From contig JBFHIG010000005.1 in assembly GCA_041596615.1 (NCBI GenBank), positions 1,214 to 65,213 of the forward strand: a DNA stretch of 64,000 bases, in the 5' to 3' direction. The notes below the pieces were generated by a model. That model ran no database searches. It saw only the letters and a list, made by a program, of their open reading frames with translations, and was not told where the DNA came from. Position 1 is the first letter of the stretch. Every line of letters begins with the position of its first letter. The translations under genes were made by a program, and so were the position numbers. This stretch comes from Candidatus Moraniibacteriota bacterium (GTDB lineage Bacteria > Patescibacteriota > Minisyncoccia > Moranbacterales > DUUL01). This document shows, one piece after another, positions 1 to 64,000 of the stretch.

Positions 1-225
1 AAGAACACAAAACAACCACAACAATGAACGTTGCGTATGCAATGAACGAAAATAGATTGTTTTTATTTCTAAATATCTTCACTTACTGTTTTTTCTTTTT
101 TTATTTTTTTCCAAACTAAACTTCAGAGTATGATAAAACGTGTATGGCATTTTGGCTTTATTTTCCTGATGTTTTGTGTTACATTTTTATTTTCTTAATG
201 ATTATTTATATTTTTTTCAATATTT

Positions 226-915
226 CTATTTTTTGATTGCCCAACTAAACACATCCGAAAATGCTCCGAAAAGCAAGTCTACAAGAGAAACTTTCGGCGC
301 TCCAGTATAAAAAGCAAACTCCTTAGAATCTAACTCATTGTTCCATCTATCGTTGGCTTTAATCCTATACGAATAAGCTGATGAATAGTCTAGTCCAGAA
401 AGAACGGCACTATGAGCAAATCCATAACTGTCTTCTTTGATAGTTTCTTTTGAGCTATTTAGATCTTTTCCATAATCAATAACTGAAGTTGCTGGCTTGT
501 TTGTTTTCCAGGAAACAACTAGCTTAACGTCTTCTTGATCTCTTGTTGTTAAAAGCTCGCTTGTAACATCTTCAATTTCAAGGTTCCTGTTCTGTGAATC
601 ATCAATAGGAATTATGGTATCACCTCCAAAAGTTACTTGTTTTATTTGATAATTTTCACTTTTTAAAACAGTCTCCTCATAATCATTGAATTCCGTTTCA
701 TCCCCAAGAACAAGAGTTTTTAGTTCTGTTGGTCTGGAATAACTAGTACCAACTTCCAATTGATTACCATTTACTTCTTGATACCTGTTATAAAAATTTT
801 CTGTAAACGAAATGCCAAGGATTAAAAAAATAAATATAACAAAAATCTCCGTAGTAGCACGAAGTGCTCCACTGAAAAACTTCTTGTTTTCCTTATGTTT
901 TTTTTGAAATGCCAT
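226..915 (-). CDS. membrane-anchored protein with C-terminal FN3-like (purple-acid-phosphatase-N-like) beta-sandwich; function unknown
   Basis: 229-aa ORF. N-terminal hydrophobic anchor TTEIFVIFIFLILGISF. C-terminal pattern VSWKTNKPATSVIDYG...HSAVLSGLDYSSAYSYRIKA resembles FN3/PAP-N domains. Confidence 0.5.
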   Translation of the reverse strand: MAFQKKHKENKKFFSGALRATTEIFVIFIFLILGISFTENFYNRYQEVNGNQLEVGTSYSRPTELKTLVLGDETEFNDYEETVLKSENYQIKQVTFGGDTIIPIDDSQNRNLEIEDVTSELLTTRDQEDVKLVVSWKTNKPATSVIDYGKDLNSSKETIKEDSYGFAHSAVLSGLDYSSAYSYRIKANDRWNNELDSKEFAFYTGAPKVSLVDLLFGAFSDVFSWAIKK

Positions 916-1054
916 ACAAAAAAATTGGTATCTTTAACTTGAACTTAGTATAGCATTTTTTTATTTTCCAAGCAACACTTTTTTAGATACACATAAAGCG
1001 CATTATACAAATAAAATAGCTTAAACATGGAACCAAAAAACAACAAAGACAACA

Positions 1055-1092
1055 AACAAAAAAGTCTCTCAAGACAAAATTCTTTGAGAGAC
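1055..1092 (-). terminator. intrinsic terminator downstream of rpoD
   Basis: 9-bp stem gtctctcaa (1064-1072) / ttgagagac (1084-1092). On the minus strand it is followed by a T-run (complement of the A-run at 1055-1063), directly after the rpoD stop at 1136. Confidence 0.6.
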
Positions 1093-1135
1093 TAAAACCT
1101 TAAAGTTGTCAAATTTTTTACCACTAAGTAATAGA

Positions 1136-2383
1136 CTAGTAATCTCTAAGCTTTTGGATTCCTTTTTGTTCTCTAATTTTTTCCAATGCCTTTGCTTCAA
1201 TCTGACGAATTCTTTCTCGCGTAACACCAAATTCTTGTCCCACCTCCTCCAAAGTATGCGTGACACCGTCTTCCAATCCAAAGCGAATTTGTAAAATTTT
1301 CTGTTCTCTCGGGGTAAGATCCTCCAAGACTTCGTTTATATGATTTCTCAACAAAGTTCTGGCTGCTTCTTGATGAGGCATAATCGATTCAGTATCCTCT
1401 ATAAAATCTCCCAAAACACTTTCATTATCACCATTTCCAACCGATGATTCCAATGAAACTGTATCTTGAGAAATTTTCATAATATGCCGGACTTTGTCAA
1501 CTTCAATATCCATCTCAGTTGCAATTTCTTCTGATAAAGGCTCCCTCCCCAATTCCTGAACAAGCCTTCTTACAACCTGAATATATTTATTTATTGTCTC
1601 CACCATATGTACTGGGATTCTGATTGTTCTAGACTGATCAGCAATTGCACGTGTAATTGCCTGCCTAATCCACCAAGTCGCATACGTTGAAAATTTATAT
1701 CCTCGCCGATAATCAAATTTCTCAACAGCGCGGAAAAGACCTATATTCCCCTCTTGAATCAAATCCAAAAGAGAAAGATTATGACTTCTTCCTACGTACT
1801 TTTTGGCAATTGAAACAACCAAACGAAGATTCGCTTCTGTTAATCTTTTTTTAGCTGATTGATCTCCTTTTTCAATTCTCTTAGCAAGTGAAACCTCTTC
1901 ATCGGCACTTAAAAGAGCAACTCTTCCAATCTCTCTTAGATACATCTGCACTGAATCAGAAGAATTGCTTTGCGCCATTTGTCTTTGCTGGGCCTCCGTT
2001 TTTTTCTTCTTCTTTTTTGGATCTTCTTCAGTTTCCCGTTCAATTTCGGATTTTATAATATCTTCAGACGTTATAAGTTTTATCCCTAAGTCTTCAAGCT
2101 TATCATAAATCTCTTCCAGACCCTCTAGGTTCTCCTCAACACTGCCCATTGAATGCAAAATCTCATCTTCTGTGATAAAGCCTCTTTGCCTACCCCTTTC
2201 AATTAAAACCTCTACTTCGCTTAGGTCTTTATTTGCATTCCTCATTTTTTGAGGCAATTTTTTCAAAGGAGCTCTTTTCGCTTCCATTGCCTTTCTTTCT
2301 TTTGCTGACCTAGGCACCTTTTTTATTGGTTTTTTCACTATTTTTACTGCTGCTTCTTCAGCACCCTTGACGCTTTTTGTCAT
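1136..2383 (-). CDS. rpoD: RNA polymerase primary sigma factor (sigma-70 family)
   Basis: 415 aa. Region 1.2/2 motifs [27 protein letters not shown] and [53 protein letters not shown]. Region 4 [23 protein letters not shown]. Sits downstream of dnaG as in the classical operon. Confidence 0.95.
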
Positions 2384-2454
2384 ATAACTATGGAAGTTAA
2401 AAGTAAATAAAATACAAAGAAAAAATTCTTAATAACTGCTTTTTAAGTTTAAGC

Positions 2455-4236
2455 TTAAAAGCCTTTCAATTCCTGTTTTCTTTTCGCTAAAGTTGTCCAT
2501 TCTTGTTGTAAAATTTCAGCACTTTCATCGTCATCTAAATCTTCTGCTTTTTGAATATCTTTTTTTATAAGATTCATCTTCCTGTCAATTGATTCTATTT
2601 CAAGACCAGCAACTATATTCATCCACTCCCGTTTCGAATCGATATCATTCTCAATAAACCCCTGAACTCTATCATGACTATATTTAATACGCAAAATAAG
2701 CTTATTTAATTTCTGAGCCAACTCCTCATCAATGTTTTTTTGAATAATTTTTTGAAAAATCATCTTCCCTTCTTCACTTAAAAGGTCGAGATTAAAATTA
2801 CTTGCCGCCTCAAATAGTTCTGCTGTAAATAAAGCAAGCAAACCCAGAAGCCTTTCCTCTAAGACAACTTTTTTAGGTCTATTAATTTTTTCAGTCCTTT
2901 CTTTCTGTGCTAATTGTTCAATCCTAGCAGGATTAACAATATCTTTTTTAAGAGTAACCTTTTCTAAAACATTAGTCAACACTTCTTCCTCAATGTCAAT
3001 TTTGGATGACAACTTTTTAATCCAATAACTCTGTTCAATTGGGTCTGCTATATCTTTAATTATATTTAGGAGTTCTTTGGCAATCATTTTCTTACCCCGA
3101 ACATCCTGCTTATTATTCCTCCCTAAAGAATTTTTAAAAAAATATTTCATCACAGGAACTGTTTTTTGAGAAAGTTTTTGCCAAATTTTAGCATCCTCCA
3201 AAACCAAGTCACCAACATCCTTCATTCCCTTTGGCAATAAAATAACCTCCACTTCCATCCCCTCCTGCAAACAAATCTGTATACTCTTTTCTGTCGCTTT
3301 TTGACCTGCTTCATCTGCATCTAAGCACAGCTTAACGTTTTGTGTAAATCTTTTCAACATCCTGACTTGCTCAATTGATAATGCTGTTCCGGAGATTGCA
3401 ACAACGTTCTTTATTCCAGCATAATGCGATGCTATTACGTCCATATTTCCCTCAACTATAAAAACTGCGTCCTTTTTACGTATCTCATTTTTTGCCTGGT
3501 AAAGACCATATAAAACACGACTCTTATCATAAATAATGGACTGTGGCGTATTTATATATTTTGCATTATTTTCGTTGTCACCCGGCACAACTCTAGCAGA
3601 ATATCCAACAACAGCTCCCGTTTCATTGATAACAGGAAACATTATTCTATTGCGAAACCGGTCATAATCTTCACCTCCTTCTTTTGGAATAGACAAGCCG
3701 GTTTCAGCAATCTCAGTGACCGAATAGCCCTTATTTCTTAAATAAGTAATCATTTTCCGCCATTCGTTTGGGGCATAACCCAGATTAAAATCAGAAATCA
3801 ACTGCTTGTCGATTTTTCTATCTTCAAGATATTCTCTAATTTGCCTTCCAATTTCCGGATGTTTCAAGTATTTTGAATAAACTTGAACAGAAATCTCTAA
3901 AATCTCAGCCGCTTTTTGTTTTTTGGTTCGATTTTCAATGCTGGTCTTGCTTTGAAACTTGGGCAATTCAACATTTGTTTTCTCGGCCAAACGAATAAGT
4001 GCCTCGCGAAAATCTAAACCTTCAATTTCCATTAAAAAAGAGAATATATCACCACCTCTTTGACATCCAAAACAATACCAGAAATTCCTCTCTGCGTTAA
4101 CCATAAAAGAGGGGGTCCTCTCATTATGAAAAGGACAGAGTGCTTTATGATTAACACCTGCTTTTTCTAACTTCACATATTCGCCAACCAATTCAGCGAC
4201 TGTGAGCCCTTCTTTTATTTTCTCTTTTGCATCCAT
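2455..4236 (-). CDS. dnaG: DNA primase
   Basis: 593 aa. Zinc-ribbon CPFHNERTPSFMVNAERNFWYCFGCQRGGDIFSFLM. TOPRIM region VFIVEGNMDVIASHYAGI...CLDADEAGQKA. Confidence 0.95.
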   Translation of the reverse strand: MDAKEKIKEGLTVAELVGEYVKLEKAGVNHKALCPFHNERTPSFMVNAERNFWYCFGCQRGGDIFSFLMEIEGLDFREALIRLAEKTNVELPKFQSKTSIENRTKKQKAAEILEISVQVYSKYLKHPEIGRQIREYLEDRKIDKQLISDFNLGYAPNEWRKMITYLRNKGYSVTEIAETGLSIPKEGGEDYDRFRNRIMFPVINETGAVVGYSARVVPGDNENNAKYINTPQSIIYDKSRVLYGLYQAKNEIRKKDAVFIVEGNMDVIASHYAGIKNVVAISGTALSIEQVRMLKRFTQNVKLCLDADEAGQKATEKSIQICLQEGMEVEVILLPKGMKDVGDLVLEDAKIWQKLSQKTVPVMKYFFKNSLGRNNKQDVRGKKMIAKELLNIIKDIADPIEQSYWIKKLSSKIDIEEEVLTNVLEKVTLKKDIVNPARIEQLAQKERTEKINRPKKVVLEERLLGLLALFTAELFEAASNFNLDLLSEEGKMIFQKIIQKNIDEELAQKLNKLILRIKYSHDRVQGFIENDIDSKREWMNIVAGLEIESIDRKMNLIKKDIQKAEDLDDDESAEILQQEWTTLAKRKQELKGF

Positions 4237-4313
4237 TTTTTATTCTCTTTTGCGCTATTTACTTGTCACTTGTAAAATACACTAAAGAGATTTTTTTTTC
4301 AACAGTCAAATTT

Positions 4314-5402
4314 CTATTCACTCAAAACAGAATCCATGCATCTTACAAGATTCTCCATATCAAGAACAGAAATTGCGGGAAAATTGGCGATTCTAATTGT
4401 AGTTTCCTTAAGATCGCCATATCCTTTTCCCAATAAAAAACCTTTTTCTCTACATTCTTTGTGCAACTTCATTATAGTGTCCTTACTTGATTCTATACAA
4501 AAAACAGTATTGGAGCGATTTAATAAATCTTTCACAAAAAAATTAACAGACTCATTATTCTCAACAAATTTGGTAAATATCTCTTCTTTTTGTTTCATTT
4601 CTTCCTGAATCCTCTCCATACCACCATTTTCTAAATTACGAGAAAAAATCTTCGAAAGCAGAAAGATTCCCAAAACATTAGGAGTTGAAAATGTTTGATA
4701 TTTATCAATCATTTTAGCCCTAAGTCTTTCAAAAGTGAAAATACCGGCTCTACTCTTATTCCTTAAATCCAACTCATTAGACTTTTCCACAGCTCTTGGG
4801 GATAGAACCAAAATCCCTAGACCCGATGGGAGCCCTAAACATTTTTGCACAGAGAATAGCCAAATATCAGCAAGTGCAAAATCAAATTGAATCGCACCTG
4901 CAGACGATGTTATGTCAATAGCCAAAATTGAATCAGGGTTCTTCTCTCTCACGAAAGCGATTTCTTTTAACTGGCACATAACACCGGCACTGGTTTCGTT
5001 GTGAGTGATAGAAATAAAATCAATTTCTTTGTCAATTTCTACAGAGGGGAAATCATTTAATTCTCCCTCATTTACTTCGTCCAAAAAAACCTTTTTACCA
5101 TTGGCCTTTGAAATTTCTGAAAATAATTTGGAAAAATTTCCATTCACAAAATGAAATGCTTTTTCATCGCAACAGTTTTGAACCGCTAATTGCATAGATT
5201 CAGTTGCTGAAGATGTAAAAATAATTTCATAATCCTTTGGTATTCCCAAAAAACTCTTCATACCTCTAACAGTTTTTTCGGAAATTTTAGTGAAATCTTC
5301 CGATCTATGCGATATTTCCAAAATACCTTCAGAAAGAGCTTCCTTAATATCCTTTTTCACTTCATCTGAAATTCTCGACGGTCCGACATTAAATGTTATC
5401 AT
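4314..5402 (-). CDS. serC: phosphoserine aminotransferase (class V aminotransferase)
   Basis: 362 aa. N-terminus ITFNVGPSRISDEV. PLP-lysine context FSVQKCLGLPSGLG. Directly downstream of serA. Confidence 0.75.
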   Translation of the reverse strand: MITFNVGPSRISDEVKKDIKEALSEGILEISHRSEDFTKISEKTVRGMKSFLGIPKDYEIIFTSSATESMQLAVQNCCDEKAFHFVNGNFSKLFSEISKANGKKVFLDEVNEGELNDFPSVEIDKEIDFISITHNETSAGVMCQLKEIAFVREKNPDSILAIDITSSAGAIQFDFALADIWLFSVQKCLGLPSGLGILVLSPRAVEKSNELDLRNKSRAGIFTFERLRAKMIDKYQTFSTPNVLGIFLLSKIFSRNLENGGMERIQEEMKQKEEIFTKFVENNESVNFFVKDLLNRSNTVFCIESSKDTIMKLHKECREKGFLLGKGYGDLKETTIRIANFPAISVLDMENLVRCMDSVLSE

Positions 5403-5418
5403 ATTGTAAATGCTATTT

Positions 5419-6648
5419 TTAATATAATTTTCTTGCCCTGATTGTATTAGGTATTGCGTTTAACTCCTCCATAATAGAGCTTTCTATTTTATCAGCATCT
5501 ATACCAATAACAACATACCCAACATCTGAATCTGTTTGGAGATATTGTTCTGCGATATTTAAATTGTTTGAAGAGAATACTTTTATGATATCCTCCATAA
5601 CTCCTGGAACATTTTTATGAATATGTAGAAATCTACATCTTTGAGAATTTGGAGGAAGCTGAACTCTAGGAAAATTCACAGCACTGGTGGTTGTTCCTAT
5701 GTCACTATAATCAGCAAGTTTCTCAGCAACTTCAAACGCGATATTTTGTTGAGCCTCTTGTGTACTTCCTCCAACATGAGGCGTGATCAAAACATTCTCA
5801 AATGCTCTTAATTCTGAATGAAATTCCTCTTCTTTGGAGGCTGGTTCTGTTGGAAAAACATCGATCGCAGCTCCCAAGATATCACCTTTCTCCAGGGCTT
5901 TTTTCAACTCATCAATGACAATGACATTTCCGCGAGATGCATTTATTAAATAAGAACCTTTTTTCATCTCTGCGACTTCGTTCTGACCAATCATCTCTCT
6001 TGTTAGATCAGTCCCCGGAACGTGCAATGTTACAACATCAGAGATATTCAAAAGCTCTTTCAACGATGAGCACATTTTGGCATTTCCAATAGAAAGCTTG
6101 TTTTCTATATCGTAATAATAAACTTTCATTCCCATGGCTTCTGCTAGAATTGAAACCTGTGATCCAATATGCCCATACCCCACTATTCCAATCGATTTCC
6201 CTCTAATCTCAAAAGAATTTTCTGCACTCTTAAGCCACCCCCCTCTATGAGCTAACGCATTTTTCTCTGGAATTCCCCTCATCAAAAAAACTGATTCAGC
6301 GATTACCAACTCTGCAACACTCCTTGTATTCGAATAGGGAGCGTTAAATACTGGGATGCCGAGTTTTTTTGCCACGTTCAAATCAACTTGATTAGTTCCA
6401 ATACAAAAATTCCCAATCGCAATAAGCTTTTTTGCGCTTTTAAGAACTTTTTCGGTCAACTGAGTTCTTGAGCGAATTCCAATCAAATGAGTATTTTCTA
6501 TCTCCGCCAGAAGTTCTTTCTCTTCTAAAGCCTTTTTGTAATATTTGATGTTCTCATACCCCCTCCCACGAAAATATTCAACTGCATTTTCATGAACCCC
6601 TTCGAGTAATAAAATCTTTATTTTTTCACGCCTAAGTGATAGTGTCAT
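5419..6648 (-). CDS. serA: D-3-phosphoglycerate dehydrogenase (ACT-domain type)
   Basis: The ORF runs to 6678, but M11 (MTLSLRREKIKILLLEG) gives a 410-aa product. Motifs FCIGTNQVDL, GIPVFNAPYSNTRSVAELV, GIVGYGHIGSQ, INASRGNVIVIDEL, TPHVGGSTQEAQ. C-terminal ACT region ends IRARKLY. Confidence 0.9.
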   Translation of the reverse strand: MTLSLRREKIKILLLEGVHENAVEYFRGRGYENIKYYKKALEEKELLAEIENTHLIGIRSRTQLTEKVLKSAKKLIAIGNFCIGTNQVDLNVAKKLGIPVFNAPYSNTRSVAELVIAESVFLMRGIPEKNALAHRGGWLKSAENSFEIRGKSIGIVGYGHIGSQVSILAEAMGMKVYYYDIENKLSIGNAKMCSSLKELLNISDVVTLHVPGTDLTREMIGQNEVAEMKKGSYLINASRGNVIVIDELKKALEKGDILGAAIDVFPTEPASKEEEFHSELRAFENVLITPHVGGSTQEAQQNIAFEVAEKLADYSDIGTTTSAVNFPRVQLPPNSQRCRFLHIHKNVPGVMEDIIKVFSSNNLNIAEQYLQTDSDVGYVVIGIDADKIESSIMEELNAIPNTIRARKLY

Positions 6649-6749
6649 ATTGTTATATATTTTTTGTTTAAGCACCAATTATTGCTATAATATTACACTT
6701 GTCTTATTGAAATATCAAATCCAAAAAGCTTTCTTCTCTACCAAAAAGA

Positions 6750-8525
6750 CTAATTGACCGCTCCCATTCTTTGCAACTCCAACAATCTTGAATATATCCC
6801 ACTTTTTTGCGAAGAAAGCTCCCTGTGATTACCTTTCTCAACTATTTTACCATTTTCAAGAACTATTATTTTATCAGCCTTCCTGATTGTACTTAGACGA
6901 TGTGCAATTATGATAACTGTTCTACCTTCGCTTATCCTATCAATTGAGTCTTGAATTAGTTTTTCACTTTCAGAATCCAAACTGCTTGTCGCCTCATCAA
7001 AAATTAAAATCTTTGGGTTCGCCAAAATTGCTCTTGCAATTCCAATTCTCTGCCTTTGACCGCCTGATAGTTTAACCCCTCTCTCACCTACCTGGGTATT
7101 ATATTTTTCAGATAACTTATTTATAAACTCATCTGCATTTGCAATCTTTGCAGCTCTTTTGATTTCAGCAAGACCAGCTTTAGGATTTGCATATGCGATA
7201 TTCGCTTTTATGTTTGTGCTAAAAATCTCAACTTCTTGAGGAACAATCGAGATAAATTTTCTAAATGAAAATAAATCGAAATCACGAAGATCTGTTCCAT
7301 CTATTTTTACACTGCCCTTCTGCGGATCATAGTGTCTATAAATCATTCTAGCAAAAGTTGTTTTTCCCCCTCCAGAAGGGCCCACAAGAGCAACCACAGT
7401 ACTAGGAGCAATATTAACGCTTACGTTAAACAGCGCGGAGTCTTTTGCGTCTTGATATCTAAAGGAAACATTTTCAAAAGAAATTTTTCCCTTAAAATTA
7501 TCAGGCTTTACACCATTTTTTTTATTTTTGATTTCAGATTTTTCATTCAACAATTTCAAATATCTCTCCACAGCAATCATGCCTTCTTCGACACTATCAT
7601 AAAACCTGGAAAGTCTGTAGAGGTTGTTGTAAGCTTCGTTAGAAATCATAAAGATAAAAATCAGAGTACCAACACTAATCGATTCATCCAAGACTAAAAA
7701 AATACCTATCAACAGGGTAGATAGTTTTCCTAAATCACTTATCGTTTGGCGCAATAATCCGGACTTTAAAATTTTCTTCCACTCCTTTATTAATAACTCT
7801 TCAATCTTTTTTCTGATTTTTGCAACCTGTGAAACTTCTGCCTTTTCTCTAGTAAAGGACTTTACTGTGTTGATATTAACGATTGATTGGGTCATTATTC
7901 CAGCTGCTTCTTCATATTTTTTGTATCTTTCTTTTCGCACTGGTCTAACAGATTTATTCATACTATAAGCAAACCAAACGAAAATTGGCACAAAAATGAT
8001 AAAAGAGAGACCTAAACGATAATCAAACCAAAAAAGAATCCCACAAACAATCACAATTTTTATCAAGACTGGCGAGACCTCCCAATAAATACTTGTGAAT
8101 AAGTCTAGTATTTTAGAGACTCCTTTGTCTATTTTGATTATTTTGTTGCCCGTATCTTCTTTTTCATGGTACGACAAAGAGAGTGAAACCATTTTCTTTT
8201 GCGCATTAACAGAGAATTCACGCTCTGCGCTAGAAAATATTTTAAAGTACAAACTATCTTTCAGATAAACAATTACGCTCGACAAACGTCGAAAAGCGAA
8301 CAACCCAAGCGCAGCTCCAATAACCCACCAAACCGCATCGCTGTTGAAATTGCTCAGCTTATCTATAACAATTTTAATCAAAAATGGATCCAAAAGATTC
8401 ACCAATTCTATCAAGAGAATAAGCAAGAAGCCTTTTTTGATTGATTTTTTATAGTTTTCAAATAAACCCCAAAAATTAAACCAAAAAACTCTAAATTTTT
8501 TAGTCTCTAACTGTTTTTTCTTCAC
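6750..8525 (-). CDS. ABC transporter, fused permease/ATPase (MsbA/multidrug-exporter type)
   Basis: 591 aa. Six predicted TM helices at the N-terminus. Walker A GPSGGGKTT, signature LSGGQRQRIGIARA, Walker B ILIFDEATSSLD. Confidence 0.85.
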   Translation of the reverse strand: MKKKQLETKKFRVFWFNFWGLFENYKKSIKKGFLLILLIELVNLLDPFLIKIVIDKLSNFNSDAVWWVIGAALGLFAFRRLSSVIVYLKDSLYFKIFSSAEREFSVNAQKKMVSLSLSYHEKEDTGNKIIKIDKGVSKILDLFTSIYWEVSPVLIKIVIVCGILFWFDYRLGLSFIIFVPIFVWFAYSMNKSVRPVRKERYKKYEEAAGIMTQSIVNINTVKSFTREKAEVSQVAKIRKKIEELLIKEWKKILKSGLLRQTISDLGKLSTLLIGIFLVLDESISVGTLIFIFMISNEAYNNLYRLSRFYDSVEEGMIAVERYLKLLNEKSEIKNKKNGVKPDNFKGKISFENVSFRYQDAKDSALFNVSVNIAPSTVVALVGPSGGGKTTFARMIYRHYDPQKGSVKIDGTDLRDFDLFSFRKFISIVPQEVEIFSTNIKANIAYANPKAGLAEIKRAAKIANADEFINKLSEKYNTQVGERGVKLSGGQRQRIGIARAILANPKILIFDEATSSLDSESEKLIQDSIDRISEGRTVIIIAHRLSTIRKADKIIVLENGKIVEKGNHRELSSQKSGIYSRLLELQRMGAVN

Positions 8526-8551
8526 CTATTTTGTAGTTTCAAATATTTGTT

Positions 8552-9148
8552 TTATTCACCAAACCTTTCTGTCGCAATAGCAACAAGCTCTTCATATTCA
8601 TCAACAATGTTACTCTTTAGGTTTTTTTTAAAAACTTTCAGAAGTTCGTTATGAAACCACATTGTGCTAGTTGATTTTGGCTTTGGGGCATTGAAAGTTT
8701 TCCACATATTTTCACCCTCAGCTTCATAAGCCTCTATAAAAGCTTGTAAATTATGTATTTTATCAGCACAAGCAACCAACAACACATTTTGATTTGTTGA
8801 ACGCTTTAGGCTCTCAATGTATTTAGTCTTTCTATACATCCAAGTTCTTTTCGCCTTCTCATCGCTATCAGAAGGCTTTTTGTCTTCGGTTACATAAAGA
8901 ACAATATTTGTAACCTTATTTCCAAAATCCTTTCTTAAGTCACTAACCTCATACCCTTCAACATCCTCAAGGGTATCATGCATAAACCCTGCTACAATCA
9001 CATCTTCATCCTCTGTGTAATTTGATAAAATAGCACCCACGCTATATGGATGAACAATATACGGCAACCTACCGGTTTTTCGCATTTGTTTATTGTGTAA
9101 TTTAGCAGAGGTATCAATAGCTTTTTGAATTTCTGGTGTTAGTTTCAT
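8552..9148 (-). CDS. HD-domain protein, RelA/SpoT-type (p)ppGpp hydrolase-like (small alarmone hydrolase candidate)
   Basis: 198 aa. AKLHNKQMRKTGRLPYIVHPYSVGAIL...AGFMHDTLEDV...FGNKVTNIVLYVTE matches the HD_4 hydrolase pattern. No synthetase domain. Confidence 0.7.
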   Translation of the reverse strand: MKLTPEIQKAIDTSAKLHNKQMRKTGRLPYIVHPYSVGAILSNYTEDEDVIVAGFMHDTLEDVEGYEVSDLRKDFGNKVTNIVLYVTEDKKPSDSDEKAKRTWMYRKTKYIESLKRSTNQNVLLVACADKIHNLQAFIEAYEAEGENMWKTFNAPKPKSTSTMWFHNELLKVFKKNLKSNIVDEYEELVAIATERFGE

Positions 9149-9426
9149 TTCGTTTTTTATTTATTTATGAATTTCCGTTATTTGACTCGGCAACGTTTAT
9201 ATGTATCCACTTTTAATTATAATCTACAACAAAAAACAAAGCAAAGGGCCACAAAAATACTAATAAAAAAGATTCCGTTTCACACGCAAGCATTTGATGT
9301 GATATATTTTGCGGAATTTAAAATAAATAGCTCTAACAAGGGGTGGTGTTTTCTGCACAGTTCAGACTCCGAAGTTAAGTTGATTGCAATTTAACATGAC
9401 GGGGCTCTGAATTATACATCTCGAAG

Positions 9427-9513
9427 CGGAGAGGGGGGGATTTGAACCCCCGAAGGCTTTTACACCTTACTTGCTTTCCAAGCAAGCGCACTAGGCCACT
9501 ATGCGACCTCTCC
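9427..9513 (-). tRNA. tRNA-Ser (anticodon GGA), long variable arm
   Basis: The reverse complement reads GGAGAGG-TC-GCATAGTGG...CTTGC-TTGGAAA-GCAAG...GGGGG-TTCAAAT-CCCCC-CCTCTCC-G. Cloverleaf has a 7-bp acceptor stem, a 7-nt anticodon loop with GGA, and a long extra arm. No encoded CCA. Confidence 0.9.
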
Positions 9514-9607
9514 AAAATAATAGAAACAGGTTCTCAAAAAACCTGTTTCCACTCTACACTACTTTGCCCTATTTTATCAAGTAGCTAAAAATAAAAAATA
9601 CTAAACA

Positions 9608-10879
9608 CTATTTAAGTCCCCAAACCAACGTTGCTTTTCTCTTGTCATCTTCATTTCTTGTTTTCAATCTAACATTAACATCTTCTTGTCTTAAGACTGA
9701 AAACCTCAAACCATCTTTAACATCCTGTGCATAAACAACCTTAACACGCTTCTTGGAATGCTTAACCTGAAAAAGTCTTTTTGCGAATTCACCAATATTT
9801 CTCAATTTAACATCGTTATATACAGATTTTTCTGCTATTTCAATAATCTTAGACATTGTTTCAATTGATTTTACAGGAAACCTGCCCACCGAAGATTCAT
9901 TTGAAAGCATAACTGCATCAGTGTTATCAATCACTGCGTTTGTAACATCTGCTATTTCCGCACGAGTTGGTCGAGCACTGGTAACCATTGATGCCATCAT
10001 TTGAGTTGCGACGATAACTGGCTTTCTTTTTTTGCGACATTTTTTAATAATATCCTTTTGGAAGATAGTCACCTTCTCCTGCGGAGCTTCAATTGCCAAA
10101 TCACCTCTAGCCACCATTATTCCATCTGATTCATCAATAATCTCATCAATATTTCGCATAGCCTTCTTCCTTTCTATTTTAGAAATAATCCAAGGCATTT
10201 TTATGCTTTTTTTACGTCCACGGCCTTCTTTTTTCTCCATATTTTTTTCCAGCATCCCCCTTACAACCGTTTTTAGATTCCTCAAATCCTCTCTGGTTGA
10301 AACAAAGGAAACACCAATCATATCAATTTCTTGCGAGAGAATAAACTCCAAATCAGCCAAATCCTTAGACGTTAAAAATCCTAAATGACTTGAAATTGCA
10401 GGAATGTTAACACCTTTGTGCATCTTAACTTTCCCGCCGACAAGAACCTTTGCGACACAGCCGTAATTTATAACTCTCAAAACCTCCAACTGAATCATCC
10501 CATCTTCAATAAAAACAATATCACCTTTTTTTAAGTACTCATAAAAGCCTACCCAGTCTAGTACTAGATGTTTTTTATAATTATCATTGTGCGGATAATT
10601 TCCATCACCAATAAAAACTGATTCGTCCTCAAGAATGTTGACTGTATTCTTATTAACAATTCTGACTCTTGGTCCTTGAATATCAGCTAAAATCCCAATC
10701 TTTCCTTTTATTTTTTTCTCCACTGAACGAATCCTTTTAATTGTCCTCAAATTCCATTCCGTGTCACCATGAGAAAAGTTCATCCTGCAAACGTTCATTC
10801 CTGCTGCAACCATTTCTCTTAAAACCTTCTCTGTTTCCGATGCTGGACCAATAGTGGCGACTATTTTTGTCTTTTTCAT
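9608..10879 (-). CDS. pyk: pyruvate kinase (compact form)
   Basis: 423 aa. KTKIVATIGPAS, MNVCRMNFSHGD, ILADIQGPRVR, MVARGDLAIEAP, VIVATQMMASM, DAVMLSNESSVGRFP. Confidence 0.9.
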   Translation of the reverse strand: MKKTKIVATIGPASETEKVLREMVAAGMNVCRMNFSHGDTEWNLRTIKRIRSVEKKIKGKIGILADIQGPRVRIVNKNTVNILEDESVFIGDGNYPHNDNYKKHLVLDWVGFYEYLKKGDIVFIEDGMIQLEVLRVINYGCVAKVLVGGKVKMHKGVNIPAISSHLGFLTSKDLADLEFILSQEIDMIGVSFVSTREDLRNLKTVVRGMLEKNMEKKEGRGRKKSIKMPWIISKIERKKAMRNIDEIIDESDGIMVARGDLAIEAPQEKVTIFQKDIIKKCRKKRKPVIVATQMMASMVTSARPTRAEIADVTNAVIDNTDAVMLSNESSVGRFPVKSIETMSKIIEIAEKSVYNDVKLRNIGEFAKRLFQVKHSKKRVKVVYAQDVKDGLRFSVLRQEDVNVRLKTRNEDDKRKATLVWGLK

Positions 10880-10915
10880 TTATTTTTATTTTTATTTTTA
10901 TTCCACCCTCAAACA

Positions 10916-11266
10916 CTAAATGTTAATTTTTTTCGCCAAATCTCCAACAATTGGCAAATCTTTCATCTTTCCATCATTTACATTTATAAGACCCACAATA
11001 GACAAGATAACGACACCTATATTAATAACAAAACCGATTCCTATTGCAGTTGTAATCCCACCAATAATCCAGGCTATCAGCAGAATAAGCCCTTGCTTTG
11101 CATGGAATTGGGCAAACTCACTTTCTTTCTTAGCTAGTAACGGAACTAGACATAAAAAACCAATGTAGCTTAGGAAAGTTATTGTTTTATTTTCTTTTAT
11201 ATCTTTATCTTTCTTCTTGGTTTCCTCAGTAACAACTTCAGCTTCTTTTATTTTTTTATCTTTCAT
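10916..11266 (-). CDS. small integral membrane protein (DUF4870-like)
   Basis: 116 aa. TFLSYIGFLCLVPLLAKKESEFAQFHAKQGLILLIAW plus further TM helices. Confidence 0.5.
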   Translation of the reverse strand: MKDKKIKEAEVVTEETKKKDKDIKENKTITFLSYIGFLCLVPLLAKKESEFAQFHAKQGLILLIAWIIGGITTAIGIGFVINIGVVILSIVGLINVNDGKMKDLPIVGDLAKKINI

Positions 11267-11292
11267 CTTTTTATTCTTAAATAATTAAAAAT

Positions 11293-12201
11293 TTAAATAT
11301 TCAATTCTCTTAATCTCTTAATTCTCTCCTCTGTTGCAGGATGTGTTGCAAAAAAGCTTGTCGTTTTTTTCGCCCTTTTCCCGCGAAAAGGATTTGCAAT
11401 ATACATATGTGCTGTTGCTTTATTAGCAACCGCTAACTCACCTTGGTACGATGAAATTTTTTCCAATGCACTTGCTAAGCCCTCTGGATAACGAGTCAGT
11501 AGAGCACCATCAGCATCAGCTAAGAATTCTCTTTTCCTTGAAATAGCCATCTGCATCAAAGTCGCTGCTATCGGAGCTAAAATCGCAAGAATAATCGCTA
11601 CAACCATCATAATCACCTGCAACTGACTGTTCCCTTCTCCTTCTCGCTTTCGCCCCCCAAACCAAGTCCAGTGCATGAACCAATCTGCAAGCAAAGCAAT
11701 AAATCCGACCAGAACAGTAACTACTGTACTTAAAAGAATATCCCTGTTCCCAATATGTGAAAGTTCATGAGCAACAACCCCCTCTATTTCTTTTTTATCC
11801 AAACTTTCGATGAGCCCTGTTGTCAGAGCCACAACTGCATGCTCAGGGTCACGCCCAGTAGCAAAAGCATTGGGAGCTGGATCTGCTATTAAATAAATTT
11901 TTGGTGTTGGCAGTCCTGCTGTTATAGAAAGGTTTTCCACAATACGATAAATCTCTCTTTCGTTTGGTGTTTTTGTTCCGATTCTTTGAGCACCAGAAAT
12001 CTTCAACACGATTTTATCACTCCACCAATAACTAACAAAGTTCATAGCAATGGCAAAGATAATTGCTCCATATAAAATTACTGGGCTATTCATTGCCAAA
12101 GAGAAAGACCATCCTACAAAAATAACAAATACCAAAAATCCCGCCAAATAAACCCAAGTCAGCTTTGTGTTTCTGTCTTTATGTGTATATAAAGTTGCCA
12201 T
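11293..12201 (-). CDS. htpX: zinc metalloprotease HtpX (peptidase M48)
   Basis: 302 aa. Four TM segments. HEXXH motif VVAHELSHIGNRD. C-terminal FATHPATEERIKRL. Confidence 0.9.
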   Translation of the reverse strand: MATLYTHKDRNTKLTWVYLAGFLVFVIFVGWSFSLAMNSPVILYGAIIFAIAMNFVSYWWSDKIVLKISGAQRIGTKTPNEREIYRIVENLSITAGLPTPKIYLIADPAPNAFATGRDPEHAVVALTTGLIESLDKKEIEGVVAHELSHIGNRDILLSTVVTVLVGFIALLADWFMHWTWFGGRKREGEGNSQLQVIMMVVAIILAILAPIAATLMQMAISRKREFLADADGALLTRYPEGLASALEKISSYQGELAVANKATAHMYIANPFRGKRAKKTTSFFATHPATEERIKRLRELNI

Positions 12202-12222
12202 AAAATTCGCTTAATACAAAAA

Positions 12223-12771
12223 CTAAAATTTTACCTCGATATTCTCTTTCTCTTTTTCCGCAATTTCGAAGAAATCATATTTTTTAAATTTCAACATCTC
12301 CGCAACCATATTTGTTGGAAAAATTTCAACCTTAGTGTTAAAATCGCGCACATTACCATTGTAGAATCTTCGAGAAGCTTGAATTTTATCCTCAGTATCA
12401 GTAAGCTCTCTTTGTAACTCTAAAAAGTTTTGATTAGCTTTTAAATCAGGATAGTTTTCAGATACAGCAAAAAGTGATTTTAAAGTATCGGAAAGCATGT
12501 TTTCCTTTTCAGCACTTTCCTTGGGATTCTGAGCACCCATAGCTTCCGTTCTAGCCTTGGTTACATTTTCCAACAAATCCTTTTCATGAGTTGCATATCC
12601 TTTGACCGTGCTTATTAAATTAGGAATCAAGTCATACCTCCTTTTCAACTGAACTCCAATATCACTCCAGGCCTCGTCAACTCTATTTCTAAACTTAATC
12701 AATCCATTGTATACAGCCACAAGCCAAATCAAAACCGCAACGACAATCCCCAAAAAGATAAAAAATCCCAT
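12223..12771 (-). CDS. lemA: LemA family protein
   Basis: 182 aa. N-terminal TM, then YNGLIKFRNRVDEAWSDIGVQLKRRYDLIPNL...ENYPDLKANQNF...RRFYNGNVRDFN. Paired with htpX, a common arrangement. Confidence 0.85.
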   Translation of the reverse strand: MGFFIFLGIVVAVLIWLVAVYNGLIKFRNRVDEAWSDIGVQLKRRYDLIPNLISTVKGYATHEKDLLENVTKARTEAMGAQNPKESAEKENMLSDTLKSLFAVSENYPDLKANQNFLELQRELTDTEDKIQASRRFYNGNVRDFNTKVEIFPTNMVAEMLKFKKYDFFEIAEKEKENIEVKF

Positions 12772-12837
12772 TTTTGTTTCTTAAATTATTAAATATCCTC
12801 ACACTTTCATAATACACCAGAGCATCTATATTGTAAA

Positions 12838-12870
12838 TAAAAAAGACCTCGAAAATCGAAGTCTTTTTTA
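12838..12870. terminator. bidirectional-type hairpin terminating the pilus operon
   Basis: gacctcga (12845-12852) / tcgaagtc (12856-12863), one mismatch, flanked by an A-run and a T-run. Lies between the distal pilin stop (12918) and lemA. Confidence 0.55.
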
Positions 12871-12917
12871 TATTTTTCTCGTTACGCGCTATAGCGCATA
12901 AAACACTCGTAACGAAA

Positions 12918-13322
12918 TTAGTTTCGGATACAACTTCCAGTCGCAACTGTACAAGTAACAATATCGTTAGTACCGTCAGATGCTGCGATTGTGGTATCAT
13001 TAGCTGTTGAGTATACAAAGTTTCCACCTTGCAAGGCTTGTCCAGTAAGGAGAGGCCAAACTTCAGCAGTAATAGTGGTATCACTACAAATTGTATCAGT
13101 ACCTGGAGTTCCCGTAACAACATTTGTAACGTTTCCTCCGTCATTAACACACAGTGCAGCTAAAGTTGTTGCTGATGCTAATGTTGCCTGAAGAGCTCCA
13201 ACTCTTGCTCGATCTCTTGCACTGTTCAAACTTACCAACACGATTGCAGCCAAAATACCAATAATCGCAACTACAACCAAAAGTTCAACAAGTGTAAATC
13301 CTTTTTCTTTATTTTGTTTCAT
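12918..13322 (-). CDS. type IV pilin (distal, PilE-position)
   Basis: 134 aa. Class III signal KEKG|[24 protein letters not shown]. Four Cys in the C-terminal head. Confidence 0.85.
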   Translation of the reverse strand: MKQNKEKGFTLVELLVVVAIIGILAAIVLVSLNSARDRARVGALQATLASATTLAALCVNDGGNVTNVVTGTPGTDTICSDTTITAEVWPLLTGQALQGGNFVYSTANDTTIAASDGTNDIVTCTVATGSCIRN

Positions 13323-13424
13323 TGTGTCACCTCCTCGCTTAGAATCATCTTTTTATTTATTTTAATTATTTATCCTTTTTTCTTTTTTATATTAAATTAA
13401 ACTTACTACAGATTGTTTATCTTA

Positions 13425-13937
13425 TTAATACCTTTCTTTGTTCACACAACACCTTCTTTTATGATTGGATGTCTTGATGTCATCACTACTAATATCTCCA
13501 CAGCCATTTTTTCCGATCATAACAGCTTTTTCATTATCTGCATTTTCGATATCACCAACCCATTCATAATTATCAGTTCCGTCAGTTTCCATATCATTTA
13601 TTGTCACAACATTGCCCTCGTTCAATCTACAGGCCTCCATCCACTCATATGTCGTACAAAGCCTTGCCCCTTCATCATCAAGACAACTATATGCCGATTC
13701 GCCCCAGTTCTCATCTGTACTATTCAAAAGATCATCCATAATACAAGAGTCTCCAATTGGAACCCAATCGCTAGAGGGGCATCCATCTGAGGCAGCCCTA
13801 ACATTTATCCCAATATTTTTATTATAGTATTTAAAACCAATAACTGCAACTATAACAAAAGAAAGAAATGGCAATACTACAAGTCTGATTATCCTTTTCC
13901 CGAAAATCTGCTTATTTTTTTCCTTCATATTTTTCAA
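13425..13937 (-). CDS. TM-anchored protein with 8-Cys CTLD/DUF1566-like module (paralogue 3)
   Basis: 170 aa. N-terminal anchor IIRLVVLPFLSFVIVAVIGF with no prepilin box. Module CPSSDWVPIGDSCI...NWGESAYSCLDDEGARLCTTYEWMEAC...YEWVGD...AVMIGKNGC...RRCCVN aligns with the two upstream paralogues. Confidence 0.65.
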   Translation of the reverse strand: MKNMKEKNKQIFGKRIIRLVVLPFLSFVIVAVIGFKYYNKNIGINVRAASDGCPSSDWVPIGDSCIMDDLLNSTDENWGESAYSCLDDEGARLCTTYEWMEACRLNEGNVVTINDMETDGTDNYEWVGDIENADNEKAVMIGKNGCGDISSDDIKTSNHKRRCCVNKERY

Positions 13938-13938
13938 T

Positions 13939-14421
13939 TTAATATCTATTTACACAACAACGAAAATCATTTGAACTGCTAATGGTAGCTCTTTTCTCTA
14001 TTTCCTTACAACTGTTATTATTCCCAAATAAGACTACTGCTTGACCAGCATTAACAATGTCATCAGCCCACTCCCAATCAGGACCATCGATGTTATCACC
14101 AAAAGAAACTCCATCATTCATTTCCGTTTGGCAAGCAGCCATCAACTCCTCTGCTCTGCAAAGTCTTGCACCCTCATCCTCAGCACAAATCTTAGCAGCA
14201 TCTTGCCAAGTCTCGTTTCCAGCTAAATCACTTTGAATACAAAAATCAGCCACCTCGATGTAATCCGCTGGACAAGTATATGCTGCATTAGCCTTGCCAT
14301 TTAAATTTCCGCCATTTTGTTTTTGAATCAAATCGATTCTTGAAAATGCAAAAATAAACACATATAAGATACAGACAACAAAAGTCGCAACTGCCAATTT
14401 TTCATCAATAATGTTCTTCAT
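13939..14421 (-). CDS. TM-anchored protein with 8-Cys CTLD/DUF1566-like module (paralogue 2)
   Basis: 160 aa. Anchor LAVATFVVCILYVFIFAF. Module CPADYIEVADFCI...ETWQDAAKICAEDEGARLCRAEELMAAC...WEWADD...AVVLFGNNNSC...FRCCVN. Its stop lies 1 nt from the next start. Confidence 0.65.
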   Translation of the reverse strand: MKNIIDEKLAVATFVVCILYVFIFAFSRIDLIQKQNGGNLNGKANAAYTCPADYIEVADFCIQSDLAGNETWQDAAKICAEDEGARLCRAEELMAACQTEMNDGVSFGDNIDGPDWEWADDIVNAGQAVVLFGNNNSCKEIEKRATISSSNDFRCCVNRY

Positions 14422-14431
14422 ATAAATATTT

Positions 14432-15244
14432 TTATTTCGTATTCAAACAACAACGAAATCTATAAGTGTTATTTATTGACTCCTCTGAGCTATCGTCACA
14501 ATCACTAAAACCAAAAACAATAGCTTCGTTAATCTCTGTTAAATCATCAACTCTCTCCCATCCATCATCTATATTATTGAGTCCAACAGCCGCGCTCATT
14601 TGACATGCAGAAACCCATTCAGAAGAAGAGCAGAGTCTGGCATCAACCTCCAAGCAAGCATCAGCAGCATCTTCGAATGAATATTCGGCTGGAATCCCAC
14701 CACTGTCGATGTGCTCATTAGTTTCAATACAAAAATCAGAAATTTTTTCATAGCCGTTTGGACAACCAGCAAGCGCCAAAGAAACTTCTACTGCGCGGCT
14801 GACACTTTCATCTTTGTCTCCACTTCTTCCAATTGAGCGCACCGAATCAATTTCATAAATTTCTGTATCGCCGTCAAGAATTATCTCTCCTGTTATATCA
14901 ATAAAATATAATTCACAATCAACATTAGAGACTTCACTGGCGGGACACTGCATTCTTCCATCCGAAGCTAATGCACCGAAAACCTCTGAAATCTTTTTAC
15001 TAGAATCGGATTCATCAGCAATTGTTTTTAATGCGAATTCAATTCCAGAATCAGCAGCCTGAAAGGCTGGTGTTGAATTTTTAATACTAGAACTCATCTT
15101 TCCTTCAACCAACGAAATTGAGGCTATTACTGAAACAATTATAAGCGCATTAATCAAAACCAAAACCATCAGAATGATTGCTGAGCCTTTTTGCTCTTTT
15201 TGCTCTTTGTGCTTATTTTTGCCAGAGAAATTATTTTTTCTCAT
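14432..15244 (-). CDS. PilX_N-type minor-pilin-like protein fused to 8-Cys CTLD/DUF1566-like module (paralogue 1)
   Basis: 270 aa. N-terminus KGSAIILMVLVLINALIIVSVIASISLVEG...AADSGIEFAL (PilX N-terminal pattern). C-terminal CPNGYEKISDFCI...SFEDAADACLEVDARLCSSSEWVSAC...WERVDD...AIVFGFSDC...FRCCLN. Confidence 0.65.
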   Translation of the reverse strand: MRKNNFSGKNKHKEQKEQKGSAIILMVLVLINALIIVSVIASISLVEGKMSSSIKNSTPAFQAADSGIEFALKTIADESDSSKKISEVFGALASDGRMQCPASEVSNVDCELYFIDITGEIILDGDTEIYEIDSVRSIGRSGDKDESVSRAVEVSLALAGCPNGYEKISDFCIETNEHIDSGGIPAEYSFEDAADACLEVDARLCSSSEWVSACQMSAAVGLNNIDDGWERVDDLTEINEAIVFGFSDCDDSSEESINNTYRFRCCLNTK

Positions 15245-15289
15245 TTTTCAATCTTTATTAACAATATTAGTTCGCTTTTAAGCTAAATC

Positions 15290-15871
15290 TCAATAATCAC
15301 GCAATGAAACTCCTGATTGAATTGTTATTTCGCTCTTCTCAGTAACTATCGAAGAGGTATCATTATGCTCAATTTTAATAACAGTTTTTACAAATCCACG
15401 GTCATCAATCGCCTCGTTTGATTGTCTCAGAAAAAAACTTCCATCGATTTTAGTTTTCCCATCAGATGAACCAACCAATATTTCAAAATCATTAAAATCA
15501 CTATGAGAGCAATTGACGGCATCACTATCTGCATCGACTGAGTCAAAAAGCAAATTGTCATTTTCAAACTTAAAACATTGTTTTGTAGAATCAACATTAT
15601 CAACAAAGAAAATTTCGTTACTCTTCGTTAATTTTGGATCAACTGCTCCAGAGCCACTTATGTCGCTACTTGTTCTAACTTTTTTGTTTAACTTTTCGAT
15701 TGCAAAACGAGCATTTTCAAGAGAATTTTCCATAGCCTGACTCTTTGTATGCGCTTCAATTGTTCGAACACTAAAAAGAAGTATTGCCCCTACAATAACT
15801 GAAAAAATCGTAACTGAAATAATTACCTCAATCAAAGAAAATCCTTTTTGTATGTTTTTTAATTTCTTCAT
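15290..15871 (-). CDS. minor pilin, PilW/PulJ-like
   Basis: 193 aa. Prepilin box QKG|FSLIEVIISVTIFSVIVGAILLF, then ...ENARFAIEKLNKKVRTSS. Confidence 0.7.
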   Translation of the reverse strand: MKKLKNIQKGFSLIEVIISVTIFSVIVGAILLFSVRTIEAHTKSQAMENSLENARFAIEKLNKKVRTSSDISGSGAVDPKLTKSNEIFFVDNVDSTKQCFKFENDNLLFDSVDADSDAVNCSHSDFNDFEILVGSSDGKTKIDGSFFLRQSNEAIDDRGFVKTVIKIEHNDTSSIVTEKSEITIQSGVSLRDY

Positions 15872-16408
15872 TTATTCTTGCCAATCAGTTAAAGTCACTT
15901 TAGCCTCAGCTTTTCTTGAAATTGCAGCATTGACGAAACTATCCCAACTAACGGTGCATGTAACAACCATACGCTCAACTGTTCCGCCAATATTACATGT
16001 TCTCCTAAAAACGGTCTTTGATGGATCGATGCAGCCACTAGATAAACAATTACGATAAACTCCATTAACTAGGTCTAGCTCTACTTGTGGCAAACGATTA
16101 CCGTCGCATTCAGGATTTGGAGTATTTGTTTCAAAATATGGATTGCAGTTTCCCGTTGTTAATCCCGTATTTATTGCATTTCCTGCCATAACATTCTGAT
16201 CACGAATGTTCCTTACAATCTCAACCCCCTCTTGTGCCAAGTTTGAAGCTATTACTTCATATCTGCTGTCCACATTTCGACGAACAGTGCTTGCGTATAA
16301 TGAATATAAGGTAGTAAAAGTAATCCCTGTGATAGTGATAACCAAAATCACCTCCACCAAGGTATACCCTCCCCTATCTCTCTGTCTTCTTTTTAAAAAA
16401 TTTATCAT
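15872..16408 (-). CDS. minor pilin, PilV-like
   Basis: 178 aa. Prepilin box RGG|YTLVEVILVITITGITFTTLYSLY, then ASNLAQEGVEIVRNIRD. Contiguous with the next gene. Confidence 0.7.
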   Translation of the reverse strand: MINFLKRRQRDRGGYTLVEVILVITITGITFTTLYSLYASTVRRNVDSRYEVIASNLAQEGVEIVRNIRDQNVMAGNAINTGLTTGNCNPYFETNTPNPECDGNRLPQVELDLVNGVYRNCLSSGCIDPSKTVFRRTCNIGGTVERMVVTCTVSWDSFVNAAISRKAEAKVTLTDWQE

Positions 16409-16424
16409 ATATCAAAGTTAGCAA

Positions 16425-17006
16425 CTATTCTATCTTTCCAATAGTATTAATGTTAATTGATTTTTGCGCACCAACGTTTGTATTTTTAATATTAATAACA
16501 TAATCAGCCGCCAATGGCTGTCCATCATCCCCAAAAACATCACTATAAGGAACTCTAAAAAAAATGCCTTTTCCTACATTAGCAGCTTCAAACTCAAGAT
16601 CATTACCTAAAGTTCGGGTACTTAAATCCTCTTTCTGAGTACCTGCGACCAGAGTATATGAGTGATAATTTGTTTCATCTCTACAAGAATTTGGGTTATT
16701 CCCAAAATCAGAATCGCTAACATAGATATAAAAAATTTTATATATTTTATTCGTTTGAATGTAAACACCATAGCCACAAACATGCTTCTTCTCTGGATTA
16801 GGGATTGACAATGAAGATGTTTGTGCCGATCTAATGGCTACGCGTACTTCGTCTCGTGCTAAGGTTAGACTTTTGTGTGTATCAGAAAAGCGAGAAACAT
16901 TCAGAACCACGCCTGACAATATCACCACGATTGAAATCGAAACAATCAACTCAATGAGCGTGAATCCTTTGTTATTTAATTTTTTATCTGTTTTTTTATT
17001 TTTCAC
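16425..17006 (-). CDS. minor pilin, GspH/FimT-like
   Basis: 193 aa. Prepilin box NKG|FTLIELIVSISIVVILSGVVL, then LTLARDEVRVAIRSAQ. Confidence 0.7.
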   Translation of the reverse strand: MKNKKTDKKLNNKGFTLIELIVSISIVVILSGVVLNVSRFSDTHKSLTLARDEVRVAIRSAQTSSLSIPNPEKKHVCGYGVYIQTNKIYKIFYIYVSDSDFGNNPNSCRDETNYHSYTLVAGTQKEDLSTRTLGNDLEFEAANVGKGIFFRVPYSDVFGDDGQPLAADYVINIKNTNVGAQKSININTIGKIE

Positions 17007-17016
17007 TTAAGCAAAT

Positions 17017-17838
17017 TCAAAATAATATTTTATATAAGTATAGCAACTTTTCACCAAAAAACAAAAAAATAAAGCTACTGATTACAAGAAATGGCCCAAA
17101 TGGTATCTGTGACTTCCATCCCTTTTTTGATTTTTTGACTAAAATCAAAGCAATTACTGAACCTAAGACGTAAGTTATTAACAAAAAAGGATACACATGT
17201 TTCCAGCCGATTAACAGTCCCAGCCAAAAACCAAGTTTCACATCCCCACCCCCAATCCATTTTCCTTTTGAAATTGCGAATAAAACATAAAAAAAACCAC
17301 CTACTAAAAAAGATCCTAGAATGTTTTCGCTCACAAAACAACTGATAGAGAAAATTGAGCAAGATGCCAAAAAATAGTGAGCTAATATATATATTGTGGT
17401 CAATAAAAATCCACTTATAACTAATTTATCTGGAATTATCATATATTTAAGATCCCAAATAAAAATTGCGCTTAGCACGAAAATAACAGCTAAAAGATAA
17501 ATTGTTTCCAGAAAAATCCCCGTGCTGGGATTTAAATTTAAAATCAAACCAGTTTTAAATCCAACAGCCAAAAACAATACTCCTAAACAAAATTCCACCA
17601 ATGGATATTGAAAAGAAAGTTGTTTTTTGCATCTTGAGCATTTTCCTTTTACAAAAAAATATCCCAAAACTGGAACATTTTCAAACCATCTCAATTCTTT
17701 TTTGCAAAAATCACAGCAAGAAGATCCCAACAAACTCTCCTTTTTCTCGCCACGATCAACAAAAACATTCATAAAACTGCCAAAAATACTCCCCAACAAA
17801 AATAAAAAAACAGCTTTCAAGAAAAACAAAATTTCCAT
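17017..17838 (-). CDS. pilD: prepilin peptidase / N-methyltransferase (peptidase A24)
   Basis: 273 aa, polytopic. Cys box CCDFCKKELRWFENVPVLGYFFVKGKCSRCKK. Catalytic Asp contexts IIPDKL and GGGDVKLGFWLG. Confidence 0.9.
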   Translation of the reverse strand: MEILFFLKAVFLFLLGSIFGSFMNVFVDRGEKKESLLGSSCCDFCKKELRWFENVPVLGYFFVKGKCSRCKKQLSFQYPLVEFCLGVLFLAVGFKTGLILNLNPSTGIFLETIYLLAVIFVLSAIFIWDLKYMIIPDKLVISGFLLTTIYILAHYFLASCSIFSISCFVSENILGSFLVGGFFYVLFAISKGKWIGGGDVKLGFWLGLLIGWKHVYPFLLITYVLGSVIALILVKKSKKGWKSQIPFGPFLVISSFIFLFFGEKLLYLYKILF

Positions 17839-17856
17839 TCCTACTTTATATTAATA

Positions 17857-18306
17857 TTATGGCGTAGTTGCATCACAAGCTGCAGCAGTCGCTAGATGTT
17901 GACATTGGTTGCTACCACTGTTACAACAAATTCTAGCTGTTCCATCGTCTGTATATACAAACCAATTTCCATCTTCAAAAGCTCCATCACTGACATAATT
18001 ACTAAAATTTGTTGGCGCTCCGGTTTTTGGCCATTTGCCATAATTAGAACTCAAGCTACAAATATCCCCTCCTCCTGCACTATCGTGCGGTTCGTTGATT
18101 GTACCATCATCGCTCCTGCAAAGAACCATATTCTGAATTGCACCGGCCAATTGTGCCTGCATTTTTGCCTCTTCTGCTCTTTTTTTATGAGCAGAAACTG
18201 AAACCAGAATCGTCCCCGAAAGAATTGAAATTATCGCCAAAACCAGCAATAATTCAACTAGGGTAAAACCACCCTTTGAATCACTAATTTTATTTTTTTT
18301 TATCAT
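17857..18306 (-). CDS. type IV pilin paralogue
   Basis: 149 aa. SKGG|[24 protein letters not shown]. Six Cys in the head domain. Confidence 0.85.
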   Translation of the reverse strand: MIKKNKISDSKGGFTLVELLLVLAIISILSGTILVSVSAHKKRAEEAKMQAQLAGAIQNMVLCRSDDGTINEPHDSAGGGDICSLSSNYGKWPKTGAPTNFSNYVSDGAFEDGNWFVYTDDGTARICCNSGSNQCQHLATAAACDATTP

Positions 18307-18317
18307 AGGGAATGAAA

Positions 18318-18737
18318 TTAATTACAAACATAAGAATCGTTTGACTGACAGCAGTTCCCCCCATCCTTAGCAAAACAAGAAACAAATGTAGCACCACTGT
18401 CACAGCTAATCCTCCATCTCTTGTTGGTATCATCGAGATTTGCATATACACAGCCTGTGGTACCCAAACTTGGCCAAATAGCAGTAGTTCCAGCACAAAT
18501 CACACCTCCACCAGTTGAGGTGTTGGTCCAAGTTGAGAAAGTTTTATTGGTCAAATAACATTCCACTGCAACTGGCATAACACTTCTTCCAGTTTCCATT
18601 GCTGAAGTAAGCTTCGCTCTTTTCCTTTGGCCACTTAGAGACATGGTGATTGTCGCTGCTAGAATCCCAATAATAGCGATAACTGTTAAGAGTTCCATCA
18701 GCGTAAAGCCTTTTTCATTTCTTTGTTTTTTTTTCAT
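18318..18737 (-). CDS. type IV pilin paralogue
   Basis: 139 aa. NEKG|[24 protein letters not shown]. Eight Cys. Confidence 0.85.
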   Translation of the reverse strand: MKKKQRNEKGFTLMELLTVIAIIGILAATITMSLSGQRKRAKLTSAMETGRSVMPVAVECYLTNKTFSTWTNTSTGGGVICAGTTAIWPSLGTTGCVYANLDDTNKRWRISCDSGATFVSCFAKDGGNCCQSNDSYVCN

Positions 18738-18868
18738 TTGATGTGATGCATTTACTTTTTTTACACTTTCTTAAACTTCTCAACAAAAGATAATCAAACA
18801 CTGAATTTCCAAAAAACATAGCTCTTCTGAAAATTCAGTTGTTTAATGATCTAGATTTTTAAACAAAA

Positions 18869-19279
18869 CTAGTTACAACCAGTTCCTGTAAAAGTACAAC
18901 CTTCCTGTGTACAAGAAGCTGCACAAGAATCCGAAGCTGTTGTACAAGTACCTGTAATTGTCCAGTTATCAGCACTGGCATTTGCAACAGCAAGAGTAAC
19001 AGTACCACTACCAGTACAGTTATTAACTGTTGGAACGTTTCCTCCACCAGTACATATAGCAGATCCTGCAGTAACAGCCACAGCTAATCCCGCATCTCGA
19101 CAACTAGTTGCTGCTGGTGTCAAAGCTCTTAATTGTTGTTTAAAAGCAGTCACTCTCGCTCTTTCACGTTGTCTTCCTAGCGAAACAAACAGAACAGCAG
19201 CTAAGATACCAATAATCGCGATTACAAGCAAAAGCTCCACTAATGTGAACCCTTTTTCATTTTTATTTATTATTTTCAT
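18869..19279 (-). CDS. type IV pilin paralogue (first after pilC; major-pilin candidate)
   Basis: 136 aa. NEKG|[24 protein letters not shown]. Ala/Thr/Gly-rich head with eight Cys. Confidence 0.85.
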
Positions 19280-19385
19280 TTTTTCACCCGCCTTTCCATT
19301 TTCATTTTTAAATTATACAAATTAAATCTTTTTTTCTTTTAGGTAATACTTCACCATTCTAGCATAAAAAAAATTTTTATGGAAA

Positions 19386-20594
19386 TTAGGTGATTGATGT
19401 TGCTACTTGATAGATTGGCAACAGCACTGCAGAAACTAAAATTCCCACACCTATTGCTAAGAAAACCATCAAAATTGGCTCTATTAATGAGGAAAAATTC
19501 TTTACCATCCTGTCTGTTTCTGAAAGATAAAACGTAGTCACTCTCGACAAGGTAAATTCTATTCGTCCAGTGTGCTCTCCAACTCGGACCATCTGAACTA
19601 CCACAGGAGGAATAATTTCATATTTATTTAAAACATCAGCAATTCCACCACCTTTTTTAATTTCTTCCGCAGCCTCACGAATAATTTGCTGGTACACATA
19701 GTTTCCAACAACATCAGAAGTAATCATAAGCGCCGTTGTGATTGGCAAACCACTTTGAATCAATGTTGAAAGATTTTCAGAAAAACGCGCAATATAAACA
19801 TTGTGCAAAATTTTATTAATAATCGGGACTTTCAGTTTCAGCTGATCAAACTCTCTTTGACCTTCTTCTGTTTTGATATAGTAAATTATCCCCGAAATAC
19901 CGAAAATTACAGCAATCCCGACTGCCCACCAATAATTAGCCATAAAGTCACTAACTGCTATCAAAATTCTTGTTTGAATAGGAAGTGTTACATTTGATTC
20001 TTTTAATATCACTAGAAGTTTCGGCATCACAAAAGACATTATGATAAAACCAACGATCACCATTGCCGATAAGATAAAGGCTGGATAATACATTGCACCT
20101 TTCAATTTTGCGGTCAACTCATAGTTCTTTTCAGTGTTATCTGCCAAATCATTCAATGCTTTTTGCAGTGTACCAGAGGCCTCTCCAGCTTTAACCATGT
20201 TTACATAAAAAGGCGTGAAAGTATCAGAATTTTTCGCCATAGCCTCAGATAGAGATGACCCTCCGTCAATATCAACAATTACTGAGTTAATTTTCAAAGC
20301 AAAATATCTGTTTTCGGTTTGATTAGCGATTGAATGCAAAGCCGACAAAAGAGGTACTTTTGAATCAATCAATGTTGACAGTTGTCTGGAAAAAATTACA
20401 AACTCTTTCGGCCGAACACCTTCCCAAATCCTAAGAAGTCCTGAAAACAAAGGGATTTCTTTTACCTCTTCCAAGGAAACAATCGATAGGTTGTTTTGGA
20501 TTAGCAACTCTTTTGCTGCTCGAGTGGAAGATGCTTCAACAATTCCTTGTTGCAACTGTCCACTCTTATTTTGAGCTTTGTATTTAAATTTCAT
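19386..20594 (-). CDS. pilC: type IV pilus platform protein (GspF/PilC family)
   Basis: 402 aa. Two T2SSF repeats (FSRQLSTLIDSKVPLLSAL... and FSENLSTLIQSGLPITTAL...). Three TM segments. Confidence 0.9.
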   Translation of the reverse strand: MKFKYKAQNKSGQLQQGIVEASSTRAAKELLIQNNLSIVSLEEVKEIPLFSGLLRIWEGVRPKEFVIFSRQLSTLIDSKVPLLSALHSIANQTENRYFALKINSVIVDIDGGSSLSEAMAKNSDTFTPFYVNMVKAGEASGTLQKALNDLADNTEKNYELTAKLKGAMYYPAFILSAMVIVGFIIMSFVMPKLLVILKESNVTLPIQTRILIAVSDFMANYWWAVGIAVIFGISGIIYYIKTEEGQREFDQLKLKVPIINKILHNVYIARFSENLSTLIQSGLPITTALMITSDVVGNYVYQQIIREAAEEIKKGGGIADVLNKYEIIPPVVVQMVRVGEHTGRIEFTLSRVTTFYLSETDRMVKNFSSLIEPILMVFLAIGVGILVSAVLLPIYQVATSIT

Positions 20595-20628
20595 TTTTTA
20601 AATTTAATAAACTTGCTTTTTAATAAAA

Positions 20629-21708
20629 TTAAACCGTTTCAAGTAACATCCTAAAAGTATTAACATCAGTAGCATACATTTCTGCATCTTCCAAGGTAAC
20701 CTGCCCGTCTTTAACTAAAATTGCTAAGGCCCTGTTGATTCCAATCATGCCCTCCTCCAGGGAAGTCTCAATCGTAACACCTATTTGATGTGTCTGGTTT
20801 TGGCGAATTAGATTCTCAACAGCACGATTTTTAATTAAAACTTCAACAGCAGGAATTCTTCCTCCACCAATTTTTTTCAATAATCTCTGAGATACTACTC
20901 CTAATAACACATTTGCAAGTTGAAAACGAATCTGATTTTGCTGATATGCCGGGAAAACATCTATAATACGATCGACGGTTTGAACCGAATCGTTTGTGTG
21001 CAAGGTTCCCATAATTAAGTGCCCTGTTTCAGCTGCGGTAATGGCAGTGGAAATAGTCTCCAAATCCCTCATCTCGCCAACCAAGACAACGTCCACATCC
21101 TCACGAAAACAAGCGGTTAGGGCACTATGAAAATCCAGTGCATCTCTTCCGATTTCTCTTTGTTCAATCAAGCATTGATCAGAATGATGCAGATATTCAA
21201 TTGGATCTTCAATCGTGACAATATGATCTTGTCTGTTACGATTTATATAATCAATCAAAGCTGCTAGCGTTGTTGATTTTCCATGCCCAGTCGGACCAGT
21301 CAAAAGTAGCAAGCCTTGTGTTCTTTTAATAAACTCATAAAGAATATCGGGAACACCCAACTCTGACAATTGTTTAATTTCCTTTGGAATATATCTAAGA
21401 GCAAGGCTTATGTTGCCTTTTTGGTGAAACATATTGGCCCTAAAACGATCATGGGAATCAATTTCTATCGAAAAATCAACATGCATTTCATTCTCAAATT
21501 TATCTTTTTGTTTTTTATTTAAAAGAGATTCGGAAAGCGATATCATATCATCATGACTTATAACAGCTTCTTTACTGAGTCGATATAAAACACTGTCAAT
21601 TCTCATAATTGGATAGTCCCCAACTGATAAATGCAAGTCAGAGCCATTGTTTTGAACGACATTCGCAAGATACTTTTTGAGCTTTTGCCCTAATTGACTC
21701 TCTTTCAT
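20629..21708 (-). CDS. pilT: type IV pilus retraction ATPase
   Basis: 359 aa. Walker A GPTGHGKSTT, Asp box VLVGEMRD, His box GHLIMGTLHTN, typical PilT length. Confidence 0.9.
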   Translation of the reverse strand: MKESQLGQKLKKYLANVVQNNGSDLHLSVGDYPIMRIDSVLYRLSKEAVISHDDMISLSESLLNKKQKDKFENEMHVDFSIEIDSHDRFRANMFHQKGNISLALRYIPKEIKQLSELGVPDILYEFIKRTQGLLLLTGPTGHGKSTTLAALIDYINRNRQDHIVTIEDPIEYLHHSDQCLIEQREIGRDALDFHSALTACFREDVDVVLVGEMRDLETISTAITAAETGHLIMGTLHTNDSVQTVDRIIDVFPAYQQNQIRFQLANVLLGVVSQRLLKKIGGGRIPAVEVLIKNRAVENLIRQNQTHQIGVTIETSLEEGMIGINRALAILVKDGQVTLEDAEMYATDVNTFRMLLETV

Positions 21709-21749
21709 TTTATTTTTTTATAAATTTTGTTTTAGTTTCAAATATTTCT

Positions 21750-22139
21750 TTAGTTGCAATATTCAGCAACTTTAAAAACAATTTCTTCAGGAGTATAATT
21801 CGACTTAACTAAATAATCCTTTGCTCCCATGTTCATAGCACTACCCACATATTCTTCCTCCGTAGCATTGGTAAGCATAATAACTGGGATATCTCTCGTT
21901 ATATCTCTTTCCTTTAAGGCTCTTAAAACATCCATCCCACTAATTTTTGGCATAAAGATATCCAATAAAATTAAATCTGGTTTTTCCGTCTCAGCCCTCT
22001 TGATAGCCTCATCACCATCTCCGATAAGAATGGTTTCAAAACCCTCTTTTAAAAGCTTAGCAACATAGACCTCTGAAATAAACTTATCATCTTCTATTAC
22101 TAAAATTTTCTTAATTATCTCATTCTCGTTTTCGCTCAT
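21750..22139 (-). CDS. stand-alone response-regulator receiver (CheY/PilH-like)
   Basis: 129 aa. ILVIEDDKF, phospho-acceptor context DLILLDIFMPKISG, MLTNATEE, AKDYLVK. No output domain. Confidence 0.85.
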   Translation of the reverse strand: MSENENEIIKKILVIEDDKFISEVYVAKLLKEGFETILIGDGDEAIKRAETEKPDLILLDIFMPKISGMDVLRALKERDITRDIPVIMLTNATEEEYVGSAMNMGAKDYLVKSNYTPEEIVFKVAEYCN

Positions 22140-22152
22140 TTTTTCAAATTTA

Positions 22153-23868
22153 TTACTTATCTTCTCCTTCTAGAAGATCAATATTATTACCGATACTAGC
22201 AGTTTCTTTCTCTTTAATTTCAACGACTTCTCCAGAGGTGTCATTTTCTGGCTTGCCGTCACTAGGCTTCTCATCAGTAACTCTTTGAACTTCCTCAATT
22301 GTTGTATACCCTTCCAGCACTTTAAGTATACCATCTTGCTTCATTGTTGTGTATCCATCTTTCTTAGCTTCTTTTTCGATGTCTGACTCTAAGGTTCCAT
22401 CACCTATCATCTTCCCAACTGATTCAGTTATCTCGACCATCTCATAAATTCCAACTCTCCCTTTTGTTCCTTTGTTTTGACATTCATGGCATCCTTCCCC
22501 TTCATATGTAGTGATTTTTTTCAGTTCACTAATATTATTTATTCCAATCCTTTCCAATGCTTTAGTTGGAATATTTTTCAGCTCTGCTCTAATAACACCT
22601 TCTGCTGCAGTTGCTAAATTGCCAACCTCTCTTTTACATTTTGGGCAAATTCGCCTTACGAGTCGTTGCCCGATTAGAAGTTTCAAGGATGATGCTAGAA
22701 GAAATGGCTGAATCCCCATATCCACAAGTCGTGAAATTGCCCCAATCGCAGAGTTCGTATGTAAAGTAGAAAGAACAAGATGCCCTGTTAATGCAGCGTG
22801 AATAGCAAGTTCGGCTGTTTCCTCATCACGAATCTCTCCTACCATAATTACATCCGGGTCTTGACGTAAAATACTTCTCAACCCTGAAGAAAATGTATAC
22901 TCAATTTGAGGCTTAACCTGACTTTGATTAACTCCTTCAAGCACATATTCCACAGGGTCTTCAAGCGTAACAATATTAATTCCCTCCTTATTTAAGATAT
23001 TTAAAATTGAATATAAAGTTGTTGATTTTCCACTTCCTGTCGGACCCGTAACCAAAATAATCCCGTGTGGCTCTTCAATTATTCTTCGAATCAACTCATC
23101 ATCACGCCCTTCAACGCCAAGCTTGTCAAGGCCAATAACTCCAGTTCTGGTATCTAAAATACGCATAACAACCTTCTCCCCATATGATACTGGAAATGTT
23201 GAGACACGAAAATCAATTGTTTGCCCTAGATCCTTTATCCTAAAACGACCATCTTGTGGCTTTCGCTTTTCGTCAATCTTCAAATTAGATAAAATTTTAA
23301 TCCTAGAAACAATAGCTGGTCCAATTTTTTCTGGCAAAGAGATACTGTTGTATAAAATACCATCAACGCGATATCGAACTCTGACATACTCATCCATCGG
23401 CTCAATATGAATATCAGAAGCTCTACCGTCAATCGCATTTTTGATAATAACCTCAACCATTTTAGCCACTGGTGCATCCTTTAGGATATTCACCCCACCT
23501 CCTGATTTCTTTTTATCCAATCTAGCTTTTTCATCTTCTTCTACTTGGGAAGACTCTTCAAAGGCAGAGAGAAATTTATTAATCTCTACCGAAGAATTCT
23601 TCATTTTTCCCAATAAAATTTCAAAATCAGTTTCAGATATCGGAAAAATATCCACCCTCTTTTTGTTTTTCTGAACAAAGAAACGAAGAGCATTCTGTGT
23701 ATTTACGTCCGTTCTATCGACAACTGCAACTTTGATGCTATCAATCTCTTCCTCAAATGGTATAAATTTATATTTTTTTATTGAGTCAACTGGAAGCAAT
23801 TTAATAAGTCCCTTGTCAATTTTTATTTCCTCCCAATTTACAACTTTTTTTTCAATATTTGGAACCAT
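22153..23868 (-). CDS. pilB: type IV pilus assembly ATPase (GspE/PilB family)
   Basis: 571 aa. Walker A GPTGSGKSTT, IMVGEIRD, GHLVLSTLHTN, tetracysteine CPKC...CHEC. Confidence 0.9.
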   Translation of the reverse strand: MVPNIEKKVVNWEEIKIDKGLIKLLPVDSIKKYKFIPFEEEIDSIKVAVVDRTDVNTQNALRFFVQKNKKRVDIFPISETDFEILLGKMKNSSVEINKFLSAFEESSQVEEDEKARLDKKKSGGGVNILKDAPVAKMVEVIIKNAIDGRASDIHIEPMDEYVRVRYRVDGILYNSISLPEKIGPAIVSRIKILSNLKIDEKRKPQDGRFRIKDLGQTIDFRVSTFPVSYGEKVVMRILDTRTGVIGLDKLGVEGRDDELIRRIIEEPHGIILVTGPTGSGKSTTLYSILNILNKEGINIVTLEDPVEYVLEGVNQSQVKPQIEYTFSSGLRSILRQDPDVIMVGEIRDEETAELAIHAALTGHLVLSTLHTNSAIGAISRLVDMGIQPFLLASSLKLLIGQRLVRRICPKCKREVGNLATAAEGVIRAELKNIPTKALERIGINNISELKKITTYEGEGCHECQNKGTKGRVGIYEMVEITESVGKMIGDGTLESDIEKEAKKDGYTTMKQDGILKVLEGYTTIEEVQRVTDEKPSDGKPENDTSGEVVEIKEKETASIGNNIDLLEGEDK

Positions 23869-23939
23869 TTTACTTTAGCTATTTTTATTTTTTAGTTCTC
23901 CTTTGTTTCATTTCTGATTATCTCCTTTCTAAAGGAGAA

Positions 23940-24728
23940 TTAGTTTGAAAAAATATCACTTTTTCCTGCGCTTCCAGCTCCAACTGGCCTAAATATTTCA
24001 CTTGTAATATTTTCGTTATACTTATCAACAACACCCGTTTTAAATTGCCCACTTAATAGGCTTTTAATAACTGGGTCACTTGACCTAATAAGACTTGCTA
24101 TCTCTAATTTTTCATTCTCAGGCTTATTAAAAAATTCAAAAAGCAGTTCGCATTTTATTAATGCTCCATTAGAATCAGTCTCTGCCTCGCCTTCTCTAAC
24201 ATTTGACGCATCTACGTCTTGGGCAATAATCATGAGTTCTTTTGGAAGCGTTAGTCTGTTGTGTGAGTCTACTTCTTTAACAAACTCAAAAACATCCGTG
24301 TAAGATCCCATAACTGTTACTTTTATATCAGCTTGCTTAAGAGTCGGTTTAGAGGATCCTTCCATTATAATTTCTTCTGAAGTTTTACTACTACCGTTTA
24401 GGGCTTCGCTTTTAACTTTAGTGGAAATAATAAAGACACCACTTCTTTCGGCGCTCTTGTGAATCTCAGCTAAGAGATCGTCGTTGTTATCACTTTTGGG
24501 AATCGCATTTAAAACCAAACTTTCCTGATCTGATGTCAGCGAATTAAGTTTTTTTGCTGCATTCATAATCGAGTCATGCCCGCTCTTTAGATCGTCAAGT
24601 TGCTTCGTTAATAGATCTAACTCTCCTTGCCTGTCTTTGTATATATCCCACTCTGGCTTTGTGAAAAAAATGGTCACCATAAAAGCAACGAGCAGTGCGA
24701 TTGGAAAGAAAAGAATTTTTAATTTCAT
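23940..24728 (-). CDS. PilO-like pilus alignment protein
   Basis: 262 aa. N-terminal TM FFPIALLVAFMVTIFF, coiled coil, then VTVMGSYTDVFEFVKEVDSHNRL (PilO-like core). Positioned after pilM-pilN. Confidence 0.6.
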   Translation of the reverse strand: MKLKILFFPIALLVAFMVTIFFTKPEWDIYKDRQGELDLLTKQLDDLKSGHDSIMNAAKKLNSLTSDQESLVLNAIPKSDNNDDLLAEIHKSAERSGVFIISTKVKSEALNGSSKTSEEIIMEGSSKPTLKQADIKVTVMGSYTDVFEFVKEVDSHNRLTLPKELMIIAQDVDASNVREGEAETDSNGALIKCELLFEFFNKPENEKLEIASLIRSSDPVIKSLLSGQFKTGVVDKYNENITSEIFRPVGAGSAGKSDIFSN

Positions 24729-24768
24729 TTTTATTTTTTAGTTCTTATTTAAGACAACAAAGAAGTTT

Positions 24769-25317
24769 TTATTTAGCCTCTTCTTTCATATAAAAACCTA
24801 TAAGACCCTCAATGCCAGTCCCTTCTTTATCAACTTTACTTGAGTCCAGAAGCACTGTATCAACATCATCACCTATCAAACTAAATGCTTCCATTTGCTT
24901 TGCTAACTCATTGTGATTTTCAACAATAACAGAGGCTGCTATTGCAGTTTTTCCTGTCTGATTCTCAAATCCCAAGACTTTAAATTTAGTAGTTGGAAGT
25001 GTATATCTTGCGATTTTATTCAAAACGACACTTTGCATCGTCTTTCTGTCCATCAGTCCTTCAATCTCAATCAAACGATCCTGGAAATCATACAACTTTT
25101 TTACCTCCGCCGTGTTCATTTGATCCTCCACTTGCGTGATTTCTGACCTGATTTCTTGACTTTTAGCTTCCGTTTCAATGCCTAAGTATTTAACCAAGCC
25201 AAAAGCCGCTAAGCCCAATGCGAGTGTTGAAATTCCCAAGACCAAGGACCTATTACTACTCTGACTATTGGGTTTCCTGCTCGACATCTCATTTGATCTG
25301 AGATTTATTTTTGCCAT
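24769..25317 (-). CDS. PilN-like pilus alignment protein
   Basis: 182 aa. N-terminal KINL motif, single TM LVLGISTLALGLAAFGLV, coiled coil. Immediately downstream of pilM. Confidence 0.6.
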   Translation of the reverse strand: MAKINLRSNEMSSRKPNSQSSNRSLVLGISTLALGLAAFGLVKYLGIETEAKSQEIRSEITQVEDQMNTAEVKKLYDFQDRLIEIEGLMDRKTMQSVVLNKIARYTLPTTKFKVLGFENQTGKTAIAASVIVENHNELAKQMEAFSLIGDDVDTVLLDSSKVDKEGTGIEGLIGFYMKEEAK

Positions 25318-25338
25318 TTTTTTGAATTTATTTTTATT

Positions 25339-26481
25339 TTATGCTTGCTTTTTGTCCTCGAAAGAGTTTAGCGCTAAACCAACAGCAATCACCAGCTCGG
25401 AACCATGCTCTTCAATGACATGTTGAATATTCTCCGGGTAATTAATAGTTTTAAATGGATCACCTATTCTAGTCTCCATATTCAATTCTTTTTGTAGATA
25501 TTCTGGCATACCCAACAATTTCGCTCCTCCTCCCGTCAAAACTATTTCGCTTATTTCTATACCTTCATAGGTTTTTTTAATGGCTTTATTGGTCTTTCTG
25601 ATCTCTTCAACGATAGCATCCATAACCTGACCAATCATCTCCGTCCCACCCTGAGCTTCTCCCGCCTTCATTCCTTGGGTATATTTGATTTTTTCAGCTC
25701 TTTGAATATCCACACCCAAGCTTCTTGCGATTGTCTTAGTTATTCTATCTCCAGCGATATCAATTGTCCTGTTCAGTAAAACATTCCCATTTGAAACAGC
25801 TACGATATTACAAACTTTATGCCCAATATCCAAAATAAGATGTGGGGCTTTATTATCACCAATCAAAGCCCTTGTCAAAGAAAAGGCATCGATTTCCAAC
25901 GAATCTATTTTCAAACCAGCGGTCGAAAAAACTTTTTCATATTGAGCGCTAATCTCTCTCATAATAGCTACTAATAAAATATGTATCTTCCCATCCCTTT
26001 TAACTCCAGGAACGGCATCTTCTTCAGTTTTTTCATCACCTTCATCAATCAATTGCCATCCATAAACCACATCGGCTAACTGGACTGGGATATATTTAGG
26101 AGCTTCGTTTTGAATTATTTCATCAATATCATCTTTTGCAGTTTTTGGGATTTCTATTGCTGTTATCAAAGAAGAGAAACTCGGAACTGCTGCTTGCACA
26201 TGTTTCTTTGAGATTTCTGCTTCCCTTAATGTTTTCTCAAGCAATTCACTGGCCAAATCACTAATAATACCAGACGTTCCTGGTCTTATTATCTCCTCTT
26301 TACTCTTAGCGATAGCATAATTCTTTAGATGAATTGCATTTCCAACTCGTTCCAAAACTACAACTTTTATACTTGCGCTTCCAACATCAACACCAACGGA
26401 GATATTTTTATTTCCGCCAAATAAACTGCCCAGCAAATCGTCTTTTATTTTATCAAAAATAGAAACTTTACCACCATTCAT
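25339..26481 (-). CDS. pilM: type IV pilus assembly protein PilM (actin-like ATPase fold)
   Basis: 380 aa. VGVDVGSASIKVVVLE, ILDIGHKVCNIVAV, LTGGGAKLLGMPEYL. Confidence 0.85.
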   Translation of the reverse strand: MNGGKVSIFDKIKDDLLGSLFGGNKNISVGVDVGSASIKVVVLERVGNAIHLKNYAIAKSKEEIIRPGTSGIISDLASELLEKTLREAEISKKHVQAAVPSFSSLITAIEIPKTAKDDIDEIIQNEAPKYIPVQLADVVYGWQLIDEGDEKTEEDAVPGVKRDGKIHILLVAIMREISAQYEKVFSTAGLKIDSLEIDAFSLTRALIGDNKAPHLILDIGHKVCNIVAVSNGNVLLNRTIDIAGDRITKTIARSLGVDIQRAEKIKYTQGMKAGEAQGGTEMIGQVMDAIVEEIRKTNKAIKKTYEGIEISEIVLTGGGAKLLGMPEYLQKELNMETRIGDPFKTINYPENIQHVIEEHGSELVIAVGLALNSFEDKKQA

Positions 26482-26591
26482 CTTTTCTTTTTATCTTATC
26501 TTTTTATTTTTCGTTAGATAACTATATACAAAAAACCTCAAGATACTACTTAGAGCTTATATTTACCCTATAAGCAAACAAGAATCTTATA

Positions 26592-26620
26592 TTTACTTTC
26601 AAATATAAAAATGCTATAAT
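26592..26620 (+). promoter_or_regulatory. candidate sigma-70 promoter of clpC
   Basis: -35 TTTACT (26592-26597), 17-bp spacer, extended -10 TGcTATAAT (26612-26620), about 45 nt upstream of the ATG. The -35 lies inside the second copy of a CTTATATTTAC direct repeat. Confidence 0.45.
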
Positions 26621-26665
26621 ATCCTGTAAACGTAAAGTTAATTTAATTATATCACGGTTCGAACA

Positions 26666-29125
26666 ATGCGCAAGCGATTCACAAAAAATGCTCAACTAGC
26701 AATAGCTACACTTAAGCAAATTAATTCCTCAAAAAAACTAACATCAATAGATGCCAGACTTTTCATTCAAGCACTCTTGATGCAAAAGGGGAGCTTTGGG
26801 AAAACAATCCTTGAGACTACACTACCTAAAAACATCTTGATTAAATTTGAAAATGAGAAACAAATACAGCTAACTTCAAAAAAGAATACTTTAACTGCTC
26901 AAGATATTATCAACAAAGCAACTAAAAAAGCTTTTCTTGGAAAAAGTTCTTTTATTGGAACTGAGCATTTAGCAAATGAAATTTTAGAGATCCCAGAAAT
27001 TTCGAAAAATATTGTCAAAAGAAAAATGAGGGTCTCATCAAAGAAAGGTACTGGGAATTTCTCTGATAATTCAATTGGGAAAAATGCCTCCCAAAATGAT
27101 TTCTTTGGTGAACTAAATTCTATTATTGAAAATTTCTTCAATCCTAATAGCCCTCAAAATATCAAAAGAAAAACATCTGGCAAAAATTTCTATACAGATT
27201 TGACCGCGAAACCTCAAGATGACCATATTTTAGTCGGGAGAGAGTATGAAATAGAAAGAATCTCTCATATACTTGGAAGAAAAATGAAAAATAATCCAGT
27301 ATTAATTGGTGACCCTGGCGTTGGAAAAACTGCAATAGTTGAGGGATTGGCTAAAAAAATCAGAGAGGGCAAGGCCGAATATTATTTATTTGGAAAGAGA
27401 ATTTTCAGTCTTGATCTAGGACTACTAATTGCTGGAACAACTTTTCGAGGCGAGTTTGAGGCCAGACTTAAAGACATCATAGATCAAATAAAAAAAGACC
27501 CTAATATTATTTTATTCGTGGATGAAATTCACAATCTGATTGGAGCTGGAAACGCTTCTGGCGGAATGGACGCTGCAAATCTCCTAAAGCCAATTCTTTC
27601 ACGTGGAGAAATTCAATTAATCGGTGCAACTACTATCGAAGAATATCGCAAGCACATTGAAAAAGATGCTGCTTTAGAAAGAAGATTACAACCAATCATC
27701 GTTAAAGAACCAACAATAGAAGAAACAAAAAAAATTCTAGATGGAATTAAAAAATCATACGAGACTTTTCATAATGTCTCGATTTCAGATGATGCAAACA
27801 GAACCGCAGCTATTTTCGCAAAAAGATATTTAACAGAAAGAAATCTCCCTGATAGCGCTATCGACTTGATTGATGAAACAGCTTCTCGCTTACGCTCTGG
27901 AGCCTCTGATAGTTTAGTTTATCGAAAAATTAAAACCTTGGAGGAAAAAATAGAAAGAATTAAAACAGAAAAAGAGCTCTTGGTAATTAGCGACCGTTAT
28001 GAAGATGCGATTAGAATGAGATCTGAAGAAAATAAAACTATGGCAGTATTAAAAAAACTGCAAAAAGAGTTTGTCAAAGAATCAGAAAAGAATAAAGTAA
28101 CTGTAACTGCTGATGAAATCAAGAACACTTTAGCAGAACTTTCCAGAATTCCAAAGGAAATTTTGGCACAAGACAATGATGCAATTACCAAAAAAGTGAA
28201 AAAATCTCTCCGGGAGGGATTATTCGGACAGATAAAAGTTAGAGAACACATATCCAATACCATTCTTAGGCAAGTTAGTGGCATTTCAAACCCCAATCGA
28301 CCATTAGGATCATTCCTCTTCGTGGGACCATCTGGTGTTGGAAAAACTCATTGTGCAAAATTACTAGCGGGGGCAATTTCTCCTACTTCGCACAAAGATG
28401 CTCTCATCCAAATCAATATGAGCGAATTTATGGAAAGACACACCGTTTCTAGATTACTTGGCGCACCAGCTGGCTATGTTGGTTATGAAGAAAGCGGTGA
28501 ATTTGCTGATAAAGTCAGACGTAACCCCTACAGTGTCGTGCTTTTTGATGAAATTGAAAAAGCTGACCCTTCAATCCTCAATATCCTCTTACAAATTCTT
28601 GAGGAAGGTGAGATTTCTGATTCAAAAGGAAGAAAAATTAATTTCAGAAATACTATTGTCATCCTTACTTCAAACATTGGAATTACGGAGCTAAATAAGA
28701 TTTCGGAACTTGGTTTCAATAAAAAAAGTTTACCCAAGAAAGCTGGATACGAAGAGATTACAAGTTCTATAATCGAACAGATTGAGGAAATTCTCTCGCC
28801 AGAGCTTATTAATCGTTTAGATCATATCCTTCCATTTAATACTCTCTCGAGCAGAAACATTGAGGCGATTATCAAAAAGGAGCTAGGCGCATTAAAAGAA
28901 AGATTATCACAACGTTCGATTGAGTTTGATTTCGATAAATCAATCCTTAGGTTTATTTCCAAGAAAAGCAAAAGTTTTGAACTTGGTGCCAGACAAATCA
29001 GAAAACATATTCAGGATTCTATTGAGCCTATTATTGCTAAAAAAATAGTTTCCCACAAAAACATTGTCAAAATCTCAATCACAAACAAAAAAGAAAGAAT
29101 CGTTGCCGAGATTATCAAAAAATAG
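26666..29125 (+). CDS. clpC: AAA+ chaperone/unfoldase, ClpC-like
   Basis: 819 aa. Clp_N-like repeats. D1 Walker [10 protein letters not shown]. Short middle domain. D2 Walker [13 protein letters not shown] tripeptide (ISELGFNKK) at the position of the ClpP-docking loop. Confidence 0.8.
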
Positions 29126-29864
29126 TCCACAGATTCAACTTGCCAAAATATCGGACTTTTTCGCCGACATTCTTTTTCCAGTTAAATGCATAAGCTGTGG
29201 AAAAGAAGGAGTTTTTATTTGCAAAAAATGTCTCGAAACAATCCCCAAAAACTCTTTTCAAATCTGCCCTGTTTGCGAAAAAACCATTATGCCTAATGGG
29301 GATATTTGCAGACTTTGCAAGGAAAATTCAGATTCACCTCTCAACCGACTATTTGTAGTTTCTGATTACCAAAATAAGTTGCTGGCAAGGGCGATTCACT
29401 CTTTTAAATATAACTTCGTAAGCGAACTATCAGAGCCCTTGGGAGAGTTGATGGTGAGAACAATGTCACATCTTAGCAGCTTTCCGATTCCAGAAATAAT
29501 AATCCCCATCCCCTTGCATCGCAGAAGATTGCGCTGGAGAGGTTTCAATCAATCAGAGTTACTCTCGAATGTAATTGCCAAAAATCTCCTTCCTGGGATG
29601 GAAATTGAGGTTCTGACTGATGCAATCGAGCGCAAGCGTTTCACTAAATCTCAAATGAAAGTAAAAGACCACGAAGCCAGACAACGAAACATGGAGGATT
29701 GTTTTGTGGCAAACACTGATTTCTACAAAAAAATAAAAACTAAAAGAATTCTTTTAGTTGACGACGTTTGCACAACTGGCTCCACTATAGGTGAATGTGC
29801 AAAAGAGCTCAGAAAATTGCACCCCAAATCAATCTCCGCAGTTGTGTTGGCGAGGCAGAGCTAG
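29064..29864 (+). CDS. comF: ComF family protein (phosphoribosyltransferase-like, competence-associated)
   Basis: 266 aa. Zinc-finger region FPVKCISCGKEG...CKKC...CPVC...CRLC. PRT motif ILLVDDVCTTGSTI. The only ATG gives a 62-nt overlap with clpC, so the start is uncertain. Confidence 0.8.
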   Translation: MSKSQSQTKKKESLPRLSKNSPQIQLAKISDFFADILFPVKCISCGKEGVFICKKCLETIPKNSFQICPVCEKTIMPNGDICRLCKENSDSPLNRLFVVSDYQNKLLARAIHSFKYNFVSELSEPLGELMVRTMSHLSSFPIPEIIIPIPLHRRRLRWRGFNQSELLSNVIAKNLLPGMEIEVLTDAIERKRFTKSQMKVKDHEARQRNMEDCFVANTDFYKKIKTKRILLVDDVCTTGSTIGECAKELRKLHPKSISAVVLARQS

Positions 29865-29939
29865 TGACAAACTCAAGCCAGTCCGTAAAGTTTGTAATGT
29901 TTATAAAGTTTTCAAAGTTGGGGAAAATAACGCGTGATA

Positions 29940-29971
29940 ATTTTCAATTTTCAATTCTCAATTTTCAATTT
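29940..29971. repeat. heptamer tandem repeat (ATTTTCA x about 4.5)
   Basis: Reads attttca attttca attctca attttca attt. Lies about 75 nt after the comF stop, at the start of a 490-bp noncoding region. Confidence 0.8.
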
Positions 29972-30165
29972 ATTTAGTTTTTTGTTGTCATCCTCGTGCA
30001 TACGGGGATCCACCTCGGTGAGCCTCGGGCGAGACGGGTCCATTAGGCTCTATCTAGCAATTTTTTACACAAATCATTCCCTTTTAAATCTTTCGCAGTG
30101 CAAGCAATGCAGTGCTTTTGCAGCTTGTGTTGAATTTTTTGTTATCCAGTCTAATGGATTGCGCT

Positions 30166-30196
30166 GGTCCGAGTTTCTAACTCGGACCTTTATTTC
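30166..30196 (+). terminator. intrinsic terminator inside the comF / L,D-transpeptidase gap
   Basis: Perfect 8-bp GC-rich stem ggtccgag / ctcggacc, 7-nt loop, followed by tttatttc. There is no T-run on the opposite strand. Confidence 0.65.
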
Positions 30197-30356
30197 AAGA
30201 CACAATAAGAAAAGCACTCTTTGGGAACACAAACTACAAACCTTGAACCGGGTTACAAAACCGCTCCAGCGCAAAATATACCAATAACTAACCGTTGATA
30301 AATTTCCTATTTTATGCTTAGCTAAAGACAAAGGGGAAACAGTAAAAAATAAACAC

Positions 30357-31145
30357 ATGAAAAAGCAATATTATATAATAATAACCTTTTTTCTTGCCTC
30401 AGCGCTGTTTGTTTTTGGCGGAAATATCGCAAAAGCGAAAAGTGATGACTTGCAAAGAGGTTCTTGGTGGGGACAAATCAATAATAACTCAGTTGTAGTT
30501 CGTAAGGACCCTAGTAGCAAATCAAAGCGGCTAGGAGTTTTTTATACCATAAACCGAGTTAAGGTCCTGAAAACCATAAGTGGCGAAAATATCGAAGGAA
30601 ACGACCAATGGTATCAAATTGATGGAGGCGCATATCCCGGAGCGTATATTTTCTCAGGACTAGTGACTAAAATCGATCAACCTACCCCACCTAAAAACTT
30701 GGCACGCCCAAATGATGTTGGTGAAAGTGAATATTGGATTGATGTTGATTTAACCAGAAAAATTTTGACTCTCGTTAAGGGCAAAGAGCCTGTGTTTGTA
30801 ACCTACGTTGCAACAGGGAGAAACGACTCACCCACAATAACAGGTACTTTTCGGATGTGGTACAAAACTCGTAATATAAGAATGAGTCTTGCTCCACCAG
30901 TGGTGCCACGCGCCTATGACTTGCCCAATGTACCAGACTCAATGTTCTACTATCGATCATATGCTATTCACGGGACCTATTGGCACGATAAATTCGGCTC
31001 GCAACAAAGTTCAGGTTGCACCAATCTTACGCGCGGTGACGCTACTTATCTATTTTCAATAACCAGTCCTAGCTTAAAAGAAAACCAAAAGGCGTTGAAA
31101 ATTGGTTCAGAAATTTCTAGCACTATGGTGGTGAATCACTATTAA
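30357..31145 (+). CDS. secreted L,D-transpeptidase (YkuD family) with N-terminal SH3b-like domain
   Basis: 262 aa. Signal/TM YYIIITFFLASALFVFGG. Catalytic motif YAIHGTYWHDKFGSQQSSGCTNL. Confidence 0.85.
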   Translation: MKKQYYIIITFFLASALFVFGGNIAKAKSDDLQRGSWWGQINNNSVVVRKDPSSKSKRLGVFYTINRVKVLKTISGENIEGNDQWYQIDGGAYPGAYIFSGLVTKIDQPTPPKNLARPNDVGESEYWIDVDLTRKILTLVKGKEPVFVTYVATGRNDSPTITGTFRMWYKTRNIRMSLAPPVVPRAYDLPNVPDSMFYYRSYAIHGTYWHDKFGSQQSSGCTNLTRGDATYLFSITSPSLKENQKALKIGSEISSTMVVNHY

Positions 31146-31221
31146 ACTTACTATCTTTTAGCTAAAAATCCTATCAAAAAACATCCCTTGGATCAAACTG
31201 GGATGTTTTTAATTATTGGTA

Positions 31222-31818
31222 TTATTTTTTATCCTCACTGGAAAGACGGGATATTATCTGATTAAGTTTTCTGACAGGATTCACGCTTCGTAATGTTACC
31301 TGTTTTGATATCTTGGTGGTGCTGATAAATTTATATACCGCGCTTTTACTTAAGTTGCCCATACTCACATTCCATAACACTGCCCCAGAGACATATTTCA
31401 CCTTGTCCATTTTAGGGTCCATATGTATTTCTTTTAAAATATCAGGGTTATCGATTTCTTCCCATAAAAATATAACATTCGTCATCATCCCTTTTCCTAT
31501 TTCCCAGGAAACAGGAATTTCCTTACAAGTTTTTAATATATTTTGCGCACCTCGCACTAGCACTTTTATCTCAAACGGAAAATCCTTTTGAATCCTCCCC
31601 TCTATCTTTTGAGCTATTTTTTCTTGATCCTTACTGGCATACGAAAAAACAACATTCCCCGAATTGCCATACGTAACAACGTTTTCAAACCCCAGCGACT
31701 CGAAAGTTTCTTTGAGATACATCATGGATATCTTGCGATGTCCACCAATGTTGATACCGCGTAAAAACGCAACATATATCATAAGCATTTTACCTTTATG
31801 TTTATCTCTTATCTTCAC
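31222..31818 (-). CDS. DUF1697 family protein
   Basis: 198-aa ORF. MIYVAFLRGINIGGHRKISMMYLKETFESLGFENVVTYGNSGNVVF. The true start is probably M11 or M13. Confidence 0.7.
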   Translation of the reverse strand: MKIRDKHKGKMLMIYVAFLRGINIGGHRKISMMYLKETFESLGFENVVTYGNSGNVVFSYASKDQEKIAQKIEGRIQKDFPFEIKVLVRGAQNILKTCKEIPVSWEIGKGMMTNVIFLWEEIDNPDILKEIHMDPKMDKVKYVSGAVLWNVSMGNLSKSAVYKFISTTKISKQVTLRSVNPVRKLNQIISRLSSEDKK

Positions 31819-31872
31819 TTTCTGCTATAAATTTTTGAGGAATATTACAATGTCCACATAGATCTATTCCGC

Positions 31873-32514
31873 TCACATACTTTGAATCAAATTTTGTTTA
31901 ATTAAGAATTCCTTTATTCTGACAAACATTTTCTTATGACCAATCTCATTTGGATGAAGCCCATCAGGGAGATCAGTCTTTTCCAAAACATCTAGCATAT
32001 CAATAAAGTGGAGTCCATTTTGCTTGCAATAGTCTTTCGCAATTTCATTATATTCTTCTATGATGTCATTTCTCCAGCAAACGATTCGACGTTCCACAAC
32101 CGCTTGCCACGGATTGGCTTTTTCTTCATCAACTCCAGTCATCCCCACAAAAACAATTTCATCAATATTTCTATCCCCGATTTGGTGGATTTTTGATATA
32201 TTTTCAAGGAATTTTATTTTGTCTATTTCAGGGCCTCCTTCTATATTATTAATAATCCGAGTATCATTGATGGGAATTCCAACTAATAATAAGGCCTTCT
32301 TTTCTGGCTCTGTGCTCTTTCTTGGGAATATTTCACCTTCAATTCTTGCTACTATTTGACTAGAGTCTTCACCACTAATGGCTAAATTAAAAACATGGCA
32401 AAATTGTCCAGTCTTAGCAAAATAGTTTTTAAGCCGAACAACCCAACCACCAACAACCCAATCATTCGAACCAAATGCAATGCTATCGCCGAAAACGAGT
32501 ATCTTTTTTATCAT
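31873..32514 (-). CDS. SGNH/GDSL hydrolase
   Basis: 213 aa. Block I ILVFGDSIAFG. Block V DGLHPNEIGH. Confidence 0.75.
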   Translation of the reverse strand: MIKKILVFGDSIAFGSNDWVVGGWVVRLKNYFAKTGQFCHVFNLAISGEDSSQIVARIEGEIFPRKSTEPEKKALLLVGIPINDTRIINNIEGGPEIDKIKFLENISKIHQIGDRNIDEIVFVGMTGVDEEKANPWQAVVERRIVCWRNDIIEEYNEIAKDYCKQNGLHFIDMLDVLEKTDLPDGLHPNEIGHKKMFVRIKEFLIKQNLIQSM

Positions 32515-32625
32515 AGACTATTTTTAATTGTGAATGCTTAAATGTTAGCAATTAAGAAATATGTTTGCAAATAATATCCTTATGACTTGCATTGGTCCAG
32601 TCCTAACTATTATTATTTTTCACAA

Positions 32626-33204
32626 TTACTTCACAAATGGTTTCTCTCCTCCAAAAACTATCCTCGGCACATGATTATTTATAAATTCTTCCGAAACTCC
32701 ATATTTTTTAGCATACAAGGGGCTCACACATCCAAAAAAGGCTTGCTCATAATCAAATCCTAATTTTTCCGAAACATTCTTCACTGCATATTCAGATTCC
32801 CCTTCGATTTCTACCAATGGTTCAAGAAATGGCCACTCGTCGAGGGTTATTTCAACGTCGTCTAATTTCCAAAGTTCTCTTTTGGTTTCTTGATAGGATT
32901 TCTTTCTGCATCCAATGATTTCCAAAAGCTCCACAGCTTCGTCAAAATTGTCCACCGTCAAACCGATTTCTTTTTGATTTTCGATTCTGTCTCCATCAAC
33001 TATTTTCACAATCATCGTAATCCTATCTCCCTCGTCCCTCACTCGTAGCCACGCATCATCCCTTTTTTGACTCTCGGGAAAATTGAATGTCACTCGCTTT
33101 TGCAAAAATTCCGGTCGCGAAAGTTTCGCTCCTGCTTTTTTAAGCCGTCCTCTTATTTCATCCTTATCGACATCAGTGAATGTCGCTTCGTATTCGATTT
33201 GCAT
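32626..33204 (-). CDS. CYTH-domain protein (CyaB/triphosphatase-like)
   Basis: Start placed at M21 (MQIEYEATF, the EXEXK-type opening strand). This avoids overlap with the upstream gene, whose stop is at 33209. RVRDEGDRITMIVK and WPFLEPLVEIEGES also fit. Confidence 0.65.
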   Translation of the reverse strand: MQIEYEATFTDVDKDEIRGRLKKAGAKLSRPEFLQKRVTFNFPESQKRDDAWLRVRDEGDRITMIVKIVDGDRIENQKEIGLTVDNFDEAVELLEIIGCRKKSYQETKRELWKLDDVEITLDEWPFLEPLVEIEGESEYAVKNVSEKLGFDYEQAFFGCVSPLYAKKYGVSEEFINNHVPRIVFGGEKPFVK

Positions 33205-33208
33205 AAAA

Positions 33209-33865
33209 TTATACTTTCGATTTATCATTTTCCCCTTCGACCTCTTCAATCCTATACATGCCATCCTCCTGCATTCTTATATATTGCTTATCTGTGAGTA
33301 GGATAAATTTATATTTCTCACCATACATATGTTCAAACCGATGCTTCAAAAACTGATCTCTTTTGTCTTCTCGTCCAAAATGTGGAACAGGAATAAAATC
33401 CACCAAACCATAACCGTCAAAACTGTTCAGTTTCGCGAACCATCCATCATGGTCTGATTTATATAAAGGATAAATATTTGGTCCAGCGACAATTGACCCT
33501 GCGCTTTGACCTATGTAGATTCCACCCTTTACGATGAATTTCTTTATGACTTTTGCGAAATCATTCTCCTCAGATTGATACAATAAATATGCGCTATTGC
33601 CACCAGCTATATACGCGATATCCACAACACTCAACGCTTCCTCAATCTCGCTTTCCGTCTTGCCAGTGATTGTATATCTAGTTATCTCAAACCCCAACTG
33701 TTCCATTTTTTGTCTTGCATCATCAATCCAGGGCTTGTCACCTTCGTGCATTTCTCCAGAAGTTTCAATAAATAAAGTTTTCTTTTTGTTTTCAAAATCA
33801 AAATGCTTCACAACATCATGCACAACAGTCGCTGCGTCAGATGTTAAAAAAATATTATTTTTCAT
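33209..33865 (-). CDS. peptidase S51 (dipeptidase E-like)
   Basis: 218 aa. IAYIAGGNSAYLL and nucleophile context YIGQSAGSIVAGPNI. Confidence 0.75.
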   Translation of the reverse strand: MKNNIFLTSDAATVVHDVVKHFDFENKKKTLFIETSGEMHEGDKPWIDDARQKMEQLGFEITRYTITGKTESEIEEALSVVDIAYIAGGNSAYLLYQSEENDFAKVIKKFIVKGGIYIGQSAGSIVAGPNIYPLYKSDHDGWFAKLNSFDGYGLVDFIPVPHFGREDKRDQFLKHRFEHMYGEKYKFILLTDKQYIRMQEDGMYRIEEVEGENDKSKV

Positions 33866-33998
33866 ATAAATTGGTTGTTATTTAGATACTTATAAATTTT
33901 CAGAATTAGCGCCTAACTTTAAGTATTTATGATCCCAGAATCGCGCTGGAGCAGATTTACTTGCCATAACAAGAACTGATGACTAAATTTTACTAATT

Positions 33999-35168
33999 CT
34001 ATTCTATAATTTCTTTAAGATTAATTTTTCTATATTTATCATTACCCCCTATATAACTGACATTAATTTCAACTTCTTCATCCTTAAAATTTAATTCAGC
34101 AAAAGTTCCTTGATATTTTTCATTCTTCACGACTCCAGGAAAAACAAAATATTTAACATCGTCAATTTTGTCAAAATAAAAATCTTCAATATGCCCGGAG
34201 AAAACGGCCGTAACATTATTATCCTTAAAAACTTTTTGCAATTTCAGGGCATTGAGTGGCAGCCCACTGTTGGAGCGAACATCAACACTCCAAATTGGTG
34301 GGTGGTGAATAAAAACAACTTTCTTTTTATCAGTCTTAAGCTCTTTTTCAAGCCATTCAATTTGTTTTGCAGAAACATTCCCACGAGTATAATATTCCCC
34401 CGGCCTAATATCATTATTACTTTTATCATAGTTACTATCCATGATGATTATTCTATAATTCCTAACATCAAAAGATTTCACCAAATAATCAATCTCCAAA
34501 GACTTTTTCCAAGTATCTTTATCAACTGCTCTCAGGTCGTGATTTCCTAAGACCCAATATTTAGGAATTGCAGTTTTATCAAAAAGCTTCTTAACCGACC
34601 TCAATTCTCCACTTCCGACTTCTTCGTCCCTGCCTGTTCCTTCTATAACATCGCCGTTAATTACTATAAAGTCAGGACCAAAATCATTATTCATTTCCTC
34701 TGTGAAATAGTTTATTCTTTCTTTGAAAATTTCCTTGATTATTCTAATATCCCTACTCTTTCCTGAATTTGATTTTGCATGAATATCCGTAATAAAACCA
34801 ATCTTAAGTTCATTTTCTCCATATTCCTTCCCAGTAAAAGGCAATGCCTCTGAGGAATCTTCTTCGGTCTCTTCGAACACTTCAGTCTCTTCCTTCGATT
34901 CGGCTTCTTCAATCGTTTCCGTTTCCTCAGTAATATCCAATTCACTGATATCTTCTTCAATATATGCCTCTATCTCATCCTCTAAACCTTCTCCAAGATT
35001 TTCAGTTTCTTCGGTCATTTCAACGTCTAAATATTCCTGAACTTCTTTCTTTGCATCATCCTCCATTTTCTTGCTGGTTATTTTAAAGCTAGAAAAAAAG
35101 ACTAGCAAGGAGGCTAAAAGTACTGCAAGGATTACAAATGCCCTCTTGTTAGTTATTAATGTTTTCAT
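33999..35168 (-). CDS. membrane-anchored metallophosphoesterase with acidic linker
   Basis: 389 aa. N-terminal TM AFVILAVLLASLLVFF, Glu/Asp-rich spacer, then FITDIHA, NGDVIEG, VLGNHD, FIHHPP, SGHIED. Confidence 0.75.
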   Translation of the reverse strand: MKTLITNKRAFVILAVLLASLLVFFSSFKITSKKMEDDAKKEVQEYLDVEMTEETENLGEGLEDEIEAYIEEDISELDITEETETIEEAESKEETEVFEETEEDSSEALPFTGKEYGENELKIGFITDIHAKSNSGKSRDIRIIKEIFKERINYFTEEMNNDFGPDFIVINGDVIEGTGRDEEVGSGELRSVKKLFDKTAIPKYWVLGNHDLRAVDKDTWKKSLEIDYLVKSFDVRNYRIIIMDSNYDKSNNDIRPGEYYTRGNVSAKQIEWLEKELKTDKKKVVFIHHPPIWSVDVRSNSGLPLNALKLQKVFKDNNVTAVFSGHIEDFYFDKIDDVKYFVFPGVVKNEKYQGTFAELNFKDEEVEINVSYIGGNDKYRKINLKEIIE

Positions 35169-35252
35169 TTTTTATACTAGTAAGTATTATAAAAAGACAA
35201 AGGGGGTAATTTAAAGACGAAAAGCATAAAAGCACTAGCAAAATCGTGTTTT

Positions 35253-36200
35253 TTAATTTCTTTTGATTTGATTTTGTTGAATCAAAAATCGGTCAAAAGC
35301 TAACCTTCTTATCTCATCTCCCTCTGCAGAGAAAGAATGTCCACTGGATGAAGCGATTATCATTTCTGAGTTTTTAAGAGCTTTATTAAGAATAAAGGCT
35401 TTCATTATTGGACAAAGTATATCATAACGCCCATGCACAATTATTGTTGGGATATTCTTTATTTTATCAATACCATTCATAATTTGATCATCCTCAACGA
35501 ACCATTCATTTTTTTCATAATGAAGATAGACCTTAACAGAAGCAATATCACCCTCTTCAACATCTTCTGGCGAAATATATGAAATCTTAGCTATTGGTGA
35601 ATATAAATTATCTTCCCAATTTGCAACTCCAGCAACAATTTCTTTTTGCTGCTCCAAATCATTTCCTTCAAGAAGCTCGGAAAGAGTTTTTGATGCTTCT
35701 TTGGGTGTTGTATTGTACTTTTCTAAAAATTTTGTTCTTTTCTCCAAAACATCTGGGACAAATTGTGCTGTGCCTTTAATGCCCTTGAAACTCCAGTCCG
35801 TGGACTCCCTATCGGCAAAAAAAATCGAGTAGAGAATCAAACCCATTGTCTTCTCGCTGTGTCCTTGGGCATATAAAAGTGCAAGTGTAGCACCCCAACT
35901 TCCACCTGATACATACCATCTTTCAATTCCCAATTGCTCTCGTATACGTTCAGCATCTCGCAATATATCCTCTGTTGTATTGTTTTCTAATTTTCCCTGG
36001 GGCATACTTTTGCCACATCCTCGTTGGTCAAACAAAATAACACAGTATTTTTCTAAATCGAAAAGCTCTGCATGCTTTGGCTTGCTTTTTGACCCAGGTC
36101 CTCCGTGAAAGAAAATAATGGCTGGCCCTTCTGGGTTTCCCCACTCAGAAAAAGAAACTGTGTGTCCATCCTTCTCTAAAAGTTTGTGTATTTTTTCCAT
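35253..36200 (-). CDS. pip: prolyl aminopeptidase (alpha/beta hydrolase, S33)
   Basis: 315 aa. GNPEGPAIIFFHGGPGS, FDQRGCGKS, nucleophile elbow VSGGSWGATLAL. Confidence 0.85.
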   Translation of the reverse strand: MEKIHKLLEKDGHTVSFSEWGNPEGPAIIFFHGGPGSKSKPKHAELFDLEKYCVILFDQRGCGKSMPQGKLENNTTEDILRDAERIREQLGIERWYVSGGSWGATLALLYAQGHSEKTMGLILYSIFFADRESTDWSFKGIKGTAQFVPDVLEKRTKFLEKYNTTPKEASKTLSELLEGNDLEQQKEIVAGVANWEDNLYSPIAKISYISPEDVEEGDIASVKVYLHYEKNEWFVEDDQIMNGIDKIKNIPTIIVHGRYDILCPIMKAFILNKALKNSEMIIASSSGHSFSAEGDEIRRLAFDRFLIQQNQIKRN

Positions 36201-36415
36201 GATTGTAAAAGTTGTTATATTTTCTCCAATAATATCACTAAAGGCTGCAAAGTTGCAAACGAAGTTATATCCTCTCCCTTAATCCAAAGGGGAGTTGGGG
36301 TGGGATATGGTCTGCGCAGGAAACCTTAACCCCTCCTAGTCTCCCTGCCTCGCTCTGGCTTGCCATGGCGGGCCCTTAAAACTAGTGGGAGGAATAACTG
36401 CTTTCCTGCAATTCG

Positions 36416-36453
36416 TTAGATGCATCTATAGAGGTCTCTATAGATGCATCTAA
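36416..36453. repeat. perfect 18-bp inverted repeat with 2-bp spacer (nested palindromes)
   Basis: TTAGATGCATCTATAGAG-GT-CTCTATAGATGCATCTAA. Each arm contains the self-complementary 12-mer TAGATGCATCTA (36417-36428 and 36441-36452). Confidence 0.95.
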
Positions 36454-36532
36454 ACCACCAATAGGAAAATTACTCTCGCTAGACAAATCCATAATAAAAT
36501 GATAAGTTAGGAAAGTTGAAACCTTGAAAGAA

Positions 36533-36891
36533 GAATAGTTTAAAATAACGGAGAGATGCCTGCCAGCCCAAGGCTGGTCCGCCTAGGGCGGAAGTGGTAA
36601 TATAATGCTATGCACTATGTTTATATACTACAAAGCAAGTCTTCTGGAAAATTGTACAAAGGATGTACGAGCGATTTAAGGCGAAGAATTGCAGAACACA
36701 ACAACCGAAAGGTTATTTCTACGAAAGCAGGTGTGCCATGGCGACTGATTTATTACCAAGGACTTCTCAACAAAAAAGATGCACTGCGTGAAGAAAAATT
36801 TTTAAAAAGTGGAAAAGGAAGAGAAAGATTGAAATATTTGCTAGAAGATACCTTAAAAACTGAATAGCTTAGAATAACGGAGAGATGCCTG
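36533..36891 (+). mobile_element. GIY-YIG cassette bounded by a 30-bp direct repeat that includes the first 13 nt of tRNA-Ser(GCT)
   Basis: 36533-36562 gaatagtttaaaataacGGAGAGATGCCTG versus 36862-36891 gaatagcttagaataacGGAGAGATGCCTG (28 of 30 identical). A weaker match extends about 12 nt further left. Two GC-rich hairpins and the GIY-YIG ORF lie between the copies. Confidence 0.6.
36610..36867 (+). CDS. small GIY-YIG nuclease family protein (COG2827/YhbQ-like)
   Basis: 85 aa. YVYILQSKSSGKLYKGCTSDLRRRIAEHN...PWRLIYYQ...REEKFLK carries the GIY, YIG, Arg and Glu hallmarks. Confidence 0.85.
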   Translation: MHYVYILQSKSSGKLYKGCTSDLRRRIAEHNNRKVISTKAGVPWRLIYYQGLLNKKDALREEKFLKSGKGRERLKYLLEDTLKTE

Positions 36892-36965
36892 AGCGGCTGA
36901 AAGGGGCACCCTGCTAAGGTGTTGGGCTTTCACGAGTCCCGGGAGTTCGAATCTCCCTCTCTCCG
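36879..36965 (+). tRNA. tRNA-Ser (anticodon GCT), long variable arm
   Basis: GGAGAGA-TG-CCT...AGG-G-GCACC-CTGCTAA-GGTGT-(long arm)-GGGAG-TTCGAAT-CTCCC-TCTCTCC-G. No encoded CCA. Confidence 0.9.
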
Positions 36966-36970
36966 CACAT

Positions 36971-37001
36971 AAAAAACATCCTATTTTGTAGGGTGTTTTT
37001 T
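36971..37001 (+). terminator. intrinsic terminator after tRNA-Ser(GCT)
   Basis: Stem acatccta / tagggtgt (one G-U pair), loop ttttg, T-run 36996-37001. Confidence 0.7.
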
Positions 37002-37027
37002 GATAGGAGTTTGTTACTTTAGAACTT

Positions 37028-38056
37028 TTGATGATAGTATATAATAAAATAATCTCAAAATTTCTCAACAATTATTCCATGGAACCGCAAACTTTTATTG
37101 AAGAAAGGTTAAACAATTTAAACTCTAGTGAACATACCTTTGAACAAGAAAACGCCACCAATTTAGAGGCGGAAATTTTGCGTTTACTTCTTTTCAAAAA
37201 ATTTAGAAAATATTCAGCAAGCGAAGAACTAATAAATCATTGTAAGAAAGCAATTTCGATACAGGTGTCAGACAATAAACCTATAAATATAACTTTTCTA
37301 CATGGAGCATATAAACTTTGGCGATTAGAGGAATCTCCTTGCGTAGATTGGGCGGAATTTTTTTCACTTTTATATTACACTGATTGGGTAAAAGGTATTT
37401 GCAAAATATATAAGCCAGGCGTCTGGTTTGATTTTTTTGTTGATGATCTAATTGTCCCGAAGCTTGATAATATTCCAATGAATGATGTTGAAAAGTATAT
37501 TGAATCATACAATCAATTGATAAATTTTATCAAATTTTATCAACCAAAAAATCTGAAAATGACAATTACACCAGTTGGTTCGAAGTTTAAATCTGCAGAA
37601 GAATTTGAGGATATTTTAAAGCAAAAACTCAATGAACTTAATAGAAAATCAAATAATCAATTACCTAAGCTGACAGATTCTCAGCGAGCAATGATTGAGC
37701 TTAATGTTAAACTAAATCAAACACAGAAAAAAGACCCTACTTGGCAGGAAAAAATATGGCAATTACATAATGCTTATTTGGAAATAAAAAAATCGCTCGG
37801 TTACCATTTTCGTCCTGAAAAGATATTGGCATTCACACAACCTTTGCCATCAGGCAGTACAATATCTGTTGGGACAACAAAATCTTCAATAATGAAATTT
37901 TGGATTGGAGCGGGAGTATTAAAACCAAGGGACACTTCATACCAAGAAGTAATATTCTCTCCATCTCAATTGAAATCAGCAGATTTTCAATGGTTGGATA
38001 TGAAAATAAAAGGTCTTAATGGAGAGAATTTTGAAAAAATTAGAATACTTAAGTAA
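37028..38056 (+). CDS. hypothetical protein (orphan; no family recognised)
   Basis: 342-aa ORF. M18 at 37079 (MEPQTF...) is a plausible alternative start. Coding-like composition, no TM or signal sequence. Lies between the two copies of the tRNA terminator repeat. Confidence 0.6.
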   Translation: MMIVYNKIISKFLNNYSMEPQTFIEERLNNLNSSEHTFEQENATNLEAEILRLLLFKKFRKYSASEELINHCKKAISIQVSDNKPINITFLHGAYKLWRLEESPCVDWAEFFSLLYYTDWVKGICKIYKPGVWFDFFVDDLIVPKLDNIPMNDVEKYIESYNQLINFIKFYQPKNLKMTITPVGSKFKSAEEFEDILKQKLNELNRKSNNQLPKLTDSQRAMIELNVKLNQTQKKDPTWQEKIWQLHNAYLEIKKSLGYHFRPEKILAFTQPLPSGSTISVGTTKSSIMKFWIGAGVLKPRDTSYQEVIFSPSQLKSADFQWLDMKIKGLNGENFEKIRILK

Positions 38057-38198
38057 TTAGCGACTGTTAATCTCAGAAACCAAAGTTCCAACTTCGTCCC
38101 ACACTCTCCGCCTTCGCCACGCTGAAGCGAGGCTATGACATGACAAGGTGCTCTTACAGCTTCGCGAAGGCAGGATTCAGTTTGCGAAAGCGACATTC

Positions 38199-38228
38199 AA
38201 AAACATCCTATTTTCTAGGGTGTTTTTT
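38199..38228 (+). terminator. second copy of the tRNA-Ser terminator hairpin
   Basis: aaaaacatcctattttctagggtgtttttt. It is part of a 49-nt repeat (38199-38247) matching 36972-37020 at 43 of 49 positions. Confidence 0.65.
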
Positions 38229-38346
38229 GATAGCGATTTGTTGTTTTGAGAATTTAAATGTATTATTGAATCAAATATTTAGATGCTAGCAAAAATTGCT
38301 AAAAATAAGGCATTTAAATTCAAATATTAATACCAATAAAAATTTT

Positions 38347-38970
38347 ATGAGAAGCAAGAAAGCTACAAAGGCAAGTATCTTAAAATCATATGTCAATCTG
38401 GCAGAAAAAGCGAAGCTTGATTTTGATTTTATCATATTAACAATCGGAGCTGCTGCTATTTGTTCCTTTGGATTTAAAATGAATAGCCCAGCAGTAATCG
38501 TTGGGGCAATGGTAATTTCACCACTACTCTATTCTGTTGTTAGTATTGGAGTTGCGTCTTTTAAAAAAGATTGGAAAGTTCTTTTGGATGGACTAGCGAC
38601 TTTAACTGCAGGCATAATTATTGCGATTAGCATATCCGCCTTTTTGAATCTATTTTTCCTCACCGAATACAGAACTGAAATAGTTGACCGACTCAGTGGC
38701 TTATCAAGTGATTATTTTTTTGTAGCATTTTTCTCTGGACTTGCAGGAACTTTTACGTTTTTCTGGCCAGAAATTATCGAGGCAATCGCTGGAATTGCTA
38801 TCTCTGTGGCCTTGATTCCGCCAGTTGTTTTAATCGGCTTGGGACTAGCAAACTTCGATTACCAAATCATAGTTCATGGCAGTGCTATTGTTATGATTAA
38901 TGTATTGGGAATTTATCTTGGCTCTCTTTTGATGTTTACGGGATTGCATTTTTTATCTGAGGAAAAATAG
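38347..38970 (+). CDS. DUF389-like integral membrane protein
   Basis: The ORF begins at 38296, but the start is probably M18 (MRSKKATKA). IVGAMVISPLLYSVVSIGVA and several further TM helices. Confidence 0.55.
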   Translation: MRSKKATKASILKSYVNLAEKAKLDFDFIILTIGAAAICSFGFKMNSPAVIVGAMVISPLLYSVVSIGVASFKKDWKVLLDGLATLTAGIIIAISISAFLNLFFLTEYRTEIVDRLSGLSSDYFFVAFFSGLAGTFTFFWPEIIEAIAGIAISVALIPPVVLIGLGLANFDYQIIVHGSAIVMINVLGIYLGSLLMFTGLHFLSEEK

Positions 38971-39099
38971 CTTTACCCATCGTGTCTATAAACTCCAAAC
39001 TCGAAAAGCATCTCTATTCATGGGGTGTTTTTTGGTTTATATTTGTAATAATAAAGCTATAGATGTTATAATTTACAAACTAATAACATAAGCTGCAAA

Positions 39100-39777
39100 A
39101 TGAAATACTCCATCCTTTTTGATTATAACGGTGTGATTGCCAACGATGAACATCTTCAATTTTTAGCGTTTAAAAATATCATCAAAAACCTTGGATTAGA
39201 TTTGAGTCAAAACCTTTACGACAAACATTTCCTTGGGAAAACTGATTATGAAGGATTTTTATCATTAGCTAATTCCCCAGTAATTTCATTCCCTCAAAAT
39301 TCCATTGACGCTCTTGTTAGGGAAAAAACAAAATTATATCAAAAACTCTCTGGGAAAGCAGATATTTTATACCCAGGTGTAGAATCCATCCTTTCCAGCC
39401 TAAGCAAAGTTTTCAAACTTGCCATCATCACTGGATCTTCCAAGGAAGAACTTTTTCCCGTTCTCGAAAGAAATGAGTTGACTCAATATTTTCAAAAAAT
39501 AATCACGGCCGATGATATCACAAAGAGCAAGCCAGATCCCGAGGGCTATCTAAAAGGATTGTCTTTGCTTGGGACGAGTGCTGATAAAGCCCTAGTCATT
39601 GAAGACTCGCCCTCTGGAATAAAAGCTGCTAAGTCCGCAGGAATAAAATGCATCGCAGTGCTCCACACGACCCCCAGAAACAAACTTGCCGGTGCTGATA
39701 AAATAATTGCTAGCATCGCCAAATTAGATGAGGAGTTGATTTTGTCAATAATTGAGAAACCTAGATTAACTACGTGA
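39100..39777 (+). CDS. HAD-superfamily hydrolase (beta-phosphoglucomutase-like subfamily IA)
   Basis: 225 aa. Motif I ILFDYNGVI, motif II ITGS, motif III/IV K...VIEDSPSGIKAAKSAGIKCIAV. Confidence 0.75.
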   Translation: MKYSILFDYNGVIANDEHLQFLAFKNIIKNLGLDLSQNLYDKHFLGKTDYEGFLSLANSPVISFPQNSIDALVREKTKLYQKLSGKADILYPGVESILSSLSKVFKLAIITGSSKEELFPVLERNELTQYFQKIITADDITKSKPDPEGYLKGLSLLGTSADKALVIEDSPSGIKAAKSAGIKCIAVLHTTPRNKLAGADKIIASIAKLDEELILSIIEKPRLTT

Positions 39778-40103
39778 TTACAATAATAAAATTTATCCAC
39801 ACCCTGGTTTGGGCAATATTTGTTTCGGCGATAATGTATGTTTTGTATGCAGGAGTTACCAATACTTTTGATACCCCATTACTGGTGTCTATAGGGCTAA
39901 TTATATTCGAAACTATAGTTTTAATAATAAATAAATGGGCCTGTCCGCTAACTGGTATTGCAAGAAAATACACTTCCGATAGAAATGCCAACTTTGATAT
40001 CTATTTGCCAAATTGGTTGGCAAAACACAACAAATCAATATTTTCCACACTTTTTATTATTGGTCTTATTCTCGTGATTATTAATTTTATCAGAACCAAA
40101 TGA
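39774..40103 (+). CDS. small membrane protein (DUF2784-like CPLT motif)
   Basis: 109 aa, three TM helices, WACPLTGIARKY. 4-nt overlaps with both neighbours. Confidence 0.4.
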   Translation: MITIIKFIHTLVWAIFVSAIMYVLYAGVTNTFDTPLLVSIGLIIFETIVLIINKWACPLTGIARKYTSDRNANFDIYLPNWLAKHNKSIFSTLFIIGLILVIINFIRTK

Positions 40104-40912
40104 AGGATTTAGCAATTCAAATCGTAAACTACAAAACAAAAAAATATCTTGAGGATTGTCTTGATGATGTTTTGGCTGATCTAAAAGGGAATAATTTAAA
40201 TTACGAAATCAGCGTTCTTGATAATGATTCTGGGGATAATCTGCTTGACCTCGAAGAAAAATATTCTAAAGACAAAATTAATTTTTGCTACTCTAGCAAA
40301 AATCTTGGCTTTGGAGGTGGTCATAATTTCCTGGCGAAGAAAGCTGATTCAAAATTTCTCCTGATTCTAAATCCAGATTTAAAATTTATTGAAAAACAGA
40401 CAATCAAAAGACTTTTCTTAGAAATAGATAAGAATAAAAACATCAAAATTGTTGGGCCAAAGGTGATGACAAAAGAGAATAAACCTCAAAGATGGGATCA
40501 CGGGCAACTAAAGGGATTGCTGGCAAAAATAACTCTTCGGAGTGGGAATTCTTATTGGAAAAATCTAAAAGAAGCCTCCTCCGTCGCCTGGGTTTCTGGC
40601 ACTTTTTTGATGATAGAAACTAAAACGTTTAAAAAAATAAAAGGCTTTGATGAAAATTTCTTCTTGTATAAAGAAGAGGAAGATCTGTGTCTTAGGGTTA
40701 GAGATTTAGCTGGTGAGATTTGGTACTTTCCTCAAATAAAAATATGTCATATTGGCTCTGTTGTTGCTAAAAGGTACGAATATATGGAAAAATCTTCAAG
40801 AATTTTCGATGAAAAACATCTAAAAAATAAACCTGGATTTTTGTTTTTTAGAACAATTAACAAAACTCTCACTAAAATTTACAATTTAACAGGGAGACTT
40901 TTTAAAAGATAG
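40100..40912 (+). CDS. family 2 glycosyltransferase
   Basis: 270 aa. IQIVNYKT, VLDNDSGD, LILNPD, VSGTFLMI...GFDENFFLYKEEEDLCLR. Confidence 0.8.
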   Translation: MKDLAIQIVNYKTKKYLEDCLDDVLADLKGNNLNYEISVLDNDSGDNLLDLEEKYSKDKINFCYSSKNLGFGGGHNFLAKKADSKFLLILNPDLKFIEKQTIKRLFLEIDKNKNIKIVGPKVMTKENKPQRWDHGQLKGLLAKITLRSGNSYWKNLKEASSVAWVSGTFLMIETKTFKKIKGFDENFFLYKEEEDLCLRVRDLAGEIWYFPQIKICHIGSVVAKRYEYMEKSSRIFDEKHLKNKPGFLFFRTINKTLTKIYNLTGRLFKR

Positions 40913-41027
40913 CTTTGAGCAGAAAGACACTCTCCTGGTTTTTATATTAGTTATTGTCAACCAAAAATCTTTTATATAAGGGTTTTATATGTTATTATTA
41001 AACAAAGCTAATTTTAAATTCAAAAAA

Positions 41028-41411
41028 ATGAAAACTATTTTAGTAGATGCGGTGAATGCTTTCGTCGATACCGAGGGGAATATTTTTGAAGAAATGCATG
41101 ATTTACTTGAAGAATATCCTAATAATAAAATCATTCTCACTGGTGCTGATGATGAGCAATTCGCTCAATTTGTTTTAGACAAGATGCCCTACGAAGTTTT
41201 CACCCTAAAACATGATCCAGAAAAAACCAACCCCGAATATTACATGATGATGTTGGATAATTATGAACTGACCCCCGAAGATGTGATATATTTTGAACAT
41301 AATCCTGAAGCGGTGGAAAGTGCAAAATCTGTTGGGATAGAAACTTACCATTATGACAAAGATGAAAAAGATTTGGATAACCTGCAAGATTTTTTAAATG
41401 AGAATTTATAA
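41028..41411 (+). CDS. HAD-like small hydrolase (degenerate motif I)
   Basis: Start placed at M14 (MKTILVDAVNAF). Also ILTGADDEQ and EDVIYFEHNPEAVESAKSVGIETY. Confidence 0.45.
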   Translation: MKTILVDAVNAFVDTEGNIFEEMHDLLEEYPNNKIILTGADDEQFAQFVLDKMPYEVFTLKHDPEKTNPEYYMMMLDNYELTPEDVIYFEHNPEAVESAKSVGIETYHYDKDEKDLDNLQDFLNENL

Positions 41412-41433
41412 CCTTGACTTATAAGAAAATTTC

Positions 41434-41477
41434 AAAAAGAATAAGCACCAAACACAAAGCTTGGAGCTTATTTTTTT
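41434..41477. terminator. bidirectional terminator between convergent genes
   Basis: aataagcaccaa / ttggagcttatt (one mismatch), with an A-run before and a T-run after. Confidence 0.6.
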
Positions 41478-41505
41478 CAAAAACAAAAGTCTTATCATCG
41501 ATGAA

Positions 41506-41685
41506 CTATTCGTCTTTTCTTTCAGACTTCCCCGCGAAATAACCTCTGATTTTAATTTTAGTCTTGCTATAAAAATTTTTTCTTGAATCTTTTTGAAAAA
41601 CCCCAATGAATTTGCTTAGAAAAGATCTTGGCGTTCTATAGCCTGGTTTTCCAGGCTTTCCTCCAACTTTTGCATAGTCTCGCAT
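41506..41685 (-). CDS. possible small basic protein (59 aa), below the ORF-track cutoff
   Basis: My manual translation: MRDYAKVGGKPGKPGYRTPRSFLSKFIGVFQKDSRKNFYSKTKIKIRGYFAGKSERKDE. It ends just before the bidirectional terminator. No clear SD sequence. Confidence 0.3.
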   Translation of the reverse strand: MRDYAKVGGKPGKPGYRTPRSFLSKFIGVFQKDSRKNFYSKTKIKIRGYFAGKSERKDE

Positions 41686-41846
41686 ATTTTTGTGTTTTAA
41701 GGATTAGAACTTATCTACCTCTAGTTTATAGGCTTTGACTAAATATATCAAACATCAAAATATTTTCCAAAATAAACATGCGTGCTAAACTTAGTCTAAT
41801 ATTACATTACAACCATCTTTTATAGTAAAAATTATTCTGTGGCCCA

Positions 41847-42518
41847 ATGAAAGTTACGCTCGAAAAAACTTGGAAAAAAAACTTAGCAAAAGAGTTTGAA
41901 AAATCTTACTTCAAAGCTCTATCTGATTTCATGCATAATGAATATCTTACGAAGCAAATTTTCCCAAAACCAAAAAATATTTTTTCTGCTTTTAATAATT
42001 GTCCTTTTGAGAAAGTTAAAGTTGTGATTATTGGGCAAGATCCCTATCATGACTTTGGACAAGCGCACGGATTTTGCTTTTCTGTTCCACTTGGAATCAA
42101 AATTCCTCCATCACTTTCCAATATCTACAAAGAAATTGAAAGTGATTTGGGGATAATAATGCCAAAATCTGGTGATTTAACTTCCTGGGCAAAACAAGGT
42201 GCGTTACTATTGAACGCGACACTCACTGTTGAGGCTCACAAAGCTGGCTCTCATCAAAAAAAGGGCTGGGAAGAATTCACTGACCAAACAATCAAAACGC
42301 TTTCAGAAAAACGGGAGAACTTAGTTTTTCTACTCTGGGGAGTATATGCACAAAACAAAGCAGACTTGATTGATGAATCAAAACATTTGATTTTAAAAGC
42401 GCCACATCCTTCTCCACTCTCAGCTCATCGAGGATTTTTCGGTTGCAAACATTTCAGCAAAACTAACGAGTTTCTTACTTCTAAAGAGCTTAAAAAAATA
42501 AATTGGGAAATAAAATAA
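41847..42518 (+). CDS. ung: uracil-DNA glycosylase (family 1)
   Basis: 223 aa. VVIIGQDPYH, GFCFSV, LLLNATLTV, HPSPLSA. Confidence 0.92.
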   Translation: MKVTLEKTWKKNLAKEFEKSYFKALSDFMHNEYLTKQIFPKPKNIFSAFNNCPFEKVKVVIIGQDPYHDFGQAHGFCFSVPLGIKIPPSLSNIYKEIESDLGIIMPKSGDLTSWAKQGALLLNATLTVEAHKAGSHQKKGWEEFTDQTIKTLSEKRENLVFLLWGVYAQNKADLIDESKHLILKAPHPSPLSAHRGFFGCKHFSKTNEFLTSKELKKINWEIK

Positions 42519-42529
42519 TTGAAATCTAT

Positions 42530-43105
42530 ATGAATAAAATAATTCTAGCATCTAGTTCTCCGAGAAGAAGTGAAATTTTTGCCAAACTTAGATTACCTTT
42601 TGAAATAGTTGCCAGCAACTACAAGGAAGATATGACACTAAAAATGTCACCAAAAGATTTAGCGAAATTTCTCTCCAGAGAAAAAGCACAGGAGGTCGCA
42701 AAAAGATTCAAAGCCCATCTTATTATAGGAGTTGACACCTTTGTGGTATTAGACAAGGAAATCCTAGGTAAACCACACACAAAAAAAGTTGCAAAGGAAA
42801 TGCTTGAAAAAATAAACGGGAAAAAATTGAAGATAATCACGGGGTTTGCCGTCATTAATTCAGCAACCAACAGAACTCTTTCTAAGACAAAGACAACAAA
42901 TGTATTTATCAAAAAGCTATCTTCGGAAGAAATTAAAAGCTACATCGCCACCAAAGAACCTCTTGATAAGGCTGGCGCTTTTGCTATTCAAGGGATTGGA
43001 GCTGTTCTAATCAAAAAAATTGATGGCGACTATTTTAATGCCGTTGGTCTTTCTCTTTTCGAAATAGCGAAAGCATTAAAAAAATTCGAAATCAAGGTTT
43101 TATAA
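42530..43105 (+). CDS. maf: Maf-like nucleoside-triphosphate pyrophosphatase
   Basis: Start placed at M10 (MNKIILASSSPRR), which avoids overlap with ung. Also GVDTFVVLD and DKAGAFAIQG. Confidence 0.85.
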   Translation: MNKIILASSSPRRSEIFAKLRLPFEIVASNYKEDMTLKMSPKDLAKFLSREKAQEVAKRFKAHLIIGVDTFVVLDKEILGKPHTKKVAKEMLEKINGKKLKIITGFAVINSATNRTLSKTKTTNVFIKKLSSEEIKSYIATKEPLDKAGAFAIQGIGAVLIKKIDGDYFNAVGLSLFEIAKALKKFEIKVL

Positions 43106-43130
43106 AAATAACTTATATCAAACAACTAAA

Positions 43131-43703
43131 ATGCTAATCATCTACGCTCACCCAAATCATGACGGACATTGTGGACACGTCTTAACGGAAATCAAGAAGG
43201 AACTTGCACTAAAAGAAATAGAATATGAAGTTCTGGATTTATACAAACTAAACTATGATCCGGTTCTAAAACAAGAAGAGCATTACACTTCTGGAAACTA
43301 CCATCTCGCTAAAGAAACACTCAAATTTCAAACACTTATCAAAAAAGAAAGGCAATTCATCATCATCTACCCGACTTGGTGGAATGGAACACCAGCAATT
43401 TTAAAGGGCTTTTTCGACCGCACACTGACAAATAAATTTGCCTTTCGCTATAATATATTCAAATTTCCCAAGGGCCTCCTAAAAGGAAAAGTTGCGGTCA
43501 TCACAACCACTGGAGGACCAGCACTTGCTGAAAAGCTGATTTTGGGAAATCGTTCACTTAAAGTTGTTGTGGGAGAAACTTTAAAATTTTGCGGATTAAA
43601 AGCAAAGGGCTTCATGGTAGATAAAGCCAATAAATTTACCGCAAAAAGCAAGAAGAAAATAGAGAAAAAAGTTAAACTAGCACTTAAATATCTTCTGAAA
43701 TAA
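43131..43703 (+). CDS. flavodoxin-like fold NAD(P)H oxidoreductase (quinone reductase family)
   Basis: 190 aa. MLIIYAHPNHDG and YPTWWNGTPAILKGFFDR. Confidence 0.75.
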   Translation: MLIIYAHPNHDGHCGHVLTEIKKELALKEIEYEVLDLYKLNYDPVLKQEEHYTSGNYHLAKETLKFQTLIKKERQFIIIYPTWWNGTPAILKGFFDRTLTNKFAFRYNIFKFPKGLLKGKVAVITTTGGPALAEKLILGNRSLKVVVGETLKFCGLKAKGFMVDKANKFTAKSKKKIEKKVKLALKYLLK

Positions 43704-43734
43704 ATAGTTTTCTAATTGACTAAAGTCTTGCCTT

Positions 43735-43773
43735 AAAAAATAAACCACCAGTTAATCCTGGCGGTTTATTTTT
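43735..43773. terminator. bidirectional terminator between convergent genes
   Basis: ataaaccacca / tggcggtttat (one mismatch), 8-nt loop, with an A-run before and a T-run after. Confidence 0.6.
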
Positions 43774-43847
43774 ATTGAAAATTATTGATCGTTTATTCTC
43801 TCAACTTTATAAACCTTATGAACTTTACAAACTTTATAAACTCTACT

Positions 43848-45197
43848 TTATCCCCTAATAATCCCCAAAAGCTCATCTTTTTTTTCCTCCATAAGTTCCT
43901 TTGTTTTTGCCTCAAGATTAAGTCTCAATACTGGTTCCGTGTTTGAAGCTCGCACATTAAACCACCAATCTTCAAAATCAATTCTGATGCCATCCAACCT
44001 ATCCATTTCCCCATCTGAATATTTTTCTTCTAGCTGTTTCAAAACAGCCTTTACATCTTTAACTTCAGAATTAATCTCTCCTGAATGAAAATATCTTTTT
44101 AAATCTTCGGTTAGTTCAGACATTGTCATGCCAGTCTCGTTTAAAAGATTCAAAAGGGTCACAACAGCTAAAGTTGCTAACTCTGCTTTTGAATTTTCTT
44201 CAAAATAATAATGCCCTGAGAGCTCACCTGCAAAAATTGCACCCTCCTCTCTCATCTGTTTTTTAATCAATGAATGACCAACTCGGCAACGACTAACAAC
44301 TCCGCCAGCCTCTTCAATGACCTCTTTAACAGAATTTGAACCTCTTAGATCCATTAAGATTTTGCTACCGGGATGCTTTTTTAAAATCTCTTTTGCTAAA
44401 AGTGCAGTTACAAAGTCCATTGGAATAACCGTTCCTTTTTCATCAACAAATCCAACTCGATCTGCATCTCCATCATAAGAAACACCAAGGTCAGCGCCTT
44501 CCTCCAGAACCCTTTCTTGCAAAGCCTCCAGCGTTTCAGTCTTTAAAGGATTCGCTTCGTGGTTTGGGAAAGAACCATCATATTGATCATACATATAAAC
44601 TTTTTCAACTGAATCTCCCATATTCTCTAGAACCTCTTTGTCTAAAATTCCCATCGCATTAGCGAAATCAACTACAATTTTTTTCTTTTTTGTAGCGACC
44701 TCTTTGTTGAAAAATCCCGCGATATATTCTAGGTACTTTTGTTTCAATTTTTTATCTTCAACAACACAACCTTTCTCACCTACGGGCTCAAAATTACCCT
44801 CCATCGCCAGTTGCTTTATCTCTTCCATTCCACTGCCCTCTCCAATCGGGACAGCGCCCTTGAAGCAAAATTTCATCCCATTATATTCCGCTGGATTATG
44901 TGAGGCTGTAATAATAATTCCCGCATCAACATCCAGATTCCAAGAGGCAAAATAAAGCATCGGAGTTGTTGAAATTCCAATCTTTATCACATTGACTCCA
45001 CCATCAGTCATCCCTTCGATCATTTTAGTCTCCAAATTATCAGATGATTTTCTAATGTCTTTTCCAATTACAATTGTTTTTGCTTTTGTAAAAACAGCCA
45101 AGGCTCTCCCGATGTTATAAACCGTCTCTTCGTTTATTTCACCAGGATAGACACCACGAATGTCATAAGCCTTAAAAATTCCTGAGTTAATTTCCAT
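43848..45197 (-). CDS. alpha-D-phosphohexomutase (phosphomannomutase/phosphoglucomutase/GlmM-like)
   Basis: 449 aa. Active-site loop ITASHNPAEYNGMKF. Metal loop SYDGDADRVGF. GELSGHYYF. Confidence 0.85.
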   Translation of the reverse strand: MEINSGIFKAYDIRGVYPGEINEETVYNIGRALAVFTKAKTIVIGKDIRKSSDNLETKMIEGMTDGGVNVIKIGISTTPMLYFASWNLDVDAGIIITASHNPAEYNGMKFCFKGAVPIGEGSGMEEIKQLAMEGNFEPVGEKGCVVEDKKLKQKYLEYIAGFFNKEVATKKKKIVVDFANAMGILDKEVLENMGDSVEKVYMYDQYDGSFPNHEANPLKTETLEALQERVLEEGADLGVSYDGDADRVGFVDEKGTVIPMDFVTALLAKEILKKHPGSKILMDLRGSNSVKEVIEEAGGVVSRCRVGHSLIKKQMREEGAIFAGELSGHYYFEENSKAELATLAVVTLLNLLNETGMTMSELTEDLKRYFHSGEINSEVKDVKAVLKQLEEKYSDGEMDRLDGIRIDFEDWWFNVRASNTEPVLRLNLEAKTKELMEEKKDELLGIIRG

Positions 45198-45203
45198 TGT
45201 TTT

Positions 45204-45632
45204 TTAATTATTTTTTATAATAAATTTTCTCTCGTTTTCATCTAAAATTTCTATCTTGATATTCACAACGTTCTTATAAAATGCACCCTCAATACGCTCT
45301 GGCCATTCTACAATCACCAAATTTCTTTTATCATTTATGATTTCCTCCCAAGATAAATCTTTTAAATCATCAAGTCCAATTCTATAACAATCAAAATGAT
45401 ATACTTTTTCAAAAACATTATTGCTCTTTAATTTATAATCTTTCATCACCACGAATGTTGGCGATGTGAATGGACCTTCTGCCCCAATTTCTTCCAAAAT
45501 TCCTTGTGCAAAGGTCGTCTTTCCAGCACCTAAATCACCTTTCAATAAAATAACGTTTCTTCCATCCAGTGAGGCGAGAACATCTCTTGCTAACGTTCGC
45601 GTGTCATTTAAATTATAAGCTTTAAATTCCAT
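45204..45632 (-). CDS. tsaE: tRNA t6A biosynthesis ATPase TsaE
   Basis: 142 aa. LKGDLGAGKTTFAQG...SPTFVVM...YHFDCYR. Confidence 0.85.
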   Translation of the reverse strand: MEFKAYNLNDTRTLARDVLASLDGRNVILLKGDLGAGKTTFAQGILEEIGAEGPFTSPTFVVMKDYKLKSNNVFEKVYHFDCYRIGLDDLKDLSWEEIINDKRNLVIVEWPERIEGAFYKNVVNIKIEILDENERKFIIKNN

Positions 45633-45662
45633 ATTTTAAATTCTAAATACTAAACACAACAA

Positions 45663-47054
45663 CTAGACATCATTCACTAATCTTCTTGCCAATTTATCGA
45701 CATCTCCAGCTCCCACGGTCAGGACAATATCGTCAATAGAAACTCTATCTTTCAAATCCTCGAAGGCTTGCTCTAGTGTTGCAATATGGCTTGCTTTTTT
45801 ATGAAAATTTTTAATCTCATCAACCAACTCCTTTGAACTTACCCCTCCTTGCTTCTCTCGAGCGGAGCCATAAATATCCAGTACAATAACTTCATCTGCA
45901 TCGGCAAAGCTTTCTGCAAACTCACCAAACAAAGCTTTTGTTCTAGTGAAGGTATGCGGATGAAAAATACAAATGACATTCTTCGTGGGAAATTTATCTT
46001 TTGCCGCACTCAACGTCGCCCTGATTTCCGTTGGGTGGTGAGCATAATCATCGATCAGAAGTGCGCCATTACGACTCCCTATTTCCTCAAATCTTCTCGC
46101 CACACCTTCGTATGCTTCCACCGCCTTTTTAGCTTTATCACAACTAAAATCTAATTGTTCACAAACAACCAACGCTGCTGTCGCATTTGATTTATTATGC
46201 TTTCCTGGAACATTCATATTTAAATTTGCTGGAACCGAAAAGAATTCCAGATTATCTATTCCGGCATCTTTCATCTCTTTCTCTACTTTGGTAATTTTCT
46301 TATCTCCGTCTAAAAAACCGTACACAATCACTTTGCAATTTGCTTTTTTTGCAACTTCAATAGCATCGGTATTGTCACCACAAACAACTAAGAACCCTTC
46401 TCTGGGAATTTTCTGAATAAATTGCACAAAAACATCCCGATATTCTTTTATCGAGAGAAAATAATCAGGATGATCGAAGTCAATATTCAAAAGAACAACG
46501 CCAAATGGAAAATAGTTGGCAAGTTTATTTTGATATTCATCAGCCTCTATTATCAGAATATCTGATTTTCCAACAGCCACATTAGAATCTAGTTGCTTCA
46601 CTTTTGAACCAATAATTGCTGTCGGGTCAGCACCGCATTCCCTTAGTGCGAGTGTCGTCATCGCAGAAGTAGTTGTTTTTCCATGTGTTCCACAAACGGC
46701 AATTGTTTTTTTTGCTTTAGAAAAAAGACCAAGTACTTCAGGATATGAAAGCATTAATAACCCATTTTCTTCCGCATATTTAACCTCAACATTATTATCT
46801 TTAGTATATACCGTGGAGCGAACGACTAGATCAATTTTCCCGTGCCTTGAGATATTTTTCTCGGCAAAATTCTCTGTATATTCAATTTCCAATTTTTCCA
46901 GCGTTGCATCAGTAAAGAACTTCTCAGCTATATCGCTTCCAAAAACATTCTTTCCGAGCGCATGAAAAATTTCCACAAGGGCAATCATGCCCGATCCTTT
47001 AATGCCGATCATATAGACATTTTTCACTTCATCCAAAACAAGTTGCTTCTTCAT
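45663..47054 (-). CDS. murC: UDP-N-acetylmuramate--L-alanine ligase
   Basis: 463 aa. MIGIKGSGMIALVEIF, GTHGKTTTSAM, DDYAHHPTEI. Confidence 0.88.
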   Translation of the reverse strand: MKKQLVLDEVKNVYMIGIKGSGMIALVEIFHALGKNVFGSDIAEKFFTDATLEKLEIEYTENFAEKNISRHGKIDLVVRSTVYTKDNNVEVKYAEENGLLMLSYPEVLGLFSKAKKTIAVCGTHGKTTTSAMTTLALRECGADPTAIIGSKVKQLDSNVAVGKSDILIIEADEYQNKLANYFPFGVVLLNIDFDHPDYFLSIKEYRDVFVQFIQKIPREGFLVVCGDNTDAIEVAKKANCKVIVYGFLDGDKKITKVEKEMKDAGIDNLEFFSVPANLNMNVPGKHNKSNATAALVVCEQLDFSCDKAKKAVEAYEGVARRFEEIGSRNGALLIDDYAHHPTEIRATLSAAKDKFPTKNVICIFHPHTFTRTKALFGEFAESFADADEVIVLDIYGSAREKQGGVSSKELVDEIKNFHKKASHIATLEQAFEDLKDRVSIDDIVLTVGAGDVDKLARRLVNDV

Positions 47055-47095
47055 AGACTTACCCTAGTTGATTATTTCACTTTTCAAATTCAAAT

Positions 47096-48511
47096 TTAAT
47101 TTTTCCTCTTGTGTAAGAGAGCGGGAATCGTTTTTATAATTATCTGGATATCAAGCCAGAGAGACCAATTTTCGATGTAAAAAGTATCCAATCTAACTTC
47201 ATCGTCAAATTCCAAATCACTTCTACCAGAGATCTGTGCCATACCAGTCACCCCAGGTTTGATTGTTAAGACACGTCGTTGATGATTTTGATATTTATCA
47301 ACTTCGATTGGTTGATGTGGTCTTGGACCAACAAGACTCATTTTCCCCGTAAGAACATTAAAAAATTGTGGTAGCTCATCAAGCGATAATTTTTCCAAAA
47401 TAGCCCCAATTCTAGTTTTTCTCGGATCATTTTTAATTTTATAAATAGGACCCTTCTTAATCGATTGTTTTTTTATAAGTTCATTCAAAAAAATCAATGC
47501 TCTCCTATTATGAGCTGCTGAAAATTGTTTCCCGTGGCAATATTTAGTCTTCATGTAACGAAATTTATAAAGATTAAAATTTCCTTTATGCCCAACTCTT
47601 TCGTTGAAAAAAATAATTGGCCCACCAGATTCAAGCCAAATTGCTAAGGAAATTATCATCATAGGAATTCCAAAAATCAAAATGCCTATCAGTGCACCAG
47701 TAAAATCAACGGCTCTTTTAATAATTTTACCCCAACCATCAAGAGGAGTATTTTTAACCTCAATCATGGGTTCACCCATAAAAACACCCAGATCATAGTT
47801 CGTAGTTTGCAATCTAGTTGGTGTGTACCTAAAAGAAATTCGATTATGAATAGCGAATTCTTTCAAACTTAACAGTTTTGTTTTGGAAGCTTTTGGATCA
47901 CACTGTATAATCTCATCTACACCTTTTAGTTTTTTTATTCTTTCGATTCTTTCTAAATCAATATTTTCAATATGCCCAACCAATTTATATCCCCTATACC
48001 TATTATTGTCTATTTGTCTTTTAATTGATCCACAAACGTCACCAACCCCAATCAACAACAATCTATGCACCCCGATACTTCTTGTAACAAGCAAATATCT
48101 CTGAAAAAACCCCACCATTATTCTGCCGATAGAAACAAAAATAACTGTAAAAAAACCTCCCGCTAAAATAATGAAACGAGAGGAAAAAATTTCTCTATCT
48201 ACAAATATCCCCACTATGATAATCATAAGACCAAGCATTGTGGCACGAAAAACTCGATAAACTTCACGTGAAGTTCTTTTTGTTGCCCTTATATCATAAA
48301 GACCTTCAAAAGCATAAACTATCACAAAGAAGGCTGCTATAAAAGGTAATATCTCAATAAATTGCCTGAGGGAAAACTGGTATTCTATGACTTTTATCCC
48401 TTGTATTGATTCAGAAGTACGCCAAACATATGCCGTAATACCTGCCAAAATAACCATTATATAGTCAATTGGAACTTGCAATGCGCTAAAGAATAATTCA
48501 GATTTTTTCAT
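47096..48511 (-). CDS. polyprenyl-phosphate sugar phosphotransferase (WbaP/exopolysaccharide initiating transferase family)
   Basis: Start placed at M39 (MKKSELFF). The longer ORF would run through the rnpB terminator. LDELPQFFNVLTGKMSLVGPRPH and PGVTGMAQISGR. Confidence 0.85.
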   Translation of the reverse strand: MKKSELFFSALQVPIDYIMVILAGITAYVWRTSESIQGIKVIEYQFSLRQFIEILPFIAAFFVIVYAFEGLYDIRATKRTSREVYRVFRATMLGLMIIIVGIFVDREIFSSRFIILAGGFFTVIFVSIGRIMVGFFQRYLLVTRSIGVHRLLLIGVGDVCGSIKRQIDNNRYRGYKLVGHIENIDLERIERIKKLKGVDEIIQCDPKASKTKLLSLKEFAIHNRISFRYTPTRLQTTNYDLGVFMGEPMIEVKNTPLDGWGKIIKRAVDFTGALIGILIFGIPMMIISLAIWLESGGPIIFFNERVGHKGNFNLYKFRYMKTKYCHGKQFSAAHNRRALIFLNELIKKQSIKKGPIYKIKNDPRKTRIGAILEKLSLDELPQFFNVLTGKMSLVGPRPHQPIEVDKYQNHQRRVLTIKPGVTGMAQISGRSDLEFDDEVRLDTFYIENWSLWLDIQIIIKTIPALLHKRKN

Positions 48512-48623
48512 AAAATATATATACAATTTGTCATCACCAAAAATCACAAAACAACCTCTTGCCACTATCCTTTGACACAAATTCAATGTTCGAATTGTAT
48601 CATTTAAAAACCATTTTTGCAAC

Positions 48624-48651
48624 AAAAAACAGACCTTGTGGTCTGTTTTTT
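48624..48651 (-). terminator. intrinsic terminator after rnpB
   Basis: cagacc-ttgt-ggtctg, flanked by an A-run and a T-run. Confidence 0.7.
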
Positions 48652-49032
48652 ATTTAGTTTCACCAACAAATAAGCTGGATTCTGTTACTCAAAAGAGTTG
48701 CAATCATTTATCTATGTTGAGTGTTTCCAAACAACTTTAGCGGCACTTTCTGATTTCTCAAAACACGGCCTTGCACCAGATAGGGTTTTCCACAACTTGT
48801 TGTCACCAACAAGCGAGCTTTGTAGCAATCATCTTGACGATCACACCAATGCACTTTTCACCTTTCCCTGCCAAAAGCGGGTAGTATTGTCTCTGCGGCA
48901 CTATCCCTTGTCTATCATTACTGATAAAACCGATCGGCATTACCGATTATCCATATCATTAAAATGATGGTGTCCAGACTTTCCTCTTTAAAAATAATTT
49001 TAAAGCGATTGCATTGCAAGCGAAACTACCTT
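48652..49032 (-). ncRNA. rnpB: RNase P RNA, bacterial type A
   Basis: The minus strand reads ...GAGGAAAGTCTGGACACC (P4 5' strand), GGCAGGGAAAGGTGAAAAGTGC, GGTGCAAGGCCGTG, CATAGATAAATGATTGC and ACAGAATCCAGCTTAT (P4 3' strand). These occur in the canonical order. P1 pairs GGTAGTTTCGC with GTGAAACTA. End coordinates are good to about 10 nt. Confidence 0.9.
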
Positions 49033-49070
49033 AAAAATAGCATTTATTTGAGCTTTTGTCAACAAAAGCC

Positions 49071-50132
49071 CTATAGCCCACCACCTAACCTAATTTCTTC
49101 TGAAATTTTCTCCGTTTTCTTTTTGTCTTCGAACTGTTGGCGTTTTTGTAGAACTTCTTCAATTGAATTCGACAATATCCTCAATTCACTCACTCTTGCA
49201 TCAGCAGAAACTCTGTATTTATAATCAAAGTTATTGGCCTCTTCAATTGCTCCTTGAATCCAGTTCCAATCTTCTTTATTTTTAATCATATCCCTAGCTG
49301 CATATGCGCTATCAAGCGCACTTAAAATAGCAGCCTCAGCAGGAGCTAACTCAATGCCTACCTGTGCATATTGGGAGCTCAACTCCTTATCTTGCTTTCT
49401 AAATGATGGCGTCTCGCTTCTAATTGTGACGACTTTTTGCATTCCCTTCGAACTGGCGAGAGTGTACATATCAGCCGCTAATAAAATTTCGGCAACCCGA
49501 TCACCTTCCTTTGGACTTGGATGTTCAATCTGTTGGAGGTTTTTTTCTTTTAATTGTTTATTAACAATCTCTAGAGACTTACTCATAAATCCAGGATGCG
49601 GACCCATATGTGACTTAATTACCCTTTGCAGGTAAATAATATTTTCTTCAAAATTATTCCCCCCTAGTTTATCTCGCAAAATATTCCTGAGTTCTTCGTT
49701 AGAATCAAGCTCTTTAGCAACCGCTTCACCATGATAAACAAGCATAAAATTTTCAATCTCTTGAGCCCACTTTGGCGAAGAATCTCCTTTGCTAAAATCA
49801 TGTAAAATTGCAGCAATTTCTAGTTTCGTCAGGTCCTCCTGACTAAGCCCTCTTTCAATTCCTCGCTCGATACATTTATCCAAAATTTGCCGGTTATGCT
49901 CTTTGAATGATTTTAACTGTTCAAAAGAATTTGAAAGTGTTGAATCTTGCCCCTCATATCTTTTATCAACAAAATTAACCATCTCTGCTAGTTCTTCACT
50001 AACTCGTTTTTTTTCCTTCTTACATTTAGTCAAAAATTCGTCATCAACAAAGACCTCTCTATCTAATAAGGCTTTGTATCCAAAAGATTCTTCCCTTGAA
50101 GAACTTAACATCCTCTCTCTTGTCTCCTCCAT
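49071..50132 (-). CDS. HD-domain protein, function unknown
   Basis: 353 aa. IAAILHDFSKGD and a later H...D pattern. The remainder is helical and unrecognised. Confidence 0.5.
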   Translation of the reverse strand: MEETRERMLSSSREESFGYKALLDREVFVDDEFLTKCKKEKKRVSEELAEMVNFVDKRYEGQDSTLSNSFEQLKSFKEHNRQILDKCIERGIERGLSQEDLTKLEIAAILHDFSKGDSSPKWAQEIENFMLVYHGEAVAKELDSNEELRNILRDKLGGNNFEENIIYLQRVIKSHMGPHPGFMSKSLEIVNKQLKEKNLQQIEHPSPKEGDRVAEILLAADMYTLASSKGMQKVVTIRSETPSFRKQDKELSSQYAQVGIELAPAEAAILSALDSAYAARDMIKNKEDWNWIQGAIEEANNFDYKYRVSADARVSELRILSNSIEEVLQKRQQFEDKKKTEKISEEIRLGGGL

Positions 50133-50212
50133 TAAATTTATTTTTCAAGATTATACCTTGCAATCTCCAGTTTAAATGATATTCCCAATCCTAGAAAAGA
50201 TAGGTATTGTTG

Positions 50213-51085
50213 CTATTTATCTTTTTTTAAAAGTTCGTTTTGGAAGAAATCTTTTATTTCCTGCCCTATATCTTCTCTATCAACGGCATATTTCAAAGAA
50301 GCCTTCATGTAGTTAAGTGGGTCTCCTGTTGTTAACCATTCGCCACGCTCAACTTTTTTAGCAAAGAATTTTCCACCTTCTTTAATGTAGGTTTGAATCG
50401 CATCTGTAATCCAAATCTCATTACCTTTTCCAGGAGGTGTCCTCCTTAAAACATCAATGATATCCTGATTTAGAATCATTCTTCCGAATTGAGCATACCT
50501 TGAGGGGGCAGTTCCAATTTCTGGCTTCTCAACAACATCAATCATTTGCATTGTTCCTTTTTTCAATTTTACGATTCCATAACGATTAACTTGATCGGCT
50601 GGCACTTCTTGAACGCCAATCATAAGATTTCCGTTATTTTCATAATCCTCCACCATTTGCTTCGTAAAAGAAACATCTGATTTCACTAAATCATCTCCCC
50701 AAACAAAAACAAAAGGCTCATTATCAACAAGACTTGCAGCAGACAATACGGGTACTCCGTTTCCATATTGCGGAGCTTGTCTGATATAAATATAATTTGC
50801 CATTCCAGCAATTCTTTTGACTTCTTTCAGATAAGCTTCTTTGCCAGATTTCTCAAGATCATTCTCCAATGCCCAACTGTGATCAAAATGGTCCTCAAGT
50901 GGTTTTTTGTCCCATTTCGTAACCATAATTATGTCCTTAATACCAGCTGCTACCAATTCCTCAACCACAAGTTGAATGATTGGTTTATCCACGATTGGCA
51001 ACATTTCTTTTGGCATAGCTTTGGTGGCTGGTAATAATCTGGTCCCACTTCCAGCAACAGCAATAACAGCTTTTTTGATTTTCAT
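50213..51085 (-). CDS. galU: UTP--glucose-1-phosphate uridylyltransferase
   Basis: 290 aa. KAVIAVAGSGTRLLPATKAMPKEMLPIVDKPIIQ and VEKP. Confidence 0.9.
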   Translation of the reverse strand: MKIKKAVIAVAGSGTRLLPATKAMPKEMLPIVDKPIIQLVVEELVAAGIKDIIMVTKWDKKPLEDHFDHSWALENDLEKSGKEAYLKEVKRIAGMANYIYIRQAPQYGNGVPVLSAASLVDNEPFVFVWGDDLVKSDVSFTKQMVEDYENNGNLMIGVQEVPADQVNRYGIVKLKKGTMQMIDVVEKPEIGTAPSRYAQFGRMILNQDIIDVLRRTPPGKGNEIWITDAIQTYIKEGGKFFAKKVERGEWLTTGDPLNYMKASLKYAVDREDIGQEIKDFFQNELLKKDK

Positions 51086-51138
51086 TTTTAAACAATTATT
51101 TTTTTATAAATATTTTCTATTATATCCCAAAACAAACC

Positions 51139-51936
51139 CTACGCCAATCTTCTTTTGGCGATCATCTTTATCTCCTCATTAAATTCTTCGATTGATTCAT
51201 TGATAATGGGATCAAAATTTCTACTTATTCCTTTTTCTTTGACGATTCTTCCTGCCTCCAATAGCGAGTCAAAAGTTCCCGCATCCAACCAAGCCCCCTC
51301 AAAGGCGCTTACTCCGAGCTCATCCTTTTCAAGATAAAAATTATGCAACTCTGTGATTTCTATCTCCCCCCTTTCGGACGGCTTAGCTTTCTTAGCAGCT
51401 TCACAACAACGGTTGTCATATATGTATAAGCCGGGGATTGCGTAATCACTAATCCATTCTTTTGGCTTTTCTTCAATCTGAAGAGCTTTACCACTTTCAT
51501 CAAATTTTACAACTCCATATCTATCTGGATCTGGAACTTTGGCAGCAAAAATATGCCCACCGGTTTTAAAACTCCTAATCACCTCAGAAAAATCATCTTC
51601 AAAAATGTTGTCCCCTAAGATCATCGTCACGCTTTCATCATCAATAAAATCCTCTCCTAATATAAAAGCATCGGCCAAACCTTTCGGGATTTTCTGCACT
51701 TTAAATTCAATCTTGACCCCTCTCTTTTCAAAAATTGTTCCGAGCAAATTTAAGAATTGTCCAGAATGCTCAGGAGCAACAATAATCAAGATGTCTCTTA
51801 TCCCCGCCTTTATTAATGTGTTGAGCGGATAAAAAATCATTTGCCTGTCATAGACTGGCAAAAGTTGTTTACTTGTTGTAGCTGTTAGTGGAAAAAGTCT
51901 TGTTGCTGTTCCACCTGCAAGAATAATGCCTTTCAT
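51139..51936 (-). CDS. rmlA: glucose-1-phosphate thymidylyltransferase-like nucleotidyltransferase
   Basis: 265 aa. MKGIILAGGTATRLFPLTATTSKQLLPVYDRQMIFYPLNTLIKAGIRDILII and LGDNIF. Confidence 0.8.
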   Translation of the reverse strand: MKGIILAGGTATRLFPLTATTSKQLLPVYDRQMIFYPLNTLIKAGIRDILIIVAPEHSGQFLNLLGTIFEKRGVKIEFKVQKIPKGLADAFILGEDFIDDESVTMILGDNIFEDDFSEVIRSFKTGGHIFAAKVPDPDRYGVVKFDESGKALQIEEKPKEWISDYAIPGLYIYDNRCCEAAKKAKPSERGEIEITELHNFYLEKDELGVSAFEGAWLDAGTFDSLLEAGRIVKEKGISRNFDPIINESIEEFNEEIKMIAKRRLA

Positions 51937-52018
51937 TTATTTATTTTTAATTTAAAAAATCAATAACAATTAAGTTATTCTTCAATTTTAATGTTTTTAT
52001 TTATTTTTATCAACTTTC

Positions 52019-52765
52019 CTATTTGTTTTTGTAATATTCCGAATTGAATAGCAAGAAAACAATCTCGCATTGATTGGCAACGGCCTCCAAAAAGGTTCTC
52101 TCTTCTTGTTGAAATTTCTTATTTTTTGAATTTGGGATAATTATAAAAGCTTTGATATAGAAGTTTTCTACATCAGAAAAAAAAGTAGCAAATTCACCCT
52201 CGTTTTCCTTTTTGCGCCCGGAAAATCTCTCAATCAACTCTTTATTTCCTATTGGAACCTTAATTTCATTATCTTTTCCTCCATTTACTTTTTCAATACG
52301 CTCACTTAAAACTCGTCCGTTTTGCAGATTCACAATTCGTAAAATAGCATATGACTCATCTGTCATCCCACAAACTATTCCTAAAAGCTCTGAGTATACC
52401 TTTGCCAGCTGACTTCTTGTTGAAGGAATTTTCGTTTTTTCAAAAATCGATTTTATCATTGATACTTGAACATTTACTTTACCTAAATACTCTAGCGCAT
52501 TCAGCAATTCTTTTTCTTTTTTCTCTAATTTAGTATTTAATGAAACTGCTTCATTTTCATATTTTTTGATCTGAATATCATAATGACGAAAAACAACAAT
52601 CAAAGCACCCAGCTCAATTGCTAAAAACATACCTTCCACGAACTCTTCGGAAAAGAAAAGGGTCCCATTCTTAATAAAAAATGGGGTCATAATGATAATG
52701 CAAAACAAAACCACAAAGTTCAAAACCAGAACAATTCTAGCTTTCTGTAAGTACGTAAAATACAT
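52019..52765 (-). CDS. hypothetical two-TM membrane protein with coiled-coil and cytoplasmic domain
   Basis: 248 aa. TM helices IVLVLNFVVLFCIIIMTPFF and GMFLAIELGALIVVF. No catalytic motif recognised. Confidence 0.5.
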   Translation of the reverse strand: MYFTYLQKARIVLVLNFVVLFCIIIMTPFFIKNGTLFFSEEFVEGMFLAIELGALIVVFRHYDIQIKKYENEAVSLNTKLEKKEKELLNALEYLGKVNVQVSMIKSIFEKTKIPSTRSQLAKVYSELLGIVCGMTDESYAILRIVNLQNGRVLSERIEKVNGGKDNEIKVPIGNKELIERFSGRKKENEGEFATFFSDVENFYIKAFIIIPNSKNKKFQQEERTFLEAVANQCEIVFLLFNSEYYKNK

Positions 52766-52880
52766 AAATTATTTTTATTCCCTCTTAATCTTGCCGACTT
52801 TTGGCAAGTTCATAATTTTAACAATATTATTATCTCAGGTCAATAAAAAAATGTCAGTAAACATGAACAAAAAAGCACTT

Positions 52881-54119
52881 TTAGTTTTTTGCCCTAAGTA
52901 AGAAGGGTCCGCTAATTTTCTCATCAAATTCAACTTCAAAAAATTCATTTTGCCCTCCATGGGCTGATACAATTTCATCCCCTTTTTTATTTTTTATTTT
53001 TAAAATTTTCACTTTAATAATTTCACTAGGCGTAATTACTTCTATTTGGTCCTTAACGCTTAATTTATTGTGCACAAAAATTTTTCTCGTTTTGCTATTA
53101 TCAAACCCTTCGCAACTTCCTACAAATTCCCAGGAAGCCAAAATGGCTGGCGCATCAAATAGATGGTCAGGTTCTTCTCCTAATAAGAATCCTTTTCCAT
53201 AACCCCTGTTAGCTAATTTTAAAAGCTCTTTTTTCTCCTCCTTGACCGCCTTTTGATATTTAACTTTTCCCTTGTAATAAGCAATTAAAACTTTTCTATA
53301 AGCACGAGAAACGACTCCTACATAAAAAACACTCTTCCCTCTGCCTTCAATTTTCAAAGAATCAATCCCCGCTTCAATCAACTCTCCTACGTGCTCAATT
53401 AAACACATATCATAACTATTAAAAAGATATGTTCCGTGTTGATCTTCTTCTATTTTCATCTTGAATCGTTCTTTGTTATCAACCACCTCCACCTCCTCGG
53501 TTACTTTTTTATATTCCCAACGACAAGGTTGACTACAATCCCCAAGATTAGCACTACGGTTTGTCATCCATTTTGAAAGAATACAGCGCCCGCTGTATGA
53601 CATACACATTGCTCCGTGGACAAAAATTTCCAGCTCCATTTCTGGAACTTCTTTTTTAATCAAGCGAATTTCCTCAAGAGTCACCTCTCTTGCCAGAATA
53701 ATCCTTTCAACTCCTTGTTCTTGCCAAAATTTGACAGCCTCTACATTTGTTACATTGGCCTGAGTTGAGATATGAATTGGCATTTTTGGCAATTCTTTTT
53801 TCACTATTCGCAAAATTCCTGGGTCAGAAATAATAAGTGCGTCTGGGGATATTTTTTTAACAAAATCGAGGTGCTCAGATAATTCATTAATATGCCTATT
53901 ATGCGCATATATATTTAAAGTTACGTAGAATTTTTTCCCCATTTCTCTGCAATATTCTGATGCTTTTAGAATTTCCTTTTCGTCAAACTGGTTAATCCTT
54001 GCTCGTAGAGAAAAATTAGGAATGCCAAAATAAACTGCATCCGCCCCGAATGCAAATGCCGTTTTCATTTTTTCCAAATTTCCAGCCGGTGCTAATACCT
54101 CAGGCTTCTTATTTTTCAT
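52881..54119 (-). CDS. peptidase U32 family protein
   Basis: 412 aa. PEVLAPAGNLEKMKTAFAFGADAVYFG, and ...VHGAMCMSYSGRCILS (the E-x-F-x-H-G-A-x-C motif region). Confidence 0.85.
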   Translation of the reverse strand: MKNKKPEVLAPAGNLEKMKTAFAFGADAVYFGIPNFSLRARINQFDEKEILKASEYCREMGKKFYVTLNIYAHNRHINELSEHLDFVKKISPDALIISDPGILRIVKKELPKMPIHISTQANVTNVEAVKFWQEQGVERIILAREVTLEEIRLIKKEVPEMELEIFVHGAMCMSYSGRCILSKWMTNRSANLGDCSQPCRWEYKKVTEEVEVVDNKERFKMKIEEDQHGTYLFNSYDMCLIEHVGELIEAGIDSLKIEGRGKSVFYVGVVSRAYRKVLIAYYKGKVKYQKAVKEEKKELLKLANRGYGKGFLLGEEPDHLFDAPAILASWEFVGSCEGFDNSKTRKIFVHNKLSVKDQIEVITPSEIIKVKILKIKNKKGDEIVSAHGGQNEFFEVEFDEKISGPFLLRAKN

Positions 54120-54204
54120 TCCTTAAAAGTTTATCGTGTAGAACTCTTTTAACCAAAAAAGAATAGCATTTTTATGAAAATAACTCAAGAGTTGATTCTA
54201 TAAA

Positions 54205-54984
54205 TTAAAATCTCAACTCTTTAACTAGTATAATCAATTCGTTATGCAATTTTTCATTAGCCGCAACCATTGGCATCCCTGGCTTCCAATCTTCACCATT
54301 GTGATTAGTAACTTTACACCCCGCTTCCAAAAGTAAAAGTGCACCGGGTGCAATATCCCAAAGTTTTCTATTAAAACCAACCATCCATTCTCTCTTACCT
54401 TCTGCCACACACATTGCATTAAAACCAGCACAACCAAAAGAATTTACTCCCATACAAACGCCATTTTCATTTCCTTTCTCAATGATACGTTTTCGCAAAT
54501 AAACTTCCTGCTCTTTCACAATAAAGCTCATAATTCCTCTGGAGCTTGTGAGTCGGCTTTTGTTAGAGCATTGAATTTTCTTCCCATTAATAAAGGCTCC
54601 TTCGCCTTTTTTGGCAAAAGCAAATCGATTATGCACAGGATCAAAAATTGCAGAAATTTCAACCTCTTTATCTCTCATCAAGGCAACCATTACAACGAAC
54701 AGTGGGATTCCTGTGGCAAAATTAACTGTTCCGTCAAGTGGATCAATCACCCACGTGTACTCATTCTTGCCATCCTTGCTTTGGGTTTCTTCAGAAAAAA
54801 TTCCATCTTCTGGAAAGTTTTCCCTAATCTTACCAATAATAAAATCGTTGGACTTTAAATCAGCATCCGTAACTATGTCTAGTTTGTCGTGTTTTGTATA
54901 TTGAATGTCTGAATTTTCGAATTTTTCCAAAATAATTTCCCCCGCACTACGAACAATTTGTTTCAAAAGATCCTCTCTTTTCAT
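54205..54984 (-). CDS. inositol monophosphatase family protein
   Basis: 259 aa. FSEET, WVIDPLDGTVNF, WDIAPGALLLLEAG. Confidence 0.85.
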   Translation of the reverse strand: MKREDLLKQIVRSAGEIILEKFENSDIQYTKHDKLDIVTDADLKSNDFIIGKIRENFPEDGIFSEETQSKDGKNEYTWVIDPLDGTVNFATGIPLFVVMVALMRDKEVEISAIFDPVHNRFAFAKKGEGAFINGKKIQCSNKSRLTSSRGIMSFIVKEQEVYLRKRIIEKGNENGVCMGVNSFGCAGFNAMCVAEGKREWMVGFNRKLWDIAPGALLLLEAGCKVTNHNGEDWKPGMPMVAANEKLHNELIILVKELRF

Positions 54985-55092
54985 TTCTTTTACTATTTTA
55001 ATTTTAAATATTTTTTACATATTTTAAGTATACCACGACAAAAAACAAACCTTATCCTTCAATTTAACTGCGTCTTTATCCAAACTATTTCC

Positions 55093-55130
55093 AAAAAAAA
55101 GCGATCAGAGTTCATAAATTCATGAACTCT
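55093..55130 (-). terminator. intrinsic terminator after the 83-aa ORF
   Basis: 9-bp stem agagttcat / atgaactct, 6-nt loop. On the minus strand a run of eight T follows 6 nt after the stem. Confidence 0.55.
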
Positions 55131-55157
55131 GTTCTAAACGCGAGCCCAAAGAGCAGA

Positions 55158-55409
55158 CTATTTACTTATAAACATCTCTAAATATTCACGGACAAGTGCA
55201 TTTCCAAGAAGAGAAGTGTTGATAATCGTAGTAATAACACCGCTCTCTTCTAGTACTTCAGAATCAGGATCTATTCCCGACCAAGCCCTCATTGCATTGA
55301 TGACTTCTTCGCTTAGCTCAGGTGATTCGACTCCCTTTTTCTTTAGCGATTCAGACATATCAACCTCCATTGCTGTTGAATTTTTATGAATGTTGAGTCT
55401 TAGGCCCAC
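55158..55409 (-). CDS. small acidic hypothetical protein
   Basis: 83-aa ORF (alternative start MEVDMSES). It has its own terminator. No recognisable family. Confidence 0.4.
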   Translation of the reverse strand: MGLRLNIHKNSTAMEVDMSESLKKKGVESPELSEEVINAMRAWSGIDPDSEVLEESGVITTIINTSLLGNALVREYLEMFISK

Positions 55410-55504
55410 AAATTGTTTAATTCCAAATTATTATGGCACCTTTGACATTTTTTGCAAGAAAAGCAATGATAATGACAGACATTTTAAATTAAATTTATCA
55501 TTAT

Positions 55505-56566
55505 ATGAAAATCGGAATCGTAGGGCTTCCTAACATCGGAAAATCAACCCTCTTCAAGGCACTTACTAATATCCAAGTAGATATCAATAATTATCCTTTT
55601 TGCACTATCGAACCCAACATTGGAGTTGTTGAAGTTCCTGACAAGCGAATTGAACAACTTTCCAAGCTTTCTGGATCCAAAAAACTACTCTATGCTACTA
55701 TCGAATTCGTTGATATTGCAGGATTGGTAAAAGGGGCTTCCGAAGGCCAAGGATTGGGAAATAAATTTCTACACAACATCAGAGAAGTTGATGCAATTGT
55801 TGAGGTTGTCAGACTCTTTGAAAATGGAAATATCACTCATGTTCATGGCGGAATTGATCCCAAAAGGGATATCGAGGTGATTAATACCGAACTTATTTTA
55901 GCTGATCTAGAAACAACGCAAAAGAGACTCTATTCTCTTGAGAGGCAAGCAAAGAGCAATGACAAAAATGCAATTAAAACAAAGGAAATTGTTTCCAAGC
56001 TAAAAAATATCTTAGACGAAAACAACTTGGAAAAAGTTCAGTTATTCATCGCTGACTTGGGTGAGGACTTCAAGCTTATTTCAGATCTACATCTTTTAAC
56101 TTTCAAACCAATTTTATATGTTTTCAATACCAGCAACCCAGCTAATATTTCCGAGGAAATAAAAAAATATGATCTTAAGGGTATCGAAAATTTCGTTGCA
56201 TTAGACATCAAAACAGAAGAAGAGCTTTTAGAGCTCACAGACGAAGACAAAAAAGAGCTAGAGCTTAAATCTGAACTATCTGAGCTTATTACTAAAAGCT
56301 ATGACATGTTAGGACTTATGACATACTTAACAACCGGGGAAATTGAGACTAGGGCCTGGACGATCCCTAAAAACTCCACTGCTCCCAGAGCAGGTCGCGC
56401 AATTCATGGAGACTTTGAACAAAAATTCATCCGAGCCGAAATAGTCTCCTTCGAAAATTTAATAAAAGCTGGCTCAAAAACAAAGGCAAAGGAAATGGGG
56501 CTTCTTCGCACTGAAGGAAAAGAATACGTTGTAAAAGATGGCGATGTGATTGAATTTTTGATTTAA
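55505..56566 (+). CDS. ychF: ribosome-binding ATPase YchF (Obg-like)
   Basis: 353 aa. [32 protein letters not shown]-terminal TGS-like [30 protein letters not shown]. Confidence 0.92.
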
Positions 56567-56603
56567 TTTCACCCCTCTTTTTTAAGTATATATAAAGATT
56601 CAG

Positions 56604-57308
56604 TTGTTATTAAAAATGAAAAAGTTATTCTATTGGATGCTAGACTGTTGCCATCTGGTAAAAAGAAGTGCTGTTATGTATCTTTTTTTCGCCCCACCAA
56701 AACATCATTTGGGTCACATAGTTAAAAATAAAAATCCTGTCGTGATAATTCCTGGAATCCTAGGAAGATGGTCCTTTATGAGACCACTTGTAAATGCCCT
56801 TTCTCTCGATGGTCATCCTATCTATGTGGTTAAAAATTTAAAAAACAATTTAATAAACATTCCCGCTTCAGCAAAAATAGTGGGCGAATTTATCAAAGAA
56901 CATAATTTAAAAAATGCTATTTTACTCACATATAGCAAGGGTGGCTTAATTGCAAGATACTTAATCGAGTACCACGCCTCAAAAGACAAGGTCGTTGGTG
57001 TAATTGCCATTGCAACTCCATTTTCTGGATCATCAATGGCAAAACTTATTCCACAAAAAGCTTTCCTAGAACTTCTGCCGGACAGCTTCATAATAAAGAA
57101 ACTTCAAAGCAATAAACAATATAATAATAAAATAATTTCTATAATACCTTTTTATGATAACCTCATATGGGCTGAAAAGGGTAGTTGGTTAGATGGAGCA
57201 CTCCAAAACATCAAGGTTGGTGTTTCTGGTCATCACAAAATACTTTCCGACAAAGAAGTCCTCTTAATTGTCAAAGAAGCTATCGAAAAATTCGAAGTTA
57301 AATCTTAG
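56604..57308 (+). CDS. alpha/beta hydrolase (lipase/esterase-like)
   Basis: 234 aa. VVIIPGILGRW. Nucleophile elbow variant LLTYSKGGLIARY. GHHKIL near the C-terminus. Confidence 0.55.
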   Translation: MLLKMKKLFYWMLDCCHLVKRSAVMYLFFAPPKHHLGHIVKNKNPVVIIPGILGRWSFMRPLVNALSLDGHPIYVVKNLKNNLINIPASAKIVGEFIKEHNLKNAILLTYSKGGLIARYLIEYHASKDKVVGVIAIATPFSGSSMAKLIPQKAFLELLPDSFIIKKLQSNKQYNNKIISIIPFYDNLIWAEKGSWLDGALQNIKVGVSGHHKILSDKEVLLIVKEAIEKFEVKS

Positions 57309-57567
57309 AATTCTCCTCTTTTGCCAAAAAAATTCTAGCGAAAAATCATCCCCTGTTAGCAATCAAACTTTAATTTAAATAAATCCTTTCGTATTGATGC
57401 AATTCCTTAGCCAGACACATCGCTCGCTCCGAACCGCTGACATTCATTAAACTTCTTTTAGTAAAAAAGTTTTCGCCAGTTGGTGAATCTTTATTGTCCC
57501 CCGCCTGAACAATTCATTTTGACAGGTCATAATCACTGTTTCTGGAGTGCCTAATATAACCGAATAT

Positions 57568-57599
57568 AAAAAGACATAAGAACTATCTCATGTCTTTTT
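57568..57599 (-). terminator. hairpin downstream of tRNA-Arg
   Basis: aaaaagacat / atgtcttttt 10-bp stem with a 12-nt loop, 10 nt after the tRNA 3' end. Confidence 0.5.
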
Positions 57600-57609
57600 A
57601 TTATTTGTG

Positions 57610-57683
57610 TGTCCTGGGAGGGATTCGAACCCCCGACCTACAGATTAGAAGTCTATTGCTCTATCCACCTGAGCTACCAGGAC
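57610..57683 (-). tRNA. tRNA-Arg (anticodon TCT)
   Basis: The reverse complement reads GTCCTGG-TA-GCTC-AGGTGGATA-GAGC-A-ATAGA-CTTCTAA-TCTGT-AGGTC-GGGGG-TTCGAAT-CCCTC-CCAGGAC-A. Confidence 0.9.
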
Positions 57684-57810
57684 AAAATTATTTTTAAAAC
57701 TTTCAAAAATTCAGTTTCAAAAACCTCTGGCAAGAATAACAGAAAAAAATCCATTAGTCAAAGGTTGGGATATAAACCTTAAATCTGTTCCTTTTCCATA
57801 AAGATGAAAT

Positions 57811-58335
57811 TTAATCATTGAACGTTGAATCTTCTTTTGTTTCAGTTGGAAAATCACCCTCTTCATCTTCTTTTTCTTGAGTTGACTCTTTTGCTTGTGA
57901 CTCTGGTGTCACCTTCTCTTCATCGCCCAATGATTCTCCTTCTCCCTCTTCTTCTCCCGATTCGACATCTTTAGCATCCTTCAGTCTTTCCAAAACACTT
58001 TCGTCTAAAACATCTACAAATAACTCTCTCTGACTTCCAAACTTATCCGAGTTATTGTAATTATCTCTATATCCTTGTAAAAAAGTAATCGCCTCTTGCG
58101 TCTTTCTTTTCATCTCATCAAAATCTTCTCTCTCTGTTTCGATTTTCGTCCTCACAGAAGCTGAAGGTTGAGATCTATAAACACATTGCCACCAAATCAA
58201 GACAGCTGCCAAAAGAACAGTTCCAAAAAAGAAAATCGTAAAAATCCAAGTATTGCTTCCAAGAAATCTAAAAAAGGCAACGAATTTGTTTTTTAAAAAG
58301 ACTCCAATCTTTTGTCTGCTTTTATTTTTTAGCAT
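57811..58335 (-). CDS. TM-anchored protein with acidic C-terminal tail; last gene of the second pilMNO module
   Basis: 174 aa. TM WIFTIFFFGTVLLAAVLIWW. Glu/Asp-rich tail. Its start overlaps the upstream stop by 1 nt. Confidence 0.5.
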   Translation of the reverse strand: MLKNKSRQKIGVFLKNKFVAFFRFLGSNTWIFTIFFFGTVLLAAVLIWWQCVYRSQPSASVRTKIETEREDFDEMKRKTQEAITFLQGYRDNYNNSDKFGSQRELFVDVLDESVLERLKDAKDVESGEEEGEGESLGDEEKVTPESQAKESTQEKEDEEGDFPTETKEDSTFND

Positions 58336-58991
58336 TACTTTTTTTCATTACTAATTTCTTTAGGCGTAAATGAGAGCGTCACTTTTCCTATTGTGAAATC
58401 AACTGGATATTCCTCTGTTGCTTTTAGCTCACTTATATACTTATTGGAAGAATTTCCCACCTCAATCGACTCTATCTCAAAAACATATGTCATGTTTTCT
58501 AGCTTATACAAAAACTCAAGAAACTGTTTATAATTTCCAGTGATTTCGAGTGATAAACGTACTTTATTTTTCTCTTTAGCCAATTCAGCCAACCGCTTAG
58601 CCTTATCCTCTTCTGTTTCACTAGATGCTGCCTTCGAAGCTTTAACAGCTGAAATCTGTGAGATATTGACACTATTTCCTACTTCTTTGGAAATTTTTTC
58701 CGTATCCTGAATAAAAATTACAATTGAATCCTTCTTGATTAACGCATTTTCAACAAGTTTTTGATCTTTGCCTAAATTATCAACTAATTCAACGAAGACT
58801 TGGGACTGGACTGCATCTTTTTTAATTATTTCAAATTTCATCTTATCCTCCTCGAAATCATCTTTTGTTTGATATACACTTTCAACAATTGGACTTATCA
58901 CAAAAAGAACCAAAGAAATTACCATTACTATGATGGAAATAATTGAAATAACCAAGACCTGTTTACTTTTTTTAACACTGCTACTGTTCAT
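58335..58991 (-). CDS. PilO-like protein (second copy)
   Basis: 218 aa. TM LVISIISIIVMVISLVLFVI, coiled coil, LEITGNYKQFLEFLYKLENMTYVFEIESIEV. Confidence 0.55.
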   Translation of the reverse strand: MNSSSVKKSKQVLVISIISIIVMVISLVLFVISPIVESVYQTKDDFEEDKMKFEIIKKDAVQSQVFVELVDNLGKDQKLVENALIKKDSIVIFIQDTEKISKEVGNSVNISQISAVKASKAASSETEEDKAKRLAELAKEKNKVRLSLEITGNYKQFLEFLYKLENMTYVFEIESIEVGNSSNKYISELKATEEYPVDFTIGKVTLSFTPKEISNEKK

Positions 58992-59007
58992 TTAATTTCG
59001 GTAAAAT

Positions 59008-59541
59008 TTATTCTAATTCAGCCTTAAATGTGAATATGGCATTTGTATCTGATACAAGATTTGAAATCGGAGAATCAATACTTTTAAATCTTTCGTTATT
59101 CTTCAATTGTTGTTCCAGGAAAAGAAGATTCTCTCTTTTAAGAGCAGTCCCGCTTAAAATAACTTCCTTGGAGCCTATCAAAAGATTGCTCAATATAATC
59201 CCCTCTGGAATCATATTGTTAATATCTGCTATCAAACTAGAATAGTCCTTCTTATTTCTTAATCCATTTTTAATTGTTCCGGCTGTTTTACTATATTCAC
59301 GAAGAGACTCTTGCGCTATCTTAGTTTCTCGATACTCACTACTTTTCTCAAAACGAAGAATCTCGCTCTCAACAAAATCCTTCTCAATTTCGATTGAATA
59401 TGTTATCGATTTTAGAAAAACAACCAACAAACACAATGCCAAAATAGCCATTATACCAACCCGCATAACAACTCCAATGTGCTTTAAATTTTTAAGTTCA
59501 TCCTTCCTTTCTTGCGGAAGAAAATTAATCGAAATATTCAT
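59008..59541 (-). CDS. PilN-like protein (second copy)
   Basis: 177 aa. N-terminal ISINFLPQE motif (PilM-binding type) and one TM. 17-nt overlap with pilM2. Confidence 0.65.
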   Translation of the reverse strand: MNISINFLPQERKDELKNLKHIGVVMRVGIMAILALCLLVVFLKSITYSIEIEKDFVESEILRFEKSSEYRETKIAQESLREYSKTAGTIKNGLRNKKDYSSLIADINNMIPEGIILSNLLIGSKEVILSGTALKRENLLFLEQQLKNNERFKSIDSPISNLVSDTNAIFTFKAELE

Positions 59542-60616
59542 CTTCTGAACCTCTTAATGCTAAACCGATTGCAGTTATATAACTCTGCGCTTTTTCTTGT
59601 GAGATGGGGGGTATCTGTCTTTTGAATTTTACATTTTTCCAAGGATCTCCCTGCACAACATCTTTTTTAAGGTGCAGGGCAACATAAGAAACCAATCCCT
59701 TTAAGCTTGACCCTCCTCCAACTAAAATAATTTTTTCAATTTTCTTGTCATTTATCAATAAATTTTCATTATAAAAATCAATTGTTCTGTTTAATTCTTG
59801 AATCAAATTAGAAAGAATCGGTTTAAAAATTCTCAATGCTTCCTCCCGCTCTTTTTTGTTTGACCCTAAACCAATTTTTGTTTTATAATTTTCAGCCTTT
59901 TTTACATCTATTCCAAATTCTTTTGAAACAACATCCGTAAACAATTTACCTGAAATTGAGCTACTTGAAGAAAAAACTGGGTATCCTTCTCTATAAACAA
60001 AATAAGCAGTTCCATCGATTCCAATGTCAGCAACTAAAACTACTTCTTTTTCATCAGCATCCAAAACACTTCTTTCTGTGGCAACAGAATCGGCCTCCAG
60101 AACAGTAACAGTTAGGCCGGCCATCTCAAATGATGTCAATATACTATCAACAACCCTCTTAGGCGTTGCCGCAACTAAAATATCCATATTCTTAGCTTCT
60201 TTTTTTACAATTTGCCAGTCAAAATAAACCTCCTCCACTGAAATAGGAATATTAGATTCCAACTCCCACTGAATAGCTTCTTTCACCTCTTCTTTTTCCA
60301 TTAATGGTAGCTTAATTAAGCGCAAGAAAACTTTATCCTCAGGCACAGAAACAATTACTGATTTTCCTCTTATTTTTTTACCAGCAGCCTCGTTTAGAGC
60401 TTCTTTTAAAATAGTTACAAATTCATCTGTTTTTTGAACCTCAAAGTCTACAACCACACCTTGTGGAAGAAATTTCTTGCTCCATCCACAAATAATATCA
60501 TCGTCTCCTTTGCGTTCAATCTGAAAAACCTTCAGATCGCTGTTATTAACATCCACAGCGAATGTTTGTGGCTTTGAAAAATAGGAAAAATATTTTTTAA
60601 ACGAGTTTATTGCCAT
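59525..60616 (-). CDS. PilM-like actin-fold ATPase (second copy)
   Basis: 363 aa. AVDVNNSDLKVFQIE, VADIGIDGTAYFVY, LVGGGSSLKGLVSYV. Confidence 0.75.
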   Translation of the reverse strand: MAINSFKKYFSYFSKPQTFAVDVNNSDLKVFQIERKGDDDIICGWSKKFLPQGVVVDFEVQKTDEFVTILKEALNEAAGKKIRGKSVIVSVPEDKVFLRLIKLPLMEKEEVKEAIQWELESNIPISVEEVYFDWQIVKKEAKNMDILVAATPKRVVDSILTSFEMAGLTVTVLEADSVATERSVLDADEKEVVLVADIGIDGTAYFVYREGYPVFSSSSSISGKLFTDVVSKEFGIDVKKAENYKTKIGLGSNKKEREEALRIFKPILSNLIQELNRTIDFYNENLLINDKKIEKIILVGGGSSLKGLVSYVALHLKKDVVQGDPWKNVKFKRQIPPISQEKAQSYITAIGLALRGSEDEYFD

Positions 60617-60632
60617 TTTTTAAATTTTCAAT

Positions 60633-62090
60633 TTATAAATCTTCCCACAAATCTAAATCATACGTAGTTCCTGTTGGAAAAAAAGGGGGTGGCGTATAAA
60701 GAAGATTATTATCAAAAATCAAATTCCTATTTGCATATCCAGTCCCATCTGTCCAGGCAAAACCATAGCGATGATTAGTTGCGATTGATCCATAGACTGT
60801 TATGGTATTCCGAGAACGATAACTGGAAAATCCATAATAATCTCTACCAACTCTCCCTTTTTGTGCTAATAATGCAGCGTCTATTTGGAGATAATTTTCA
60901 GAATATAATCCAATCGAGATATCATTCTCTGCGATCAAACCCAGAACCTCTTGCCCATCAGTATGAGTGTAGCGAATGTCATTGTTAATATAAATATTAG
61001 TTTCAATTGCATCAGACGCTAAATTAGCAGAAGCGATTGTAACTCGCGCAGTATCTATTGTTCCATCAACCCAAACATTATCCTCGATAAATATCAATCC
61101 ATTGCTAGGAATATTTAAAATCTCTGCAGAAGATTCACTGCTAATATCAAAAGTAGTTACCCCGCTACTGTATACCAATCTTTTTTCTATCTTGTCATCA
61201 GCCCTTAAGGTTATGTGATAACCAGCAACAGGCTTTTCTTGAGAGTTACATTGCCAATGCCAACCATGATTCCAAAACCATCCACAAACTATTTTCGTGT
61301 AAGTATCTCCTGCAAAATACAGCCCATCGCTGATAGCTTCTGATTTAATCAGTGCTAAATCAGTAGTAACTCCATTAAAATCAACTGCCGGAACAGGAAA
61401 TTTCTTACCAGCCAAGAAAACTGCATTTTCATCTGATTGCGATGTCCAAACTCCTGGCCTAGTAACACCTGTATCTGGATCAATATATGAGACTACTGCG
61501 GAAGAGACTTGATTGTTTGCAACCCCATCGAAACGAATTCCTCCATTGGAGTGTATTGGTCCTTGAACGTTGGTTCCTGCTCCAAACCTCATCTCATCAT
61601 TTGCAAGTACTGAAAATTCACTCCATGAGGCCCTTCTAAAACGCACCTTGACCGATTTTTTAATTTCTGGGTGTTGATACGTCCAACCCGTTGATTCGAC
61701 TGTTGCAATCGTGGAATCAACACTCGGAACTGTAACATTTAGACTATACTTCCCCATCGCATTCCCGTCATTATCAACAACTTCTACCACATAGGGCGAA
61801 TCAGTTCCATAAACCGTCCCCGAATCCCAAAAAGCTCTAATTTGTTGAGCATTTTTTCCATCTAAATTGTGAGCTAAATACCATTTATAAAAGTACACTC
61901 CACTTTCTGCTAGCTGTAGCGCTTGCTGACGAGAAATTTCATCCGAGCCTCTTCTTTGAGCTACACTGACAAAAACCAAAAGTCCCGTTAGCAACGTCGT
62001 AACAACCGCCGCAGCAACTAATGCATAAGCCGCAATAAAACCATTTAGATTATTGCGTCTATTTTTTTCATTTGTTGTCTTTTTATTCAT
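60633..62090 (-). CDS. large PilX_N-anchored surface protein (beta-rich; pilus-associated candidate)
   Basis: 485 aa. N-terminus NGFIAAYALVAAAVVTTLLTGLLVFVSV...QALQLAESGVYFYKWYL (PilX N-terminal pattern). Repetitive beta-rich body with GPIHSNGGIRFDG and CGWFWNHGWHWQC. Confidence 0.55.
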   Translation of the reverse strand: MNKKTTNEKNRRNNLNGFIAAYALVAAAVVTTLLTGLLVFVSVAQRRGSDEISRQQALQLAESGVYFYKWYLAHNLDGKNAQQIRAFWDSGTVYGTDSPYVVEVVDNDGNAMGKYSLNVTVPSVDSTIATVESTGWTYQHPEIKKSVKVRFRRASWSEFSVLANDEMRFGAGTNVQGPIHSNGGIRFDGVANNQVSSAVVSYIDPDTGVTRPGVWTSQSDENAVFLAGKKFPVPAVDFNGVTTDLALIKSEAISDGLYFAGDTYTKIVCGWFWNHGWHWQCNSQEKPVAGYHITLRADDKIEKRLVYSSGVTTFDISSESSAEILNIPSNGLIFIEDNVWVDGTIDTARVTIASANLASDAIETNIYINNDIRYTHTDGQEVLGLIAENDISIGLYSENYLQIDAALLAQKGRVGRDYYGFSSYRSRNTITVYGSIATNHRYGFAWTDGTGYANRNLIFDNNLLYTPPPFFPTGTTYDLDLWEDL

Positions 62091-62258
62091 CCCCTTTTTG
62101 GGTTTTGTTTTTTTTATTTGAGAGACTAAAAAATCTTATTTATTTTCTTTAATAATTATACACAAAAAAGAGAATTATCTCAAGAAGAAAAAAGTTTAAA
62201 AAAACAAAAAGCTCTCAATGTTTTATTAAGAGCTTTTCGAAACACCACACGAAATTCT

Positions 62259-63725
62259 TTAAAGACTAACCTCTCTCCAACCCTCACTACAAGCACGAAC
62301 TGCCTGACAAGAAGCACTTGGACCACCAAACATCCCAGAGCAAGACCAAATCCATTTATCCCCAGCAGGATTTGGACCTTCAACTAAAGTACTTCCCGTT
62401 CCACACCAGCCACTTGCGGGCTCATCGCGACACCAAGTTTTTTTCGTTGCCACGCCACAAATTCCTTCCATTATACATTTACCGTCCTTTAACTTAAAAT
62501 CTGGATCACAAACGTATTCACATTTGTCAGAAGAGGAACATCCACTAACAAGTTGACGCGGAGCTTCCACTGAAAGTCCACTTTCATCACCTATGCACAA
62601 ATTTGCATTACTAGGAATAGCTCCCACGCATTCAGGTTCATTTTCAATTGAAACAATCTGAATTGGGACAATTTCCGAGCATTCCTCTCCAAAAAGATTA
62701 TACTTCATTAGGAGTTCACCTGTATTTATAGGCATCCCAACTCCAATTCCACCGACTTGGTTGTAAATCAAATCAAATTCCCTTGTCACGCCGTTTAGCA
62801 TTGAACCAAGATTGTTCCAAGAGGCTTGACTATTGGAAACCATTGAATAATCAGGCGTTGTTGAAATCAAACTAAATTTATCAGCATTATCACGATAAAA
62901 AGTTGTTTCAACATTCTCTGGTCTAAAAGGAATCAAAATATCTTCAATTATTTTTGTAAAAATTGAAGTTAAATCTCCAACATTTGATGAGTAATATTCA
63001 CCTTCTTTATTGCCAGATTCTTTAGCTATTTTTGTCAAAGTATTGCTGTCAGCGTCACCTCCTATGCCAACTGAAAAAACCGTGGTATCACCAGCTACAC
63101 TCATAATTCCAAAATTAATTGGCACCCCAACATTTTGTTTCCCATCTGATGCAAGAATTATAAACTTCTTTGCATCACTATCAGCTGTAGCCTTTAAATG
63201 ATTGCCTGCTGTTATTAAAGCGCCACTGATATTGGTTTGACCCAACGCAGAGAAACTGTCGATTGCATCTTTGACTTTATCATAATTTGATGTTAGCGAT
63301 TGATCCAGTGTCACGTTCTCATTATACGTAACCAAACTCAGTCTATTGTCTGGGTTAGAGCTTTTCACAAAAGTATCGGCAATTATATTTAAAGCATTTT
63401 TTGCGGCTTCAATTTTTTTTACACCACCTTCTTCATCGCCCATAGAACCTGATCTATCCATTACTAAAACAATTTCAACATTCTTTCCTGCCTCTAAATT
63501 ATCTTCACCATCAGCGCTGATAGTGAGGTGTGTTTTAAATTCATATCCAGTCGGAACAATTGTCGTAAAAGGCTCACTGGAATTTAAACGCTTCCCGGAA
63601 TAAAGAAAACTTCCAGAGAAATTATTCCCACAGTCGCCAGGACTAGCTGAGGCATTAGAAAAAATTCCTGAAAAAAATATGGTTAAAATTAAAATTAGCG
63701 CAGGTTTCCTTATTTTATTTTTCAT
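62259..63725 (-). CDS. secreted von Willebrand factor A protein with Cys/Trp-rich C-terminal domain
   Basis: 488 aa. Signal peptide ALILILTIFFSGIFSNASA. MIDAS VLVMDRSGSM...T...SDG. The last ~110 aa hold 14 Cys, including CGVATKKTWC...GWCGTG...KWIWSCSGMFGGPSASC. Confidence 0.8.
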   Translation of the reverse strand: MKNKIRKPALILILTIFFSGIFSNASASPGDCGNNFSGSFLYSGKRLNSSEPFTTIVPTGYEFKTHLTISADGEDNLEAGKNVEIVLVMDRSGSMGDEEGGVKKIEAAKNALNIIADTFVKSSNPDNRLSLVTYNENVTLDQSLTSNYDKVKDAIDSFSALGQTNISGALITAGNHLKATADSDAKKFIILASDGKQNVGVPINFGIMSVAGDTTVFSVGIGGDADSNTLTKIAKESGNKEGEYYSSNVGDLTSIFTKIIEDILIPFRPENVETTFYRDNADKFSLISTTPDYSMVSNSQASWNNLGSMLNGVTREFDLIYNQVGGIGVGMPINTGELLMKYNLFGEECSEIVPIQIVSIENEPECVGAIPSNANLCIGDESGLSVEAPRQLVSGCSSSDKCEYVCDPDFKLKDGKCIMEGICGVATKKTWCRDEPASGWCGTGSTLVEGPNPAGDKWIWSCSGMFGGPSASCQAVRACSEGWREVSL

Positions 63726-63761
63726 TATATTATATTTTTTTATATAACTTACATAAAAACA

Positions 63762-63998
63762 CTATTCTTGCATATCTTCTTTATATTTAGTATCAACAAC
63801 GATATTATCTACGTAAATAAGATCCTTTTCTATTTCTGATAATAGAATTTCAACTGGGAGTTTAACCCCAACATACATACCCTCTTTAAGATCTTCCAGT
63901 TTCATTTCAACTTCAGCATCCTCCCCATCTTCGCCTATTTGATATTCAAAAATTCCGCCTTTATTTTCATCAGCAAATTTCAAACGAACATTTCTCAT
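63762..63998 (-). CDS. small acidic hypothetical protein at the window edge
   Basis: 78-aa ORF whose ATG is 2 nt from the window end. The upstream context cannot be seen. Confidence 0.3.
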   Translation of the reverse strand: MRNVRLKFADENKGGIFEYQIGEDGEDAEVEMKLEDLKEGMYVGVKLPVEILLSEIEKDLIYVDNIVVDTKYKEDMQE

Positions 63999-64000
63999 AT

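Follow-up and report, generated by a model that had tools for sequence, protein, structure and literature searches.

The gene run on the minus strand from 26481 to 12918 raises the question of whether one cluster supplies a whole type IV pilus (T4P) without a secretin, and what the lectin-like proteins encoded in it would do. ORF tiling of the window, by which we mean the entire 64-kb stretch of DNA analysed, resolved 18 co-directional genes separated by gaps of 0-131 bp (table 1). The initial annotation had counted 19 genes, but its own itemised list also sums to 18. They encode PilM, a protein in the PilN position, PilO, PilB, a CheY-type receiver, PilT, PilC, three pilins and PilD; after these come three minor pilins of class III and one of PilX_N type, two small proteins rich in Cys, and the distal pilin. 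With a probability of about 0.8, we read the locus from its sequence as encoding all of a type IVa-like pilus machine, in an uncultured, ultra-small bacterium of monoderm type that belongs to the CPR/Patescibacteria and is related to Moranbacteria. A secretin-less T4P is a correct reading but a known one, with a CPR precedent from 2019 and lectin-like PilX minor pilins in Saccharibacteria from 2024; what is unusual is only the compact C-type-lectin-like domain (CTLD) found on the probable tip protein and in two neighbouring genes.

Table 1. Features of the pilus locus in order of transcription, with their positions in the window.
Feature	Position	Strand	Length	Evidence or character
Divergent intergenic region, pilM/ClpC-type ATPase gene	26482..26665	.		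promoter-like hexamers of the two strands overlap
PilM, actin-like cytoplasmic assembly protein	25339..26481	-	380 aa	PF11104, E 1.4e-37
PilN-position protein	24769..25317	-	182 aa	between PilM and PilO; single N-terminal hydrophobic segment
PilO	23940..24728	-	262 aa	PF04350, 23.4 bits against a cut-off of 22 (marginal)
PilB, extension ATPase	22153..23868	-	571 aa	T2SSE, E 1.2e-135; MshEN N-domain
Stand-alone CheY-type receiver	21750..22139	-	129 aa	PF00072 (Response_reg), E 4.9e-25
PilT, retraction ATPase	20629..21708	-	359 aa	TIGR01420, 436.3 bits against a cut-off of 319.1
PilC, platform protein	19386..20594	-	402 aa	PF00482 (T2SSF), two stretches, E 3.3e-59
Pilin 1	18869..19279	-	136 aa	N_methyl, E 5e-10; 8 Cys
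AU-rich hairpin, long, directly 3' of pilin 1	18800..18839	-		z -3.2
Pilin 2	18318..18737	-	139 aa	N_methyl, E 3e-8; class III motif; 8 Cys
Pilin 3	17857..18306	-	149 aa	N_methyl, E 4e-7; class III motif; 6 Cys
PilD, prepilin peptidase	17017..17838	-	273 aa	PF06750 (A24_N_bact), E 5.5e-26; PF01478 (Peptidase_A24), E 2.5e-13
Minor pilin 1	16425..17006	-	193 aa	class III signal; N_methyl
Minor pilin 2	15872..16408	-	178 aa	class III signal GYTLVE; N_methyl, 22.1 bits
Minor pilin 3	15290..15871	-	193 aa	class III signal; N_methyl
PilX_N-type minor pilin	14432..15244	-	270 aa	PilX_N, 22.6 bits; no Glu5; C-terminal compact CTLD
Accessory CTLD protein 1	13939..14421	-	160 aa	one CTLD behind an N-terminal hydrophobic helix; lacks a prepilin motif
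Accessory CTLD protein 2	13425..13937	-	170 aa	from TTG; 167 aa with ATG at 13928
Distal pilin	12918..13322	-	134 aa	N_methyl, E 1.7e-10; class III signal; 4 Cys
Intrinsic-terminator-like hairpin with U-tract, operon end	12838..12870	-		91-nt fold, -30.5 kcal/mol, z -5.3

Profile annotation with Pfam and NCBIfam bore out the proposed T4P gene set, giving HMM support to the core components except the positional PilN. PilM scored 164.3 bits with TIGR01175 (cut-off 133), and PilO has orthologues in 21 related loci. The protein between them had no match in Pfam and NCBIfam searches and no BLASTP similarity to the PilN of the second locus, a further PilMNO set at 57811-60616; an orthologue occupies the equivalent position in the related locus L003 (28% identical). 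We call it PilN only from its position and N-terminal hydrophobic segment. PilB carries Walker A, a His box and two CxxC pairs, PilT an AIRNLIRE-like motif (AVENLIR), and PilD the catalytic-Asp motifs IPD and GGGD. The extension/retraction system suggested earlier is supported, as both ATPases are encoded and PilT exceeds the TIGR01420 cut-off. PilM, the PilN-position protein, PilO and PilC would form the membrane platform, with PilB polymerising the filament and PilT retracting it.

In 62 of 80 related loci the receiver is flanked by PilB and PilT. It has the acidic pair, T90, K107 and, in 'LLD', a candidate phospho-acceptor (D60 by position); functions were assigned to these residues by eye. 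No kinase is encoded within the pilus operon. The receiver would probably gate extension versus retraction.

N_methyl matched seven operon proteins, and a six-frame regex scan of the window returned exactly the seven class III signals that had been claimed, all within the pilus locus. PilD would cut these seven prepilins at G/[FY][TS]L[IVM]E. Pilin 1 is the most diverged operon protein in comparison with the related locus L083 (55%, against 80-90% for core proteins), and it has its own promoter-like site (19385-19356) with an extended -10 as well as a strong Shine-Dalgarno-like GGAAAGG..GGGTGA. It is our best candidate for the major pilin and most likely the subunit that would be polymerised, although the distal pilin likewise has a strong ribosome-binding site, the Shine-Dalgarno sequence GAGGAGGTGA, which makes the major/minor assignment tentative. 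The position of the distal pilin is kept in L003, L007, L083, L086 and L087.

A minor-pilin synteny like that of Pseudomonas had also been proposed, and it held for gene positions only. As in the fimU-pilVWXY1Y2E cluster of Pseudomonas aeruginosa, three class-III minor pilins are followed by a PilX-type protein, non-pilin accessories and a distal pilin. Orthology of the globular domains to FimU, PilV or PilW was, however, not detectable in profile and PilV-model comparisons: profiles of the three class-III minor pilins matched solved structures through the N-terminal helix only, and minor pilin 2 is weakly PilV-like (TIGR02523, 22.3 bits against a cut-off of 52.2). Minor pilin 1 has orthologues at the equivalent position in related loci. 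PilY1 (vWA plus beta-propeller) is missing from the cluster, and two small CTLD proteins fill its slot. In Pseudomonas, moreover, the minor-pilin cluster lies apart from pilBCD and pilMNOPQ and operates with a secretin. The three class-III minor pilins and the PilX_N-type protein here may prime assembly and finish at the tip.

The PilX_N match of the 270-aa protein is sub-threshold (cut-off 25.5 bits); its orthologue P0007 reaches 37.2 bits, and PilX_N (PF14341) is precomputed for 12 orthologue clusters. The AlphaFold model (pLDDT 77.7) contains a helix (22-77), a sheet (97-155) and a CTLD (161-270; about 157-270), with 8oks_B as the best Foldseek match (TM 0.74, rmsd 2.6). The same domain is repeated in the two downstream non-pilin genes. 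Accessory CTLD protein 1, modelled with high confidence (pLDDT 88.5), best matched 8oks_A (E 3.5e-6, TM 0.77), the next hits being snake-venom C-type lectins, mincle and Lcl, and accessory CTLD protein 2 has eight conserved Cys in alignments A1 and A2. These models support the lectin module of the initial annotation at the level of fold. A motif check found no EPN, QPD or WND Ca2+/sugar motif in the CTLDs, so sugar binding, and with it 'lectin' activity, is not implied. Both Bd2740 and phage Mtd use the C-type lectin fold without calcium.

The best structural match, Bd2740 (PDB 8oks; Caulton et al. 2024, PMC10769870; TM 0.73-0.77, target-normalised), sits at the tip of the MAT fibre of Bdellovibrio bacteriovorus; the C-terminal domain of Legionella Lcl (8q4e) was the other compact bacterial CTLD compared. 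Bd2740 likewise has a compact C-type lectin fold lacking the calcium motif, is displayed at a filament end by a bacterium that has to recognize others, its prey (PMC10769870), but it shares only 16-19% sequence identity and forms a homotrimeric fibre tip that is not part of a pilus. Lineages differ in what the protein at the PilX position carries C-terminally: no module (L003, 151 aa), Fib_succ_major (L007, 89.9 bits) or, here, a CTLD, the pattern expected of a swappable adhesin. We propose that the PilX-fused CTLD is a tip adhesin, which would sit at the filament end and bind host or partner cells at their surface.

The monoderm type IVa pilus of Streptococcus sanguinis also has PilB/T/C/D/M/N/O without a secretin, and carries adhesive modules (PilB vWA, PilC ConA-like lectin) C-terminally on minor pilins of the tip complex (PMC8179133, PMC9934059). 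There, the modular pilins bear class III signals of the canonical kind and their modules fold differently, whereas the modular pilin here is PilX_N/GspK-like without Glu5 and is adjoined by extra non-pilin copies of its module. In Saccharibacteria, T4P mediate twitching and host binding, and PilX-type minor pilins with lectin-like C-terminal accessory domains are the proposed tip adhesins (PMC11623550). Nanosynbacter lyticus TM7x, with T4P-1 and T4P-2, has several pilus loci per genome (Grossman et al. 2024, PMC11623550), as the second PilMNO set suggests here. It belongs, however, to Saccharibacteria rather than a Moranbacteria-like lineage, its PilX1 has a CBM-like domain and its PilX2 a beta-propeller instead of a compact C-type-lectin-like fold (PMC11623550), and the two stand-alone CTLD genes after the PilX gene are extra in our locus.

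These two proteins may serve as accessory binding modules alongside PilX-CTLD. A somewhat less probable but serious possibility is that they are surface receptors, anchored in the membrane or secreted, which share a transcript with the minor pilins but have no part in the pilus. They lack a class III signal, having just an N-terminal hydrophobic helix of roughly 30 residues, and L087 keeps PilX-CTLD yet has neither accessory gene. The CTLD family, moreover, forms the end of many proteins outside pili, fibres and lipoproteins among them: it matched 618 cluster representatives, and a PilX-type N-terminal part occurred in only six of the best 150 of these. Against this, the genes are flanked by the PilX-type gene and the distal pilin, with junctions of 10 bp, and the proteins are paralogues of the pilin-fused domain. 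Their position is kept in L083/L084, where accessory CTLD protein 1 has a 66%-identical orthologue at the equivalent position and accessory CTLD protein 2 an orthologue too; in L086 they form a single fused gene, still within the minor-pilin cluster, at a PilX identity of only 40%. There is also precedent in other systems for non-pilin adhesins encoded within minor-pilin clusters, such as PilY1, to ride on the tip.

That the pilus serves primarily in DNA uptake and only secondarily in adhesion is unlikely in our view, although one role does not preclude the other. In other bacteria, PilT retraction powers DNA uptake. A ComF-family protein (29064-29864; Pribosyltran and double zinc ribbon) is encoded just past ClpC, at 103 bits with TIGR00201, below the cut-off. 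To our knowledge, however, dedicated Com pili of monoderms lack PilT and PilMNO, and the ComGA model scored far below PilB and GspE here. Neither ComEA nor ComEC is encoded within the operon, and the tip domains are of protein/glycan-binding type, unlike known DNA-binding pilins. CPR genomes show an enrichment of competence components alongside T4P (PMC6744442), but in the TM7x study the pilus mutants tested had wild-type competence (PMC11623550).

A T4P without a secretin also fits the expected envelope. Pfam models for Secretin, PilP and LysM (TsaP-type) matched no ORF scanned in the window, seven further ORFs (within 43848-47054, 50213-51936 and 54205-56566) being identified by eye rather than by Pfam scan; this agrees with the earlier statement that nothing in either pilus locus of the window resembles PilQ, PilP or TsaP. 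CPR loci co-localize PilB, PilT, PilC, PilM, PilN, PilO, PilD and pilins without PilQ, which was not found across thousands of CPR genomes; micrographs suggest that these bacteria lack a Gram-negative envelope, which fits this gene content (Meheust et al. 2019, PMC6744442). In our locus, by comparison, every component lies within a single 13.6-kb operon. From the 64 kb and the literature, we infer that a secretin is absent genome-wide. The single-membrane crossing first suggested is supported by the window, which holds no outer-membrane components, and by the failure to find PilQ in CPR genomes (PMC6744442): the filament would traverse only cytoplasmic membrane and wall, and would therefore need no secretin. 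A type II secretion-like pseudopilus, or a diderm with its secretin encoded elsewhere, is very improbable: GspE/GspF models score PilB and PilC about as well as PilB/PilC models do (for PilB, GspE 548 and TIGR02538 546 bits, each below its own equivalog cut-off) and the secretin search covered 64 kb, but PilT is bona fide, PilM/PilO are encoded rather than GspL/GspM/GspC, several pilins have Cys-rich globular heads, the window yielded no GspD, and the organism is a CPR bacterium, from a group in which PilQ was not found and which seems to have no Gram-negative envelope (PMC6744442).

The PilB sequences most similar to this one come from Patescibacteria, for the most part from Moranbacteria MAGs. 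L003, L007, L005, L006, L004 and L083/84 share the order of genes, with ClpC divergent and LemA/M48 downstream. Both proposed boundaries of the locus stand. The terminator hairpin at the operon end is real by its folding energy and is followed by a U-tract; upstream, 184 bp separate pilM from the divergent ClpC-type gene (26666-29125), an arrangement kept in L003 and L007. The face-to-face hexamers in this gap (minus strand 26630-26602, TTTACA-17-TATATT; plus strand 26592-26620, TTTACT-17-TATAAT with TG) are putative promoters, and the 18 genes would be transcribed as an operon, judging from the sequence. The hairpin after pilin 1 is a possible attenuating terminator.

Profile HMM annotation with Pfam and NCBIfam recovered the core assignments of the type IV pilus operon, except for the PilN-position protein (see table). 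Eighteen minus-strand ORFs span 12918-26481, separated by 0-131 bp, and the gaps are too small for any further ORF. The initial annotation had proposed nineteen co-directional genes with short junctions; the direction and the junctions hold, but the count does not, and its own gene list totals 18. A six-frame regex scan of the 64 kb found the class III motif seven times, all within the pilus operon, exactly the number of signal-bearing proteins first reported, and all seven proteins, each with the class III signal and Glu5, matched N_methyl above cut-off. The proposed bounds also stand: at one end, the 12838-12870 hairpin looks convincingly like an intrinsic terminator and, at the other, a divergent ClpC-type gene lies across a 184-bp interval from pilM that contains face-to-face promoter-like hexamers. 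The window has a G+C content of about 35% and a chromosomal context. The pilus locus is confirmed, save for the miscount by one gene and for PilN, which is assigned by position only.

Features of the two pilus loci and of the fused accessory gene in the related locus L086
Feature	Position	Strand	Length and evidence
PilM	25339-26481	-	PF11104 E 1e-37; TIGR01175 164 bits vs cut-off 133
PilN-position protein	24769-25317	-	182 aa, one hydrophobic segment; assigned by position
PilO	23940-24728	-	PF04350 23.4 bits vs cut-off 22, marginal
PilB	22153-23868	-	T2SSE PF00437 E 1.2e-135; MshEN PF05157
Stand-alone CheY-type receiver	21750-22139	-	E 5e-25
PilT	20629-21708	-	TIGR01420 436.3 bits vs cut-off 319.1; AIRNLIRE-like motif AVENLIR
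PilC	19386-20594	-	Two T2SSF repeats, PF00482 E 3.3e-59
Three pilins	Between PilC and PilD (pilin 1, 18869-19279)	-	136, 139, 149 aa; profile matches
PilD	17017-17838	-	A24_N_bact PF06750; Peptidase_A24 PF01478
Three class-III minor pilins	Between PilD and the 14432-15244 gene	-	193, 178, 193 aa
PilX_N-type minor pilin (PilX-CTLD)	14432-15244	-	270 aa, without Glu5, G|SAIIL
Two Cys-rich accessory proteins	13939-14421; 13425-13937 (after PilX-type gene, before distal pilin)	-	160 and 170 aa
Distal pilin	Last gene of the operon	-	134 aa, profile match
Second PilM	59525-60616	-	PF11104 E 2e-47; 25% identical to first PilM
Weak PilN	59008-59541	-	21 bits vs 22.8
PilO-position protein	58335-58991	-	Position
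Acidic protein	57811-58335	-	174 aa
Protein with pilin-like hydrophobic N-terminus	60633-62090	-	485 aa; no family match
vWA protein	62259-63725	-	488 aa
Fused accessory protein of L086	L086:3139-4020		293 aa, one hydrophobic N-terminus, two tandem CTLD modules

Within the PilM/PilN/PilO subcomplex, PilM scored above cut-off and PilO marginally so, while the PilN-position protein had neither HMM nor BLAST support: no HMM matched it, and BLASTP against the PilN of the second locus returned nothing. The pairing of PilB and PilT ATPases proposed earlier was borne out by their T2SSE and TIGR01420 matches. A motif check of PilB found the Walker A motif, the His box and the CxxC pairs; as the protein falls below the equivalog cut-offs of both TIGR02538 and TIGR02533, its assignment as PilB rather than GspE rests on context. 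PilD, the predicted prepilin peptidase, carries putative catalytic Asp motifs, IPD at residue 135 and GGGD at residue 196. The receiver retains the conserved acidic pair, Thr and Lys, as well as an Asp that is the candidate phospho-acceptor, and it would modulate PilB or PilT. It lies between the two genes in 62 of the 80 related loci having both ATPases and is conserved across Patescibacteria loci. The phospho-acceptor site of the receiver is intact. No histidine kinase is among the operon genes.

The initial annotation had also noted that nothing resembling PilQ, PilP or TsaP occurs in either pilus locus. This was upheld, with no match to Secretin, Secretin_N, PilP or LysM (TsaP-type) in the 57 window ORFs scanned against Pfam; seven others, identified by eye, are ordinary enzymes such as MurC, TsaE, phosphomannomutase and YchF. 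Within the 64-kb window, the reading as a monoderm-style, secretin-less pilus is supported, yet such pili were already published for CPR bacteria in 2019: Meheust et al. (PMC6744442) found CPR generally without secretin, and the operon arrangement here is exactly as described there. As a headline, it leaves current understanding unchanged.

To place the locus, we scanned one genome per GTDB species for PilB relatives, which gave 80 loci with 45-62% identity. Their titles are almost all Candidatus Moraniibacteriota/Moranbacteria, Paceibacterota, Parcubacteria or Patescibacteria, the remaining ones including some 'uncultured Bdellovibrionales' or 'Saccharibacteria'. The same operon, with the same flanks (LemA, M48 peptidase, pyruvate kinase, HD protein, ABC transporter, DnaG and RpoD), was found in L083 (GCA_018694175.1, titled 'bacterium'), whose core proteins are 80-90% identical to those of the window, and in L084, an ENA assembly. 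Judged from these PilB relatives and from the shared operon, flanks and core identity, the source organism is a CPR bacterium related to Moranbacteria. Several loci (L002, L003, L008, L011 and others) bear the title 'uncultured Bdellovibrionales bacterium' or 'Micavibrio', yet their PilB and operon layout are clearly Patescibacteria-like; such titles on these MAGs are probably taxonomic mislabels in the deposited records. Gene order was compared by tblastn of all 18 proteins against related loci. Five of these (L003, L004, L005, L006 and L007) share the divergent ClpC gene, PilM-(N)-O-B-receiver-T-C, several pilins and then PilD, after which they keep three minor pilins, a PilX-type protein and the distal pilin.

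Four features lead us to infer that pilin 1 is the major subunit: a promoter-like site of its own, with an extended -10; a strong ribosome-binding site; a hairpin after the gene; and the lowest conservation, at 55% identity to its L083 orthologue compared with 80-90% for PilT, PilC, PilB and PilD. Clear Shine-Dalgarno sequences precede only pilin 1 and the distal pilin, the remaining genes having A-rich leaders. Since a strong ribosome-binding site is found there too, the distal pilin may be an abundant subunit instead of a PilE-type minor pilin. The minor-pilin set comprises four consecutive genes, encoding three N_methyl proteins and then the PilX_N-type protein lacking Glu5; PilX_N scored above threshold in the orthologue P0007 and is precomputed in 12 orthologue clusters.

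In Pseudomonas, the corresponding order is fimU-pilVWX-Y1-Y2-E. The operon parallels it with three class-III minor pilins, a PilX_N-type protein, two non-pilins and a pilin, so that the Pseudomonas-like synteny first claimed stands as gene order, but not as orthology and not for PilY1. The best NCBIfam match of the minor pilins was to PilV TIGR02523 (22.3 bits vs a cut-off of 52.2) and covered the N-terminal helix only. Homology to the globular domains of FimU/GspH, PilV/GspI or PilW/GspJ was not detected in the sequence-level comparison (NCBIfam, E<=1), and profiles built from orthologue alignments of the three class-III minor pilins (A4-A6), searched against all solved-structure sequences, gave matches confined to the alpha1 helix. 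With NCBIfam and the A4-A6 profiles agreeing on the N-terminal helix only, the labels FimU, PilV and PilW were dropped. PilY1, a large non-pilin with vWA and beta-propeller domains, was not found after the pilX-type gene, where the slot is filled by the 160-aa and 170-aa proteins; the sole vWA protein belongs to the second pilus locus. From gene position and the PilX_N match, we infer that the four minor-pilin genes would act as the generic GspH/I/J/K-like set that primes type IV filaments. The minor pilins and the PilX-type protein would prime assembly and then cap the filament.

About 115 residues at the C-terminus of the 270-aa PilX-type protein can be aligned with the bodies of both accessory proteins, and eight cysteines are conserved in the alignment. 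[quoted passage not shown] When 1.84 billion cluster representatives were searched with a profile of the module, 618 matched at E<=1e-3, mostly as the C-terminal ends of fibre-like or lipoprotein-like proteins of other bacteria; a PilX-type N-terminal part was present in 6 of the 150 top matches. The AlphaFold model of the 160-aa protein (pLDDT 88.5) has an N-terminal helix (residues 5-35), a linker and then a two-helix, multi-stranded domain. Compared with solved structures by Foldseek, this model gave 127 matches at E<=1e-3, and all those listed were C-type-lectin-like domains (CTLDs). The best was the C-terminal domain of Bdellovibrio Bd2740 (8oks; E 3.5e-6, TM 0.77), followed by snake-venom C-type lectins, mincle, NKR-P1 and Legionella Lcl. 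The model of the 270-aa protein (pLDDT 77.7) combines a pilin (helix 22-77, sheet 97-155) with a CTLD at 161-270, and its best match was again 8oks (TM 0.74, rmsd 2.6). The module is thus predicted to adopt the CTLD fold.

The lectin module of the initial annotation is upheld as a fold; none of the three CTLD copies contains the Ca2+-dependent carbohydrate motifs EPN, QPD or WND. 'Lectin' is therefore the name of a fold here, and the activity is not implied. Bd2740 likewise has a CTLD fold, which does not predict sugar binding, and forms the tip of a surface fibre used on prey by a predatory bacterium (PMC10769870). The CTLDs of the pilus operon would bind a surface structure of a partner cell. 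Neither accessory protein has a prepilin motif; signal peptidase I may free them (candidate sites AFS|R and VIG|F, chosen by eye), after which they would join the tip, or they may instead remain at the cell surface. Rival readings weighed against the main one include a pilus that serves chiefly DNA uptake, accessory proteins with no part in the pilus, and a secretin encoded elsewhere in the genome.

We then followed the module across relatives. The PilX-CTLD orthologues form 13 clusters (66-73% identity, with outliers at 38-40%), for 12 of which PF14341 is precomputed. In L083 and L084, the layout is identical to that of the window, with the PilX-CTLD, a 160-aa and a 172-aa protein and then the distal pilin. 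A tblastn search with both accessory proteins returned nothing from the 80 GTDB-representative loci, and their relatives surfaced only through the profile search and a word-index search. In L086, a related locus from Logan SRR27456861 whose PilX is 40% identical, both accessory genes are replaced by the single fused gene, located between PilX-CTLD and the distal pilin. This fusion argues that the two accessory proteins cooperate and belong to the minor-pilin cluster. In another relative, L087, the distal pilin directly follows PilX-CTLD; the accessory genes are therefore dispensable, and an obligate three-gene CTLD set is ruled out. The idea that the accessory genes are silent recombination cassettes for the PilX C-terminus was likewise rejected, because protein identity among the copies is only 35-39%, each gene has its own start and encodes a hydrophobic N-terminus, and relatives keep them as genes.

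The C-terminus at the PilX position varies further. L003 encodes a bare PilX of 151 aa, L005 and L006 one of 214-217 aa that ends in a short Cys-rich tail, and L007 (17510-18496) a PilX_N protein carrying Fib_succ_major (PF09603, 89.9 bits) in place of the CTLD. That the position is bare, or holds Fib_succ_major or a CTLD, means that the C-terminal module is exchangeable, and suggests that the PilX C-terminus may be a swappable tip adhesin or host-recognition cassette, similar to PilB and PilC, the modular pilins of Streptococcus sanguinis (PMC9934059, PMC8179133). ORFs of about 700 aa after the minor pilins in several loci, considered as giant PilX adhesins, turned out to be NAD-dependent DNA ligase and were dropped.

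Could the three consecutive paralogous CTLDs form a heterotrimeric, lectin-like head at the pilus tip, for host recognition by an ultra-small episymbiont? We regard this as unlikely, with a probability of roughly 0.15. Such a head would have one CTLD tethered to the PilX-type pilin and two contributed by separate small proteins, with a single pilin stem as its anchor, and would be a pilus-borne counterpart to the CTLD trimers at the tips of Bdellovibrio MAT fibres and phage Mtd. A heterotrimeric tip head, if real, would provide a route other than PilY1 for placing non-pilin adhesins on a type IV pilus.

CPR bacteria are believed to rely chiefly on type IV pili to locate, grip and exploit their hosts. 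To our knowledge, nearly all functional work on CPR pili has been done on oral Saccharibacteria. In Nanosynbacter lyticus, the pilus drives host binding and twitching, and PilX-type minor pilins bear lectin-like C-terminal domains (Grossman et al. 2024, PMC11623550). The literature that we searched contained no description of a type IV minor pilin bearing a CTLD. What is modestly new here is the CTLD adhesin set, with one PilX-fused and two free-standing copies, whose nearest solved relative is a prey-recognition fibre tip. On the Moranbacteria side of the CPR, the locus adds an example that is compact and fully syntenic, and it offers testable adhesin candidates in a PilX-type pilin with a C-type-lectin-like head and its two paralogues. 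A swappable PilX cassette could also help to predict host range from metagenomes.

A second pilus-related locus lies on the minus strand at 57811-63725, its upstream end beyond 64000; the part within the window contains no ATPase, class III-motif pilin or secretin. One gene from the pilus operon, and overlapping the end of the ClpC-type gene, a ComF-family protein (29064-29864, plus strand) combines a phosphoribosyltransferase with a double zinc ribbon and may be linked to DNA uptake. The window also encodes a bacterial class A RNase P RNA (48655-49024, minus strand, 158.7 bits) and three tRNA genes (9426-9513, 36879-36966 and 57609-57683). GC skew is -0.2 to -0.3 over the minus-strand genes (1-36000 and 44000-64000) and approximately zero over the plus-strand genes at 36-44 kb, a pattern consistent with strong purine bias of the coding strand; similar strand disparity has been reported for a Microgenomates genome (PMC7143001).

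Follow-up and report, generated by a model that had tools for sequence, protein, structure and literature searches.

A GIY-YIG nuclease gene between broken and intact copies of a tRNA-Ser gene: a candidate homing-type cassette at tRNA genes of Patescibacteria

Patescibacteria have tiny, streamlined genomes in which the tRNA genes are mostly single-copy. In the window analyzed here – the whole stretch of DNA, 64 kb long – an intact tRNA-Ser(GCT) gene is preceded by a broken copy of its own 5' end, with a double hairpin and a small GIY-YIG ORF in between. The question raised by this locus is how a nuclease gene came to lie between two starts of the same tRNA gene. The answer favored here, with a probability of about 60%, is that the locus is a selfish homing-type cassette, one that spreads by break repair in tRNA genes and rebuilds the tRNA. 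The first-pass annotation of this DNA had described such a cassette; that observation is confirmed, and it can be sharpened.

A repeat search found a direct repeat of 45 nt, at 36518–36562 and 36847–36891, with 84% identity and a spacing of 329 nt. Both strings of the 30-nt repeat in the first-pass annotation were recovered at its coordinates. The two 45-nt copies, both on the forward strand, flank a pair of 6-bp GC hairpins and an 85-aa GIY-YIG ORF. The upstream copy consists of the remnant of an ORF tail (ETLKEE-stop, 36518–36538), an 11-nt spacer, and positions 1–13 of a pseudo-tRNA-Ser (36550–36562). In the downstream copy, the end of the ORF (its last seven codons and stop) is followed by an 11-nt spacer and by positions 1–13 of the intact tRNA. 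The earlier reading of in-frame ETLKEE-stop and DTLKTE-stop in the two copies was correct. Only these two copies of the tRNA-derived 13-mer, GGAGAGATGCCTG, are present in the 64 kb of the window. An extension upstream of the 45-nt repeat, looking for more of the older ORF, gave no further significant similarity between the copies.

The double hairpin (36563–36592, no strand assigned) sits between positions 13 and 14 of the pseudo-tRNA. The first hairpin is CCAGCC-CAA-GGCTGG (36563–36577) and the second is TCCGCC-TAG-GGCGGA (36578–36592). Both had been seen before, but the second loop is 3 nt (tag) rather than the 2 nt given to it. The upstream tRNA copy had been described as breaking off after position 13, but it does not end there: AGTGGT (36593–36598), directly after the 30-nt insertion, resumes a D-loop-like sequence, with two mismatches to the AGCGGC of the resident tRNA. 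This continuation (36593–36609, forward strand) decays to an AT-rich leader before the ATG of the ORF (36610–36867, forward strand). As had been noted, the downstream repeat copy leads into an intact tRNA-Ser(GCT), at 36879–36966 on the forward strand, called by ARAGORN and matched over its full length by the Rfam tRNA model (52.3 bits).

A hairpin and then a T-run, found as an inverted repeat 3' of the tRNA (36971–37001, forward strand), are likely the terminator of the unit; a consensus terminator scan passed over them, the stem being too poor in G-C pairs. A consensus scan for sigma-70 promoters found none that was convincing upstream of the pseudo-copy. The tRNA is presumably co-transcribed with the ORF and freed by RNase P. 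The G+C content of the window is 35%, and searches by tblastn and self-blastn found no second GIY-YIG gene or hairpin cassette in its 64 kb. A group I intron or other known RNA was considered and rejected: Rfam, at E up to 10, matched the tRNA alone.

The ORF matches the Pfam GIY-YIG family, as the first-pass annotation had proposed (PF01541; 52 bits against a cutoff of 22.6, E 9e-14). In an alignment of 29 sequences R26, H30 and E62 are invariant and Y3, Y5 and Y16 nearly so, and dN/dS in pairs of homologs is 0.016–0.19; the product is under purifying selection and its catalytic core is intact. The AF2 model (pLDDT 95) has the order strand-strand-helix-helix-strand-helix of the alpha/beta GIY-YIG fold, with Foldseek matches to UPF0213, Slx1, I-TevI and UvrC domains. 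Slx1 is matched at a TM of 0.63–0.67 and 28–31% identity, I-TevI at 0.56 and 15%. A profile search against the PDB ranked the UPF0213 structure 1zg2 (E 4e-11) ahead of SLX1 (E 1e-4 to 1e-2) and I-TevI (E 0.34). By sequence and predicted structure, then, the putative nuclease is of the Slx1/UPF0213 branch and not of the I-TevI/Seg branch. It is minimal: the 85 aa are the catalytic core alone, and no DNA-binding domain for long-site specificity is present, which makes classical sequence-specific homing hard to picture.

Homologs of this protein are abundant (5,569 representative clusters in the nuclease family at E ≤ 1e-10), and a set of 80 homologous loci from Patescibacteria genomes was compared. 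Units of hairpins and a GIY-YIG gene next to tRNA genes, for which the first-pass annotation had suggested a search, were present at essentially every one of the loci looked at. Seventy of the 80 have a tRNA gene on the same strand no more than 60 nt past the ORF. The others are four that reach a contig end, five with an intervening pseudo-piece, and one mirror image (L079), in which positions 57–76 of the tRNA and 41 nt of its 3' flank are duplicated and the hairpins lie 3' of the ORF. The downstream tRNA is mostly tRNA-Ser, with all four anticodons represented: the counts are Ser-GCT (22), Ser-TGA (20), Ser-CGA (12), Ser-GGA (8), Tyr (4), Asp (3) and Cys (1). The 5' part of the tRNA is duplicated in 79 of the 80 loci, and in most of them the duplication begins precisely at tRNA position 1. 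This is where the homology between tRNA genes starts, as expected if repair were driven by homology. The genes that recur in the flanks of the loci are housekeeping genes (ComF-like, RecG, PilM, ClpB); no recombinase, DNA-binding partner or other gene of a mobile element is among them. No relatives were found among the viral contigs of IMG/VR, which were searched for possible vectors.

The hairpin pair forms a module, conserved and covarying, by which the point of interruption is marked. A strict double hairpin lies 0–40 nt ahead of the ATG in 70 of the 80 loci. Stem positions 1–3 covary (CG/TA, CG/GC, AT/CG/GC), the loops are CNA and TNG, and the consensus is identical on both strands. The 30-mer in the window is predicted to fold as two separate, thermodynamically stable hairpins. 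A single long hairpin was rejected, since among the 57 distinct 30-mers just one is perfectly palindromic. The tRNA fragment that hosts the hairpins is a copy of the tRNA downstream: the 12 nt to their left match the tRNA of their own locus in 41 of 65 loci, compared to 1.1% for tRNAs of the same amino acid from other loci, and the 6 nt to their right carry on the resident tRNA with 0–1 mismatch in 50 of 65. The insertion points vary – 8|9, 12–15, 20–23, the anticodon loop, the T loop – and, apart from being rich in purines on the 3' side, have no clear sequence motif in common. Scattered positions of this kind do not fit a single recognition site. Nor is the hairpin motif a genome-wide dispersed repeat, a possibility that the first-pass annotation had raised for the 30-nt repeat, because CNGCCNNNGGCNG occurs in the 64-kb window only at the cassette and at one unrelated site, with 0.11 occurrences expected by chance.

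Among related genomes the presence of the cassette is polymorphic, and it switches between tRNA genes. A search with the tRNA sequence itself found empty sites on five metagenome contigs, in near-identical tRNA-Ser(GCT) genes from related, non-conspecific genomes; these are identical to the window's gene over positions 10–43 and have neither ORF nor hairpins. The first-pass annotation had asked whether such sites exist; the arrangement is not fixed. Upstream of the empty sites is a promoter-like spacer with TTGACA- and TATA-like elements. A search by synteny gave no such sites: the closest homologs of the neighboring alpha/beta hydrolase (71%, 66% and 59% identity) are in unrelated neighborhoods with no tRNA-Ser. 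Proteins 84–90% identical are found at Ser-CGA, Ser-GGA and Ser-GCT genes, and such closely related proteins at different homologous sites imply movement. The tandem units of L094 and the mirror image of L079 give further support for mobility, as do solo hairpins in pseudo-tRNA pieces next to intact tRNAs.

The loci also include both fresh and decayed arrays. L094 has two tandem units of tRNA part, hairpins and ORF that are 99.1% identical, and L005 has up to three divergent copies stacked at one tRNA. The closest relative of the window, L096, shares its repeat of ORF tail, spacer and tRNA positions 1–13, about 49 nt of it perfect by eye; by count, 41 of the 44 nt that precede tRNA position 1 are identical. 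In the window and in L096 the form is a collapsed one, with only the tail of the ORF retained in the upstream copy. Since the 45-nt repeat contains that tail, the simplest reading is the remnant of an array after deletion of the upstream ORF. The first-pass annotation had offered two origins for the footprint, entry of a cassette with a replacement tRNA 5' segment and tandem duplication followed by decay; L094 on the one side and the window with L096 on the other make these two stages of one process.

In the homing-type reading, the cassette would consist of the strand-symmetric, GC-rich double hairpin, the ca. 85-aa Slx1/UPF0213-like GIY-YIG gene, and a replacement tRNA 5' segment. The nuclease would cut a tRNA gene that has no interruption, within a loop or next to one. 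Homologous recombination with a cassette-bearing copy would then mend the break, with tRNA sequence on both sides serving as the homology, and this repair would copy the hairpins, the ORF and the tRNA 5' segment into the target gene. In the window, the interruption of the resident tRNA-Ser(GCT) would have fallen between positions 13 and 14; the displaced 5' piece, with the hairpins in it, would persist upstream, and an intact tRNA would have been re-formed directly 3' of the ORF. Insertion of the hairpins would destroy the target in the displaced copy. A second cut in the intact tRNA downstream, if mended out of register with the pseudo-copy upstream as template, would give a tandem array. As the intact tRNA would stay a target, either a standing cost or some protection is implied. 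The source of the hairpin pair at a new position is not accounted for by the homing-type reading. A more far-reaching version can be put forward only tentatively: that these loci represent a new class of bacterial homing element, in which a domain-minimal Slx1-like nuclease would read DNA structure instead of a long sequence – tRNA-gene DNA able to form stem-loops or a cloverleaf – and cut at loops and junctions, the double hairpin would mark and immunize the broken copy, and out-of-register repair would always regenerate the tRNA, so that tRNA-Ser and tRNA-Tyr genes across Patescibacteria would go through cycles of invasion, tandem amplification and collapse.

Some of the same evidence could be read with the hairpins as the mobile part. 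The double hairpin would then be a MITE-like unit that enters tRNA genes at single-stranded loops, with the GIY-YIG protein as a nuclease or transposase acting in trans and the ORF as the cargo of an autonomous version; the tRNA duplication would be a matter of survivorship, only insertions that have a spare copy being viable. Contiguous tRNA sequence does surround the hairpins in every case, and solo hairpins with no ORF are found in pseudo-tRNA pieces adjoining intact tRNAs (L044, L065, L036, L074, L051, L067). The two ORFs of L094 are 99% identical, yet the older of its units bears additional hairpins in the D loop and in the anticodon loop; the T loops of L065 and L091 hold a second, unrelated double hairpin of 20+20 nt. 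We nevertheless consider this reading unlikely. The hairpins are not dispersed – there is one pair in 64 kb, and across the loci nearly all pairs are within 40 nt of an ORF – and no target-site duplications flank the 30-mer. Gene conversion from a hairpin-bearing pseudo-copy would account equally well for the solo copies, and we know of no GIY-YIG transposase.

Two other readings place the function of the locus in the host or in its RNA. The pseudo-tRNA start and the hairpins may act in the transcript: the promoter and leader of a tRNA would have been captured, and the 5' hairpins would be conserved because they protect the joint RNA of ORF and tRNA or serve in its processing. The pseudo-copy keeps the native upstream flank of the tRNA, where the empty sites have their promoter-like elements; the hairpins are stable; and the ORF frequently ends within the tRNA, so that the two must share a transcript. 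Such a role could coexist with homing, but as an explanation it is improbable: an RNA element has no need of a strand-symmetric consensus, the hairpins of L079 are on the 3' side of the ORF, and the solo hairpins of L036 and L074 are downstream of intact tRNAs. We give still less credence to the idea that the ORF is a housekeeping gene, encoding for example a nuclease with tRNA or another RNA as its substrate, co-transcribed with tRNA-Ser and surrounded by repeats that arose from local replication slippage without selfish mobility. The conserved same-strand order of ORF and tRNA and the strong purifying selection would suit such a gene. A role in RNA has also been suggested before, on the strength of a prokaryotic fusion between an Slx1-like GIY-YIG domain and the tRNA Gm18 methyltransferase TrmH (PMC1564403). 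A housekeeping gene would not be expected to be missing from near-identical tRNA-Ser(GCT) loci, to occupy different isoacceptors in close relatives, to stack or form tandem arrays as in L005 and L094, or to be accompanied in every case by a broken tRNA copy. One-fifth of the contigs (16 of 80) also terminate within 400 nt after the ORF, as at repeats or polymorphic sites.

Homing at tRNA genes has an experimental precedent. The GIY-YIG endonuclease SegB of phage T6 cuts within tRNA genes, and recombination then yields tandem repeats of tRNA-Tyr and segB (PMC13096335; PMC2330249), which arise through short homology between the 5' end of the tRNA and the 3' end of the gene (PMC13096335). That homology resembles the 45-nt repeat of the window, and the proposed cleavage of tRNA genes and spread by recombinational repair have their counterparts in the T-even Seg proteins, whose genes also lie beside tRNA genes. 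The Seg proteins differ from the cassette protein in their larger size, their DNA-binding domains and their place in the I-TevI branch; their genes also lack a hairpin module, and no interrupted pseudo-copy of a tRNA is left behind by them. SegB is also a phage protein, while the cassette is found in cellular genomes and no relatives of it were found among the viral contigs searched.

Islands and prophages that integrate at tRNA genes similarly bring a copy of the displaced part, so that the gene stays intact and a direct repeat results. These elements have an integrase, are kilobases long and duplicate the 3' part of the tRNA; the cassette has no recombinase, is a 329-nt unit with the GIY-YIG ORF alone, and duplicates the 5' part at all but one of the 80 loci. 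In fungal mitochondria, a mobile endonuclease ORF with a duplicated gene end has reportedly been found at atp6, where it too supplies a new gene end, the old one remaining as a pseudo-fragment, though such ORFs are said to target the 3' ends of protein genes. Fungal mitochondrial double-hairpin elements, or DHEs (Paquin & Lang 1996 and Paquin et al. 2000, as cited in PMC10085805), are similar in form: as summarized there, they consist of two short GC-rich hairpins side by side, in genomes rich in AT, and are presumed mobile. In that account DHEs are organellar, with many copies per genome dispersed in intergenic and rRNA regions, while the cassette hairpins occur once per locus, tied to the ORF or in pseudo-tRNAs, and always within tRNA sequence.

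The Slx1/UPF0213 (YhbQ-like) proteins, the best matches in sequence and structure, share a stand-alone minimal GIY-YIG domain with the cassette protein in their prokaryotic Slx1-like members (PMC1564403). Slx1 differs in that it partners Slx4 on branched repair intermediates, and neither linkage to tRNA genes nor selfish behavior of UPF0213 proteins was reported in the literature searched. Group I introns occur in tRNA genes of the same phylum, including at an unusual position, 35|36 (PMC13011429), at which hairpins are also found in the anticodon loop of a pseudo-tRNA-Ser(TGA). Unlike these introns, the cassette has no ribozyme detectable with Rfam and nothing to splice, since a complete tRNA lies 3' of it. 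No description of the arrangement was found in the full-text literature open to search without subscription.

The loci have practical consequences for genome annotation. Assemblies break at them, gene callers run ORFs on through the hairpins, and the pseudo-tRNA pieces can mislead tRNA annotation. If the homing-type reading is correct, Patescibacteria would carry an abundant selfish element inside essential tRNA genes, one that needs neither splicing nor a recombinase and survives by rebuilding the gene that it breaks. The biology of homing endonucleases would then reach the Slx1/UPF0213 branch, whose members in bacteria still lack an assigned function, and the orphan UPF0213 family would gain a testable substrate, the DNA of tRNA genes together with a defined double hairpin. 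The cassette would be a cellular counterpart of the SegB-driven amplification of tRNA genes recently described in phage.

The repeats, hairpins, ORF and intact tRNA-Ser(GCT) that the first-pass annotation had read from the sequence were all found again in the window. The duplicated 30 bp that includes tRNA positions 1–13 is present, and a repeat search merges it with a weaker leftward extension into a single 45-nt direct repeat (36518–36562 and 36847–36891; 84% identity, spacing 329 nt). The tRNA-derived 13-mer GGAGAGATGCCTG occurs exactly twice in the 64-kb window. The downstream repeat copy leads into the intact tRNA-Ser(GCT) at 36879–36966 (ARAGORN; full Rfam tRNA model, 52.3 bits), with a hairpin and T-run found 3’ of it by repeat search at 36971–37001. 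The tRNA is absent from a whole-window Rfam scan at gathering thresholds and scores 52.3 bits against a threshold of 29 in a scan of a 901-nt region; the omission is a filter effect with no bearing on the tRNA itself.

The upstream copy leaves the tRNA at position 13, as described earlier, and enters two hairpins (36563–36577 and 36578–36592; stems of 6 bp, loops of 3 nt) that together fold as DNA at −12.5 kcal/mol (z −2.5). The tRNA copy had been said to break off there. However, the AGTGGT directly 3’ of the hairpins resembles D-loop positions 14–19 (AGCGGC in the resident tRNA), so the upstream copy is interrupted at position 13 by a 30-nt insertion, not truncated there; past this motif it decays into an AT-rich leader. 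The 85-aa GIY-YIG ORF follows at 36610–36867 (Pfam GIY-YIG, E 9e-14). As first noticed, the repeat holds the last codons of an ORF – the final seven – and since their DTLK is a conserved protein tail in the family alignment, that stretch is not tRNA flank. The GIY-YIG gene and the hairpin pair each occur just once in the 64-kb window.

Several other features lie in the window. Between the start codon of a hydrolase gene and the cassette, the GC-rich region 36262–36410 is strongly structured, more so in its minus-strand fold (−61.5 kcal/mol, z −4.0) than in its plus-strand fold (z −2.0). It matches no Rfam family and could form a structured leader at the 5’ end of the hydrolase mRNA or an uncharacterized small RNA. 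The segment 36416–36453, ca. 65 nt 5’ of the repeat, is a perfect palindrome (TTAGATGCATCTATAGAG GT CTCTATAGATGCATCTAA; arms of 18 nt, centre of 2 nt). A module of ca. 80 nt, combining a terminator-like hairpin with a promoter-like TTTAGA-16-TATAAT, is present in three copies of ca. 82% identity (36972–37050, 38199–38276 and, on the minus strand, 31163–31210). A bacterial class A RNase P RNA is encoded at 48655–49024 on the minus strand (158.7 bits); the tRNA would be expected to be freed from an ORF–tRNA transcript by RNase P.

The arrangement recurs across Patescibacteria. Every named organism among the 111 close homologues of the protein in a large protein collection belongs to this group, and the family as a whole comprises 5,569 cluster representatives at E ≤ 1e-10. 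Scanning a single genome for each species returned 205 relatives, and 80 of these loci were examined. In 70 of the 80, no more than 60 nt separate the last aligned codon from the start of a same-strand tRNA gene; in four the contig ends where the tRNA is expected, in five a pseudo-tRNA piece intervenes, and one (L079) has a mirror-image arrangement. The partner tRNAs are Ser-GCT (22), Ser-TGA (20), Ser-CGA (12), Ser-GGA (8), Tyr (4), Asp (3) and Cys (1), and additional, more divergent ORF copies adjoin Glu and Thr tRNA genes. In many loci the ORF overlaps the tRNA, with its TGA or TAG stop at positions 12–15. Seventy of the 80 loci have a strict double hairpin that ends 0–40 nt 5’ of the ATG. 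The 12 nt to the left of the hairpins match the locus's own downstream tRNA exactly in 41 of 65 cases, compared to 1.1% for same-amino-acid tRNAs of other loci, and in 50 of 65 the 6 nt to the right extend that tRNA with at most one mismatch. The left edge of the duplication is exactly tRNA position 1 in most loci. The first-pass reading of a cassette within a tRNA gene is thus supported and extends well beyond this genome, as does the hairpin plus GIY-YIG unit that was to be sought next to other tRNA genes.

The genes flanking the loci are ordinary housekeeping genes, with no recurrent recombinase among them. In one locus, L096, a large serine recombinase and a ParB/methylase gene lie 3’ of the occupied tRNA-Ser(GCT) (3449–6255), which suggests a separate element integrated at the 3’ side of the tRNA; a rve-type transposase lies on the upstream side.

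The hairpins form a well-defined module. Over 57 distinct 30-mers the GCC...GGC core is constant by construction of the search, while stem positions 1–3 are variable, with near-perfect covariation (CG/TA, CG/GC, AT/CG/GC). Hairpin 1 has a CNA loop and hairpin 2 a TNG loop, making the consensus identical on both strands, and only one of the 57 is a perfect palindrome. The covariation argues for pairing within one strand, and the strand symmetry points to a function as DNA, not in the transcript. The interruption point varies: 8|9, 12–15 or 20–23 around the D arm, the anticodon loop (TTG^AAAA, 35|36 in Ser-TGA) or the T loop (GTTC^GA). A pseudo-tRNA-Asp (L063) has hairpins in both D and T loops. 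ORF-less hairpin pairs exist in pseudo-tRNA pieces adjoining intact tRNAs, and in two loci (L036, L074) the hairpin-bearing pieces are 3’ halves that follow the intact gene. Pseudo-tRNA-Ser pieces carry, in their T loop (GGGTTCG^AATCC), another and unrelated type of strand-symmetric double hairpin (20+20 nt, e.g. CCGGGTCATCCGACCCGGCG TCCAGTCGGATGACTGGGCG) at L065:3368–3407 and L091:7370–7409. Anticodon-loop hairpins at 35|36 are seen in the pseudo-tRNA-Ser(TGA) of L005, L013, L019, L022, L034 and L052. [quoted passage not shown]

R26, H30 and E62 are invariant in the family alignment and the motif tyrosines nearly so, and dN/dS between homologue pairs is 0.016–0.19. A profile search of solved structures ranked UPF0213 first (1zg2, E 4e-11; 1ywl), then SLX1 (E 1e-4 to 1e-2), with I-TevI at only E 0.34. 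The AlphaFold model (pLDDT 95) superposes best on UPF0213 and Slx1 nuclease domains (TM 0.63–0.67, 28–31% identity; I-TevI, TM 0.56, 15% identity). The protein is therefore a minimal stand-alone Slx1-like form (Dunin-Horkawicz et al., PMC1564403), and its 85 aa leave no room for a DNA-binding domain. Many family representatives, along with P0017 and P0062, are annotated with 25–45 extra N-terminal residues running through the hairpins and pseudo-tRNA (e.g. ...PPKADPPRAG...); these are spurious extensions in databases, due to early gene-caller starts.

Several lines of evidence point to movement. Empty sites, the check proposed at first pass, were found: in five of eight metagenome contigs whose tRNA-Ser(GCT) positions 10–43 equal those of the window, a promoter-like spacer and a divergent gene lie upstream, without ORF or hairpins. 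In Moranbacteria-type genomes, proteins 84–90% identical adjoin Ser-CGA, Ser-GGA and Ser-GCT genes; these loci resemble one another from pseudo-tRNA position 1 onward, with unrelated flanks 5’ of it. Only 34 of 73 proteins share their tRNA type with their nearest protein neighbor. Tandem duplication, raised at first pass as another origin of the footprint, occurs in L094, a 1519-nt contig with two units of tRNA 1–56, T-loop hairpins and ORF that are 99.1% identical. The upstream, older unit has gained more hairpins, in the D loop and in the anticodon loop; two seem to stand apart within one pseudo-tRNA, one at 12|13 and its reverse complement after ca. position 21, and the anticodon-loop hairpin is a decayed third. 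Up to three divergent GIY-YIG ORFs (40–44% identical) surround one tRNA-Ser(TGA) in L005 (2590–3710), the first preceded by a variant double hairpin (2637–2670, 34 nt; loops apparently 5–6 nt by eye). The mirror-image L079 reads intact tRNA-Tyr, 41-nt 3’ flank, ORF, AGGTTC, hairpins, tRNA 57–76 and the same 41-nt flank. Sixteen of the 80 contigs end within 400 nt past the ORF; short-read assemblies seem to fail at these loci in the way they do at repeats or polymorphic sites. The Logan contig of the window itself (L001) stops 57 nt past the ORF, at what in the window is the start of the tRNA.

Judged from these sequence comparisons, the cassette is most likely a homing-type element, and a plausible mechanism can be outlined. 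The nuclease would break a tRNA gene that carries no insertion, at a loop or where a stem meets a loop; both ends, bearing tRNA sequence, would pair with a cassette-bearing copy, and gap repair would copy in the hairpins, ORF and tRNA 5’ segment. The resident 5’ segment would stay upstream with its native flank, leaving a complete tRNA after the ORF. Because tRNA-gene homology begins at position 1, the duplication would have its sharp left edge, transfer among similar tRNA-Ser genes would be easy, and the ORF core would always lie ca. 20–30 nt from position 1. A second cut in the intact copy, with an end pairing out of register with the upstream pseudo-copy, would add one unit; the L094 array looks like just such a product. 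The hairpins may protect the broken copy or act as the enzyme's structured substrate, and ORF and tRNA probably share one transcript. There is experimental precedent by analogy: the T6 GIY-YIG endonuclease SegB cuts within tRNA genes at the motif RAWTSGAAC, and tandem tRNA-Tyr plus segB repeats then arise by recombination, through a short homology that the tRNA-Tyr 5’ end shares with the 3’ end of segB (PMC13096335). In our reading, not that paper's, the motif looks like the T-loop consensus.

Three other explanations were weighed. That the hairpin pair itself is the mobile unit, with the nuclease as helper, is unlikely but deserves some weight: solo hairpins exist and L094 has additional ones, yet the hairpins are tightly linked to the ORF and have no dispersed copies. 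A leader function at the RNA level, which would be compatible with a homing-type element, is improbable given the strand symmetry of the hairpins and their position 3’ of the ORF in L079. Slightly less probable still is a housekeeping gene co-transcribed with tRNA-Ser; strong selection on the ORF and an old hint from a TrmH fusion (PMC1564403) speak for it, but it fits poorly with empty sites, switching, stacking and arrays.

As a homing-type element, the cassette would work much as a free-standing homing endonuclease gene does. Like tRNA-integrating islands and mitochondrial endonuclease ORFs flanked by double-hairpin elements (PMC10085805), it brings a replacement piece of its target gene. 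It differs from all of these in lacking a recombinase, intron or DNA-binding domain, in a nuclease from a different GIY-YIG branch, in a dedicated covarying hairpin module within tRNA loops, and in duplicating the 5’ and not the 3’ part of the tRNA (79 of 80 loci), the junction already noted as unusual. No description of the arrangement was found in the openly searchable full-text literature, and a recent survey of Patescibacteria tRNA introns makes no mention of GIY-YIG (PMC13011429).

The closest relative of the window, L096 (76% identical), is also at a Ser-GCT gene and has a perfect repeat of ca. 49 nt with nearly the same left boundary and a different sequence. Either the cassette has been recurrently lost by recombination between the repeats and has re-invaded, or conversion homogenizes both copies; each implies an ongoing process, not one ancient accident.

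Follow-up and report, generated by a model that had tools for sequence, protein, structure and literature searches.

Within the 64-kb window (the whole stretch of DNA that was analysed), a gene for a putative PvcA/IsnA-like enzyme and a GC-rich relic form a 1.2-kb block between an intact tRNA-Ser(GCT) and a DUF389 membrane protein gene, and the block is bracketed by two copies of the terminator-containing spacer that precedes the DUF389 gene. Homologues of the enzyme gene in other CPR bacteria are almost always directly preceded by a tRNA-Cys or tRNA-Cys-like leader, which is missing from the window copy. The region is read here, tentatively and with slightly less than even confidence, as the scar of recombination at a hot spot for tRNA-Ser and GIY-YIG genes in the genome of a CPR (Parcubacteria-like) bacterium, into which the block moved while the spacer was duplicated. 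The enzyme gene is the only gene in the block, and its neighbours are a hydrolase, a GIY-YIG nuclease, and DUF389 (ORF list, Pfam). The layout is as follows, with all features on the forward strand:

36541–36562 (+): left repeat of the GIY-YIG cassette, taaaataacGGAGAGATGCCTG, a partial duplicate of the tRNA-Ser(GCT) 5' end with 9 nt of upstream flank
36563–36609 (+): GC-rich double hairpin, CCAGCCCAAGGCTGG and TCCGCCTAGGGCGGA, leading into the GIY-YIG ORF; by its sequence (compared by eye) a putative variant of the GC-rich cassette leader
36610–36867 (+): small stand-alone GIY-YIG nuclease gene, 85 aa (Pfam PF01541, E = 9e-14)
36879–36966 (+): intact tRNA-Ser(GCT) (ARAGORN; Rfam tRNA, 52.3 bits)
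36972–37006 (+): direct-repeat core, copy A, a predicted terminator hairpin with an A-run, the stem CATCCTA/TAGGGTG, and a T-run
37007–37078 (+): remainder of spacer A, which copies the spacer ahead of DUF389 in diverged form and has a promoter-like TTTAGA-16-TATAAT at 37018–37045
37079–38056 (+): enzyme gene, 325 aa, CPR-wide family (DIT1/PvcA/IsnA or isonitrile synthase superfamily, divergent branch)
38057–38112 (+): 3' part of a pseudo-tRNA-Ser (T-loop GTTCCAA, 5-nt insertion CTTCG, acceptor 3' strand CTCTCCG + CC)
38113–38198 (+): decayed GC-rich element, its last ~20 nt partly repeated, with no GIY-YIG ORF after it
38199–38233 (+): direct-repeat core, copy B, a predicted terminator hairpin (RNA fold: 12-bp hairpin followed by U's)
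38234–38346 (+): remainder of spacer B, ahead of the DUF389 gene, with homology to spacer A over the initial ~85 nt
38347–38970 (+): DUF389 membrane protein gene (207 aa from ATG 38347, the length of its homologues)

The duplicated terminator and spacer

The original prediction had matched 36972–37020 to 38199–38247 at 43 of 49 positions and had regarded the pair as a duplicated terminator flanking an insert; the match was reproduced exactly. Its core (36972–37006 and 38199–38233) is identical at 34 of 35 positions, loop included, and occurs only twice in the 64-kb window with up to 3 mismatches allowed, where no copy is expected. The next ~42 nt after the core are ~74% identical with 3 gaps, and the local score of this flank is 17, compared to 8.7 ± 2.2 in 897 equally AT-rich segments of the same sequence (two of the 897 reach 17). 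All 112 nt of spacer A align within the initial ~120 nt of spacer B, and the repeat pair comprises ~80–110 nt in all, the copies being 1.2 kb apart. For the 5' flanks of the copies, homology is at chance level (score 8 vs. 7.9 ± 1.5). Other terminators of the window (31166–31213 and 39001–39035) have only a generic AAAAACATC...GGGTGTTTTTT flavour in common, and the pair hence represents a true local duplication instead of a generic terminator. A terminator consensus scan listed neither copy; the likely reason is that the stem is lengthened by the A and T runs on either side. Promoter-like matches were found at 13 sites vs. 10.5 ± 3.2 in shuffled sequences, i.e., without excess. The two tiers of identity (97% in the core, ~74% beyond) suggest that the event is old and that the terminator is under selection, and the junctions hence no longer reveal the mechanism.

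The enzyme family and its tRNA-Cys-like leader

The gene had initially been described as an orphan of 342 aa, or 325 aa if started at M18, without a recognisable family. An ORF is indeed present at 37028–38056 (342 aa from a TTG); since every homologue starts at the equivalent of Met 37079, which forms an invariant column, the true product has 325 aa. The orphan status was not upheld, as more than 600 homologues exist in CPR bacteria (610 in a word-indexed search; 461 representatives at 50% identity in an exhaustive family-profile search). With most Saccharibacteria homologues that were found, the window protein shares 51–58% identity, yet it groups with Parcubacteria-type sequences. Invariant residues of the family include R43-K44-Y45, H75-G-A-Y-K-L-W-R82, D118, D122-D123, and K273. 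Conservation of the ORF everywhere at this position, which would speak against an insertion, was not observed: all other loci examined have different neighbourhoods, and the five closest relatives of the enzyme (63–67% identity) all reside in neighbourhoods unlike that of the window. GC content (0.31) and GC3 (0.24) of the gene are similar to those of its neighbours and thus give no compositional sign of recent foreign origin. PADLOC and PHROGs matches of the enzyme were weak, confined to a helical stretch, and discarded.

A structure search had been suggested in the original prediction. An AF2 model of the window protein (pLDDT 90.6) was compared to the PDB using Foldseek, and the top eight matches were all PIsnA and PvcA chains (E = 9e-12 to 1e-8, TM 0.55–0.68), led by PIsnA 9dhm (E = 9e-12) and including PvcA 3e59 (TM 0.61–0.68). 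Against Pfam, the window protein gave no match to PF05141 at E <= 1, and a profile of 42 family members matched the PIsnA sequence weakly (E = 0.28, residues 44–149). Distant family members, retrieved with the family profile, match PF05141 at or close to its cut-off (P0340 with 29.5 bits at a cut-off of 26.4; P0303 and P0374 with E-values of 2.9e-5 and 4.2e-5), and the homology of the family to PF05141 is traceable via such intermediate sequences. Judging from the sequences and the modelled fold, the family is a divergent branch of the DIT1/PvcA/IsnA superfamily, remotely homologous to isonitrile synthases, and the window gene a functional-looking member of it. A large, strongly conserved, and unannotated enzyme family of CPR bacteria can hereby be placed in the isonitrile-synthase superfamily.

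Isonitrile synthases form an isonitrile or formamide on Tyr/Trp with ribulose-5-phosphate, usually together with an IsnB/PvcB-type oxygenase partner. With the known members (PF05141: IsnA, PvcA, PIsnA, and yeast Dit1), the window protein has the overall fold in common over ~325 columns, at E = 9e-12 to 1e-9, TM 0.56–0.68, and an identity of only 15–17%. The family differs from them in several respects: its hosts are CPR bacteria with reduced genomes, it is tightly linked to a tRNA-Cys-like RNA, and neither an IsnB/PvcB-type partner (absent from 54 neighbourhoods and from the closest relatives) nor any other conserved neighbour was found. When the ORFs of 56 loci were clustered, no neighbour recurred in more than nine (of 54) loci, and among the closest relatives the genes that follow are unrelated ORFs. 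To our knowledge, no tRNA-Cys-like linkage has been described for IsnA, PvcA, or Dit1; literature searches returned none, nothing on any tRNA-Cys-like leader, and nothing on PvcA-like genes in Patescibacteria.

In 54 other loci, a tRNA-Cys or tRNA-Cys-like element lies directly 5' of the gene (60–108 bits, covariance model R1), ending 0–10 nt before the start codon and without a Shine-Dalgarno sequence. Its cloverleaf is paired in 97.8% of cells with compensatory changes in 13 of 20 pairs, a result equalled in none of 500 shuffles, and slid controls were paired in 29–44%. The acceptor stem reads GAUGCGG/CCGCAUC. The alignments display the GCA anticodon, U73, and CCA; U73 and the GCA anticodon are features that CysRS needs in other bacteria. 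Leaders of the Saccharibacteria type keep acceptor stem, discriminator U73, CCA, and GCA, but their D-loop GG and canonical T-loop are gone; a canonical tRNA-Cys is present elsewhere in the same loci. ARAGORN recognised 10 of 47 leaders, while Rfam at gathering score gave no match on any leader in twelve loci (eleven with a Saccharibacteria-type leader) and, for the leader of L004, no match even at E <= 10. The leader is a covariation-supported structure that is almost always fused to this family, is mostly missed by tRNA finders, and is absent from Rfam.

As the leader abuts the start codon by 0–10 nt without a Shine-Dalgarno sequence, tRNA 3' processing would free a nearly leaderless mRNA, and the linkage suggests that the gene is co-transcribed with its leader. 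This resembles the tRNA punctuation of mitochondrial transcripts and the t-elements of plant mitochondria, i.e., tRNA-like processing signals, in that a tRNA(-like) structure abuts the start codon. The present case differs in being chromosomal and bacterial, in being restricted to one gene family, and in invariably involving a tRNA of the Cys type, whose conserved anticodon and U73 suggest more than a processing signal; the likeness does not extend to the window copy, which has no leader. A second parallel is offered by Staphylococcus, where non-proteinogenic tRNA-Gly isoacceptors serve cell-wall synthesis. The Saccharibacteria-type leader has the pattern expected of a tRNA kept for non-ribosomal use, but differs in forming part of an mRNA instead of having a gene to itself, and its aminoacylation and its use by the enzyme are putative. 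It is conceivable, albeit unlikely, that the family is one of two partners in a CPR system not described so far, in which a dedicated, non-ribosomal tRNA-Cys-like RNA, with U73, the GCA anticodon, and the CCA end retained and the D-loop/T-loop elbow lost, is combined with a PvcA/IsnA-like enzyme that uses the Cys-charged RNA as substrate or cofactor. RNA and enzyme would then be transcribed as a unit, tRNA processing would also free the leaderless mRNA, and the enzyme might, e.g., modify the alpha-amino group of the esterified cysteine, whereas the window copy would have been uncoupled and placed on an ordinary promoter.

Upstream of the window gene, neither a leader nor a remnant was detected with covariance model R1 (filters off), and the leader is absent from the whole window. 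Where other members have it, the window gene is preceded by the duplicated DUF389 spacer with its terminator and promoter-like element. Erosion of the leader was also observed in the closest relatives L096 and L003. The leader–gene module is carried by cultured Saccharibacteria, in which the enzyme family, the leader, and the GC-rich element described below are testable; these leads bear on CPR gene expression without Shine-Dalgarno leaders and on a possible tRNA-dependent chemistry.

The GC-rich tail and the GIY-YIG cassettes

The tail of the block had been noted as a GC-rich segment, and GC is 0.48–0.54 at 38050–38199 compared to 0.35 for the window. The strings reported for it are present (cttcgcgaag at 38160–38169, gccttcgc at 38110–38117, gcgaaggc at 38164–38171), and they are paired in the minimum-free-energy fold. 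Its initial treatment as the end of an unknown insert had to be replaced: judged by sequence likeness, the tail is a decayed relic of a pseudo-tRNA-Ser and the GC element that leads a GIY-YIG cassette, an arrangement common to L002 and L065. The proposed search for other copies returned 32 metagenome matches. Among 24 unique contexts, an intact tRNA-Ser ends at the motif in 19, and a GIY-YIG ORF follows 69–187 nt downstream in 15. A conserved GC-rich element of ~65 nt links small GIY-YIG genes with tRNA-Ser 3' ends, and this holds for each of the four isoacceptors observed; as the sequence of the element is nearly invariant, covariation is too sparse to judge. Window positions 38097–38183 are 76–82% identical over 65–82 nt to the elements of L063, L065, L066, L068, L071, L085, and L087.

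The window tail retains only the 3' part of the pseudo-tRNA, which was not called by ARAGORN, and no ORF precedes terminator B. A recent decayed duplicate of the tRNA-Ser(GCT) was ruled out as its source since the 5-nt T-loop insertion is common to the pseudo-tRNA-Ser of the window, L002, and L065. A new structured RNA was likewise ruled out, the 32 metagenome matches having identified the tail as a tRNA-Ser end plus cassette leader; in an Rfam scan of the 35–40 kb stretch, the tRNA was the sole match and the GC-rich tail had none.

GIY-YIG-cassette material thus lies on each side of the tRNA-Ser, in agreement with the earlier remark that this tRNA gene is hit on both flanks. The upstream cassette, too, lies between direct repeats made of target sequence (21 of 22 positions; 36541–36562 and 36871–36892), and the locus hence underwent such an event twice. 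Its 85-aa protein is a bare catalytic domain without a recognisable DNA-binding domain (Pfam) and has weak matches to PHROGs homing-endonuclease families. As in free-standing GIY-YIG homing-endonuclease cassettes (e.g., the seg genes of phage T4), a small ORF resides in an intergenic cassette at a conserved target, here the 3' end of tRNA-Ser, has a conserved leader in many genomes, and is missing from some relics; differences are the bare 85-aa catalytic domain, mobility and cleavage that are putative, and the window tail, which keeps the leader relic only. Literature searches returned nothing on GIY-YIG cassettes at tRNA-Ser in CPR bacteria. A split tRNA, with one half in the 13-nt 5' fragment at 36550 and the other in the pseudo-tRNA 3' part at 38057, was also considered and ruled out; together with 9 nt of flank, the fragment matches the 5' region of the intact tRNA-Ser(GCT) at 21 of 22 positions and is a copy of it.

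Possible origins of the arrangement

In the recombination reading, a block consisting of the enzyme gene, the pseudo-tRNA-Ser relic, and the GIY-YIG-cassette leader would have come between tRNA-Ser(GCT) and DUF389, and the event would have duplicated the tRNA-Ser–DUF389 spacer. With the spacer duplicated, a terminator plus promoter-like module precedes both the enzyme gene and DUF389, and the former may have obtained a sigma-70-like promoter in place of the lost leader. Recombination would have proceeded without an element-encoded integrase, either by double-strand-break repair, the break possibly being made by the resident GIY-YIG nuclease, or by single-crossover insertion of a block copy. 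Three points are deductions from this arrangement: movement of the block and not of the spacer, break repair as the mechanism, and use of the promoter. The locus would then be a modest case of small CPR genomes reshuffling genes around tRNA genes without integrases, with two neighbouring inserts that are each bracketed by long target-sequence duplications and are both associated with GIY-YIG cassette material.

A repeat flanking a block cannot by itself tell a moved block from a moved repeat unit, and the order in L002 could indicate that the arrangement is ancestral rather than inserted. L002, which encodes a 65% identical protein, has in sequence tRNA-Ser(GGA), tRNA-Cys, the gene, one extra ORF, the same pseudo-tRNA-Ser/GC relic, and a terminator. 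If this order is ancestral, the 1.2-kb block never moved, and a copy of the downstream spacer replaced the tRNA-Cys-like leader in situ. Such a replacement would agree with the alignment of spacers A and B running almost to the ATG, where the leader would have ended, with the recurrent leader erosion in L096 and L003, and with the neighbour-like composition of the gene. However, the window and L002 have different tRNA-Ser isoacceptors (GCT vs. GGA) and no further flanking gene in common, and a precise copy of ~110 nt put in the place of a ~75–125-nt leader without flanking homology is mechanistically awkward. Furthermore, in L058, a family-level relative (DUF389 67% identical), tRNA-Ser(GCT), in inverted orientation, lies 136 nt from DUF389 without the enzyme gene between them. 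Against the recombination reading, no empty site was seen in a close relative: the closest DUF389 homologues are 59–67% identical, on contigs that are non-syntenic apart from the suggestive L058. In-situ replacement of the leader is considered rather doubtful on balance and ranks below the recombination reading.

Of the original proposal, the discrete block bracketed by a direct repeat was retained, and the signature of site-specific integration was not. In a relic of classic integration, an element using an att site 3' of tRNA-Ser would have duplicated the att core, and its integrase and much of the cargo would have disappeared afterwards; the varying gene contexts across the family and the presence, next to a tRNA gene, of direct repeats as long as att sites (35–50 nt) fit this. 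As in integrase-mediated tRNA islands, a block bracketed by repeats of tens of nt lies beside a tRNA and its cargo is patchily distributed, but it measures 1.2 kb, contains one gene, and leaves the tRNA outside the repeat. The repeat begins at 36972, 6 nt past the tRNA end at 36966, and excludes the tRNA 3' end, unlike the targets of tRNA-directed integrases; it comprises a terminator and a promoter-like spacer, and its homology fades over ~110 nt without a core edge. An integrase or a tyrosine or serine recombinase ORF was found neither in nor beside the block (ORF list, Pfam), in line with the absence already reported. Moreover, the block consists of a single housekeeping-like gene and a relic that is also its neighbour in L002, and PHROGs and meaningful PADLOC matches are lacking. 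An integration relic is hence very improbable. Even less credible is the absence of any event, with terminators that are convergent or from a dispersed family, or with an assembly artefact of the metagenome-assembled genome. The generic form that terminators of this genome have in common would suit the former, and the latter could draw on an independent Logan contig (L001) that begins at ~37000 inside copy A, so that the junction of tRNA-Ser and gene lies outside of it. Yet, the identity of 34/35 including the loop, the significant flank homology, and the presence of only two copies in 64 kb, 1.2 kb apart, argue against convergence. The longest exact repeats measure 16 and 18 nt and thus fall below the k-mer lengths common in assembly, making a repeat-induced chimera unlikely, and L001 is identical to the window over the tail (38060–38260) and has the same gene order up to ~42,980.

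The duplicated spacer at tRNA-Ser(GCT)

Features of the window on either side of the tRNA:
36563–36867, live GIY-YIG cassette (GC hairpins and an 85-aa ORF), 5' of tRNA-Ser(GCT)
36879–36966, tRNA-Ser(GCT)
36972–37006, terminator repeat, copy A
37018–37045, promoter-like TTTAGA-16-TATAAT from a site scan, such sites being no commoner than in shuffles
37079–38056 (+), enzyme gene
38199–38233, terminator repeat, copy B
38296–38970, DUF389 gene as called in the public record

The repeat originally noted at 36972 and 38199 was recovered with the same number of identities (43/49), its core (36972–37006 vs 38199–38233) being identical at 34/35 positions. With up to 3 mismatches the core occurred at 2 places only in the 64 kb (chance expectation, none), and other terminators of the window (31166–31213, 39001–39035) had only the generic 'AAAAACATC...GGGTGTTTTTT' look in common with it; in the sequence available, the repeat is therefore not a generic terminator. 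It is also longer than first noted: over the ~42 nt that follow, identity is still ~74%, with three gaps (local score 17, compared to 8.7 ± 2.2 in 897 windows of matching AT-richness from the same sequence, only two of which reach 17). Of the spacer upstream of DUF389 (spacer B, 153 nt), the first ~120 nt align with essentially the whole of the 112-nt spacer between tRNA-Ser and the enzyme gene (spacer A), and the duplicated unit is thus read as a terminator hairpin with a promoter-like stretch behind it. Conservation of 97% in the core vs ~74% in the flanks suggests an old event with the terminator under selection. Transcription of the window gene would most likely start in the duplicated promoter-like spacer and end at copy B. 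For DUF389, the public record (P0121) starts at TTG 38296 (224 aa); the close homologues are all 207 aa, which fits ATG 38347.

The enzyme gene family and its tRNA-Cys-like leader

The ORF between the repeats had been described as an orphan of 342 aa (or 325 aa from M18) without a recognisable family. In an alignment of 42 homologues the Met at ATG 37079 is invariant; the TTG start that would give 342 aa is therefore not the real one, and the product has 325 aa. Nor is the gene an orphan: a word-indexed search returned 610 homologues, 62–68% identical on Parcubacteria/Paceibacteria-type contigs and 51–58% identical in a great many Saccharibacteria, none carrying a Pfam domain or name, and an exhaustive profile search yielded 461 family representatives at 50% clustering. 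The window gene is intact, with 67/67 invariant columns of the family alignment present and a native-like composition (GC 0.31, GC3 0.24).

An AlphaFold model was built from the family alignment (pLDDT 90.6, pTM 0.90), and its best matches among solved structures were all isonitrile synthases, i.e., PIsnA (9dhm/9dh4, E down to 9e-12) and PvcA (3e59, TM 0.61–0.68), at 15–17% identity to the window protein; below these came TyrRS/TrpRS and cyclodipeptide synthases, with no more than weak Rossmann-type similarity. The family profile reached only E = 0.28 against the PIsnA sequence, and Pfam PF05141 (DIT1_PvcA) was matched by distant family members, one of them (protein P0340, 29.5 bits) above the curated cut-off of 26.4. 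Based on the modelled structure and these distant members, the window protein is placed in a divergent branch of the DIT1/PvcA/IsnA superfamily. Neither an IsnB/PvcB-like nor any other conserved partner gene was found beside family members in the neighbourhoods examined, and isonitrile formation can therefore not be assumed as the chemistry.

One genome per species was scanned, yielding 54 loci, for the most part in Saccharibacteria, plus a few in Microgenomates and Parcubacteria. ARAGORN called a tRNA-Cys(GCA) ending 0–6 nt before the start codon in 8/54 loci and in L002 (a contig with a homologue); inspection of the upstream sequences showed a tRNA-Cys-like sequence, uncalled by ARAGORN, at the same place in nearly all others.

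Features of the leader:
Location, directly 5' of almost every family gene (L004–L056, L094, L097, e.g., L004:985–1077); none in the window
Acceptor stem, GAUGCGG/CCGCAUC
3' end, discriminator U (U73) and encoded CCA
Anticodon loop, GCA
D-loop, shortened, without GG
T-loop, non-canonical, 8 nt
Spacer to ATG, 6–10 nt, without Shine-Dalgarno sequence

The leader cloverleaf is strongly supported, with 97.8% of cells paired, compensatory changes in 13/20 pairs, none of 500 shuffles equalling it, and 29–44% pairing in slid controls. Rfam did not recognise the leader in twelve loci at the gathering score, nor in L004 at E ≤ 10. A covariance model derived from the leader matched directly 5' of the gene in 54 loci (60–108 bits) and detected another two copies, one in L055 and one in L036, both preceding a diverged paralogue of the family gene; canonical tRNA-Cys genes of the same loci scored lower with this model (46–55 bits) and differ in their acceptor stem. 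Because the leader is found directly 5' of the gene across loci, paralogue copies included, leader and gene are a tight module. Since L055 (3238–4307 and 4912–5981) and L036 (645–1698 and 4913–5981) each carry two modules, the second gene having HGAYKLWR changed to FGGNKLWH, leader and gene duplicate as a unit. Seven contigs with Saccharibacteria-type modules (L011, L012, L026, L028, L037, L049, L051) are assigned to MAGs of Clostridiaceae, Limnocylindrales, Gammaproteobacteria or Nevskiaceae and are probably mis-binned CPR sequence.

As the tRNA(-like) element abuts the gene, leader and gene would be co-transcribed in the family at large, and tRNA 3' processing would free a nearly leaderless mRNA, analogous to mitochondrial tRNA punctuation. 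That the GCA anticodon, U73, and CCA are retained while the elbow is lost hints, speculatively, that the leader RNA may in addition be charged and used by the enzyme.

With filters off, the covariance model matched nothing in the window beyond three genuine tRNAs; the leader's place is taken there by the copy of the DUF389 upstream spacer. Among the closest relatives, tRNA-Cys abuts the ATG in L094/L095 and L097, only its 3' half is left in L096 (the closest, 67%), and the 5' end of the gene is truncated by a DGR-type reverse transcriptase gene fragment in L003. The latter two cases indicate repeated leader erosion in the window's subclade, and this tolerance of loss among the closest relatives argues that the leader is not indispensable in cis. 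In L003 (a Paceibacteria contig, 5560–6936), the enzyme gene lacks its first ~30 codons and is fused in frame to the reverse transcriptase ORF fragment, flanked by a bAvd gene immediately upstream and an AbrB-like ORF of 59 aa downstream.

The GC-rich tail and a tRNA-Ser-linked element

A first clue to the tail was an 85% match over 53 nt with a segment downstream of the L002 homologue. Scanning metagenome contigs with the exact pattern of the shared core returned 32 loci (L062–L093; 24 unique contexts, e.g., L085:3299–3781), in which a ~65-nt GC-rich element of almost constant sequence (CCTTCGCCACGCTGAAGCGTGGCTACGGCGTGACGAAGTCCGCC...CGCGAAAGCGGGAT) comes after the 3' end of tRNA-Ser. The motif forms the last bases of an intact tRNA-Ser in 19/24 contexts (isoacceptors GCT, GGA, TGA, and CGA all present), an association partly built in by the 7 nt of tRNA-Ser acceptor end held in the pattern, the remainder of which is element sequence. 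In 15/24 contexts a small GIY-YIG ORF begins 69–187 nt downstream, often followed by a second tRNA-Ser; the element sometimes occurs in tandem units and sometimes without ORF.

Window positions 38097–38183 are 76–82% identical to these elements, and the palindrome and gccttcgc/gcgaaggc pairing noticed earlier are their closing helix. Positions 38057–38112 align with the 3' part of tRNA-Ser bearing a 5-nt T-loop insertion, a derived feature common to L002, where a full-length pseudo-tRNA is still there, and L065, where the GIY-YIG ORF is still intact and the enzyme gene is absent. No GIY-YIG ORF follows the window tail, terminator copy B beginning where it would be expected. Judged by these alignments the tail is a relic, and an old neighbour of the enzyme gene that is common to L002.

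Origin of the arrangement

The enzyme gene, without its usual 5' partner, and the relic thus lie between two homologous spacers. As originally proposed, tRNA-Ser(GCT) is affected on both sides, the GIY-YIG cassette (36541–36892 with its repeats) being bracketed by a 21/22 direct repeat (taRaataacGGAGAGATGCCTG) made of the tRNA's 13 initial nt and 9 nt of its upstream flank. That two such structures, each an insert with a long duplication of its target, lie side by side points to events of recombination or break repair in a hot spot, not integrase action. The noted lack of an integrase was borne out, as no recombinase gene was found in or beside the block; together with a repeat that excludes the tRNA, this removes the classic signature of site-specific integration and leaves an integrase relic improbable.

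From flanking repeats alone it cannot be read whether the block or the repeat unit moved. Insertion of the block is tentatively proposed, for which the ever-changing gene context across the family counts, as does L058 (the closest DUF389 relative, 5480–5860), where 136 nt separate tRNA-Ser(GCT) from DUF389 and the gene is absent, though the tRNA is on the opposite strand. Replacement of the leader in situ is rather unlikely, even if the same order of parts in L002 speaks for it. An artefact or convergence is very improbable. An independent Logan assembly (L001) equals window ~37000–42980 and ends ~79 nt upstream of the gene within copy A, so the junction of tRNA-Ser and gene is supported by one assembly only.

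The window locus is a tRNA-adjacent rearrangement, a known kind. The assignment of the family to the PvcA/IsnA superfamily, the tRNA-Cys-like leader, and the tRNA-Ser-linked GC element with GIY-YIG genes appear to be undescribed in Rfam, Pfam, NCBIfam, and the literature searched.

In L058, a GC-rich element follows tRNA-Ser(GCT), and then a truncated GIY-YIG start (ATGTATTATGTTTATATATTA...TAG). The window also has, in the interval from the hydrolase gene to the GIY-YIG cassette, a perfect 18-bp inverted repeat with a 2-nt spacer (36416–36453; ttagatgcatctatagag gt ctctatagatgcatctaa) and, adjoining it, a further GC-rich patch (36270–36400).
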